Shown here: positions 1-40,652 of the stretch, piece by piece
How the letters are laid out: each line of letters starts with the position of its first letter
Numbering within the stretch: the stretch's first letter is position 1
DNA from: a virus
Lineage: Duplodnaviria; Heunggongvirae; Uroviricota; Caudoviricetes
Length of the DNA: 40,652 nt
Strand: one strand, 5' to 3'
Virus record (IMG/VR): IMGVR_UViG_2579778674_000010
Translations under genes and position numbers: made by a program
The notes under the pieces: model-generated
Databases searched by the model: none
Told to the model about the DNA's origin: nothing
The model's input: only the letters and a program-made list of their open reading frames with translations

Positions 1-501
1 CAACGGCACCTGATACAGCCCTGTGGCCTCCAGATTATCCAGATAGAGATTCTGACCGTTACGCCACCAGTTATCCCCGCGATGAAAATCCGGCATCTCA
101 ATTCCCGCCAGATGGTAAGCGTCCCGGAACAGCGTGTAACAGTCCGTCACCCCGTGCTCAAAGCGCCGCCCGGTGAGATGCGGCACACAGCGGAATTTAT
201 GAATCGCCCCCCGGCAGACCAGCCACCACGGCAAATCACTCTGTACCTGCAGCCGCCGGTCGGCCTCACTCAGCCAGGGCTGACCACCGGGGTGGCTGTG
301 GACCAGCGCCACAATCTCACCCTGCATTTCTGCCTGCAGCCAGTCTTCCGGCGACATACGGAAATACGCCTCCGGCTCACCGGAGATATTCACGCAGGGA
401 AAATATCTTTCCTCCTCCGGCGTTCTCACCACGAAGCCGCACGACTCCGCTGGCGCACATCGCCGGGCGTGCGCCAGAATCGCTGATTCTGTCTCTGTCA
501 T
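1..501 (-). CDS. Tail assembly protein K-like (JAMM/MPN plus NlpC/P60), partial; runs off the left edge of the window
   Basis: Manual reverse-strand translation from ATG at 501..499 is open to position 1 (MTETESAILAHARRCAPAESCGFVVRT...). Contains a JAMM-like HSHP...SEADR motif and a DCYTLFRDAY Cys-containing region, as in lambda gpK. Sits directly downstream of the L gene. The track ORF 82..486(+) is antisense to it. Confidence 0.85.
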   Translation of the reverse strand, partial: MTETESAILAHARRCAPAESCGFVVRTPEEERYFPCVNISGEPEAYFRMSPEDWLQAEMQGEIVALVHSHPGGQPWLSEADRRLQVQSDLPWWLVCRGAIHKFRCVPHLTGRRFEHGVTDCYTLFRDAYHLAGIEMPDFHRGDNWWRNGQNLYLDNLEATGLYQVPL

Positions 502-506
502 GGGAT

Positions 507-1205
507 TTACTGCGAAAGTTTGTTAATGGAAAGGAAGCTGCCAAAGTTGCCGACATTATTGCGAAACTTACAGCCACTCAGGCATTTGCTGCATTTATCC
601 TTCGTGATATCGGACGTCGGCTGGTCATATTCATCCGCGACCGCCGGACCGCTATAACCGCACTCATCGCCGCGATAGGTCCAGGTGCAGGTGTTGGCCA
701 GCATGATACGTCCCGGAAAAACAGCGCCATCCGTTTCAGTCGGCGTGGACAGTACAAAAGAGGCACTGACCGCGCTCAGTTCGCTGCACTGCTCGATGCG
801 CCAGCGGCTGATCACCTCCTGCTCCGGATCGGCTTCGCTGTTTCCGTTGACGAAGTTCGCCGCATCCAGAAAGCGGGCGTAAACCTTACGCCGGACCACC
901 GTTCCGCCGACCAGACTCTGCAGATCTTCCGCCATCCCGGTGATCATGCCGTGCAGGTTAGAGACCGTCAGTGTCGGACGGGCAGTACTGCCCTTGCCGT
1001 TCATCTCAAATCCACTCCCCTGAATGGGATAGGCCTGATACTGCCGACTCTGCCAGGTGACAGACTCACCTTTTTCGTTCTGCTCATTACAGAAAAAGTA
1101 GCGATCCCCGCCTACCTCGGTCAGGTCGATTTCCCAGAGCACCACGCTGGCCGACTGCTCCGCACGAATGCATTCATTCAGCGTTTCCTGTTGTATGTCC
1201 TGCAT
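507..1205 (-). CDS. Minor tail protein L (lambda gpL-like)
   Basis: 232-aa [36 protein letters not shown]... with the C-terminal Cys cluster (CSKCLSGCKF) typical of lambda gpL. Gene order H-M-L-K. Confidence 0.9.
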   Translation of the reverse strand: MQDIQQETLNECIRAEQSASVVLWEIDLTEVGGDRYFFCNEQNEKGESVTWQSRQYQAYPIQGSGFEMNGKGSTARPTLTVSNLHGMITGMAEDLQSLVGGTVVRRKVYARFLDAANFVNGNSEADPEQEVISRWRIEQCSELSAVSASFVLSTPTETDGAVFPGRIMLANTCTWTYRGDECGYSGPAVADEYDQPTSDITKDKCSKCLSGCKFRNNVGNFGSFLSINKLSQ

Positions 1206-1543
1206 CAGATCACCACTTCGTCAAACTGACACGAAAAATCGGTATAGGTGATATGTTCTGTCGCTGACCACGTTCGACACACCACTCTGATTTTTCTGTT
1301 AATACCCGGCGGGCGCCAAAAAAAAGATTTATAGCCTTCATGCCGGGCTAAAAATTTTTCAAATGAATCACGTTCATTCGCCTCAACTTTGAAATCACAG
1401 GTGAAAACGCGCAGAGAATGATTAAGTCCATTTGGACTTCGTTGCTCATAACCATCGCCAAATCTTACAGTTTTTATCGATGGTTTATTTTCTGTTTTCA
1501 TTCCATCCTCTGGTAACCAGTGAAATTCTTCCGTATTAGCCAC
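1205..1543 (-). CDS. Minor tail protein M (lambda gpM-like)
   Basis: 112-aa ORF with an RFGDGYEQR motif and overall pattern matching lambda gpM. Position between tape measure and L. Overlaps the tape-measure stop. Confidence 0.8.
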
Positions 1544-4500
1544 TTAACATTCCCCCATCACGTCGCATATTTAACAGATTGCCCTGCACCCGCTGATCAA
1601 CCATCCCCATAAGTGCTTTTATTGCCTGAGGGCCAATCTCTCCATTCTGGCCGTCATTTTGAATAGTGATTTGGTATACAGGGGCATAGGTAATATCTCC
1701 GCCTCCATTACCACTTTTACTATTAATAGCTCTGACACCAAGAGAACCATCGGAAGTTCGTGTTAATGGCATAATGGCTTCCGGACCAGCCTCACCAAAA
1801 ACACCAGCCCCTCTTGCAAAAGCAAAAAATTGCGGGGAATCATAAATACCGTTCGAATACGTGTTCAATGACGGAGACTCATAAACACCGCCCTTTGCAT
1901 TCGGAATAAATTTACTAATAGCACTCCCGATAGTTCCTAAAATCCCCCCAGAAGAACTGTTACTAATGCTGTCGAAAATCCCAGTAATTGAAGCCTTTAA
2001 TGCTATTCGACTAAGATCCGAAATCACGGAAGTAGCGAAAGAACGAAAATTTGCCTTGCCTGTCGTGACAAAATCACCCAGCGCATCGGTCATTCCATCA
2101 AACATCTGAGTCGTGGTTGATTTTATCTGCTCACTGATATCCTTAGTGTCATCCAGCCAGTTATTGAATCCCTGGGAGGCACCACTAACCCAGTCTCCTG
2201 CCTGAATATCGAGCTGCTCGTTTTTCTGTCTGACAATTTCTTTTTCTCGTTCCAGAGCATCATTCAGAGCCTGCATTTTCTCCTGAAAAACATGATTTGA
2301 CATCCCACGGGATTTATCTGCATAGTCACGTTCAAGTTGCAGACGCTGATTGTTATATTCACGTTCAATCCGCAGTAATTCCTGCTGGCGTTGCTGATTT
2401 TTATCGCCAACCCCATAACCAGCAATCTGAATATCATACCCCTGTTGACGATTATCAATCGAAGCCTGCAATGAATCACGCCATGCAGCTATTTCGGCGG
2501 ATTCCTTGATTAGCCTGTTATTTTTTTCAATCGCAACATTTTTCTCCATCAACGCGGTTATTTCTTCCCGGTGTAAGAGAAGCGATTTCTGATCCTGGGT
2601 TAATTTCGATGACGGTCGTGACTCCAGGTCGGCAATCTGCTGACGCCACTTAACCAGTTCCTGTTCAGAGGAACTTAATTTAACGGTTAATTCAGTTTGT
2701 GAACTTAGTAACGCATTCTGTTGATTCAGATGATCAATCATTCGTTGGGCAGCATCATCCGAATAACCTTTCGCCTTTGGTTGCTTTGGATCTTTATAAC
2801 GCTCATTTATTTGAGCGATAAAATTATTATATTCTTCCTTTGAATACTGACTCTTTAGCTTTTCCAGTTTTGCAAGTTCACTAGCTCTCTGCTGCTCCCG
2901 GGTCTGATATTGTTTTGAAAAGGCATCTGCTCTCTGTCTGAGTTCAATTCCTTCCTGTTGTCGCTTGTTGTAATCGTTTATTGATGAATTTAGGACGTCC
3001 TGAGCAATTTTTTCTGCTTGAAGTACGCCCAATTGCTGCTTTAATCGTGCCAGCCTTTTATTTTGAGCTCCGCCATCTCCAATGCCACCTAACCCAAAAA
3101 CTCCGGGTCGGGTATTTTTTTCTATTTCATCAATTTGACGGAGAACATCTGAGATTTTTTGATCAAGGGAGGCCTCACGGCCAATGTCCAGCATGGAATC
3201 CCATGCCCATTTTGCGGAGTCTGCGACAGCTTTCCATGCAGTCTCAAGATAACCAAGATTTTCTTTAATCTGGTTGGTGCGCTGGATCATTGAGGATGAG
3301 TATGCTTCTGTCGCAATGCGGGCGGCCTCCTGCTGGTTCCCTTCATCCTGTAGCGCCTTAATCTGGTTATAAGTCGCAATTGTCAGAAAATGGTACTGAT
3401 CATTAAGTTTTGATATGGCACTGACAGGATCCTTTGCAATTTCATTGAAGTCATTAACCAGTTGTTCGGTTGATATTCCTGTTACTTCGCTCGTTTTTAC
3501 TATCGCTGTCGTCACTTGCTCCAGCGAACTGCTCGCTACCTTTCCCGAACGCACAAGCTGGTTTAATACTGCCGCCGCAGCGCCAGTTGTCGAATCAGCC
3601 GCATTCCCGGCACGTTGAGCTATATCGGCCAATTGCCCGCTGGTTGTCCCCAACTGATTTCCGGTAAGAATAAGAGATTTATTAAATTCGTCCTGCTCCT
3701 GAGAGCCTTTATAGTAAGCCAGTCCTAAGACCCCAACGGCTGCTGCGGCCAGGGTAAAAGGATTAATTAATCCCAGCACATAAGAACCTACACCTTTGAT
3801 CGCCGGGCCAATCCCACCGAACATATCTTTTAGCTGGCCGCCCTGCTGCATTAACACCATAAATGGCGACTGACCAGTGGACAACCCAACAACAATATCC
3901 GTCATTTGTGCAGGCAACATGCGCATAGCAAAAGCCGTTTGTTTTGCCGACATTCCGGTTTTGCTTAATTGTGATTGAGTAACCTCAAGCTCACTCCGCA
4001 TAGCACGAAGTTTTCCAGAAAGCTCCTCATACATTTCAGGAGAAAGCATCCCCTTAGCTTTTGCTTCATTGAGCTGTTTCTGTTGTTCTACCAGACGATT
4101 AAAAGCAGTTCCGACAGGATCAAGTTGAGCAATCAGACGTTGCAAAGCAACAACCTGTTCATCATGCGCTTTTGCTGCTTCTCGCTCTGCCTGAGCCTCT
4201 CCGGTAAGCTCTCGCCGTGTTTCCTGTATTTTTCGGCTATAATTCTCAAACTGAGAACCATTTATTTTCCCGGATGCAAACGCAGCATTAAGTTCATCAT
4301 GCTGTTGTTCAAGATTTCTTAGCGCCGCAGCCAGAGGGTCGATCTTGTCCAGCATTCTTTGAAAGGCCTGAGCCTGCGCTTCCTGCTGGGCGGCAGCAAG
4401 TTTTCCGGCCTTCTCGGCTTCTCTCTGCGCTTGCGCAACCCCGCTCAATTCCTCTGTGGTTTCATTAAGTTTACGGACAAGAAATTCATATTCTTCTTTA

Positions 4501-4769
4501 TCAATAAGCCCTTTATCGAAAAATTTCTTTAATTCAGAATAGCGTCGACCGACAGTATCAATTGCGGCACCAACTGGATCAATAGCTGCTTTTAATTTTG
4601 CGAGCGCGTTCTTCTCATCTTCTGTTGCCTTAGTCACTTTCCCTGCGCTATTTGCAGCAGTTTCCCCAGCCTGCGTCATTTTGACTAATGAGGAGGTCAG
4701 ATTGTCAGCATTATTTTTCGCTCCAGTGCTATCAATAATTATTGCGAGACGCGAGGTTTGCTCTGCCAT
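1536..4769 (-). CDS. Tail tape measure protein
   Basis: 1077-aa ORF, alanine/glutamine-rich coiled-coil N-terminal half with repeated modules, central hydrophobic/glycine-rich segment. Lies between the tail chaperone genes and M. AGGAG ribosome-binding site before the ATG. Confidence 0.85.
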
Positions 4770-4783
4770 TTATTAAAACTCCT

Positions 4784-4814
4784 GACAACAAAAAACCCAC
4801 CGCGAAGTGGGTTT
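4784..4814 (-). terminator. Intrinsic-terminator-like hairpin between the chaperone T region and tape measure
   Basis: Plus-strand aaacccac-cgcgaa-gtgggttt (8-bp stem) preceded by an A-run, so the minus-strand RNA has the hairpin followed by UUUUGUUGU. Confidence 0.5.
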
Positions 4815-4934
4815 CAGGCGACATAATAGTAGATATAGCGATTACGAGGCCACGCAATGCTTTTCTCCAGGAGCATCATCGATTTAATTAAAGACACCAT
4901 CACATCTCTGTAACAGAGTGTACGTAATTAACAA

Positions 4935-5256
4935 CTACACACACTGCTCCTGAAAATACTGGTCATCCAGTGCAAAGATCACTGCTTCAAATTCATCGCG
5001 CTCAATCAATACCGGATGAGTGGCTAAATATTCATTTATCTCTGTCAGAGATAAAGGCAAAGGCACCCCAGCCATTCCAGCATAACGTCGGGCACGGGAT
5101 ATTACCGAATAGGCGTACAACAACTCCTTAAGCACCGGGTCTATTTCTGGTTCCGGTATCGGTGGCAACCTGAGTTTTTCTCGCTTCCATCTTGCCTTTT
5201 CCCCCCTTTCTCCCCCGAACTCCGATAACCACCGCTGGGCAGCTATGGCTTTTTTA
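4935..5256 (-). CDS. Tail assembly chaperone T-region, expressed as a G-T fusion by -1 frameshift
   Basis: The 77-aa track ORF frame stays open upstream (without an ATG) to the slippery heptamer A-AAA-AAG (minus strand, plus 5249..5255) at the end of the G ORF. Reading in -1 from there gives ...KKAIAAQRWLSEFGGERGEKARWKREKLRLPPIPEPEIDPV... Confidence 0.6.
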
Positions 5257-5704
5257 TCGTATCCTGCTTCTGCTGCTCTTTACCCTGGGCGATGCTGGCT
5301 GCTTCTGCAAGGATCTGCCAGTACAACTCTGGATTCTGCTTAAGCAGCGCGATCCCTCGTTCTGCCGTATATTCCAGTGCAACCTCAACACCATTAACCA
5401 GTTCACCAACCCCTTTCCAGTCTTTCAGCAGATAACGAGCGGCATTATCAATGAGTAAATCATCAACAGAATCCACCTCGGAAACCTTTGAAATATCAAA
5501 CTCCTTCGTTCCGACGTGCAAACTGGCATCCATTTTCTCAATGTGGCGACGGATTAATGCATTACGGGAGCGATACTGATCGTTATCGCTGCTTGCCACC
5601 AACAGTTTTAACCCGTCTACAGGTTTTAAGTCCTTCATTGGCGTAAACCAGCGTTCTCCACCAATGATAATTTTCTGATTAAGAATAAACATCCATAACC
5701 TCAT
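5243..5704 (-). CDS. Tail assembly chaperone G-like
   Basis: 153-aa acidic ORF immediately downstream of the major tail gene, ending ...DTIKKP-stop with the slippery site in its last codons. An alternative start at the second Met (5692) is possible. Confidence 0.7.
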   Translation of the reverse strand: MRLWMFILNQKIIIGGERWFTPMKDLKPVDGLKLLVASSDNDQYRSRNALIRRHIEKMDASLHVGTKEFDISKVSEVDSVDDLLIDNAARYLLKDWKGVGELVNGVEVALEYTAERGIALLKQNPELYWQILAEAASIAQGKEQQKQDTIKKP

Positions 5705-5752
5705 TCAATGCGTCCCCCTGTAGGGCAGTACCACAGGAGGAATAACGGAAAA

Positions 5753-6715
5753 TCAACTAATCGCCTCAGCACTGGCTTTTGCGATCACGGCAGCCGGGGA
5801 ATTTTTTTTTCTGGTTATCGTAGGTGCTTCATCTGCTGCGGTAATGCTCAATTGAACCTGGATAATGTCGCTATTACCCCCATCAGGCCATTCACCTGAC
5901 ACCTGAACCTTCGGGAAACTGAAAGTGTATGCCCCCTCTCCATTCGAAAGCGTGAAGCTGAACGGAACTGTTTCTCCAGTCAGTGTTTTACTCCAGATTT
6001 CCCACGCGGCTTTAGACCATGAAAGCGTCACCGTACCGGACGGTGTAAAAGTAGTCGGAATATTTGCTCCTGCATAAGGCGAGCCAGTCCCGATACAACG
6101 CTGTGTCTGGAGTTTGTTATCGAACTGAATATCAAAACTGTCGATACAAAAACCGTTACCTCCGGCAACACCATTCAGGCTTACTGCTGAAACCTCCTTA
6201 AACGAATAACGTAGCTTTCCTGCACTACCCACAGGTTCGCCTTTGATAAAATTCGTATCATCGGCCTTTGATTCCCAGTCCAGTCCGGCAAAGGTTACGG
6301 TCGCTGTAATATCGCCGTCGTTAGGGATCTGCATTTTCCATGAGCCAACCTGCGCTCCTCTGACGACAGAGGCAATTCCGACATCGGACGCATAGGTCGC
6401 CAGAGAAAATGTTATTCGCTCATTCCCCATTGTCAGAGAATCGCCTGACCATTCCGCGCCGAAACAGGATGCAAGAAAATCATCATGTTGACCCCAGCGA
6501 AATTTGGTACCAACATCACCGCCGACATCCACAGTGCCAGGCGTCGCCCCCTGAGCCATCCGGGAGCCACCAATCTCATTATTTTCGCCTTTATTCTGGG
6601 TGGGTTTTACTCCCCAGCTTGTGCGTTTTAATAAACTCCAGTCACCACTTGCTGGCGTAGTGCCTGCAACCGTCTCCCGGATAAATGCCGAGATAACCTT
6701 TGCACCTGAACTCAC
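5753..6715 (-). CDS. Major tail (tube) protein
   Basis: 320-aa ORF, Gly/Thr/Ser-rich beta-type composition, located just upstream of the chaperone and tape-measure genes. Assigned by position and composition, not by recalled sequence identity. Confidence 0.65.
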   Translation of the reverse strand: MSSGAKVISAFIRETVAGTTPASGDWSLLKRTSWGVKPTQNKGENNEIGGSRMAQGATPGTVDVGGDVGTKFRWGQHDDFLASCFGAEWSGDSLTMGNERITFSLATYASDVGIASVVRGAQVGSWKMQIPNDGDITATVTFAGLDWESKADDTNFIKGEPVGSAGKLRYSFKEVSAVSLNGVAGGNGFCIDSFDIQFDNKLQTQRCIGTGSPYAGANIPTTFTPSGTVTLSWSKAAWEIWSKTLTGETVPFSFTLSNGEGAYTFSFPKVQVSGEWPDGGNSDIIQVQLSITAADEAPTITRKKNSPAAVIAKASAEAIS

Positions 6716-6741
6716 AGGAGCCTCCTATGTCATTAATTGCG

Positions 6742-7134
6742 CTAGAGCGCGCGATATGGAATTTGAAGATTAAGCTGGAACCAGCCATTCTTTTCGCCAA
6801 CGGCTATTGAGGAAACAGCCTGGTAACTGAGACGATCGTCATCCTGAAACTCAAACAGTTCCCGCAATTTATCGGCTGTCTCAGTAATGAGTTTTGAACC
6901 AGAACCTGCGGGGACAAATAACTGAATAATGATTATCCCCGTGCGATAAACAATCGGCCCCGCGCCAATTTCATTAACTCCAGCCTGCCCGGGAATATTA
7001 CTTAACCGCGCCCAGATTAACTTACCGGAAGGATCGAACGTTGGCGCGTTCGGATACAATACGTCTTTTCCATCAATAATCGTCTGTGCCGTCATTCTGG
7101 AAATAACCGTATTTCTGATTTCAGTAAACGTCAT
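6742..7134 (-). CDS. Small tail component (tail terminator or completion protein), start taken at MTFTEIR
   Basis: The track ORF 6742..7167 begins inside IS1; the first Met outside the element is at 7134 (MTFTEIRNTVISRM...). Position immediately upstream of the major tail gene. Confidence 0.5.
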   Translation of the reverse strand: MTFTEIRNTVISRMTAQTIIDGKDVLYPNAPTFDPSGKLIWARLSNIPGQAGVNEIGAGPIVYRTGIIIIQLFVPAGSGSKLITETADKLRELFEFQDDDRLSYQAVSSIAVGEKNGWFQLNLQIPYRAL

Positions 7135-7208
7135 TTGTAAGCCTGTAAAACACGGTAATGCTGCCAACTTACTGATTTAGTGTATGATGGTGATTTTAAG
7201 GTGCTTGC

Positions 7209-7484
7209 GTGGCTTCCATTTCCATCAGATGTCCTTCCTGCTCCGCTACTGAAGGCGTGGTGCGTAACGGCAAAAGCACTGCCGGACATCAGCGCTATCT
7301 CTGCTCTCACTGCCGTAAAACATGGCAACTGCAGTTCACTTACACCGCTTCTCAACCCGGTACGCACCAGAAAATCATTGATATGGCCATGAATGGCGTC
7401 GGATGTCGCGCCAGTGCACGCATTATGGGCGTTGGCCTCAACACGGTTTTACGTCACTTAAAAAACTCAGGCCGCAGTCGGTAA
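7209..7484 (+). CDS. insA: IS1 InsA
   Basis: 91-aa [61 protein letters not shown]..., recognised as IS1 InsA (zinc finger plus HTH). Confidence 0.95.
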
Positions 7485-7906
7485 CCTCGCGCATACAACC
7501 GGGCAGTGATGTGATTGTCTGCGCTGAAATGGACGAACAGTGGGGCTACGTCGGTGCTAAATCACGTCAGCGCTGGCTGTTTTACGCGTATGACAGGATA
7601 CGGAGGACGGTTGTGGCGCACGTCTTCGGTGAACGCACTCTGGCCACACTGGAGTGTCTTCTGAGCCTGCTGTCGGCCTTTGAGGTCGTGGTATGGATGA
7701 CGGATGGCTGGCCGCTGTATGAATCACGCCTGAAGGGAAAGCTGCACGTTATCAGCAAGCGTTACACTCAGCGCATTGAGCGACATAATCTGAATCTGAG
7801 ACAACATCTGGCAAGGCTGGGACGGAAGTCACTGTCGTTCTCAAAATCGGTGGAGCTGCATGACAAGGTCATCGGGCATTATCTGAACATAAAACACTAT
7901 CAGTAA
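7403..7906 (+). CDS. insB: IS1 InsB reading frame (made as InsAB' transposase by -1 frameshift)
   Basis: 167-aa ORF ...[41 protein letters not shown]... recognised as InsB. A6C slippery motif (aaaaaac) at 7460..7466 within the insA/insB overlap. Confidence 0.9.
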
Positions 7907-7921
7907 GTTGGAGTCATTACC

Positions 7922-7981
7922 TACATCTTCCTCAATCATCCCGGCAAATATTGACGGTTCTATATCCCATGCCTTTGCCAT
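7922..7981 (-). pseudogene. 5-prime fragment (20 codons) of a phage head-tail joining gene, cut by IS1
   Basis: ATG at 7981..7979 directly follows the TAA stop of the upstream gene (TAAATG packing). MAKAWDIEPSIFAGMIEEDV then reads straight into the IS1 right end at a codon boundary. No in-frame continuation on the far side of IS1. Confidence 0.5.
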
Positions 7982-8365
7982 TTACGCTCTCCTTAACTGG
8001 ATAGAGTAAACTGATGCGGAAGGATCTACACTTGCTGTAATTACCTCGTATCGTTGTAACTGCCTTGATACAGGATCATAAATCTCAATAATATGGTCGA
8101 CAGCTGGTTTATCCGTAACCTCGCATACCAGAGCGGTTAATTTAAGGTCACCATGCAAAATATTAATCCCATCAATTCTGCCCAGCTTATAACGTGTCAA
8201 CACGCCTCGCCCGGTATAGATTGCGGTGGATTCGCCGCCAGTTTCCGTCACAGGATCCCAGTGCCGGTGCGTAACGTAAGAACCAGAAAAATCACTCACG
8301 GCGTCCGCTAAATCCTCATCAAAAGCAGCGGCAACCTCTGACTGAATCTCTTCACGAAGCCCCAT
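7982..8365 (-). CDS. Head-tail joining protein (head closure/adaptor-like)
   Basis: 127-aa ORF between the connector-like gene and the IS1-disrupted gene; start overlaps the upstream stop. Assigned by position. Confidence 0.5.
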   Translation of the reverse strand: MGLREEIQSEVAAAFDEDLADAVSDFSGSYVTHRHWDPVTETGGESTAIYTGRGVLTRYKLGRIDGINILHGDLKLTALVCEVTDKPAVDHIIEIYDPVSRQLQRYEVITASVDPSASVYSIQLRRA

Positions 8366-8760
8366 TATCCCCCCCTCACAACCCTGACTTGTGAGCGACT
8401 AAGTCCGTACGGTTTCAGCAGTGCTATCGCAAGCTGTAAATCGGGTTCAAGCAATGCAGTGCTGTTTGCTGGCAACTCAGAAAATGATTTCGATACACTG
8501 ACCCCGTCAGCCGACACGGCTTTACTGATAACAACGCCAGAATCATTTTTCTGCTGAAACAACTTACCGAATGAGGCAATTCTGGCTGCATATGCTCCCG
8601 CAAGTTTTACCTCTTCCGGAATACGGGATGGGTTAATTTTCAGGTTGAAGCCATTAAGCCAGGCATTAGCCATTAAAACAGCTTTATTTTTAGCGTTCTC
8701 ACTCGTCCAGGCGTTCCCAAACGCATTATCAACGTCATCACAGGTCACGTAAGTGATCAT
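8365..8760 (-). CDS. Head-tail connector protein (gp6-like)
   Basis: 131-aa ORF downstream of the capsid gene, in the position and size range of gp6-like connector proteins. Confidence 0.5.
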   Translation of the reverse strand: MITYVTCDDVDNAFGNAWTSENAKNKAVLMANAWLNGFNLKINPSRIPEEVKLAGAYAARIASFGKLFQQKNDSGVVISKAVSADGVSVSKSFSELPANSTALLEPDLQLAIALLKPYGLSRSQVRVVRGG

Positions 8761-8763
8761 GTG

Positions 8764-8940
8764 TTACTCCTGAGTTTTCCAGCCCATAGCCTTCCAGTTG
8801 TCAACTTCATCAGGATGAACATTAGCGATAGTTGGTGCGCCGGGAAACATCTGATAATCGGTCACCATAACCACTAACTCAATTTGCGTTTTTTGTGCGG
8901 CTTCACGCTGTGCTCTTTGCTCTTTAGTTAATCCGGCCAT
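8764..8940 (-). CDS. Small hypothetical protein (58 aa) between capsid and connector genes
   Basis: Manual translation MAGLTKEQRAQREAAQKTQIELVVMVTDYQMFPGAPTIANVHPDEVDNWKAMGWKTQE; absent from the ORF track because it is under 60 aa. G-rich stretch before the ATG; tightly packed with the next gene. Confidence 0.3.
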   Translation of the reverse strand: MAGLTKEQRAQREAAQKTQIELVVMVTDYQMFPGAPTIANVHPDEVDNWKAMGWKTQE

Positions 8941-8951
8941 ATGCCCCCCAT

Positions 8952-8972
8952 TAAAAATGGGGCCGAAGCCCC
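8952..8972 (-). terminator. Hairpin with short U-run just downstream of the capsid gene
   Basis: Plus ggggc-cgaa-gcccc at 8959..8972; the minus-strand RNA has a GGGGC-UUCG-GCCCC tetraloop hairpin followed by AUUUUUAAU. Confidence 0.4.
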
Positions 8973-8982
8973 GTTTGAATGT

Positions 8983-10122
8983 TTAACCAAGAATCAGACA
9001 ACCATGTGCCGGCTTCACTGATGAAACACCCCATGCCAGTCCAACTTCATAGCGCACCTGGCGATACTGACGATACAGTGCAATCTGGAACGTAATCCCT
9101 GAAATCGGGTCCGTAACATTCATTACATCATCAGCATTATCGCCACCTTCCGGCATTGCCGGAGTACGGGATGCCAGCAGAAACGCGTTGCGATCAAACG
9201 CCATATTTGCCGTAAAGGCCCCAACAACTGTGATGGCAGTATCATCGGCCAGATCCTGACGCAGTCCGGGCGCTGCAAGAGTAATCAGATTGCTGGTCGC
9301 TGCTGCCACAACATACTGATTCGGATCACCAGCGAACGTAACAATCTGACCTGCAGAAATACTCCCCGAACCAGTATCAATGGAAATAAGAACATCGCCT
9401 TCTTTTTTCTCTCCATTCACGAGATAACCAGTTGCAGCAACCTTTGGCGCTCGTTTCACACCTGCCGAACTGTGAATATTGAATCCCTCCAGACGCCCCA
9501 ACACGCCCTCACGCAGTAGCTGTTCAGTGCCGGATTCATTCACTTTAAACAATACAGACTGTTTTCCGCGCAAATTAGCAATGGCAGTGGAGCCAAGCAC
9601 CATCTGCAGATCGGTTGTCGGTGCGCCGTTATCCTCCAGAACCTGACGAGCCAGAGCAGCATCAGAAAGATCATCTTTAACACCAAACGGCGTTGTCCCT
9701 GCGGTTCCCACGGCGCGGGAAGCACCGAAATACAACGCACCAAGATCAGCCTCAACCTCGTTTGCAAGGGCGCGAAAAGCCTGCTTGAACTGATCAGCCA
9801 GAATGGTGTTGTAAGTCCCTGAAGGGCCAAGAGCCAGTTGTTCTTCACCATTCCATTTAACCGGTGCCATTTTGGATTTAGTAATTTTTACATCAACAGT
9901 GCCAATATTTTGATCACCGGTATTCGGAGCTGACGGCCCCGGTACGATATCTTCGGTTTTCGCCTCAGGCGCAACTGGCGCGGTTACCGTCTGATCTTTT
10001 GCTGCGGCGTCAGCTTTTGCGTTTTTTGCTACCGCAGGGATAAAACCTACCTGCTCACGGGATACAACATCCAGGGCGGTATAAATAGTCGGGATCAACC
10101 CGGTCAGGGTATTTCCAGCCAT
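8983..10122 (-). CDS. Major capsid protein
   Basis: 379-aa ORF taking the start at MAGNTLTGL (ATG 10122..10120), which has an AAGGA ribosome-binding site 7 nt upstream; the track start at 10215 lacks one. Follows the scaffold gene and is followed by a hairpin. Assigned by position and size. Confidence 0.7.
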   Translation of the reverse strand: MAGNTLTGLIPTIYTALDVVSREQVGFIPAVAKNAKADAAAKDQTVTAPVAPEAKTEDIVPGPSAPNTGDQNIGTVDVKITKSKMAPVKWNGEEQLALGPSGTYNTILADQFKQAFRALANEVEADLGALYFGASRAVGTAGTTPFGVKDDLSDAALARQVLEDNGAPTTDLQMVLGSTAIANLRGKQSVLFKVNESGTEQLLREGVLGRLEGFNIHSSAGVKRAPKVAATGYLVNGEKKEGDVLISIDTGSGSISAGQIVTFAGDPNQYVVAAATSNLITLAAPGLRQDLADDTAITVVGAFTANMAFDRNAFLLASRTPAMPEGGDNADDVMNVTDPISGITFQIALYRQYRQVRYEVGLAWGVSSVKPAHGCLILG

Positions 10123-10220
10123 AATTAAATATTCCTTAAAAATTTGCGTAATTGTGAATAGATGGAGTAATGAGCTATCCAGCCCTGACACCAGCTCCCA
10201 TCCGGAAGCTGACAAATGTG

Positions 10221-10985
10221 TTAATCAACGATTGTGATACCGTCTTTCAATGCGTTTTGCTTACCTGCAACATCCAGTGCATCAAAAGCAGAGCGTTTCA
10301 TCGTTTTCTGACCAATATCATGCTGTGTCGGACGGGAGCCGCCGCCATTGTTGCCACTGGCTTTCAGGATGTAGTCTTTCTGAGGGTAATTTTCGACAAG
10401 GAACTCCAGCGCCTCATCAAACTGCGCCAGTTCGCCAGGCTTCGCGCGGGAATAAATTTTGTTGCCGGAAGCGTCATAAGCAACGATCCTCCCTTCTTCC
10501 ACTTTGAATGCCTGCCCGAAGCGGGCTTGTAATAAATCTGCCGGGATCGCAATTTTATCGGCAATATATTTTGAACCCGCAAAACTACCGCCAATCATAG
10601 AATCGTAAAGCTGCTTCTCCAGCATCTGAGAGCGTTGCTTTTCTTCATCTAATTGCTGCTGAAAATTTTTCGTAATTTCTGCCTTAACCTGGTCAACCTG
10701 TCCCGCATCGAGCAGCTTTTTCTGGTCGATTTTTGACAGCATTTCCAGTGCCTCGATCGCCTTCTTCGGGTCTTCGATAGCGGCAAACTTAGCCAGTTTT
10801 TCCTCTGCAGCTTCTTTAGCCAGGCGATGATTTTTTGCCTCGCCATTAAGCTCTGTAATTTTTTTTGTCGCCAGCGGTGCATCGAAGCCAATTTCTTTAC
10901 CATCGTCGTGCACATAAACTGGCAGGCCAGCAGTATCAATTTCTGCGTATTGTTTTCCGTTAATCTCGACCGTTTTCAGTTTCAT
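10221..10985 (-). CDS. Scaffolding protein (probable)
   Basis: Start taken at MKLKTVEINGKQY. Charged coiled-coil-like middle (EEKLAKFAAIEDPKKAIEALEMLSKIDQKKL...). Position between the head morphogenesis and capsid genes. Confidence 0.5.
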   Translation of the reverse strand: MKLKTVEINGKQYAEIDTAGLPVYVHDDGKEIGFDAPLATKKITELNGEAKNHRLAKEAAEEKLAKFAAIEDPKKAIEALEMLSKIDQKKLLDAGQVDQVKAEITKNFQQQLDEEKQRSQMLEKQLYDSMIGGSFAGSKYIADKIAIPADLLQARFGQAFKVEEGRIVAYDASGNKIYSRAKPGELAQFDEALEFLVENYPQKDYILKASGNNGGGSRPTQHDIGQKTMKRSAFDALDVAGKQNALKDGITIVD

Positions 10986-11042
10986 ATTAGTACCTGGTTT
11001 AAGTCTTCCGACAGTTACGCTGCTCACCATCCGGATCGCAGC

Positions 11043-11070
11043 AATAAAAAAGGCCACCCGAAGGTAGCCT
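11043..11070 (-). terminator. Intrinsic-terminator-like hairpin between head morphogenesis and scaffold genes
   Basis: Minus-strand RNA AGGCUACC-UUCG-GGUGGCCU (8-bp stem, UUCG tetraloop) followed by UUUUUAUU. Confidence 0.55.
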
Positions 11071-11089
11071 GTTGTAATAAATGATTTAT

Positions 11090-12205
11090 TTAAATCCCTG
11101 CTTTTCTGAATACCTGTGCATCACGCTCACGGAGCTGCTTCAGCGTCAGCCATTCGCCTTTATCGGTGTAAAATTCATCTGGCGACATACCACCATCCCG
11201 AATCAGCTTTGCTCGGGTTTCCCCCACAATCTGTTTTTGTCTGGTGTAAGGCTGACGCAAAAACCATTCCCTGTAGGTTGTATCTCCGGCCACCACGCCA
11301 TCCATGCTGGCCCGCTCAGCCGGGGAAATATCGCGAACATCAATACCCAGTTCCTTCGCTGATTTCAGAATGAACGTTTCCGTTGAGCGGCAGCAGAAAT
11401 GAATTTTTCCCGGCCCCTGCAAATAAGGCACGCTGTGACCTACAGGTTTATTATTCAGCGTATATTTGAGGCGATCCCTGATTCGACATTGTGGCGTAGT
11501 ACGATTATCAAGCGTTGATAACCATTGCTTACCCTTAATCAAATCATTATTCGCGCTGGCAAAACTCTCACGGGCAGTAGCAGCAAGATGTCCAACCGCT
11601 GTTTTTGCAATGCTGGCCGCATTAGCCCGGCTCATCTGCAATGCACCATCCTGAAATCCCTTACTGACATGTCCCCGAATTTTTCTTGCGATCTGCTCAT
11701 TGGTATCCCCCAGCAAAAAACCCTGACGCACTGTATTTGTTATGCGTCTGAGCCGATCCGCCTCAAGATCTGAGGCCCACTCACTGAGCAGTCGTCCCTG
11801 GAATGGTCGCGCCATTGCAGCGGCATAAAGTGCATCAGGAGAGATACCAACCAGAGGGTGAACATCAGCAACAAAATCAGGTAGCATAGAATCAAACAGA
11901 CTTAACTGATAACCAGCCTCATAAATTGCCAGCTCGTTCAGCTCTCCGGAGAGACTGGTAAACATGCTGTTAATAGCAGTGCGGTTAACCTTTCTGACGC
12001 TCGCCAGAAGTGACTCCAGGCGCTTAACGGTAAAATTACCTGGATCGAGGCTGTCCAGTGCTATCAGCAGGCGAGCAGTAAGTTCCGCATCGCTGTCATT
12101 CAGTATTTTCACCATTCTGGCAGCCACGCCAGTGCTATAGCGGGATATCCAGACTGCATGAGCAATTGATTCATCACGCAGCCGTTCATTCACGGTTTGC
12201 ATCAT
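11090..12205 (-). CDS. Head morphogenesis protein (SPP1 gp7 / Mu F-like)
   Basis: 371-aa ORF immediately downstream of the portal gene and overlapping it, the usual position of F-like minor head proteins; contains a TPQCRIRDRL-type segment. Confidence 0.75.
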   Translation of the reverse strand: MMQTVNERLRDESIAHAVWISRYSTGVAARMVKILNDSDAELTARLLIALDSLDPGNFTVKRLESLLASVRKVNRTAINSMFTSLSGELNELAIYEAGYQLSLFDSMLPDFVADVHPLVGISPDALYAAAMARPFQGRLLSEWASDLEADRLRRITNTVRQGFLLGDTNEQIARKIRGHVSKGFQDGALQMSRANAASIAKTAVGHLAATARESFASANNDLIKGKQWLSTLDNRTTPQCRIRDRLKYTLNNKPVGHSVPYLQGPGKIHFCCRSTETFILKSAKELGIDVRDISPAERASMDGVVAGDTTYREWFLRQPYTRQKQIVGETRAKLIRDGGMSPDEFYTDKGEWLTLKQLRERDAQVFRKAGI

Positions 12206-13592
12206 TGATTTCCATCAGCATTACACTCTGATTTTTTAATTCATCGATCACTTCCTCTGGACGGGAATCCTGATCGATAAATTTCAACGCCTGCAACACC
12301 CGAACCGCATCAATCTGACGTATATCACCGCCCTGACGCAATGACTGAACAGCCAGCGCGGAGGATGAGTCAAACACCTGGGCAGATACATCCAGTTCAG
12401 TGCGCACATCCACATTGCCACCGCAACTCTCTCCGATCCATTCCGCCATTATCTGGAGAATATTATCGAGGGCATCTTCGAGGGAGTTCGCCATTGTATA
12501 AAGCGGCGAGTTTTCCTGCATTCGCTCTTCATTAGTCTGATCAACAGATTTGGTGGATGTATTTTCAGCACGCAGAAGTTTAGCGCCGGCATGACGCATC
12601 TGATTTTCCAGCTTCTCAAGTGATGTTTCGCCAGATTCTATCGCTGCGCCACTATGTTCAACATATTCGAGGCCATTTTTTGTTCTGTCCTCAAAAATCG
12701 TAGCGGTGGATGCACCAACCGTCAGTTCTTCATTCCTGTCCAGCCCGTAGGCCACCAGCAATGGAACGCGGGTAACATGAAGAATATTGTCCTGCTCGCT
12801 CTGGCTTTGCCAGTGCTTGATATTCAGCAAGCCAAGATTAAGCAATGGCGGTGTACCACGCATAAATCCTGTTTTCTTCGTGTACAGTGTTACCAGAGGA
12901 ATATCATCACGGCTGGTATTCCATGACTCATGAAGCGTCCAGACAGATTCGCCATTAGTGCCTTCGCTACGTCGATAAATTTCAACTCGACGGGGCATAA
13001 TATGGCGGATCTGCTCCACCTTCTTCTGCCCGAAATCATCACCATCAATAATGATGACCTCTTTTATACGCAAATCAGTGAGAACAACTTTCCCTTTTTC
13101 AACTTTCGATTTCCATCCAATAACCTGGCGTGGATTCAGCATCGTAACGTACGGACGACCACCGGTCGCGTTTTCATCGGCTTTTGTACGAATCTCTTTC
13201 ATATCCGTTCGTGGATAGTCCACCAGCGCATGTGCCACACCATACTGAAATGCGAGGCTGAAAAATTGCTGCGCCCACACATCCAGTCGGCTCCCCTCCA
13301 TGTCGATATTTTCTGCATATTCCCTGATTTTTGCCGGCGTTTCCTCACTCAATACTGTCGGCTCTGCAAATATGCGCCCAATATTTTGCTTGATGCTTTC
13401 TTCATACACAGGAAGTAGCGTAGCCACAGACAGGCGTTTTTTATAAGCGTCTTCATCTTCGTTAGGCCATTTTGGGAGATAATTTTCCCCCTGCCTGCGC
13501 ATTTCAAGCGTACCGCCCATCAGTGCGTCGTTAATATCCCACGCCTCCAGCATATCGTTATAGTCGAGGTTGGGTGTTGATATATCAGCCAT
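12186..13592 (-). CDS. Portal protein
   Basis: 468-aa ORF immediately downstream of the terminase large subunit; size and position typical of portal proteins. Confidence 0.8.
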   Translation of the reverse strand: MADISTPNLDYNDMLEAWDINDALMGGTLEMRRQGENYLPKWPNEDEDAYKKRLSVATLLPVYEESIKQNIGRIFAEPTVLSEETPAKIREYAENIDMEGSRLDVWAQQFFSLAFQYGVAHALVDYPRTDMKEIRTKADENATGGRPYVTMLNPRQVIGWKSKVEKGKVVLTDLRIKEVIIIDGDDFGQKKVEQIRHIMPRRVEIYRRSEGTNGESVWTLHESWNTSRDDIPLVTLYTKKTGFMRGTPPLLNLGLLNIKHWQSQSEQDNILHVTRVPLLVAYGLDRNEELTVGASTATIFEDRTKNGLEYVEHSGAAIESGETSLEKLENQMRHAGAKLLRAENTSTKSVDQTNEERMQENSPLYTMANSLEDALDNILQIMAEWIGESCGGNVDVRTELDVSAQVFDSSSALAVQSLRQGGDIRQIDAVRVLQALKFIDQDSRPEEVIDELKNQSVMLMEINDANRE

Positions 13593-13594
13593 AA

Positions 13595-14905
13595 TTAAAT
13601 CCGAAGTGATGTGACTCTTCCGGTCGGTTTGACAATAGGGAATTGCTTAACGATGAAATAACCTCCGGCATCATTCGGGTGATCATTGCCAGATTTTTTA
13701 TCAGGCTCCCCCTTCTCATCCCAGACCTGTTGCTCCAGAGATTCGGCATATAACGGGCAACGCTTCACATTAACTTTATAGCGACGCTCACCATTGGCAT
13801 TGCAGAACATTGCATTCATTGAGTTAACGCGATCTTTTACTGGCGGGTTCGAGCTGTTCACCACAACGTTAAAACCAGCCTGCTTAAGCTGGGCTATATC
13901 CGTCGTACTTGCGTTACTTGATTTTCTGGAATCCCCGGAAGCATCTGGATAAATATAAATTTCCCTCACTTTCCGGTAATCATTCCCATCATACAGCCAG
14001 AAGCGTTCTTTAATGATGCGGATCATATCCGGCGTATCGTAGGCATTGATGATTTCAGTTACCGCACATGGAAGCCCCAAACGCAGCACATGGACGATTC
14101 CCGCCATCTTTCCAACGTTAAAATCCATCCCAATATAAATCGGCTCCCCTGGCTGCTCCACTTCTTCGCAATTATTCAGTTTCCGGTCAAACTGATGGTA
14201 AACAGTACCACTTGTCAGGTTAGTAAACTGTCCTCGAAGATAGGCTTTAATCAGCTCTGGAGGGTATGATTCAAGAAGCGAAGGAATGTAATCTGCTGGC
14301 AGGTTCTTTTCATTATCGAAAGTAGATGCCTGCACCAGACCATACAGTGAGGCCAGCTCTGTTTTTTCACGCACGGCTTTAACAAACTGCTCGTAGACAA
14401 ATTTGAATCCTTCCGGCGTGGTTGTAACGTCAATACCGTTGCGAAGTCCATCAATCTTATAACGCATACGTGCAATTATCTTGCGCCACGCCGTTCTGGC
14501 TTTTTCCTTCGGCAAAATGTCCAGTTCATCCACCAACGCATTACCAATTTTGAAACCGACGATCGTTTGTGGCTTCTCCATCGATCTGCAGATAGTGGTT
14601 CCCCGATACTGGCGTCCGTAATAAAAGTGAACCTCTTTATTTCCCTCATTAATTTTTACGTTCAATCCCCAGTCAGCAGCAACTTCTTCCACTGTAGGGT
14701 AAAAAATATCGCGAATTTGGGGATACGTTGGCGCAAAATATCCCTGATTTATACCTGGATGCTCCCAAATCCCCTTGCATATGCCGCCACACCCAACCCA
14801 TGTTTTGCCCGAGCCAAAACCAGCAATATAGGCTTTAAATTTATGGGGCATTGAAAGAAATCGCGCCTGAGGCACATTAAGCGTCGGAGAGATCATCTTC
14901 ATCAC
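13595..14905 (-). CDS. Terminase large subunit
   Basis: 436-aa ORF with a Walker A-like motif near the N-terminus (AGFGSGKT) and acidic nuclease-type C-terminal half. Overlaps the upstream small-subunit gene. Confidence 0.85.
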   Translation of the reverse strand: MMKMISPTLNVPQARFLSMPHKFKAYIAGFGSGKTWVGCGGICKGIWEHPGINQGYFAPTYPQIRDIFYPTVEEVAADWGLNVKINEGNKEVHFYYGRQYRGTTICRSMEKPQTIVGFKIGNALVDELDILPKEKARTAWRKIIARMRYKIDGLRNGIDVTTTPEGFKFVYEQFVKAVREKTELASLYGLVQASTFDNEKNLPADYIPSLLESYPPELIKAYLRGQFTNLTSGTVYHQFDRKLNNCEEVEQPGEPIYIGMDFNVGKMAGIVHVLRLGLPCAVTEIINAYDTPDMIRIIKERFWLYDGNDYRKVREIYIYPDASGDSRKSSNASTTDIAQLKQAGFNVVVNSSNPPVKDRVNSMNAMFCNANGERRYKVNVKRCPLYAESLEQQVWDEKGEPDKKSGNDHPNDAGGYFIVKQFPIVKPTGRVTSLRI

Positions 14906-15971
14906 TCCTTACTCTGGCATCAACCACATTAATATTGATCGCCACAGGCTGGGGATGTTCATTATCTTCCACCGTTTCGATCTCTTTGCGCAGCTTCTGG
15001 TTTTCCATTCTGCGCCGTTCAATTTCCAGTTCCTGTAGCCGTTTATCTGCACATAAAGCCCCGCCAGCAGAAAACAAACGCAACAATTCACGCCGGGCGG
15101 CAGCCTTATCCTCCAGCAGGATCTCAACGCCGAATTTTCCGAATTTTGCCCCTGCATATAATTGCCGCGCATCCCCATCAAGCAGAGTGGTATCAGCCAT
15201 ATAAAGCTGTCCCGTTCCCTCACCGCAGCACTTCGGGCAGTCCGGATTGGGTATGGCGTTATCAACAAAGCCGAGGCCTCCATATTCCGGTTCGGGTTTG
15301 CCATCTCTGGAAGCCTGCGCCGCTGCCTTGTCGAATTCTGCTATATCGCGCCACTGGTAGAGATGATTCTCGCCCCAGCAATAACGGCAGTTAACACGGC
15401 GAAATTGTGCAAGCTGATTGGGGTCGGCCAGGACAATAGCCATCAACTGACTCACTAGTAAATCCAGGTCTGCGGTATAGCGTTTCTGGTACTGATTGCG
15501 GAAGTAGCTGATAGCGCGAAAAACCCTGGCATTTCTAAGCATACGACTGGCGTTGCTGTTAGCTGTCGCACCTTGCCCCTCATAACCGGCTAGTCGGTAC
15601 GCCTCTGTCGGCTTTTTACCCTGAGCAACAAGCATCGCAAACTTAGCCTGCTGGTCAGAAATGCCGAATTCATCGGGACAGAACGAAAATTCCTCCGCGT
15701 CGCCCTCATTCAGGCCCGCATCGAATACTGGCTTTTTTTCCTGAGATTTTTCGTTCCGCTTTTGTGCAGTCTGCGCAGATTTTTTCTGCGCACTTTTTTG
15801 CGCAGTTTTGCACATTTCTGTCTGCGCATTTTTCGGAGTTTTTTTGATGTAACGACGGGCTGTTGCGTAATTCAGTCCCCTTGCTTCACACCATGCCACC
15901 GGAGATATACCGGAGCGGGTGTATTCAGCAATATACTCCTGCTGCAACGCCCCCCAGTCCGGTCTGCTCAT
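14877..15971 (-). CDS. Terminase small subunit (probable)
   Basis: 364-aa ORF with an N-terminal HTH-like segment, a lysine/glutamine-rich low-complexity linker (KTAQKSAQKKSAQTAQKR), and a 3-prime end overlapping the terminase large subunit start. Confidence 0.6.
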   Translation of the reverse strand: MSRPDWGALQQEYIAEYTRSGISPVAWCEARGLNYATARRYIKKTPKNAQTEMCKTAQKSAQKKSAQTAQKRNEKSQEKKPVFDAGLNEGDAEEFSFCPDEFGISDQQAKFAMLVAQGKKPTEAYRLAGYEGQGATANSNASRMLRNARVFRAISYFRNQYQKRYTADLDLLVSQLMAIVLADPNQLAQFRRVNCRYCWGENHLYQWRDIAEFDKAAAQASRDGKPEPEYGGLGFVDNAIPNPDCPKCCGEGTGQLYMADTTLLDGDARQLYAGAKFGKFGVEILLEDKAAARRELLRLFSAGGALCADKRLQELEIERRRMENQKLRKEIETVEDNEHPQPVAININVVDARVRSDEDDLSDA

Positions 15972-15974
15972 CAG

Positions 15975-16226
15975 TTAGTCCTGATTTTTATCCACCCTGA
16001 GTAGTTCGCGCAGAGCAAAGGCATCCCCTTTTCTGGCAAGCTTAAACAATGCCGCTCGTAACTCGGCTTCACCTTTCGCTCTGCCCTTACGGATGGCCGC
16101 ATAAAAATCTGTCATTGCTTCCCGATTTTCTTTCAGTCGGTTCAGATCAACATCCAGAACGTCAGCGATTTGTTGTGCAGTCATCCGGCACGCTGCCAGA
16201 GACTCGACTTTCGAATACGGAATCAT
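15975..16226 (-). CDS. Small hypothetical protein, possibly HTH-containing
   Basis: 83-aa ORF directly upstream of the terminase small subunit. Start uncertain; it overlaps the end of the preceding ORF. Confidence 0.35.
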   Translation of the reverse strand: MIPYSKVESLAACRMTAQQIADVLDVDLNRLKENREAMTDFYAAIRKGRAKGEAELRAALFKLARKGDAFALRELLRVDKNQD

Positions 16227-17094
16227 TTGTCACCCCCATTGATATGCAGGGTGTCTTCTTCCTGTATTTTTCGTGAAGGATTTTTACTGCAGCGTTGTTC
16301 CAGGTGACCTGATGGTGAATGCGTTTATGGCTGGCACCCATCAGTGAGATTTTTACGCACGACGGCGCATACATGACGGAGTAAAAACTTTTAACGTAGG
16401 TTCCGGAATCCAGATACAGCTCGGTCATTCCGCCGCTGTTTTTCTGCGTCTGTTTCTGCCCTAACTGGACAGCACCGATCGTCATAAACAATTCACCACA
16501 GCGACCGAGATTCGTGTACGTATTCACATCCTCGTTAATGCGCCCCATGAATGAGAACGGTCGATCAACCGAACAGATAAAGCTGTTCATTGCCTTGCGT
16601 TTCACCCACGAAGCATGGCCGCCATTGTCACCAAGAAAATCCCCGCCCTGCGACATAGCGATGGAAAGAGCAGGTATTGATTCGTAGTACGCCAGCATTT
16701 CAGAAAGGATCGCATCCAGTTTCCTTATCGGAAAATAGGCCTGGTCATAGTTGCGATCCACCCGAAACTGGAACTCGTGATAATCATCATCGAGCTGAAT
16801 GAAGTATTTACACCCGACCAGTTTTGCCAGGTCGAAACAGGCATTACGGGCGTAAAAAATTGAGCGGCGGTCACAGAAATTATCGGCTTCGTCAAAACGA
16901 CTGGCGATATCGGCTTTGGAAAACACCAGCACCTGTTCACCAAATTCAGCCATGTACTGATTCCGTGTCTTATCTTCATCATCAACAACGATAAAAATTT
17001 TCCCGGTATAGCCAGCACGACGCAACGTCCGGTAAGTCAGAACTTTGTCCGGTCGCCCGTGAGTCAGAATAAAGGCGCAAAAATCATCACGCAT
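16162..17094 (-). CDS. Hypothetical phage protein, possibly nucleotide-sugar-transferase-like
   Basis: Start taken at MRDDFCAF (ATG 17094), giving an 8-nt overlap with the ParB-like gene. Contains FIVVDDEDK and IQLDDDYHEF acidic motifs reminiscent of DxD glycosyltransferases. Function not established. Confidence 0.45.
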   Translation of the reverse strand: MRDDFCAFILTHGRPDKVLTYRTLRRAGYTGKIFIVVDDEDKTRNQYMAEFGEQVLVFSKADIASRFDEADNFCDRRSIFYARNACFDLAKLVGCKYFIQLDDDYHEFQFRVDRNYDQAYFPIRKLDAILSEMLAYYESIPALSIAMSQGGDFLGDNGGHASWVKRKAMNSFICSVDRPFSFMGRINEDVNTYTNLGRCGELFMTIGAVQLGQKQTQKNSGGMTELYLDSGTYVKSFYSVMYAPSCVKISLMGASHKRIHHQVTWNNAAVKILHEKYRKKTPCISMGVTNDSVFESRVSGSVPDDCTTNR

Positions 17095-17878
17095 ATTCCT
17101 CCTCCTCACCACCATGCATGATCTCCACCATGCGCTGCGTCATCCGGACAAATCCATTTTCAATAGCCTGCTGATAATCAATGATCACCAGCGCCGACTC
17201 CTCGAAAAAACACTGAATTTCAGAGGGGGCGTGAGCGTAATAGTCCGCAATTCTGCTGAAATTAAACACCGTGTGACGTTCTGCCGCACACAGGAGGAAT
17301 TCCTCAATATCAGGCTCAAGGGACGCCGAACGTATCCGGCTGATCAGCTCCTGAGTTTTCGTATCGTCGTACAGTTCACTGATATCCGGTTTACCGCCCG
17401 ACGGCTCATAAACAGGCGTATCAATTTTCGTCGTATACGGCTCCTCCTCATTTCCTGTACCGGGCAAAACATCCGTCAACAGTTCATCAATTTCTGTCGG
17501 GATGAAGCCTGTCAGGGAGACATCAAAATCAGCATTGATTAGGTCCGACAGCTCCATCCGCAACAGATCTTCATCCCAGCCAGCATTCATCGGCAGGCGA
17601 TTATCTGCCAGGCGGTACGCCTTTTTCTGCTCATCCGTCAGGCCAGACAGAACAATGACCGGAACAGAATCCATTTTGAGCATTTCAGCCGCCATAACAC
17701 GACCGTGACCCGCAATAATTTCGCCCTTTTCGTCAATCAGCACCGGATTAGTCCAGCCGAATTGCTTAATACTTTCTACCAGTTGTGCCACCTGCTCAGG
17801 GCTGTGCGTCCTGGCGTTGTGCGCATACGGTGACAATTCTTGTAATGGGCGATAGACTATCTTTAATTTCTCGCTCAT
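17087..17878 (-). CDS. ParB-like nuclease domain protein
   Basis: 263-aa ORF with the ParB N-terminal domain signature (...NPVLIDEKGEIIAGHGRVMAA...). Lies upstream of the packaging genes. Probably the counterpart of the K-12 Rac gene ynaK. Confidence 0.75.
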   Translation of the reverse strand: MSEKLKIVYRPLQELSPYAHNARTHSPEQVAQLVESIKQFGWTNPVLIDEKGEIIAGHGRVMAAEMLKMDSVPVIVLSGLTDEQKKAYRLADNRLPMNAGWDEDLLRMELSDLINADFDVSLTGFIPTEIDELLTDVLPGTGNEEEPYTTKIDTPVYEPSGGKPDISELYDDTKTQELISRIRSASLEPDIEEFLLCAAERHTVFNFSRIADYYAHAPSEIQCFFEESALVIIDYQQAIENGFVRMTQRMVEIMHGGEEEEYA

Positions 17879-17892
17879 ACAGCCTTGCTTTA

Positions 17893-17929
17893 TGAATAAA
17901 ACGCACCCCAGCAGCCAGTGCTACTGGGG
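17893..17929 (-). terminator. Hairpin plus U-rich tract downstream of trkG
   Basis: Plus ccccag-(12 nt)-ctgggg at 17906..17929; minus-strand RNA has the hairpin followed by UGCGUUUUAUU. The loop is long, so strength is uncertain. Confidence 0.35.
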
Positions 17930-18015
17930 ACGGAGGGGTTGCTGGTAAAGTTAGGTATTGGATCAATGAGTGAGTCAACATAATATTAAACTCACAATTA
18001 TAAATCAGCCATATA

Positions 18016-19473
18016 TTAGGAGCGCCAAAAAAAACCTGAAAACAATATAATAACAGGATAAATTTCAAGGCGACCAAGAATCATAGCTATGCACATTAAA
18101 CATTTTGCAATGTCATTAAGCACTCCGAATGACGATGCAGTAGCCCCAAAACCTAATCCCATATTATTAATACATGCAGCCACTGTTGCAAATGATGTAA
18201 GAAAATCATATCCCATACCATTTAACACCAGTATAAAAAACACCGTGAAGAGAGTATAAAGAAAAAAGAAACTCCATACAGACCTCATTACACGATCTGT
18301 AACTATCTTCCCTCCTACATTTACACTCAACAACGCTCTGGGATGAGAAAGCTGATTTATCTCGTGTTTGCTTTGTTTGAAAAGTATAAGAAATCGAAGT
18401 GACTTAATTCCACCACAAGTTGAACCTATACATCCCCCAAAGAAACTTGACAACAGCAAAAACACTATCGTGTGCGTGGGCCAGTTTGCATAATCCTGCG
18501 TAGCTAAACCATTATCAGTGAGCATGGAGCTGGCAAGAAAAAACGAATGAATAAAACTTCCATGCAAGTCATACATACCTATATGCCAGACCTGGAAAGA
18601 GGTAACAATGATCACCCCTAAGGCTATTAACAGAAAGAAACGAAGTTCAATATCTCTGATTAAAGGTTTTATCGTTTTTCTGCTAATAACAATATACCAA
18701 AGAGTGAAGTTGAAAGCCGATAGCAGGGAAAAAGAACCAGCCACCAGCTCAACCAAATAGTTATTAAAATATCCGATACTCTCGCTATGAGTTGAGAAAC
18801 CACCAAGCGAAACTGTGGAAATCCCGTGACAAATAGCATCAAACAAAGGCATTCCTGCAAGTCTATAACAGACAATACAAGCAATACCTAATAAAGAATA
18901 AGTTATCCACAGTGTCCGTGACGTATCGGCCAGGCGGGGAGTGAGTTTGTCATCCTTAAATGGCCCCGGCATTTCTGACTGATAAAGCTTTGCACCACCA
19001 ATACCCAATAATGGCAATACTGCAACCGCCAGAACAATAACTCCTAAACCACCTATAAAATTTAACTGTGACCGATAGTACAAATATGCCCGAGGTAATG
19101 AACTAACATCATCAATTACAGTTGCTCCTGTTGTTGTTATTCCAGAAACCCCTTCAAACAGAGCATCAATGAACGTTAAATTAAGTTCTGAGTCAATCCA
19201 TAAAGGGAATGCACTAATAACAGAAAACAAAATCCAAAACATTACAATTATAATAAACCCATCACGGGTACGTAATTGAATGCCAGATTTCTTAGTTGTA
19301 TACCACGCTCCGCCACCAATGCAAAAAAATATAACGAAAGTTATAAAGAAAACGAACAGGCTTTTTTCTTTATAAAACAATGCTACAACCATTGGTGGCA
19401 ACATTGAAAGACTATAGAGCCAAACCAGGAACCCACACATATGAGTAACAACTCTTACATGAGATGTATTCAT
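18016..19473 (-). CDS. trkG: TrkG potassium uptake protein (TrkH family), prophage cargo
   Basis: Polytopic membrane protein. Sequence from MNTSHVRVVTHMCGFLVWLYSLSMLPP onward is recognised as the Rac-prophage TrkG of E. coli K-12; the track ORF has 6 extra N-terminal codons. Confidence 0.9.
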   Translation of the reverse strand: MNTSHVRVVTHMCGFLVWLYSLSMLPPMVVALFYKEKSLFVFFITFVIFFCIGGGAWYTTKKSGIQLRTRDGFIIIVMFWILFSVISAFPLWIDSELNLTFIDALFEGVSGITTTGATVIDDVSSLPRAYLYYRSQLNFIGGLGVIVLAVAVLPLLGIGGAKLYQSEMPGPFKDDKLTPRLADTSRTLWITYSLLGIACIVCYRLAGMPLFDAICHGISTVSLGGFSTHSESIGYFNNYLVELVAGSFSLLSAFNFTLWYIVISRKTIKPLIRDIELRFFLLIALGVIIVTSFQVWHIGMYDLHGSFIHSFFLASSMLTDNGLATQDYANWPTHTIVFLLLSSFFGGCIGSTCGGIKSLRFLILFKQSKHEINQLSHPRALLSVNVGGKIVTDRVMRSVWSFFFLYTLFTVFFILVLNGMGYDFLTSFATVAACINNMGLGFGATASSFGVLNDIAKCLMCIAMILGRLEIYPVIILFSGFFWRS

Positions 19474-19610
19474 ATCTAAATATTCTTTCAATTATAACCA
19501 CCTTGCTGCAATATTATGATTATACTGTATAAAATTTAACTCCTCTTAGATCTTACTTCACTGTTCCTTATGAAACAATCATCAAAATGAATCATATTGT
19601 AGTTAAGATT

Positions 19611-20075
19611 TTACTTTAAACACTGCTCGGTTATGTATTGCTGAGCACCTTCAAGTTGGGCCTGCATCATTACCAGTCGTTCCCGGAGGGTGAAATAATC
19701 CCGTTCAGCGGTGTCTGCCAGTCGGGGGGAGGCTGCATTATCCACGCCGGAGGCGGTGGTGGCTTCACGCACTGACTGACAGACTGCTTTGATGTGCAAC
19801 CGACGACGACCAGCGACAACATCATCACGCAGAGCATCATTTTCAGCTTTCGCATCAGCTAACTCCTTCGTGTATTTTGCATCGAGCGCAGCAACATCAC
19901 GCTGACGCATCTGCATGTCAGTAATTGCCGCGTTCGCCAGCTTCAGTTCTCTGGCATTTTTGTCGCGCTGGGCTTTGTAGGTAATGGCGTTATCACGGTA
20001 ATGATTAACAGCCCATGACAGGCAGACGACGATGCAGATAACCAGAGCGGAGATAATCGCGGTTACTCTGCTCAT
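19611..20075 (-). CDS. rzpR: Rz i-spanin
   Basis: 154-aa ORF with an N-terminal transmembrane segment and coiled-coil periplasmic domain; start overlaps the endolysin stop by 4 nt. Confidence 0.85.
19670..19855 (-). CDS. rzoR: Rz1 o-spanin lipoprotein, embedded in Rz in the +1 frame
   Basis: 61-aa ORF with a lipobox (LVVVGC) and a proline-rich mature region ([18 protein letters not shown]), lying entirely inside Rz. Confidence 0.8.
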
Positions 20076-20548
20076 ACCTCAATCTCTCTGACCGTTCCGC
20101 CAGCTTCTTTGAATTTTGCAATCAGACTGTCAGCCTTATGCTCGAACTGACCATAACCAGCGCCCGGCAGTGAAGCCCATATATTGCTGCAACGGTCGAT
20201 AGCCTGACGGATATCACCGCGATCAATCATCGGCAAAGCGCCACGCTCTTTAATCTGCTGCAGCGCTACAGCATCCTGACTTTCTGGAGAAAAATCTTTC
20301 AGGCCAAGTTGCTTGCGGTAGGCATCCCACCAGCGTGAAAGAAGCTGGTAACGTCCAGCGGCTGTTGATTTGAGTTTCGGATTTAGCGTGACAAGTTTGC
20401 GGGGGTGATCGGAGTAATCAGTGAACAGTCCGCCACCGACAATAACATCATAACCGTGATTTCTGGTTTTCTGCCGTCCGTTATCTGTTCCTTCTGACCA
20501 TGCCACCATATCAAGGAAAGCTTTACGCTGGGAATTAAGTGTCTGCAT
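20072..20548 (-). CDS. Endolysin, lambda R-type lytic transglycosylase
   Basis: 158-aa [36 protein letters not shown]...[28 protein letters not shown]..., near-identical in my recollection to lambda R. Confidence 0.9.
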
Positions 20549-20551
20549 TAA

Positions 20552-20893
20552 TTACTCCTTATGGGCACCGAACTTGTTACCGATGACCCTCATTGCCGCA
20601 CCACGAATAGCATCAACACCAATCAGCCCCACCCCACCACCAATGGCAACAGAAAGTGATTTAGGCCATCCGACATACTCAAGCGCGGATGCAAAGGTCA
20701 GCGTCAGAGCACCACAAAGCAGAATCTCAAGCGTTTTTCGTTTCCAGCCGCCGCCACAGCCAAAATAGGCAATGCGCAAACCAGCCATAATAATTGACAT
20801 AACCACTGCACCCAGCGGCGTATCTCCACGCCACCAACTTTGTAAGAGTTCCAGTAAGTCAGGCCAGGAATGAGGGGCATTGTGCATTTTCAT
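20552..20893 (-). CDS. Holin (class I-like, three predicted transmembrane segments) with MKM dual-start motif
   Basis: ATG at 20893 is preceded by GGAGGTGAGG; a second in-frame ATG lies two codons later (MKMH...) and an upstream GTG gives the track start. Three hydrophobic segments. Immediately upstream of the endolysin. Confidence 0.7.
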   Translation of the reverse strand: MKMHNAPHSWPDLLELLQSWWRGDTPLGAVVMSIIMAGLRIAYFGCGGGWKRKTLEILLCGALTLTFASALEYVGWPKSLSVAIGGGVGLIGVDAIRGAAMRVIGNKFGAHKE

Positions 20894-20991
20894 AAGCCTC
20901 ACCTCCGAGAGTTCGGATGGTGCTAAGTGTAAGATTCAGGCTCTCAGGCTTGCTAACAAGAAGTCGAGGATGTTTCCGGAGCCTAACAACG

Positions 20992-21016
20992 AAAAAGCCC
21001 CGGGACATGCCGGGGC
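20992..21016 (-). terminator. Intrinsic-terminator-like hairpin upstream of the holin
   Basis: Plus gccccgg-gacatg-ccggggc at 20997..21016 preceded by aaaaa; minus-strand RNA has the 7-bp GC-rich hairpin followed by UUUUUCGUUGUU. Confidence 0.5.
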
Positions 21017-21110
21017 CAGATGGAGTGCCAGATTAAGCTTCTGGCGGTATATACTCGTGTTTGATATCGTTAAATCGCCAAAAGTAACAATTCAAACAAA
21101 GAGGATTTTT

Positions 21111-21272
21111 ATGTCTGAAAAAAACAAACCACAAGGTGAAAATAAACCTCAGCAACCCGTGGCACCAAAACCAACTCCAACACAAAGTACTACAGACTTT
21201 GCTACACGTCGTGTTTTTGTTGGAGATTCTGCCGACTCAGTCATTGAACATATAAAAAAACAGCCGAGATAA
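21111..21272 (+). CDS. Small hypothetical protein (53 aa), proline/lysine/glutamine-rich
   Basis: ATG at 21111 preceded by AGAGGA. MSEKNKPQGENKPQQPVAPKPTPTQSTTDFATRRVFVGDSADSVIEHIKKQPR. The longer track ORF from 20880 has no such ribosome-binding site. Resembles small prophage cold-shock-associated proteins but not confirmed. Confidence 0.5.
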   Translation: MSEKNKPQGENKPQQPVAPKPTPTQSTTDFATRRVFVGDSADSVIEHIKKQPR

Positions 21273-21810
21273 ACATCGCCGCTACCGGAGCAAGGATGGT
21301 ATACATCCTTGCTTTATCGAGACTCGTGCGGATTTTCTCATTTTCCAACAGTAACTCTCTTGCTGTATCACTCAAGTCAACAAGGCGATACCTTCGTATA
21401 AGCGGCAATAACTTATCAGGTCCTAAATATCCTGCATCAGCGAATATTTTAAAGCTCGAGGGCTCCATATCCTTATATTTTTCATGATATAGATGATCAG
21501 GAGGGGCATTGATCAGGCCCCTAACCTTCACAGATAAACCAGTACATACCAAGTAAATAGCGCACCATGTCCATAGTAATGTAAATGTGGTAATTCCGGC
21601 GGTGAGAAAATCGAAATTAGTTTTCTGTGTCAGCAATAAAAAAGATGAACCAATTCCAACAATCTGAATGTTCAGAAGTTTGTATCCATTCTCAACATTG
21701 GTTTTGTTAGAAAGATGAATCTCTCGTATCGTCTCTTCCCCTTGTTTTTCAAGATAATCGACGAGCTCATCATCTACTCCTAAAAAATAATCTTTAGGTA
21801 GTTCTCTCAT
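21241..21810 (-). CDS. Hypothetical membrane protein (cargo between Q and the lysis genes)
   Basis: 189-aa ORF with GGAGGTGAG before the ATG. Two long hydrophobic stretches (IVGIGSSFLLLTQ..., ILAPVAAMFISAVFLYVQ). AT-rich codon usage. Confidence 0.6.
   Translation of the reverse strand: MRELPKDYFLGVDDELVDYLEKQGEETIREIHLSNKTNVENGYKLLNIQIVGIGSSFLLLTQKTNFDFLTAGITTFTLLWTWCAIYLVCTGLSVKVRGLINAPPDHLYHEKYKDMEPSSFKIFADAGYLGPDKLLPLIRRYRLVDLSDTARELLLENEKIRTSLDKARMYTILAPVAAMFISAVFLYVQ
21289..21318 (+). terminator. Hairpin plus U-run after the small plus-strand gene
   Basis: gcaaggatg-gtata-catccttgc (9-bp stem) followed by tttatcg, 17 nt after the stop at 21272. Confidence 0.45.
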
Positions 21811-21915
21811 CTCACCTCCACATCCTGTACTGAAAACAATTTTACCAGAATGTCTCGATTCTAGGTATTCCGCCAGGAATCGCGCTCCAGAAATGAAACA
21901 TCAGGTTCGCCAGTA

Positions 21916-21947
21916 CCAGAAACAACAAAACCCGCTCAATGGCGGGT
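21916..21947 (-). terminator. tR-prime-like intrinsic terminator downstream of the Q-like gene
   Basis: Plus aacccgc-tcaatg-gcgggtt at 21928..21947; minus-strand RNA has the hairpin followed by UUGUUGUUUCU, about 85 nt after the Q-like stop. Confidence 0.5.
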
Positions 21948-22031
21948 TCTGGTAAAGTTCATGCGCTTGGTTCGCCTCGCGATACAGCTTTGCGAAGCAT
22001 ACCGGAATTGAAGCAGTTTATGCGTAAAAAA

Positions 22032-22574
22032 TCAAGCTATTTTTTGAGCAAATGATTCTCGCATGGGAATATATAGGGCATACTCAGCAACAGCCAACCA
22101 ATTAGCAATTCGCTTTTCGCATGTGCTAAAACACCACTCAGGATGTGCATCATTTAGCAATTCAGCCATTTTGCGCTTAGTCATCCCCCGTCCTTCATAC
22201 CGTTGCCGGAGGACACTAATCAATCCAGGATGCTCTGCCAGCACCTCACTTATGACTCTATCAATACATAACGCCTCTGCATCAGTACAATGCGCCAGCC
22301 AGGTCTTTTGCTTGCCGTTGATCATCTCTCGCAAAAACGCTTCCAGCTCAGGTTTCTCTATTCCCGCTTTTTTCATCCTGCGCAGGGCTTCATTGACGGC
22401 TGTTTTCGTCAATTTTTTGGATGCCAGCAACTGGTTAAACATATTTCCCGTCTTACCGCCGCCAATATACGACCAGCGCCCCCACATGCGCAGTTTTCCC
22501 TGAATCCAGACACTTTCCAGCGTGGTGAGACGAAGGTGTTCCCCGCTTTTGCCTGTATTTGTTGGGTAAATCAT
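22032..22574 (-). CDS. Late-gene antiterminator Q-like protein (probable)
   Basis: Start taken at MIYPTNTGK (ATG overlaps the stop of the upstream gene as ATGA). Contains an LRMWGRW segment; last gene before the terminator and lysis cassette. Family assignment is from position and partial motif recall. Confidence 0.55.
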   Translation of the reverse strand: MIYPTNTGKSGEHLRLTTLESVWIQGKLRMWGRWSYIGGGKTGNMFNQLLASKKLTKTAVNEALRRMKKAGIEKPELEAFLREMINGKQKTWLAHCTDAEALCIDRVISEVLAEHPGLISVLRQRYEGRGMTKRKMAELLNDAHPEWCFSTCEKRIANWLAVAEYALYIPMRESFAQKIA

Positions 22575-22861
22575 AAATAACCTTCCTTTCTCCAGATTTC
22601 TTGTGTGCGAAAAACACCTTCTGCATGCATCAGGCGTAATTCTTCTTTGGTGTAATCGCTGGTTTTTACCCGCCCGTCGATTAAATCGTGGCATGAGCTA
22701 CAGGCAATCGCTGCCTGCATATCGTGTGGTTTTGTCGCTGTTCCGCACGTCCCCGCCAGCCTGTAATGCGCCAGCACAGAGGTTTCGGGATTGTGATTGC
22801 AGTAGCCAGGGATTCTGATTTGGCACATCTGGCCTTTAGCCGCTTTACGTAAATCCACCAT
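22571..22861 (-). CDS. YbcO-like (DUF1364) nin-region protein, putative Zn-binding nuclease
   Basis: 96-aa ORF MVDLRKAAKGQMCQIRIPGYCNHNPETSVLAHYRL...IACSSCHDLIDGR, resembling the DLP12 YbcO family; four Cys. Confidence 0.6.
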   Translation of the reverse strand: MVDLRKAAKGQMCQIRIPGYCNHNPETSVLAHYRLAGTCGTATKPHDMQAAIACSSCHDLIDGRVKTSDYTKEELRLMHAEGVFRTQEIWRKEGYL

Positions 22862-23460
22862 TACGCAAACTCCAGTAACTGTGCGGCCACATTTTCGACT
22901 TCCTCCGGAGAGGAAAATTTACGGAACAGGATCCAGTTCCACAGCACATTCAGTACAGATTTATAAACCTGCTGAAACTCGGTTTCGTCCATGTTCGCAA
23001 ATGCGATAGATTTTGCCCTGCGCCCACGACTACCATCAGGATAAATATACTCGGTGTAAAATCCTGCCTGAATGGTTACCCACTCGCGGAAAGCGTCAAA
23101 CGACTTTAGCAATGCCGTATCCCGGGTTCTGCATGTCGCAACGGTATTAAGGTATTGCTCTGCGGCATCACTCAGGGCTGGAGTGTGTTCCCGACCTACT
23201 GATTCGCACAGGTAATCAACGAAGCCCGATACCAGTTTTCGTTCGCGAGGCGTGATCGCCCCACCGACCGGAGTCCAGTAATCGAATCCCAGTTGCAGGA
23301 GTTTGAAAAAACGCTTGTGGAATGCGTAGTTACGCACACGCTTAAAGTCTGCGTGTATCCACTCACCTATTTTGATTTGATGCAAAAAATCGCAACTCTC
23401 CGGCGTCGCCGGGAGAAGTAAACCAGAAGAGGTTTGTTTGACCAGTTGTATATGCGCCAT
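22861..23460 (-). CDS. YbcN-like (DUF1367) nin-region protein
   Basis: 199-aa ORF translationally coupled to the YbcO-like gene; recalled as the DUF1367 family found in nin regions. Confidence 0.55.
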   Translation of the reverse strand: MAHIQLVKQTSSGLLLPATPESCDFLHQIKIGEWIHADFKRVRNYAFHKRFFKLLQLGFDYWTPVGGAITPRERKLVSGFVDYLCESVGREHTPALSDAAEQYLNTVATCRTRDTALLKSFDAFREWVTIQAGFYTEYIYPDGSRGRRAKSIAFANMDETEFQQVYKSVLNVLWNWILFRKFSSPEEVENVAAQLLEFA

Positions 23461-23740
23461 TTCTCAATCTCTCGATGGCGCAGCGCAGCAGATGCCAGTT
23501 GTTCAGGCTGACGAATAAAGTATAAATAAACTGGCTATGGTGTAAAGCCCCACATAGCATGAACAAACACTACATATCAAATAGCTGGTACAAGGATAGA
23601 AATACGACATTTATTATTAAAAACGATTAGATAAATTACATTTTAATGTTATGCAAAAGTTCTTTTTTATCATAACATTTCAATAAAAGCATTACAGATG
23701 CAATCATCCCGTCATCATCAATTATTTAAGGTGGTTAAAC

Positions 23741-23827
23741 ATGGAAAATAACAAGTTCGCACATCTCGCTCCTTTTTTATCCGTAATCCTTTTCGCTTGT
23801 TGTTTTATATGGGCATTATTTTTATAA
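23741..23827 (+). CDS. Candidate small hydrophobic peptide (28 aa)
   Basis: ATG at 23741 preceded by AAGGTGG at ideal spacing. MENNKFAHLAPFLSVILFACCFIWALFL, a single predicted transmembrane helix. Lies in an AT-rich intergenic region. Confidence 0.3.
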   Translation: MENNKFAHLAPFLSVILFACCFIWALFL

Positions 23828-24218
23828 AGTAGCCACATGATAAGTTGCTGGAATCATATTTCCCACTCAAGTCATTAACATTTGATAAGATATATCTAAA
23901 AGGACGCCTTTACATTATTTATGTGTATATAATTTATTTATATACACAGTAAAGGTATCCTGGGAAAATATTTATCGTTAAAAAATACATCATAAATAAT
24001 TAAGCTGAAATTTCAGAACACAACTAATATACACAATAAGGTTCAGTAACAATAATCTATGTGGACTACATCGAGATTTTTTGATTAAACTTTAATAACT
24101 TATTCCTAACACACAGAATGCATAAACTAAAAGTAAAACAAATAGTTATACGAAAAACAACCATATTTATTATATCTTCTCCTCTAATCAACATATCAAT
24201 TATGTGTTTCATAACAGC

Positions 24219-24262
24219 TTGACATAACCCTCAAAAACACGCATTTATAATGCATGTTTTTG
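24219..24262 (+). promoter_or_regulatory. Putative promoter with an overlapping inverted repeat upstream of the YeaR-like gene
   Basis: TTGACA at 24219..24224 and TATAAT at 24246..24251 (spacing longer than optimal). Imperfect inverted repeat tcaaaaacacgcat-ttataa-atgcatgtttttga spans the -10 and ends at the ribosome-binding site. Confidence 0.35.
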
Positions 24263-24273
24263 AGGAGGTGGTT

Positions 24274-24612
24274 ATGACACACAAGAGAATTCCTAAAGAT
24301 TGGGTAATCAAACGCTCAACTCCGTTCTTCACAAAAGAGAACGTACCTTCAGCGTTATTAACACATCATAATACAGCAGCAGGTGTTTTTGGGCAGTTGT
24401 GCGTAATGGAAGGTACTGTAACATATTATGGTTTTACTGATGAGAATGCTACTGAACCGGAGATAAAAGTAGTCATTAATGCTGGCGCTTTTGCAACAAG
24501 CCCACCACAATACTGGCACCGTGTTGAACTAAGCGATGATGCTCAGTTTAATATTAACTTTTGGGTCGCTCCAGACTTCTCGGGCGAAAAAGTCTATAGC
24601 ACCAAAAAATAG
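24274..24612 (+). CDS. YeaR-like DUF1971 protein
   Basis: ATG at 24274 preceded by GAGGAGGTGG. MTHKRIPKDWVIKRSTPFFTKE...GQLCVMEGTVTYYGF...AGAFATSPPQYWHRVE...FNINFWVAP aligns in my recollection with E. coli YeaR (RSTPFW..., SVMHGAV.YLGY, AGQFAVFPPEKWH, FNIDFFVAP). Confidence 0.7.
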   Translation: MTHKRIPKDWVIKRSTPFFTKENVPSALLTHHNTAAGVFGQLCVMEGTVTYYGFTDENATEPEIKVVINAGAFATSPPQYWHRVELSDDAQFNINFWVAPDFSGEKVYSTKK

Positions 24613-24641
24613 ATGATCATATTAAAAATGCTTTAACAGTC

Positions 24642-24680
24642 AGACCCGGCAGGGCTATCCCCGACGGGTCTCATTTTTGT
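24642..24680 (+). terminator. Hairpin plus U-run after the YeaR-like gene
   Basis: agacccg...cgggtct (7-bp stem with an inner GGG/CCC stem) followed by catttttgt. Confidence 0.4.
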
Positions 24681-25374
24681 AAATATATTGGTTCTACATT
24701 GACAGGAGACTTCAACCATAAGAAGTAATCTGAATACTTGAGCAATAAATTTACTTAAGATTAATGAGCGCACCTTGCCGGACAAAGATAAACCAAGGTA
24801 ACACCTTTTTTCTAGCCAGTATGTAATCAATCAGAAAGCCGCTCCATAAGAACAACAGCAAGACAATAAATTGCCATTACAGCCGCAATAGCCAGCGCAC
24901 ATTTGAGAACCAGCACGACAACCCCCTGTATTAGACGCACACCAGTCCTGATAAATATGAGGCTGTCTCGTCAGTGATTCAATACAACTATTGGGTATAG
25001 TTTCTGTGATTTTATTCTGTAGAAATGGAACACAACAACCAGTCACCACCAGCACTTCTTTAAATACGCCAAGTCCGACGCAAGCTAACCTTCTAGTCCG
25101 CTTTGAGCGAAAAGCGGACAGGAACATTCTGGTTAATAGATATCAATGCTAACAAAAAAGCTCCCGATGGAGATTTTGAAACCGCTTCCACATAATGAAA
25201 TAAAAGGATTTATTTCTGGTCATGCCCACACATTGACCACGTCGAAGTAAGTAGCTCCGCTTCGCGGAGTTACTTAAGATAATTTCTATGTAGTTCCATG
25301 CTATGATTTAATTTTCAAGTTACAAAATCTAAATCTACAAATGTCCATTTGGGTGTAAAATTACACAATCCTAT

Positions 25375-27700
<2,326 letters not shown>

Positions 27701-28001
27701 TTTAATTACCTTATATATCCAAACTCTTAATTTTCTCTTTTTTACCATAGGATTAATCCAAAATAAAGACCTTGTTGACTAAACCCTCATGTACAAAATG
27801 CACACTTACTCAAAAGGATCTGGAGGCAATCTCGACCTCCATGATTTAGTTCCTAGGGATAAGCAGAAATCTAGCACTGGATTAAAATTTAAAAATAATA
27901 ATCAATAGGTTATAATGGTTTTTATTCGCATCCATGGGATCTGCTGCTGCCCGCATGATGTTGGATGCGACGGCGCTGGCACGACCTCACCCGGTGAAAC
28001 G

Positions 28002-28448
28002 ATGAAACGCGAAAGGGTTGTTCTTCGGGAAGGTGCAGTTGGACTTTCAATCGATGACGTTGCAAAAGAGGCTGGCGTCAGTAAGGCAACGGTAATGTAC
28101 GATCATAAGTCAAAGCAAGATTTGCTCAGCGATCTCATCAGTCGCCTTATGCCAGTAGAGGAGGAACGTGTTCAGCAAGCGATAGCGGAAAGTAATAATA
28201 CCCCACATCCCGCACTCTATGGGCGAATTATTTCAGCCAGTAATGCTCTCAGTCATACTGAGAGAGCAGTAGTGCTGGCGGTCAGCGAATCGTTAACTAA
28301 CGATACGAATATCAGGGACACCATGCGTTCCTGCACAAACAAAGATTTGGATGAGATAAAAAGAGGACCAAAACCAGACGTTGCCGTCCTGGTATATTTG
28401 GCGTTATCTGGTATCTACTGCCAAGAATTTTTTGATTTTTACAAATGA
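28002..28448 (+). CDS. TetR/AcrR-like HTH protein, possibly truncated
   Basis: LSIDDVAKEAGVSKATVMYDHKSKQDLL resembles the TetR N-terminal HTH signature. Only about 148 aa from ATG 28002, shorter than typical TetR proteins. Divergent from the adjacent three-gene operon. The Cys-rich track extension from 27915 was not adopted. Confidence 0.4.
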   Translation: MKRERVVLREGAVGLSIDDVAKEAGVSKATVMYDHKSKQDLLSDLISRLMPVEEERVQQAIAESNNTPHPALYGRIISASNALSHTERAVVLAVSESLTNDTNIRDTMRSCTNKDLDEIKRGPKPDVAVLVYLALSGIYCQEFFDFYK

Positions 28449-28676
28449 TCTCCTGGCGAGCGAGATAAAATTATCGAAGGCATTCGCTGTTTGTATGAAT
28501 CATACCCTTACAAGTCTGAATAAATAATGTCTCCGGGAATGACATTTCATGTGCGACTAATTCGCGATATTCCTATACGTAAAGGTCCGCTTTTGGCACA
28601 AAGTGGACAACCACGCTAGCTCTACCCTGTGCCACAAAATGTCAATTTGCATCTGAACTAATGCACTTTAATCTCG

Positions 28677-29099
28677 TCACTTCAATAAATACCGAACATC
28701 CCCCTGATAAAACGACAATATGCGCTGCATAACTTCGCTCTTCCGGCACTCGCGACAGATTATGTTTAGGCGACTGTCGTAGCGACGTATTTCTCCGTCA
28801 GGTAACGACCAGATAAGGTCCGGATCAACCACAACCGGTTTCTTCAGCTTTGCCCTCGATAATTTTTTGCGGGCATTTTGCCAGTCTTTACGAGCCTGTT
28901 CAGACGGGAATAACCCGTAGCCAGAATTGTATACTTCGCCACTGGCAACCAGCTCTCTGGCCAGAACGCTCATCAGATATCTTGTTGCCCCAGTTTTAGC
29001 TTCCAGTTGTCGTAACGTCTCGCGACCGCTCAGACGTACAAGTTCAACAACCTGTCCTTTAATTTTTTCTCGCTCTTCTGGTGTAAATACTTTTGCCAT
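28677..29099 (-). CDS. Hypothetical phage protein
   Basis: Start taken at MAKVF (ATG 29099) preceded by GGAGG; the track start at 29114 is a TTG. Basic C-terminal region. Confidence 0.5.
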   Translation of the reverse strand: MAKVFTPEEREKIKGQVVELVRLSGRETLRQLEAKTGATRYLMSVLARELVASGEVYNSGYGLFPSEQARKDWQNARKKLSRAKLKKPVVVDPDLIWSLPDGEIRRYDSRLNIICRECRKSEVMQRILSFYQGDVRYLLK

Positions 29100-29114
29100 A
29101 GGTGCCTCCGGCAA

Positions 29115-29876
29115 TCACTTTTCCGATGCAACATGGCGGGAAGAATCAGTAATCTGTCGTACAATATCCCTGTGCTTGTTCAACTCACGCAGCGCGGCGC
29201 AGACACGCTCCCACTTCTGGACATGATTTTTCGCCCGACGCAGTTCGCGGTTTGCCATATGCAGTGATGGTAAAACCAAGTCATCCGCTCGCGTTTCAGT
29301 AAACGATGGCAGCGACTGCACAATGTCCGCCACAGTTTCTGTTTTAATATCTTCCTGTGTTGCAGCCTCCTGTACTGGTAACGCAACACCTGCGGTCTGA
29401 GGAAAGGCCTTACCATCAGTTTCCGCTACCGATGCTGCTTTCGGCTCTGCTGGTAAATTATCGCCCGGTATGCAGTAACGAAATTTACCGCCCTGATTTA
29501 CGCGAATCAGACGACCTTTGCTGATTGCCATTGCCAGCGTTGAAGCCACTTTGCGTGATGTGGTACCAAACAATGTAGCCAGCTCATCAGCCGTTTGTGG
29601 TCCTCGTTGTTCAATCGTCGCGGTTAAATCGCACTCTGAGATTTTCGCTACTGTTGCTGTGGTGATTTCTTCCGGCAGTTCTGCCTGCGCTGGCTGTTCC
29701 TGCTGAACATTGTTATCAGCCACACGCCAGGTGTACGCACTTTTATCAACAAAACCAGCCTTTTTCAGTTCCCATAGTTCGTTCAGCACTTCTTCACGAC
29801 TGATATCAAGTCGCGCAGCAAGTTCTATGGATGTGGCTTTTCCCATTGCTTTCAGTGCGTCAAAAACAGTCTCCAT
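29115..29876 (-). CDS. Hypothetical phage protein with N-terminal winged-helix-like domain
   Basis: Start taken at [43 protein letters not shown] (GGGAG ribosome-binding site); central acidic/Thr-rich linker. Lies downstream of the DnaC-like gene. Confidence 0.5.
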
Positions 29877-29898
29877 TAAATTTTTCTCCCGGTAAAAA

Positions 29899-30645
29899 TT
29901 ACTTCGCAATTCCTGGCTGGACGACATTCGGACGCCAGCTCTCCCAGTTAAAATTCACCCATCGCCCGCCGTTCATGGTCATGCGATCCATAATCCGCTC
30001 GCCGAGCAATGTTTTCATGGCCTCATAGTTCAGGTTTGTCAGCATCCCCACGCTGCGCATCGACGCTGTCCGGCGATCAACAATCTGGTGCAGTACCACC
30101 TGCTCGTTTTTCGTCTCGCGCTGAATGCCAATTTCATCAAGAACCAGCAGATCCACTTCGCACAGTTCCCGCAAAAATTTTTCGCCTGACTGCCCATCGT
30201 CATAGCTGGCGTGCAGGGCACTCATAACATCAGCCACGGTAACCACAATCACTGTCTGACCGTCTTTCAGCAGGCGATTCCCGATAGCTGCCGCTAAGTG
30301 GTTCTTCCCGGTACCAGGTTTTCCGCTGAACGCAAAATTTGTACACCCGGTCATCAGTTCATCAGCGATGGATTTCGCCTGACTCAACGCGTATCGCTGC
30401 CCTTCGTTCTGCACCTGGTAATTCGAAAACGAGCATTTGCGGTGCAATGGCTGGATGCCAGAGCGATTCAGAATTTTTTCCACCCGCAACTGACGATTCT
30501 GACGGTTGATCTCCTCACAACGTTTCTGGCCTTCGGAAAGTTGCCACTCGCGCCACTCCGCTACCGTCTTGAATGGCGCGGTTACATGTGACGGGGCCAG
30601 TCTGCGGATACGTTCAAGAACATCGCCTGTCGCAATATTTTTCAT
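29899..30645 (-). CDS. ydaV: DnaC-like replication (helicase loader) ATPase
   Basis: 248-aa ORF with Walker [18 protein letters not shown] and Walker B LLVLDEIG; recalled as Rac YdaV. Confidence 0.8.
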
Positions 30646-30651
30646 GGTCAG

Positions 30652-31509
30652 TTACCCCCTGAAGCCTGGCGGGATCGCACTATCCGGTAACGAGACGGTG
30701 TTAACCTGTCGGAGTAACGTCTCAGGTCGAACACCTTTCGGCGCGAACAAGCCCTGGTATTCATTGGCGATGCTGTGTCGAATCACCTGCTCAGGTGAAA
30801 AACCCTGCTGGCGGAATTTTTCCAGCTCCCGTATCGCCCCGTTAGCGCCCTGCTCCGTTCGAATCGGTTTTCGCAATGCCTGGCGAAATTCAACCCACTC
30901 ACGCCAAAGCGAGACAGAAATCCAGTTCGGCAAAGTAATATCCAGAGGGTCAAACTTTTTGACACCTCGATTCCCCCGGGGGGGATTTAGGGGGGGATCT
31001 GTTTTTAGATCTTTATCTGTATCTTTATTAGTTGCCTTTGTGTTGACATCATGTTCAAACACCACTTCAACATCTGTTTGAACACCTGTTAAATTTCTCT
31101 CTTGTTTTGTTTGAACATCTGCTTCCTTTCTGCTTCTTCTGGCCTGAACAGATGCTTTTCCTGCGGCTGATTTTTTGGTTAATTTTTCCCTGACTGATGC
31201 CAGATCTTCCTCAATCCGAAGATGCACCCATTCCTCGCCGTTATCGCAAAAAAACTCCTGCAAGGATGGTTCAACATCAGCCCATCGCTCGTTAGTCAGA
31301 CGGGCAATTTTTGCCAGCCTGTTTTTAGGTATTGGCTTTCCTGTTTGCCAGTAATTGAACATCAGCAACAAATACGCACCATGCTCCTCTGCTGACAAAT
31401 GCATGGTGTCAGCCAGGTAATCAGCTATGTACAGTTGCATGTATGGTAATGCGGCCATAATTGCCCCGTATGATGCTGCCCGGTGGCTTAGAATAAGCAC
31501 AAACAGCAT
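30652..31509 (-). CDS. ydaU: Replication initiation-associated protein (DUF1376-like)
   Basis: 285-aa ORF immediately upstream of the DnaC-like gene. The true start may be the internal MAALPYMQLYIADYL. Confidence 0.6.
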   Translation of the reverse strand: MLFVLILSHRAASYGAIMAALPYMQLYIADYLADTMHLSAEEHGAYLLLMFNYWQTGKPIPKNRLAKIARLTNERWADVEPSLQEFFCDNGEEWVHLRIEEDLASVREKLTKKSAAGKASVQARRSRKEADVQTKQERNLTGVQTDVEVVFEHDVNTKATNKDTDKDLKTDPPLNPPRGNRGVKKFDPLDITLPNWISVSLWREWVEFRQALRKPIRTEQGANGAIRELEKFRQQGFSPEQVIRHSIANEYQGLFAPKGVRPETLLRQVNTVSLPDSAIPPGFRG

Positions 31510-31521
31510 GGAAACTTTTGC

Positions 31522-31944
31522 TTAATGAACAATGACAGAATCGTCGGAAGAACCGCCGCCGCTGAAATGCGCTTTCCGGTAAACGGCTTGGACTGCATCA
31601 TCATGCGCATCAATTGCCGTACTTAACGCTTCCTGCGCCGCCAGTAATACACGGCGTTCCAGGGTATCGAAGATGCAGAGTCGGTGACGCAGCTCGCGCG
31701 GAAGGATTGCCAGAATTGCTGGGATCAGCTTCTGAATTTTTTCTCTTTGCGTTTTCGTTTCACCTTTCAACCAACGGTGATAGATATTCTGCTGATTGTT
31801 CCAGTCCTTGCCTGGAACCAGGGGCAATTCGCCGCCCCCCTGGCGCAGATATTCTTCAGTAATTGCATTGGCTACCCATGCCTGCCCTTTTTCGGCTGCT
31901 AGGGCAAACAACACTGATTCGATGTGCTCATGCTTGATTTTCAT
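31522..31944 (-). CDS. ydaT: YdaT (CII-like regulator / toxic protein of Rac)
   Basis: 140-aa ORF MKIKHEHIESVLFALAAEKGQAWVANAITEEYLRQGGGELP... recalled as Rac YdaT; second gene of the operon divergent from racR. Confidence 0.7.
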   Translation of the reverse strand: MKIKHEHIESVLFALAAEKGQAWVANAITEEYLRQGGGELPLVPGKDWNNQQNIYHRWLKGETKTQREKIQKLIPAILAILPRELRHRLCIFDTLERRVLLAAQEALSTAIDAHDDAVQAVYRKAHFSGGGSSDDSVIVH

Positions 31945-31966
31945 GAATCATTTGCCTCTTGATGTT

Positions 31967-32263
31967 TCAGGTATGATCAAATGAGGATTTGTTACTGTCA
32001 TTTAGTTGCTTCACTGACATATTCTGCGAACAACATGCCGAACGTCGTAAATATGACCAGTCAATATCAGGACGAAGTTCTTCGCACAGAACCTCACCTC
32101 TTGTTGCACGTTCAATTGCTGGACATCTCTCGGCAGGCAATTGACGTACCCCTTTGATCCATTGATTTACGCTTGGAGGTGATACACCTAAAAGCCTAGC
32201 CATTGCTGATTGCCCACCGACAACAGCACAAGCTTGCTTGAATGAATAGTTCTCTTTTTTCAT
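31967..32263 (-). CDS. ydaS: YdaS (Cro-like HTH protein)
   Basis: 98-aa ORF with an HTH segment (QSAMARLLGVSPPSVNQWIKG); first gene divergent from racR. Confidence 0.7.
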   Translation of the reverse strand: MKKENYSFKQACAVVGGQSAMARLLGVSPPSVNQWIKGVRQLPAERCPAIERATRGEVLCEELRPDIDWSYLRRSACCSQNMSVKQLNDSNKSSFDHT

Positions 32264-32386
32264 CGAATGAACTCCAAAAACACACAGAAATATTAGGCGA
32301 CGCCTAACGCAATTGTCAATAGGCTGTGCCTAATGCAGTAAGGGTAGGGATTGCCTAATGTAATGCGCATAGGAGAATATTAAGCA
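32264..32386. promoter_or_regulatory. Divergent racR / ydaS promoter-operator region
   Basis: Contains the perfect 15-bp palindrome TTAGGCGACGCCTAA (32293..32307) and further GCCTAAT repeats between two divergent HTH regulator genes. Confidence 0.5.
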
Positions 32387-32863
32387 ATGCTTAGTGGTAA
32401 AGACTTAGGCCGAGCGATAGAGCAGGCCATTAACAAAAAAATCGCATCGGGATCCGTCAAATCAAAGGCGGAGGTCGCACGCCACTTTAAAGTCCAACCA
32501 CCATCAATTTATGACTGGATTAAGAAAGGCTCTATAAGTAAAGATAAACTTCCAGAATTATGGCGTTTCTTTTCTGATGTTGTTGGTCCAGAGCATTGGG
32601 GGCTTAACGAATACCCCATACCAACCCCCACCAATTCAGATACAAAAAGTGAACTTTTAGATATAAACAACCTTTATCAAGCAGCCTCTGATGAAATAAG
32701 AGCGATTGTAGCTTTCCTGTTATCTGGAAATGCTACAGAACCAGATTGGGTTGACCACGATGTTCGCGCCTACATAGCAGCGATGGAAATGAAAGTGGGT
32801 AAGTATCTGAAAGCTCTTGAATCTGAACGGAAAAGCCAGAACATCACAAAAACTGGAACTTAA
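32387..32863 (+). CDS. racR: RacR prophage repressor
   Basis: 158-aa ORF MLSGKDLGRAIEQAINKKIASGSVKSKAEVARHFKVQPPSIYDWIKKG... recalled as Rac RacR; divergent from ydaS/ydaT. Confidence 0.85.
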   Translation: MLSGKDLGRAIEQAINKKIASGSVKSKAEVARHFKVQPPSIYDWIKKGSISKDKLPELWRFFSDVVGPEHWGLNEYPIPTPTNSDTKSELLDINNLYQAASDEIRAIVAFLLSGNATEPDWVDHDVRAYIAAMEMKVGKYLKALESERKSQNITKTGT

Positions 32864-32940
32864 ACTTATATGGTCTGACGGAAAACTCCTGGATTCCGTT
32901 ATTTAACCCCCCCATCACTTTCTGCTGTCGCCATCACCTA

Positions 32941-32996
32941 TTAGGTTACGCTCAAAACATTAGGCATAGCCTATTGACAATCAATTAGGCATTACC
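32941..32996. promoter_or_regulatory. Second cluster of TTAGGC-type operator-like repeats downstream of racR
   Basis: TTAGGCATAGCCTAT (32960..32974) and further TTAGG motifs. CCTATTGACAA (32970..32980) is the reverse complement of TTGTCAATAGG at 32313..32323. Confidence 0.3.
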
Positions 32997-33171
32997 TATA
33001 CTTCCAGCATACCACCCACCCCGCCCCACAGAACGCCGGGCAATACTTCGAGTTACCAGGCAGTGGTAAGGGGTTAAGTAGCCAGCCCGAGGCGTATGAA
33101 CATGACGGCGGGATTCAAATTTTGCAGTGCAGCAGTTAGTTCCGCCACCCGGCGTTAAGGGGAGAGATAAG

Positions 33172-33306
33172 ATGGTGCATTACGAAGTAGTTCAGTATTT
33201 GATGGATTGTTGCGGTATCACTTACAACCAGGCTGTGCAGGCTTTACGCAGCAACGACTGGGATCTCTGGCAGGCAGAAGTCGCTATACGTAGCAACAAG
33301 ATGTGA
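33172..33306 (+). CDS. ydaG: YdaG small protein (44 aa)
   Basis: Manual translation MVHYEVVQYLMDCCGITYNQAVQALRSNDWDLWQAEVAIRSNKM; GGAG ribosome-binding site upstream. Confidence 0.55.
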   Translation: MVHYEVVQYLMDCCGITYNQAVQALRSNDWDLWQAEVAIRSNKM

Positions 33307-33316
33307 GATTCGCAAA

Positions 33317-33472
33317 ATGCAAAAAATCGACCTCGGCAACAACGAATCCCTGGTGTGCGGCGTGTTCCCCAACCAGGATGGAACGTTCACTGCCATGACG
33401 TATACCAAAAGCAAAACATTTAAAACCGAAACTGGTGCGCGCCGATGGTTGGAGAAGCACACAGTAAGCTAA
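33317..33472 (+). CDS. ydaF: YdaF small protein (51 aa)
   Basis: Manual translation MQKIDLGNNESLVCGVFPNQDGTFTAMTYTKSKTFKTETGARRWLEKHTVS, directly after ydaG. Confidence 0.5.
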   Translation: MQKIDLGNNESLVCGVFPNQDGTFTAMTYTKSKTFKTETGARRWLEKHTVS

Positions 33473-33957
33473 CGATTAAAACGTCTACTCCTGCTGTTCC
33501 AGAATAACTTCATAAAATGGGAGTATTTTTCGGTGACGAGATAATAAGAACAGTTTGCGCTATCACTCTGATGTTGAATGATGCCCTTCCGTTCTAATTT
33601 TTTCATAACCGGGTTACGGCAAGGAGAAGTGATAATAAGATTTCCTGTTTTAAGGAAATCTTTAAATACAGCGATTTCTTTCTCAGATAAACGAAGCAAT
33701 ACTCGTTGCTCTGGTAGTAATGAATAATGCTTTTGAATATGTGCTCGCAATCTTGAGAAGGAAATGGCGACCACGAAAGAAAAGGCAAAAACGATAATCT
33801 GAAAGAGCCAAGGTATTTCAGTATAAGCATTGAATGCGACAGTAAACTCTTTCGGTATCAGCCAGAGAGTGAGACCAAAAATGATAATCGTATACATAAG
33901 TCTTTCGAGTGGCTCGTTAGCAAAAAGTTTCAACAATGGAGTAAATACATCCAACAT
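33469..33957 (-). CDS. sieB: SieB superinfection exclusion protein
   Basis: Start taken at MLDVFTPLLKLFANEPLERLMYTIIIFGLTLWLIPKEF..., recalled as Rac SieB (162 aa). The 41 extra N-terminal codons of the track ORF were not adopted. Confidence 0.85.
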   Translation of the reverse strand: MLDVFTPLLKLFANEPLERLMYTIIIFGLTLWLIPKEFTVAFNAYTEIPWLFQIIVFAFSFVVAISFSRLRAHIQKHYSLLPEQRVLLRLSEKEIAVFKDFLKTGNLIITSPCRNPVMKKLERKGIIQHQSDSANCSYYLVTEKYSHFMKLFWNSRSRRFNR

Positions 33958-34398
33958 ATCAATAACTCTCAACTGTAAGGGTATTGAAATGTTAACACAA
34001 GCTCTCGCTGTAGGGGTATAGCCGAGACCACCGAAGCCCGGAGGTGGTGAAATAAAACCGGGCACAACACGAAGGCGCATTTCCGATATCCATAAAGAGT
34101 CGGTCTTGTCTGTTAAATTTAAATGGTGGGAGTGCGCCTCCGGTTGTAAATAACGACATTGCTGTGTGTAGTCCTGGCGGCATCAGTTTTTTTCTTGAAG
34201 TTCGGCTGATGTCCGCCCTTTTTAAAGTGAATTTTGTGATGCGGTGAATGCGGCTAAGCGCACGTGGCACAGTTAAAAGTCATGTTAGTCCTTATTGGTT
34301 TGGGTGGGAAAGCCGACTGTAATTGTTAACTGGTTGCAGTCACCTGGAGGCACCAGACACCGCATCAACAAAGTTCATTTGTAAAAATGGAGATAATT

Positions 34399-34620
34399 AT
34401 GATTGCACATCACTTCGGAACTGATGAAATACCACGTCAGTGTGTGACTCCTGGCGATTATGTTCTTCATGAAGGCCGGACATATATTGCCTCGGCAAAC
34501 AATATTAAAAAGCGAAAACTATATATTCGTAACCTGACCACAAAAACATGCATTACTGACCGCATGATTAAAGTCTTCCTCGGTCGTGATGGTTTACCTG
34601 TAAAGGCGGAGTCATGGTGA
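34399..34620 (+). CDS. kilR: KilR cell-division (FtsZ) inhibitor
   Basis: [46 protein letters not shown]..., recalled as Rac KilR (73 aa). Confidence 0.85.
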
Positions 34621-34790
34621 TGACTAAGAAAATAAAATGTGCTTACCACCTTTGCAAAAAAGACGTTGAAGAAAGCAAAGCTATTGAAAGAATGCTTCAC
34701 TTCATGCACGGGATTTTATCAAAAGACGAACCGAGAAAATATTGCAGTGAAGCTTGTGCCGAAAAAGACCAGATGGCACATGAACTTTAA
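34620..34790 (+). CDS. ydaE: YdaE small Cys-rich (zinc-binding) protein
   Basis: Manual translation [56 protein letters not shown]; start overlaps the kilR stop. Confidence 0.7.
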   Translation: MTKKIKCAYHLCKKDVEESKAIERMLHFMHGILSKDEPRKYCSEACAEKDQMAHEL

Positions 34791-34864
34791 TTAATTGACT
34801 ATTCGAAACTGAATTTATGCCAGAAATGGCAGGTATTCGCTCAACCTTAATTAAGGAGAAAAAC

Positions 34865-35140
34865 ATGATTACCAATTATGAAGCCACTGTTGTAACTACC
34901 GATGACATTGTTCACGAGGTGAATCTGGAAGGAAAGCGCATTGGCTACGTAATTAAAACAGAAAATAAAGAAACCCCATTCACTGTGGTTGATATCGATG
35001 GTCCATCAGGCAACGTAAAAACACTTGATGAAGGTGTCAAAAAAATGTGCCTGGTGCATATCGGAAAGAATCTGCCCGCAGAAAAAAAAGCCGAATTTCT
35101 GGCAACTCTAATTGCAATGAAATTAAAAGGTGAAATCTGA
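34865..35140 (+). CDS. racC: RacC
   Basis: Start taken at MITNYEATVVTTDDIVHEVNLEGKRIGYVIK... with AAGGAGA upstream; recalled as Rac RacC (91 aa). Confidence 0.8.
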   Translation: MITNYEATVVTTDDIVHEVNLEGKRIGYVIKTENKETPFTVVDIDGPSGNVKTLDEGVKKMCLVHIGKNLPAEKKAEFLATLIAMKLKGEI

Positions 35141-35241
35141 AAGAAATAGCCTGCGTATGGCGCAGGCTATGAACAGTGTGTATCCGGCAAGATCATTCAC
35201 TGAACAAAACGAATTTTAATCTGAGTTGAGGTTAAAAAACA

Positions 35242-37842
35242 ATGAGCACAAAACCACTCTTCCTGTTACGGAAAGCGAAAAAATCATCCGGTGAACCTGA
35301 CGTCGTCCTGTGGGCAAGCAACGATTTTGAATCGACCTGTGCCACTCTGGACTACCTGATCGTTAAGTCAGGTAAAAAACTGAGCAGCTATTTTAAAGCT
35401 GTTGCCACGAATTTTCCTGTCGTTAATGACCTGCCCGCTGAAGGTGAGATCGATTTTACCTGGAGTGAACGCTATCAACTCAGCAAAGACTCCATGACAT
35501 GGGAACTAAAACCGGGAGCAGCACCAGACAACGCTCACTATCAAGGCAATACCAACGTCAACGGCGAAGACATGACTGAGATTGAGGAGAATATGCTACT
35601 CCCAATTTCTGGCCAGGAACTGCCCATTCGTTGGCTTGCTCAACACGGCAGCGAAAAACCGGTAACGCACGTTTCACGCGACGGACTCCAGGCATTACAC
35701 ATTGCTCGGGCTGAAGAACTACCGGCTGTTACTGCCCTGGCTGTTTCCCACAAAACCAGCCTGCTCGACCCACTGGAAATTCGCGAACTCCACAAACTGG
35801 TTCGTGACACTGACAAAGTTTTCCCTAATCCTGGTAATTCAAACCTGGGACTGATAACTGCTTTTTTCGAAGCATACCTGAACGCTGACTACACCGATCG
35901 AGGACTGCTGACAAAAGAGTGGATGAAGGGTAATCGTGTTTCACACATCACTCGCACGGCTTCCGGTGCTAATGCTGGCGGCGGAAACCTCACCGATCGC
36001 GGCGAAGGTTTCGTACACGATCTGACGTCACTGGCGCGCGACGTAGCCACTGGCGTACTGGCCCGTTCAATGGATCTGGACATCTATAACCTTCATCCGG
36101 CACACGCTAAACGCATTGAGGAAATTATCGCTGAAAATAAACCGCCCTTTTCTGTTTTCCGCGACAAATTCATCACCATGCCTGGCGGGCTGGATTATTC
36201 CCGCGCCATCGTGGTTGCGTCCGTAAAAGAAGCACCAATTGGGATCGAGGTCATCCCCGCGCACGTCACTGAATATCTGAACAAAGTACTGACTGAAACC
36301 GATCATGCCAACCCTGATCCGGAAATCGTGGATATTGCCTGCGGTCGCTCCTCTGCCCCGATGCCGCAGCGAGTAACAGAAGAAGGAAAACAGGATGATG
36401 AAGAAAAACCGCAACCATCTGGAACAACGGCAGTTGAACAGGGAGAGGCTGAAACAATGGAACCGGACGCAACTGAACATCATCAGGACACGCAGCCGCT
36501 GGATGCTCAGTCACAGGTAAATTCTGTTGATGCGAAATATCAGAAACTGCGGGCAGAACTCCATGAAGCCCGAAAAAACATTCCATCAAAAGATCCTGTC
36601 GATGCCGATAAATTGCTTGCTGCATCACGTGGTGAATTTGTTGACGGAATTAGCGACCCGAACGATCCGAAATGGGTAAAGGGGATCCAGACTCGCGATT
36701 CTGTGTACCAGAACCAGCCAGAAACGGAAATAATCAGCCCGGATGCGAAACAACCTGAGCCAGTAGTGCAACAGGAACAGGAAATAGTCTGCAATGCCTG
36801 CGGTCAGACTGGCGGGGATAACTGTCCTGACTGTGGTGCGGTGATGGGCGACGCAACATACCAGGAAACATTCGGTGAAGAGAATCAGGTTGAAGCTAAG
36901 GAAAAAGATCCGGAGGAAATGGAAGGCGCTGAACATCCGCACAATGAGAATGCTGGCAGCGATCCGCATCGCGATTGCAGTGATGAAACTGGCGAAGTCG
37001 CAGATCCCGTAATCGTAGAAGACATAGAACCCGGTATTTATTACGGAATTTCGAATGAGAATTACCACGCGGGTCCCGGTGTCAGTAAGTCTCAGCTCGA
37101 TGACATTGCTGATACTCCGGCACTGTATTTGTGGCGTAAAAATGCCCCCGTGGACACTACAAAGACAAAAACGCTCGATTTAGGAACCGCTTTCCACTGC
37201 CGGGTACTTGAACCGGAAGAATTTAGTAACCGCTTTATCGTAGCACCTGAATTTAACCGCCGTACAAACGCCGGAAAAGAAGAAGAGAAAGCGTTTCTGA
37301 TGGAATGCGCAAGCACAGGAAAAACGGTTATCACTGCGGAAGAAGGCCGGAAAATTGAACTCATGTATCAAAGCGTTATGGCTTTGCCGCTGGGGCAATG
37401 GCTTGTTGAAAGCGCCGGACACGCTGAATCATCAATTTACTGGGAAGATCCGGAAACAGGAATTTTGTGTCGGTGCCGTCCGGACAAAATTATTCCTGAA
37501 TTTCACTGGATCATGGACGTGAAAACCACAGCGGATATTCAACGATTCAAAACGTCTTATTACGACTACCGCTATCACGTTCAGGATGCATTCTACAGTG
37601 ACGGTTATGAAGCACAGTTTGGTGTGCAGCCAACTTTCGTTTTTCTGGTTGCCAGCACAACTGTTGAATGCGGACGTTATCCGGTTGAGATTTTCATGAT
37701 GGGCGAAGAAGCAAAACTGGCAGGCCAGCAGGAATATCACCGCAATCTGCGGACCCTGGCTGACTGCCTAAATACCGATGAATGGCCAGCTATTAAGACG
37801 TTATCACTGCCCCGCTGGGCTAAGGAGTATGCAAATGACTAA
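35242..37842 (+). CDS. recE: Exonuclease VIII (RecE)
   Basis: 866-aa [44 protein letters not shown]... recalled as Rac RecE; immediately followed by an overlapping recT. Confidence 0.95.
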
Positions 37843-38668
37843 GCAACCACCTATCGCAAAAGCCGATCTGCAAAAAACTCAGGGAAACCGTGCACCAGCA
37901 GCAGTTAACGATAAGGATGTGCTGTGCGTGATTAACAGCCCGGCAATGAAAGCGCAACTGGCAGCAGCTCTGCCACGTCACATGACAGCGGAACGCATGA
38001 TCCGCATTGCTACAACAGAAATCCGTAAAGTACCGGAACTAAGAAACTGTGACTCGACGAGTTTTATCGGTGCCATCGTACAGTGTTCACAGCTCGGACT
38101 TGAGCCAGGTAGCGCCCTCGGTCATGCATATCTGCTACCGTTCGGCAACGGAAAAGCAAAAAACGGTAAGAAGAACGTACAGCTGATCATCGGTTATCGC
38201 GGCATGATCGACCTTGCCCGTCGATCAGGTCAAATCATCAGTCTGTCAGCTCGTGTTGTCCGTGAATGTGATGAATTCAGCTATGAACTTGGCCTTGATG
38301 AAAAACTGGTTCATCGTCCCGGTGAAAACGAAGATGCCCCTATAACCCATGTCTATGCTGTTGCAAAACTGAAAGACGGAGGAGTGCAGTTTGAAGTCAT
38401 GACCCGCAAACAAGTAGAAAAAGTTCGCGACACACACAGCAAGGCGGCAAAAAACGCAGCGTCAAAAGGGGCGTCGTCCATCTGGGATGAACACTTTGAA
38501 GACATGGCCAAAAAGACAGTGATACGAAAACTGTTCAAGTATCTGCCGGTATCTATTGAAATCCAGCGTGCAGTATCGATGGATGGAAAAGAGGTGGAAA
38601 CAATTAATCCAGACGACATATCGGTTATAGCCGGGGAATACAGTGTAATCGATAATCCAGAAGAATAA
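37835..38668 (+). CDS. recT: RecT single-strand annealing protein
   Basis: Start taken at [18 protein letters not shown]..., which overlaps the recE stop (ATGACTAA); recalled as Rac RecT. Confidence 0.9.
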
Positions 38669-38712
38669 TCCAGCCTGGCGGTGTAATGCACCGCCAACGT
38701 GAGATAGTTTTT

Positions 38713-38919
38713 ATGACAAAAACTTTGAGATATGACGATGTTAAACCATGTCCGTTTTGTGGTTGTCCATCAGTAACGGTGAAAGACATTTCAGGATATT
38801 ACCGGGCAAAATGCAACGGATGCGAATCCCGAACTGGCTATGGTGGAAGTGAAAAAGAAGCGCTCGAAAGATGGAATAAACGAACCACTGAAAATATTAA
38901 TGGAGGCGTTCATGTATAA
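38713..38919 (+). CDS. ralR: RalR (Lar) restriction-alleviation protein
   Basis: Start taken at MTKTLRYDDVKPCPFCGCPSVTVKDISGYYRAKCNGCESRTGYGGSEKEALERWNKR... (Cys4 zinc-ribbon-like); position downstream of recT as in Rac. Confidence 0.75.
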   Translation: MTKTLRYDDVKPCPFCGCPSVTVKDISGYYRAKCNGCESRTGYGGSEKEALERWNKRTTENINGGVHV

Positions 38920-39100
38920 AATTACCGCTACAATTGAAAAGGAAGGTGGCACTCCTACTAACTGGACAAGATATTCAAAATCTAAACTAACGAAATCAGA
39001 ATGCGAAAAAATGCTCTCAGGTAAAAAAGAAGCAGGCGTTTCCAGAGAGCAGAAAGTAAAACTGATAAATTTTAATTGCGAGAAACTTCAGTCCTCGTGA
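38912..39100 (+). CDS. ydaC: YdaC (DUF1187) small protein
   Basis: Start taken at MYKITATIEKEGGTPTNWTRYSKSKLTKSECEKMLSGKKEAGVSREQKVKLINFN... with GGAGG upstream; overlaps the ralR 3-prime end. Confidence 0.7.
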   Translation: MYKITATIEKEGGTPTNWTRYSKSKLTKSECEKMLSGKKEAGVSREQKVKLINFNCEKLQSS

Positions 39101-39132
39101 ATTGCATTGTATTCAAATTAAAACTTCATAGC

Positions 39133-39148
39133 TGATTATTAATAATCA
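39133..39148. promoter_or_regulatory. Perfect 16-bp palindrome upstream of xisR
   Basis: TGATTATTAATAATCA is its own reverse complement; it lies 52 nt upstream of the xisR start codon in an AT-rich intergenic region. Confidence 0.3.
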
Positions 39149-39199
39149 ACATCAGGCGTCAATTTCAGTCTAACATTGGCGCCTGCCAGAGGTGATGCG

Positions 39200-39415
39200 A
39201 TGGCACAAGTAATCTTTAATGAAGAGTGGATGGTTGAATACGGCCTGATGCTTCGCACTGGTCTGGGGGCCAGACAAATTGAAGCATACCGCCAGAACTG
39301 TTGGGTGGAGGGCTTCCACTTCAAACGAGTATCTCCTTTAGGTAAGCCAGACAGCAAACGAGGGATTATCTGGTACAACTATCCAAAGATAAATCAGTTT
39401 ATCAAAGACTCATGA
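39200..39415 (+). CDS. xisR: Excisionase-like protein (XisR / YdaQ)
   Basis: Start taken at [54 protein letters not shown]... Immediately upstream of the integrase. Confidence 0.75.
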
Positions 39416-39416
39416 T

Positions 39417-40652
39417 ATGTCTAAATTACCAACAGGTGTCGAGATTAGAGGTAGAAACATTCGCATCTGGTTCATGTTTCGAGGAAAACGATGTCGGGAA
39501 ACATTAAAAGGCTGGGAGATTACAAACAGTAATATTAAAAAAGCCGGAAATTTAAGAGCGCTGATAGTTCATGAAATAAACTCCGGTGAATTTGAGTATT
39601 TAAGACGTTTTCCCCAGTCCAGCACTGGGGCAAAAATGGTGACAACGAGAGTCATAAAAACGTTCGGGGAGCTTTGTGATATCTGGACAAAAATTAAAGA
39701 GACAGAGTTAACAACAAACACAATGAAGAAAACGAAATCACAATTAAAAACACTCAGAATAATAATTTGTGAAAGTACCCCGATATCATATATTCGTTAT
39801 AGCGATATCTTAAACTACCGGAATGAACTGCTGCATGGAGAAACGCTTTACCTGGATAATCCAAGATCCAACAAAAAAGGAAGAACCGTGCGCACAGTTG
39901 ATAACTATATCGCCCTGCTCTGTTCGCTGTTACGTTTTGCGTATCAGTCGGGATTTATATCAACCAAACCATTTGAAGGAGTAAAAAAATTACAGCGAAA
40001 CAGAATAAAGCCTGACCCGTTATCTAAAACAGAATTCAATGCATTAATGGAAAGTGAAAAAGGACAGAGCCAAAACTTGTGGAAATTTGCCGTTTACTCC
40101 GGGCTTCGTCACGGGGAACTGGCAGCTCTGGCGTGGGAGGATGTGGATTTCGAGAAGGGAATTGTGAATGTCAGAAGAAACCTGACGATACTTGATATGT
40201 TCGGTCCCCCAAAAACAAATGCCGGGATCCGGACGGTAACATTACTACAGCCAGCTCTTGAAGCACTGAAGGAGCAATACAAACTGACCGGGCATCATCG
40301 CAAAAGCGAAATCACTTTTTATCATCGGGAGTACGGCAGAACCGAAAAGCAAAAACTGCATTTTGTTTTCATGCCCAGGATGTGTAACGGAAAACAGAAA
40401 CCTTATTACTCGGTAAGCAGTTTGGGTGCGAGATGGAATGCAGCAGTAAAACGTGCTGGTATTCGCCGCCGTAATCCGTACCATACGCGACATACTTTTG
40501 CCTGCTGGCTGTTGACGGCAGGAGCGAACCCGGCATTTATAGCCAGCCAGATGGGGCATGAAACTGCGCAGATGGTGTATGAAATTTACGGTATGTGGAT
40601 TGATGACATGAACGACGAACAGGTAGCTATGTTGAATGCGCGGTTATCGTAG
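39417..40652 (+). CDS. intR: Tyrosine-recombinase integrase (IntR)
   Basis: 411-aa ORF with tyrosine-recombinase C-terminal residues (R...HTRHTFACWLL...; Y near the end). Ends with TAG at the last base of the window, so the attachment site lies outside it. Confidence 0.9.
   Translation: MSKLPTGVEIRGRNIRIWFMFRGKRCRETLKGWEITNSNIKKAGNLRALIVHEINSGEFEYLRRFPQSSTGAKMVTTRVIKTFGELCDIWTKIKETELTTNTMKKTKSQLKTLRIIICESTPISYIRYSDILNYRNELLHGETLYLDNPRSNKKGRTVRTVDNYIALLCSLLRFAYQSGFISTKPFEGVKKLQRNRIKPDPLSKTEFNALMESEKGQSQNLWKFAVYSGLRHGELAALAWEDVDFEKGIVNVRRNLTILDMFGPPKTNAGIRTVTLLQPALEALKEQYKLTGHHRKSEITFYHREYGRTEKQKLHFVFMPRMCNGKQKPYYSVSSLGARWNAAVKRAGIRRRNPYHTRHTFACWLLTAGANPAFIASQMGHETAQMVYEIYGMWIDDMNDEQVAMLNARLS

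Follow-up and report, generated by a model that had tools for sequence, protein, structure and literature searches.

Does a TetR-like open reading frame (ORF) that stands back to back with an operon in a prophage encode the regulator of that operon, or is it the remains of a gene of different origin? A preliminary description of this DNA had put forward both answers. We examined the question computationally in a stretch of 40,652 nt from a virus of the class Caudoviricetes (IMG/VR record IMGVR_UViG_2579778674_000010), here called the window.

Results

Setting of the TetR-like ORF

The window represents an E. coli prophage of the Rac type. E. coli 181.1 contains a stretch that is 100% identical to the window, and its annotation lists, to the right of the TetR-like ORF, racR, ydaS, ydaT, ydaU, ydaV and genes for DUF1627 and DUF977 proteins. 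The Rac RalA sRNA was found by an Rfam scan at 38918-39096. To the left, on the minus strand, Pfam identified genes for an adenosine deaminase, a Ham1-like and a SIR2-like protein, named komA, komB and komC below. The TetR-like ORF lies on the plus strand and points away from them.

26720-27700, minus strand: komA, adenosine deaminase, 326 aa from the RefSeq start (PF00962, E 2e-46)
26169-26723, minus strand: komB, HAM1-like, with His65 replacing the catalytic Asp (PF01725, E 2e-39)
25375-26169, minus strand: komC, SIR2-like NADase effector (PF13289, E 1.5e-26)
28002-28448, plus strand: TetR-like ORF in RefSeq, 148 aa (WP_000818068.1, 'TetR/AcrR family transcriptional regulator')

The distance of about 250 bp given in the preliminary description is correct for the long deaminase ORF, whose start at 27748 is 254 bp from 28002; the RefSeq start of komA at 27700 is 301 bp away. 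The latter start fits the published KomA numbering (His15/His17), and the longer ORF is probably an over-extension. The higher GC content reported for the TetR-like ORF was also found, at 0.45 against 0.35 for komABC. The TetR-derived stretch has a GC content of 0.44, the spacer 0.31 and the prophage backbone 0.49, and GC3 of the ORF is 0.40 versus 0.22-0.31 for comparison.

The neighbouring operon is the Kongming system

KomA of the window has His15 and His17, and KomB contains Asn9, Lys12, Glu15 and His65, as published. For komC, PADLOC returned ThsA-type SIR2 matches, and His146 is present. Domain content, gene order and key residues are the same as in KomA, KomB and KomC; by these features, the minus-strand operon is the published and already known Kongming system (Zeng et al., bioRxiv 10.1101/2024.12.20.629578; Nat Commun 2026, PMC13454610). 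According to these publications, the three-gene operon of E. coli NCTC13216 protects MG1655 when expressed from its native promoter. The system is inactive until it is switched on post-translationally by dITP, which is made by KomA and phage nucleotide kinases during infection, and dITP then triggers NAD+ depletion (bioRxiv 10.1101/2024.12.20.629578; PMC13454610). The two papers mention neither a TetR protein nor any other regulator, and the TetR fragment is no part of Kongming as described there (bioRxiv 10.1101/2024.12.20.629578; PMC13454610). By likeness to the NCTC13216 system, komABC of the window is taken to be the anti-phage cargo of the cassette described below.

The TetR-like ORF has lost both ends

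The longest plus-strand frame of the TetR-like ORF spans 27915-28448 (177 aa), and RefSeq carries no pseudogene flag for WP_000818068.1. The TetR-type helix-turn-helix (HTH) proposed earlier was recovered by TetR_N (PF00440) with 30.1 bits (Pfam; cut-off 24, E 4e-7). Judged by this profile match, the HTH signature is genuine and not a chance resemblance. The match is limited to profile positions 11-45 of 47. TetR_C_28 (PF17937) reached 21.7 bits, below its cut-off of 26.4, at positions 15-76 of 96. Since both matches cover partial profiles, both ends of the ORF look clipped. PADLOC found nothing meaningful in it (a mad1 HTH match, E 0.003).

Relatives were sought with the ORF extended through its stop codon. 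The matches comprised close copies at 88-100% identity and three distant intact relatives, P0009, P0010 and P0011, which are metagenomic proteins of 183-185 aa and 51-54% identical to the reconstructed fragment over 166-168 aa. Alignment to all three begins at their residue 17 or 18. Among 5.8 billion clustered proteins and 1.8 billion representatives, no intact close orthologue that could be the source of the fragment was found above 54% identity. A scan of the 1.8 billion representatives seeded with P0010 retrieved 1,912 relatives, whose full-length members have 178-200 aa; with 148 aa, the ORF is indeed shorter than usual TetR proteins, as had been noted. The intact relatives sit in unrelated gene neighbourhoods. 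The comparison defined two features:

28011-28526, plus strand: TetR-derived sequence (body of the pseudogene), corresponding to P0010 residues 17-185
28446-28448, plus strand: in-frame TGA at a conserved Trp, removing the last helix, alpha-9

When 25 intact members were aligned to the window ORF, the intact family was seen to begin with M-G/A-R-x-R...ILDAAE-VV-R-GA. The window product can be aligned only from ERVVLREGAVGL, which is P0010 residue 17, and the near-invariant R3, R5 and D14 of the family are missing from it. Promoter, ribosome-binding site (RBS), start codon and the first 16 codons, including half of helix 1, have been lost 5' of 28011.

At the other end, the TGA occupies the position of P0010 residue 162, immediately ahead of the helix formed by residues 164-180 in the AlphaFold model. 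This position is W in P0001, P0005, P0008, P0009, P0010, P0011 and most of the 25 intact members; the codon is TGG in Enterobacter (locus L007) and TGC in Providencia (L004). Beyond the TGA the frame reads SPGERDKIIEGIRCLYESYPYKSE and stays open for 25 more codons, up to the old stop of the ancestral frame at 28524-28526. This tail is read through in P0001, P0003, P0005 and P0008.

The AlphaFold model of P0010 (pLDDT 92.2, pTM 0.82) has nine helices, with alpha-1 at residues 9-23 and alpha-9 at 164-180. Foldseek aligned it to solved TetR proteins with TM-scores of 0.7-0.77, and the nearest solved folds are ordinary TetR/AcrR family regulators (TFRs), namely 3e7q, CgmR (2yve/2zoz) and RcdA (7acm). 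Of P0010, the window product retains residues 17-161; the N-terminal arm and alpha-9 are gone entirely, and alpha-1 by half. The product shares with TFRs of the TetR_C_28 subgroup HTH helices alpha-2 and alpha-3 and most of the all-helical C-terminal domain, but it has neither a complete three-helix DNA-binding domain with N-terminal arm nor a complete ligand-binding and dimerisation domain (alpha-4 to alpha-9). In TetR-family structures, alpha-1 belongs to the core of the DNA-binding domain; the dimer interface is formed by the last two helices, and palindromic operators need dimers. The homology search that the preliminary description had called for thus identified a truncated gene with full-length relatives. 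A fragment lacking the ligand-binding domain, which had been named there as evidence against a regulator, describes the ORF only in part: it is a fragment, but most of that domain is present, and half of helix 1 and the last helix are gone.

The annotated start lies in the remains of a P2-type ogr gene

Two further features occupy the gap between komA and the TetR-derived sequence:

27918-28010, minus strand: 3' remnant of a P2-type ogr (late-gene activator) without its zinc-finger half, recognised by protein-level and DNA homology
27821-27841, minus strand: terminator-like hairpin from a consensus scan, lying past the end of the ogr remnant and ahead of komA

The minus-strand translation of 27918-28010 is TLSRFIVSPGEVVPAPSHPTSCGQQQIPWM. 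The native ogr stop is mutated, and the frame extends to a stop at 27902-27904. In a tblastn search of phage records, 24 of 30 residues (80%) were identical to Enterobacter phage ENT4 (E 1e-8), and identity to phages with a protein annotated as Ogr, Pag or 'late control protein ogr' was 60-63% (E 1e-3). The C-terminus of P2 Ogr is 47% identical. The homology is visible only at the protein level and by short-word pairwise comparison: blastn of 27800-28030 against phage records with word size 11 gave no match, and pairwise blastn aligned 27920-28010 to ENT4 DNA at 74.7% identity (E 2e-13). PHROGs failed to recognise the 42-aa C-terminal fragment because the profile match covers only the zinc-finger part.

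The remnant contains the conserved C-terminal segment of Ogr (R-F/Y-IV-x-PGEV...QQI-x-WM). The N-terminal CxxC...CxxC zinc finger (PF04606) is absent from the window. The Providencia copy has kept it, as recognised by phrog_603 (E 1.5e-15) and, in the called gene, by Pfam Ogr_Delta. As in the Ogr/Pag activators of P2-like phages (PF04606, Ogr_Delta), the C-terminal 30 residues are encoded and a hairpin follows downstream as in P2, but only the 3' third of the gene, without the zinc finger, is left. The hairpin folds at -5.8 kcal/mol (z -2.1) from 27841 to 27821 and is placed as the P2 ogr terminator is, which suggests a terminator function.

A locus of Providencia rettgeri carries the same block at 96-97% identity, with a break relative to the window exactly at 28000-28023. 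Here, Providencia has about 200 extra bases. On the minus strand they comprise the Ogr zinc-finger half (MFHCPKCHHASHARTSRY...) and the D-ogr spacer, and they are 79% identical to P2 ogr DNA. The Providencia copy has therefore kept the 5' half of ogr at the same junction, but with an internal deletion. In both, the TetR sequence is joined head-on to ogr remains, at about 28010/28011 in the window.

The ATG at 28002-28004 and the first three codons (MKR) fall within the antisense of the ogr-homologous stretch 27920-28010, so the annotated start is fortuitous. The extension of the long ORF back to 27915 is likewise antisense ogr sequence. Neither a start and promoter of its own nor a frame conserved in close relatives was found for the ORF. 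An alternative was that the TetR 5' end survives as the N-terminus of P0001 (MGSAAARMMLDAT...), separated by a 30-38-nt insertion. This reading had rested on the resemblance of LDAT to the family's ILDAA, and it was rejected since the stretch is ogr antisense; P0001 is a variant lacking 8 nt, so that the ogr antisense frame enters the TetR frame.

Sister copies carry stops, frameshifts and apparently neutral substitutions

In the E. coli copies, the frame is open over 148 codons and HTH helices alpha-2 and alpha-3 are undamaged. An SD-like GGTGA is located at 27993-27997, 4 nt before the ATG at 28002, and a sigma-70-like match, TTTAAA-17-TATAAT (10 of 12), at 27888-27916 on the plus strand. 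Because of these two elements, the truncated protein could be made, although the four sigma-70-like matches of the region are no excess over shuffled sequence (2.7 +/- 1.6). The same TGA-bearing allele is present in about 80 complete E. coli genomes. These observations would suit a truncated protein that is nonetheless made and has some leftover or newly gained activity that does not concern komABC, for example as a weak monomeric DNA binder or as a poison subunit of a TetR-family regulator of the host.

The sister copies argue against such a protein. In a three-way DNA alignment of window, Enterobacter and Providencia, the DNA-binding domain of Enterobacter bugandensis (L007) contains AAG-to-TAG, CCA-to-TAA and GAG-to-TAG changes, and a TAA directly follows the ATG that serves as 'start' in E. 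coli. In Providencia (L004) the start stretch is replaced, without any ATG, GTG or TTG start, and the junction is shifted by 1 nt. Loss of the frame is tolerated in E. coli as well: strain A134_1EC has an IS3 inserted in the fragment at 28242-28245, and frameshifts occur in the protein variants P0006, P0007 and P0013.

The substitutions look as expected under neutrality. The TetR fragments of window and Providencia differ by 19 non-synonymous and 4 synonymous changes (dN/dS 1.40), versus dN/dS values of 0.22 for komA, 0.09 for komB and 0.09 for komC; across comparisons, the operon genes range from 0.06 to 0.32. Under a kom-like constraint the result for the fragment has P = 5e-7, and this comparison gave no sign of purifying selection on the TetR protein. 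Between window and Enterobacter, the fragment has a value of 0.34 when codons containing stops are set aside, but this comes from just 6 and 5 changes, too few to carry weight. Conservation of the fragment is not above that of kom synonymous sites. The identical allele of the E. coli genomes can be explained by the recent spread of one cassette, as the kom genes are 98-99% identical across genera and the cassette 96-99% between genera. Moreover, the closest intact relatives are just 51-54% identical to the fragment, so no close heterodimer partner in the host is evident. Taken together, we regard an expressed and active truncated protein as highly improbable.

Other komABC loci have no adjacent TetR gene

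Starting from 1,695 relatives of the deaminase, a genome scan yielded 79 loci. All three genes, komA, komB and komC, are present in 64 of them, in the same order in about 60, and these loci span Proteobacteria, Bacteroidota and Planctomycetota. A TetR-family ORF adjoining the operon was found in none of the 64 by tblastn and by a family HMM run on all ORFs. Two unrelated hits of the TetR search lie more than 4 kb away. In Citrobacter (L010), the operon is 98% identical, and homology to the window ends at 27982, inside the ogr remnant, at a break that adjoins a P4-type integrase. Without anything to the right of 27982, this copy has intact kom frames at 97-98% identity and dN/dS values of 0.07-0.25.

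The preliminary description had offered, as its first reading, a dedicated local repressor that shares a divergent promoter region with the operon. The 148-aa protein would bind an operator in the spacer and repress komABC until a ligand or a cue from infection appears. The divergent orientation with a spacer of about 300 bp, the genuine TetR_N HTH, and the joint travel of fragment and operon in E. coli, Enterobacter and Providencia are in line with this idea. However, the intergenic 250-300 bp are not a simple shared divergent promoter, since about 90 bp are ogr remnant, followed by the terminator-like hairpin. The search for a palindromic operator that had been suggested gave nothing credible: 27701-28010 contains no inverted repeat with arms of at least 8 nt, fewer than in shuffled sequence. 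The search returned only AT-rich low-complexity repeats (27890-27924, 77% complementary) and 7-nt arms with one mismatch, none above chance; no palindromic operator near a conserved divergent target was thus found for the TetR ORF. The protein would also have to work without half of alpha-1 and without alpha-9, which belongs to the dimer interface. In the sister copies, stops disrupt the DNA-binding domain while the kom genes remain under purifying selection. Furthermore, the 64 other komABC loci, including the Citrobacter copy, have no such gene next to them, the intact relatives of the fragment sit beside unrelated genes, and Kongming is reported to work as three genes. Therefore, the fragment is most likely not Kongming's regulator, and a dedicated repressor appears extremely improbable.

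The fragment is part of a cassette bounded by palindromes

The block shared between genera extends from 25096 to 28603-28608 (about 3.5 kb), and a 24-nt palindrome marks either border:

25096-25119, plus strand: left cassette border, 24-nt palindrome GTCCGCTTTGAGCGAAAAGCGGAC; homology to Providencia, Enterobacter and Citrobacter begins at 25096-25097
28585-28608, plus strand: right cassette border, palindrome GTCCGCTTTTGGCACAAAGTGGAC; homology to loci L004, L007 and L089 ends at 28603-28608

In prophages that lack the cassette, similarity to the window sets in at about 28582-28593 and extends onward. With the right border at 28585-28608, the TetR fragment lies inside the cassette, and enclosed by both palindromes it hitch-hikes with it.

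A function of the DNA itself was weighed as well: 27902-28608 might act in cis as a spacer or insulator, as the right palindromic border for movement, or through antisense transcription into the komA leader. The right palindrome lies just past the fragment, lambdoid elements retain the fragment whichever way it faces relative to the backbone, and the promoter-like site at 27888-27916 on the plus strand points away from komA. Yet a transcript from this site would run away from komA, the border palindrome can be separated from the TetR sequence, and the fragment is no more conserved than synonymous sites of the kom genes. The Citrobacter copy, with its kom frames preserved in the absence of the DNA right of 27982, likewise speaks against a role in cis, which we consider highly improbable.

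The pair of palindromes is the only part of the region that might yield something new. Both sites have the layout GTCCGCTTT-N6-AAAGCGGAC (9-6-9), and the motif has two matches in the window where 0.03 are expected. The left palindrome can form a hairpin of -9.6 kcal/mol (z -4.1), and an Rfam scan of the cassette gave no match. A 9-6-9 layout is that of a tyrosine-recombinase core site or of a hairpin for an HUH-type enzyme.

Among Rac-like prophages, the cassette is found inserted either way round with respect to the backbone; further copies are at another E. coli site and, outside lambdoid prophages, in an integrase-linked island of Providencia. About 35 viral contigs have other cargos between these same palindromic sites, directly after the DUF977 gene. 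At least five other cargos are bracketed by the pair in this slot of Rac-like prophages; cargos found there include HAD and NUDIX hydrolases, two proteins with HEPN-like motifs, and a GNAT protein with an XRE-cupin regulator. In Salinicola, related palindromic sites lie on either side of a Kongming block, and unrelated viral contigs contain short arrays of them. The border palindrome as a general feature of Kongming was ruled out, as only two of the 79 loci (L010 and L049) have it.

Cargo modules, or morons, of lambdoid prophages are a general concept, as are the defence hotspots of phages and satellites. In line with it, the cassette places a low-GC defence operon in a slot of a Rac-like prophage whose content varies, other prophages having different cargos there. 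What sets this case apart is the specific pair of 24-nt palindromes at the ends of the slot and the occurrence of the cassette outside lambdoid prophages as well. The TetR and ogr debris may mark komABC as the cargo of a discrete exchangeable cassette that moves by dedicated site-specific exchange at the palindromes rather than by homologous recombination at a conserved terminator, a reading that we regard as possible but rather unlikely. If true, it would reveal an undescribed cassette system for prophage defence genes, and the TetR fragment would still be functionless.

Discussion

Very probably, the TetR-like ORF is a non-functional TetR-family pseudogene, carried as a passenger in a 3.5-kb cassette (25096-28608) whose functional cargo is komABC. 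The alternative offered in the preliminary description, a truncated and decayed gene of different origin, has held up: both ends are lost, the 5' end is fused to ogr, a nonsense codon replaces a conserved Trp, and the composition is unlike that of the operon. Functional TFRs have their own promoter and start, an operator, a conserved target gene and a constrained sequence, all of which are missing for the fragment. A small residual doubt comes from the open 148-codon frame with its SD-like sequence and promoter-like match, by which a truncated protein could be made.

The comparisons show the following course of events. An ancestral rearrangement cut a TetR gene at about codon 17 and joined it head-on to a P2-type ogr; the junction probably arose through a deletion where a degraded P2-like prophage ended. 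This step cost the gene its promoter, RBS, start codon, N-terminal arm and the first half of alpha-1. Later, in the E. coli lineage, most of ogr was deleted, leaving a chance ATG in the ogr antisense that gene callers now use, and a TGG-to-TGA change then removed alpha-9. Since then, the fragment appears to be drifting neutrally, without regulating komABC. Its persistence would be due solely to its place between komA and the right cassette border and to the young age of the cassette (96-99% identity).

What adjoins this known defence system is an ordinary pseudogene, with consequences for annotation. In about 80 complete E. coli genomes and in other genera, the ORF is mis-annotated as an intact regulator and should be treated as a pseudogene. 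The TetR fragment is no evidence for transcriptional regulation of Kongming and is unfit for guilt-by-association searches for defence regulators. What it does offer is a record of history. The 3' end of ogr, together with the 5'-cut TetR debris, records a former site of the cassette beside the end of a P2-like prophage, and the debris serves as a lineage marker for the cassette among Escherichia, Enterobacter, Providencia and Citrobacter.

Identity and extent of the operon

The minus-strand genes at 25375-27700, which the preliminary description had listed as a candidate operon, are the published Kongming anti-phage system, with komA (adenosine deaminase), komB and komC (SIR2-like), and all of the key residues published for the system were found in them. 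The komA-komB-komC trio was present in 64 of the 79 related genome loci, which span several phyla. The longest deaminase ORF (26720-27748, minus strand, 342 aa, start at 27748) appears to over-extend the gene. A start at 27700 (326 aa) agrees with the published His15/His17 numbering and with most RefSeq records; the 342-aa form is annotated in some of these records, e.g., that of strain SW4848.

Palindromes at the cassette borders

The cassette carrying komABC and the broken TetR-family gene has the 24-nt palindrome GTCCGCTTT-N6-AAAGCGGAC at both ends (25096-25119 and 28585-28608), and these are the only two copies in the whole window, compared to 0.03 expected. Besides the window, the observations on this palindrome concern loci L092-L158, L049 and L091. 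In approximately 35 IMG/VR contigs, the same pair (loops TGGCAC and GAGCGA) encloses other cargos of 1.2-4.0 kb, which directly follow the DUF977 gene. Elsewhere, the inner half of the palindrome is constant and the outer half variable at each site. Related palindromes with different loops border the Kongming block in Salinicola avicenniae, and in unrelated viral contigs they are repeated in short arrays with all copies in one orientation. No family match was found for a 98-aa ORF overlapping the left palindrome (24831-25127, minus strand), which is probably spurious.

Present and possible past sites of the cassette

Two features lie between komA and the TetR fragment:

27902-28010, minus strand: surviving 3' part of a P2-type ogr gene, which codes for a late activator
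27841-27821, minus strand: terminator-like hairpin accompanying the ogr remnant

The Providencia rettgeri copy (L004, 7750-8040) retains the ogr zinc-finger half and the D-ogr spacer. These observations suggest that a P2-like prophage formerly had the cassette at its end.

In E. coli SW4848, the same cassette ends at the equivalent of window position 28608, and the next gene is that of a 'GTPase family protein' in place of DUF977, which makes this a second E. coli insertion context. The entire cassette is decaying in E. coli A134_1EC, where an IS3 lies within the TetR fragment (window-equivalent 28242-28245) and komC is truncated by IS2.

Probable other cargo and further features of the prophage

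To the left of the cassette, 23501-25095 is a second low-GC stretch (GC 0.35), probably a further piece of cargo. Two other features of the window were:

24274-24612, plus strand: DUF1971-type gene (112 aa) inside this stretch, from the annotation of the identical E. coli 181.1 locus
38918-39096, minus strand: RalA sRNA (Rfam RF02694, 218 bits), the antitoxin in the RalR/RalA toxin-antitoxin pair carried by the Rac prophage

As alternative cargo, the same prophage slot holds one large protein each in L095 (3782-5569) and L124 (5187-6119). Both proteins have C-terminal Rx4H motifs (RNQLAHG and RSKAVHG) that look HEPN-like, and their genes are candidate defence genes.

Follow-up and report, generated by a model that had tools for sequence, protein, structure and literature searches.

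Right and probable left RacR operator–promoter units flanking racR in the Rac prophage immunity region

The locus lies in a 40,652-nt stretch of viral DNA, analysed as a whole and called here the window, and its open reading frames and their Pfam matches identify it as the immunity region of the Rac prophage. Over positions 31900-33500 a single base separates it from E. coli K-12. Equating the whole window with K-12 was rejected, as the two are collinear (with MG1655) only at 29427-38412, with 98.4% identity. The repressor RacR gives a weak match to the Pfam family HTH_17, and a search of solved structures by sequence returned no match to it. On one side of racR lie ydaS and ydaT, and on the other ydaG and ydaF, whose Pfam matches are UBA_4 and DUF1391, respectively. 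Past ydaF the gene order is sieB, on the opposite strand, and then kilR, ydaE, racC, recE, recT, ralR, xisR, and intR on the plus strand; in the K-12 copy all the annotated genes from 33172 to 40628 are located on the plus strand except for sieB. The features of the locus, including two clusters of short inverted repeats, one on each side of racR, are collected in Table 1.

Table 1. Genes, promoters, and observed or predicted RacR sites around racR (positions in the window)
Feature	Position	Strand	Basis or remarks
ydaT	31522-31944	minus	ORF
ydaS, Cro-like, first gene of the rightward operon	31967-32263	minus	Pfam YdaS_toxin (2.6e-31), P22_Cro (3.4e-9)
PydaST, PR equivalent	32290-32319	minus	promoter scan, 10/12 matches
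Right-operator site TTAGGCGACGCCTAA, perfect 6-3-6 palindrome	32293-32307		in the RacR footprint region (PMC9638921)
Right-operator site ATAGGCTGTGCCTAA, 1 mismatch	32319-32333		published operator consensus (PMC9638921)
Right-operator site GTAGGGATTGCCTAA, 2 mismatches, racR promoter region	32344-32358		17.7 bits
Right-operator site TTAAGCAATGCTTAG, 3 mismatches, spans the racR start codon	32380-32394		published operator (PMC9638921)
racR, 158-aa repressor, N-terminal HTH and C-terminal oligomerization domain	32387-32863	plus	ORF; RefSeq annotation of the K-12 copy
Lone TTAGGC half-site inside racR	32405-32410	plus	also mentioned in PMC9638921
Weak third element	32936-32955		3 mismatches, 8.9 bits; at most a half-site
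Left-operator site 1 TTAGGCATAGCCTAT	32960-32974		1 mismatch, 17.6 bits; predicted RacR site
Candidate early-left promoter (PL equivalent), TTGACA-17 bp-TATACT	32974-33002	plus	11/12 matches; sequence prediction
Left-operator site 2 TTAGGCATTACCTAT	32985-32999		2 mismatches, 15.2 bits; predicted RacR site
Conserved leader of the leftward transcript	33005-33163	plus	common to prophages of many immunity types
ydaG, opens the leftward operon	33172-33306	plus	ORF; RefSeq annotation
ydaF, second in the leftward operon	33317-33472	plus	ORF; RefSeq annotation

The upstream cluster, at 32293-32394, is the already published and footprinted set of RacR operators at the ydaST and racR promoters. The GCCTAA/TTAGGC repeats of the 123-bp intergenic region were described in 2017 by Krishnamurthi et al., who observed three complexes of RacR with them by EMSA and enrichment of the protein there by ChIP-qPCR (PMC5700373). 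The consensus T/ATAGGC-n3-GCCTAT/A comes from the DNase I footprint of RacR obtained by Wisniewska et al. in 2022 (PMC9638921). Others have shown that RacR occupies the intergenic sites, keeps PydaST repressed, and regulates its own gene. PydaST comprises the -35 hexamer TTGACA (32319-32314), an 18-bp spacer, and the -10 hexamer TAATAT (32295-32290), the same hexamers as those described experimentally (PMC11879457). The palindrome TTAGGCGACGCCTAA, whose perfect symmetry had been pointed out in the initial annotation, sits within the spacer of this promoter and overlaps the first 3 nt of its -10 hexamer, and ATAGGCTGTGCCTAA abuts or overlaps the -35; the GCCTAAT repeats reported together with the palindrome are found at 32328-32334 and 32353-32359. 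GTAGGGATTGCCTAA is one of the "four inverted repeats" of PMC11014345, and TTAAGCAATGCTTAG corresponds to the operator with a spacer overlapping the racR ATG noted in PMC9638921. A site of the latter type is kept at position -7 in all the distant RacR homologues. The fragments used in the published EMSA and footprinting experiments extend only from -186 to +85, counted from the start of racR, and in published accounts RacR binds nowhere beyond the intergenic region and the beginning of its gene (PMC5700373, PMC9638921, PMC11014345).

The second cluster is located on the other side of the gene, where two sites 25 bp apart are found ca. 100 bp beyond the racR stop codon. The first of them, TTAGGCATAGCCTAT, fits the published RacR consensus exactly (PMC9638921), and its final T is the first T of a -35 hexamer. 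The second, TTAGGCATTACCTAT, departs from the consensus at one position only, with A for G at 32994, which is variable among alleles; it occupies the spacer of the same candidate promoter, and the 3 nt at its end also open the -10 hexamer. The candidate promoter points away from racR into ydaG, ydaF, kilR, recET, xis, and int, and a scan of 32150-33350 returned two promoter-like sites only, this one and PydaST. A weak third element precedes site 1: its left half, TTAGGT (32941-32946), is conserved and lies within the palindrome ACCTATTAGGT (32936-32946), while its right half, GCTCAA, is unconserved and varies among alleles. A full third left site, TTAGGTTACGCTCAA at 32941-32955, was rejected owing to its score of 8.9 bits, its variable right half, and its absence in the distant homologues.

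The initial annotation had seen in the repeats just downstream of racR, with TTAGGCATAGCCTAT among them, a second set of operators. As an operator set the cluster stands, but not with this as its sole role, for it has the composition of a complete candidate promoter–operator unit, which had been missed. Sequence, comparative data, and published transcriptomes together let us conclude with high confidence that the downstream unit is an early-left promoter with two RacR operators occluding its -35 and -10. Taken together, the two repeat clusters very probably constitute the right and left operator–promoter units of the Rac prophage immunity module.

The two units resemble each other closely. The 11-mer TTGTCAATAGG at 32313-32323 does recur, as had been stated, in the form of its exact reverse complement at 32970-32980, and the window contains no further exact copies. 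A 35-nt inverted repeat, 83% complementary and with arms at 32312-32346 and 32947-32981, has this 11-mer as its core. In both promoters the 11-mer is made up of the half-site CCTAT joined to the -35 hexamer TTGACA, and therefore it does not form an element of its own. When each promoter is read in its own direction, PydaST on the minus strand and the candidate left promoter on the plus strand are identical at 23 of 24 bases over CATTAGGCAyAGCCTATTGACAAT, and the left sites interlace with the left promoter exactly as the first two upstream sites do with PydaST. The right and left units are mirror-image copies of one cassette, and it is for this reason that the 11-mer is found on both strands.

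Published expression data bear on the left unit. When RacR is lowered, either by the C.Csp231I protein or by CRISPRi, the expression of ydaF, ydaG, ydaE, racC, and kilR rises 40-70-fold (PMC6765115, PMC11014345, bioRxiv 10.64898/2026.09.06.749655). RacR depletion also raises recE, recT, ralR, xisR, and intR, and Rac excises (same three sources). A left promoter repressed by RacR would directly explain this derepression of the left arm (kilR, which encodes an FtsZ inhibitor, recET, xis, and int), and hence the excision of Rac on RacR shortage. The derepression of the downstream genes could in principle also come from racR read-through or be an indirect effect. A Rho-dependent terminator located inside racR limits read-through toward kilR (PMC4150792); this terminator and a RacR-repressed left promoter are compatible as controls. 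The RacR regulon, including ydaFG, has been stated not to be characterized in detail (PMC11014345), and the name ydaG has no occurrence in PMC9638921. The RacR papers of 2017-2026, among them the 2025 YdaT paper and the 2026 CRISPRi preprint, make no mention of the downstream sites or promoter, nor does Jobling's letter. Searching the literature for an account of an operator or promoter on the left side of Rac, or of RacR binding mapped across the genome, yielded nothing, although a description earlier than 2017 may exist. Thus, the left operator–promoter unit has apparently not been described for Rac until now.

The position of the unit is shared by related prophages. In a Rac-like prophage with 99% identical flanks and a different repressor, a repeat of its own, TGAAC-N-AGTACAT, is present at both positions with a 24-bp spacing. 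Among 200 viral contigs fetched via a conserved stretch of the left leader, ca. 22 sequence clusters occur at the left-unit position, of which ca. 13 are clearly different types. Palindromes particular to the type, together with a TTGACx or TTTACx hexamer in the same register, precede the shared leader in each case, and in the other immunity types homology to Rac resumes 5-10 nt past the -10. These sequences place the left operators within the exchangeable immunity module, the boundary of which lies beyond them.

The leader itself, ca. 160 nt long, is conserved across at least a dozen immunity types and has a mosaic junction on either side; it is matched at 80-90% by 2311 E. coli records, in which this stretch carries no annotated feature. 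At its C-rich 5' end it looks like a Rho-loading site, and a short ORF is located inside it. A search of Rfam with 32200-34300 gave only a DicF-like match, and none for the left leader at E up to 1, where the nut and put types were looked for. The folding z-score of the leader is -1.64, and RNAalifold applied to 90 distinct leaders revealed no compensatory changes, so a structure is neither supported nor excluded.

One of the immunity types is that of CP-933P, a prophage of E. coli O157:H7 with the promoters PR933P, PRM933P, and PL933P (paaR2-paaA2-parE2, with PaaA2 matching PDB 3ZBE). Jurenas et al. found that its left promoter, PL933P, is active and is repressed ca. 100-fold by PaaR2 and by YdaS (PMC8630535). 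Since CP-933P is among the types having a unit at this position, the Rac left unit is positionally orthologous to PL933P. CP-933P and Rac share the prophage chassis, with ydaT and ydaS diverging from the repressor gene and the left promoter located at the same position, directly upstream of the same conserved leader. In both prophages the left and right promoters are alike in their -35 and -10 hexamers, and the repressor is an octamer. CP-933P differs in having its own repressor, operators that are 18-bp palindromes of the consensus GTTTAGTAA, and the toxin–antitoxin pair paaA2-parE2 inserted between the repressor gene and the left promoter. Moreover, its left promoter is known from binding and reporter data, whereas the left unit of Rac is predicted from sequence.

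The question of which protein acts at the left unit admits a second answer. It is possible, though we would not expect it, that the unit is real and its main or an additional regulator is the Cro-like YdaS, alone or with RacR; such a role would not be exclusive of repression by RacR. The YdaS protein encoded here has a P22_Cro/HTH_3 domain, and the Cro protein of lambda also binds OL. The case of CP-933P, where PaaR2 and YdaS both repress PL933P (PMC8630535), is in keeping with this proposal as well, but the left sites of Rac match the footprinted consensus of RacR, and in a published study YdaS of Rac failed to repress racR and was called an anti-repressor (PMC9638921).

That the downstream sites are only auxiliary operators, which anchor a loop or block read-through from racR while no transcription starts there, is improbable. 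The RacR octamer (PMC11014345) would suit such a role, and read-through control matters at this locus, because a Rho-dependent terminator inside racR is known (PMC4150792). Against this, the sites are interlaced with a promoter matching at 11 of 12 positions (TTGACA-17-TATACT), its hexamers are kept in register across genera and immunity types, and the positional orthologue, PL933P, is an active promoter (PMC8630535).

The reading of the downstream cluster as an early-left promoter under RacR control draws further support from conservation, to which the initial annotation had tied the downstream repeats: they are kept in E. coli and in five other genera. Among 59 distinct E. coli alleles the half-sites and the promoter hexamers are invariant, and it is the 3-nt spacers and the linkers that change. 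The O157:H7 allele, ca. 87% identical, keeps every half-site with changed spacers (for example, GAC to TTA and ATA to GTA), and the 30 bases immediately upstream of its left unit are scrambled. RacR homologues of Mixta, Morganella, and Proteus show 57-62% identity, and those of Achromobacter and Pigmentiphaga are 75% identical over the N-terminal DNA-binding half. In all these five genera the repressor operon is followed by a pair of sites exactly 25 bp apart, whose register relative to TTGAC and a TAnnnT -10 is unchanged; the flanks are unrelated, and same-strand ORFs come after the pair. In Pigmentiphaga ca. 1.2 kb of other ORFs separate the repressor from the left unit; in lambda, rexAB likewise lies between the two. 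A homologue from Klebsiella sp. has the right-side sites, and its left pair was not found; this copy looks like a truncated remnant.

These data also speak to the view that the downstream cluster is a relic without function, left over in a decaying prophage from an ancient duplication of the right operator. The Rac prophage of K-12 is indeed defective and the two cassettes are clearly homologous. Nevertheless, a relic is very unlikely in view of the invariance of half-sites and hexamers next to variable neighbouring bases, the preservation of the architecture in other genera amid unrelated flanks, and the published response of the downstream genes to the RacR level.

The sites are unevenly distributed over the window, with 7 of its 12 TTAGGC hexamers falling within 32293-32990. 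With up to 2 mismatches allowed, the 15-mer TTAGGCNNNGCCTAA is expected 1.38 times and is found 5 times, in each case within one of the two clusters. The 40.6 kb were also scanned with a weight matrix for which the four intergenic sites had served as the sole training set; the sites at 32960 (17.6 bits) and 32985 (15.2 bits) rank among the training sites, and the next match in the window scores 11.9 bits. The null set comprised 300 random Markov-1 sequences that matched the window in length and dinucleotide composition, which gave a mean of 0.1 matches at the threshold and in no case (0/300) a pair spaced 24-26 bp. Chance similarity, or palindromes acting as RNA hairpins or terminators rather than as protein sites, can be practically dismissed: a simple scan did pick two terminator-like hairpins on the minus strand (32308-32292 and 32973-32961), but their stems have only 5-7 pairs with 3-nt loops, a variable 3-nt centre between fixed arms fits the contacts of a dimer with its half-sites, the upstream copies are footprinted by RacR (PMC9638921), and random sequences yielded no comparable pair of sites. 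Accordingly, the palindromes were rejected as intrinsic terminators, given their short stems and a pattern of variation typical of protein half-sites. The layout resembling OL and OR of lambda that the initial annotation had proposed is thus supported by the statistics, the conservation within E. coli and in distant genera, the co-variation with immunity type, and the positional orthology with PL933P.

In the proposed mechanism RacR dimers bind 15-bp sites of the form TTAGGC-N3-GCCTAA. On the right, as others have shown, four such sites extend over the racR promoters and the divergent promoter of ydaST. On the left, RacR at site 1, abutting the -35, and at site 2, filling the spacer and overlapping the -10, would repress the left promoter, which is predicted to start an operon running from ydaG through kilR and recET to int. 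RacR bound at the left sites may also act as a roadblock to racR read-through, beside the Rho-dependent terminator.

RacR runs as a 151-kDa species on size exclusion, corresponding to an octamer, and the authors of that work place its four dimers on the four intergenic repeats and not in a loop (PMC11014345). Because an octamer has been reported and a pair of adjacent sites is present at each promoter, a bridge between left and right is also plausible: considering the oligomeric state and the paired-site geometry, the RacR octamer may connect the PydaST pair with the left-promoter pair and loop out ca. 0.65 kb with racR, in the manner of the CI octamer of lambda. The left and right sets are 641, 664, 679, 1260, and 2204 bp apart in the homologues, and since these distances vary from 0.64 to 2.2 kb no argument can be made from phasing. 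A bolder and rather doubtful version of this proposal is that the octamer bridges these two pairs instead of the intergenic four, and that the leader acts in cis, as an element not described before, to control how far elongation proceeds into kilR and recET. If true, the loop of ca. 0.65 kb enclosing racR would be an unusually short one of the lambda type, setting the tightness of the switch.

The resulting arrangement is akin to that of lambda in several respects. In both, one operator set lies on each side of the repressor gene, and adjacent dimer sites overlap each early promoter; the centre-to-centre spacing of adjacent sites is 25-26 bp in Rac and 23-24 bp in lambda. The promoters diverge into an early-right operon (Cro-like and CII-like genes) and an early-left one (kil, recombination, xis, and int). 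The repressors are octameric, RacR as reported, and the operators fall within an exchangeable immunity module. The differences are also clear. RacR shows no detectable sequence relation to CI, and its C-terminal domain has another fold, without the LexA-like cleavage domain (PMC11014345). The Rac sites are 15 bp long (6-3-6) and those of lambda 17 bp; Rac has four right and two strong left sites, compared with three and three, and its operator sets are ca. 0.65 kb apart, compared with ca. 2.3 kb. Neither an N gene nor nutL was recognized in Rac, in which the left transcript begins with a different, conserved leader.

Of the two halves of this finding, the upstream one has already been published, and the downstream one is a standard lambdoid feature, seemingly new for Rac. 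The layout was shown before in the sister prophage CP-933P, so what is gained is an annotation and a testable model rather than a new principle. The picture of RacR confined to the intergenic region is thereby amended, in the form of a correction open to testing, and an alternative reading is offered for the published RacR octamer. For experimental work on RacR it means that constructs carrying the racR-ydaS intergenic region alone miss half of the operator system. Among the cryptic prophages of E. coli K-12 Rac is the best studied, and the left unit completes its immunity map.

The transcript predicted to start at the candidate early-left promoter and to run leftward towards ydaG, ydaF, kilR and recET begins with a conserved leader, which is common to about 13 differing immunity types, that is, prophages with other repressors and with their own repeats in place of the two RacR-type sites at that promoter. 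The leader is matched at 80–90% in 2311 E. coli records, none of which carries an annotation there, and mosaic junctions lie on both sides of it, the upstream one directly after the -10 hexamer and the downstream one adjoining the leader, the first genes being different among the types. Its 5' end, rich in C and poor in G (ACCACCCACCCCGCCCCACAG), resembles a Rho-loading site in sequence. The folding z-score of the leader is -1.64; its comparison with Rfam gave 0 matches, and no compensatory covariation was seen among the 90 distinct leader copies compared.

A short ORF also starts within the leader (see the table). In the K-12-type leader it codes for an 18-aa peptide, MTAGFKFCSAAVSSATRR. The ORF shares the reading frame of ydaF (DUF1391) in the majority of the other prophage types, giving products of 76–78 aa. 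Since variants differing by a 3-nt indel (NFNNY versus NFNY) occur among these longer products, the sequences hint at a coding constraint on the leader ORF.

Features of the Rac immunity region and of the loci compared with it
Feature	Location	Strand	Description
Hairpin	window 32876-32901	+	8-bp stem (GACGGAAA...UUCCGUU...), then UAUUU; 3' of the racR stop
Palindrome ACCTATTAGGT	window 32936-32946		two outward-facing RacR-type half-sites with one T in common
Conserved leader island	window 33005-33163	+	sequence conservation across E. coli records and immunity types
Short ORF	window 33102-33158; also L100, L109 (other prophage types) and others	+	start at conserved ATGACGGC within the leader
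DicF-like RNA	window 34163-34218	+	between sieB and kilR; Rfam RF00039 hit under the gathering score
Long ORF, Achromobacter	L012 2501-3598		headed by a RacR-like DNA-binding domain
Long ORF, Pigmentiphaga	L013 2501-3406		headed by a RacR-like DNA-binding domain
RacR homologue, Klebsiella sp. R390	L010 2434-2977		three right-side sites

Over 31900-33500 the window differs from K-12 in a single base, 33001, the fifth in the -10 hexamer predicted for the left promoter; it is C in the window (TATACT) and G in K-12 (TATAGT). The K-12 form of the hexamer is carried by 97 of the 99 fetched loci, and no complete E. coli genome of the collection matched the 121-bp stretch of the window at 100% (best match, 99.2%). 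As both hexamers agree with the consensus at five of six positions, a large effect of the variant would not be expected. Collinearity with K-12 is confined to 29427-38412 and does not extend to 1-29426 or 38413-40652. K-12 segments 25240-26999 and 26998-29428, numbered as in locus L217, correspond to window positions 3835-5594 and 17625-20055, respectively. The late region of this prophage is therefore arranged differently from that of the K-12 Rac remnant or is more complete.

Between racR and the left promoter lie a hairpin and a palindrome. The 8-bp stem of the former is kept with different bases in the O157:H7 allele (ACGGGAA.../...UUCCCGU), its folding z-scores are only -1.6 and -1.2, and it may act as a weak racR terminator. 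The palindrome is kept across E. coli alleles and was not found in the distant RacR homologue loci compared.

Further along the leftward operon, the DicF-like RNA lies directly 5' of the division inhibitor gene kilR, likewise to Qin, where dicF precedes dicB. It scores 39.1 bits against RF00039, under the gathering score of 48 (E = 1.8e-6), and its 3' end is a hairpin with a U tract (folding z-score -2.7).

Relatives of RacR are found in other genera. In Klebsiella sp. R390 the homologue is followed by a 391-aa ORF, and the locus has neither a ydaS-like neighbour nor the left pair of sites. This copy probably represents an orphan left over from the immunity module. The Achromobacter and Pigmentiphaga ORFs, of 365 and 301 aa, are much longer than RacR; their RacR-like DNA-binding domain shows 75% identity over 77 aa, and the operator motif and the architecture of both promoters are unchanged from Rac. 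These proteins carry the DNA-reading head of RacR on a different C-terminal part.
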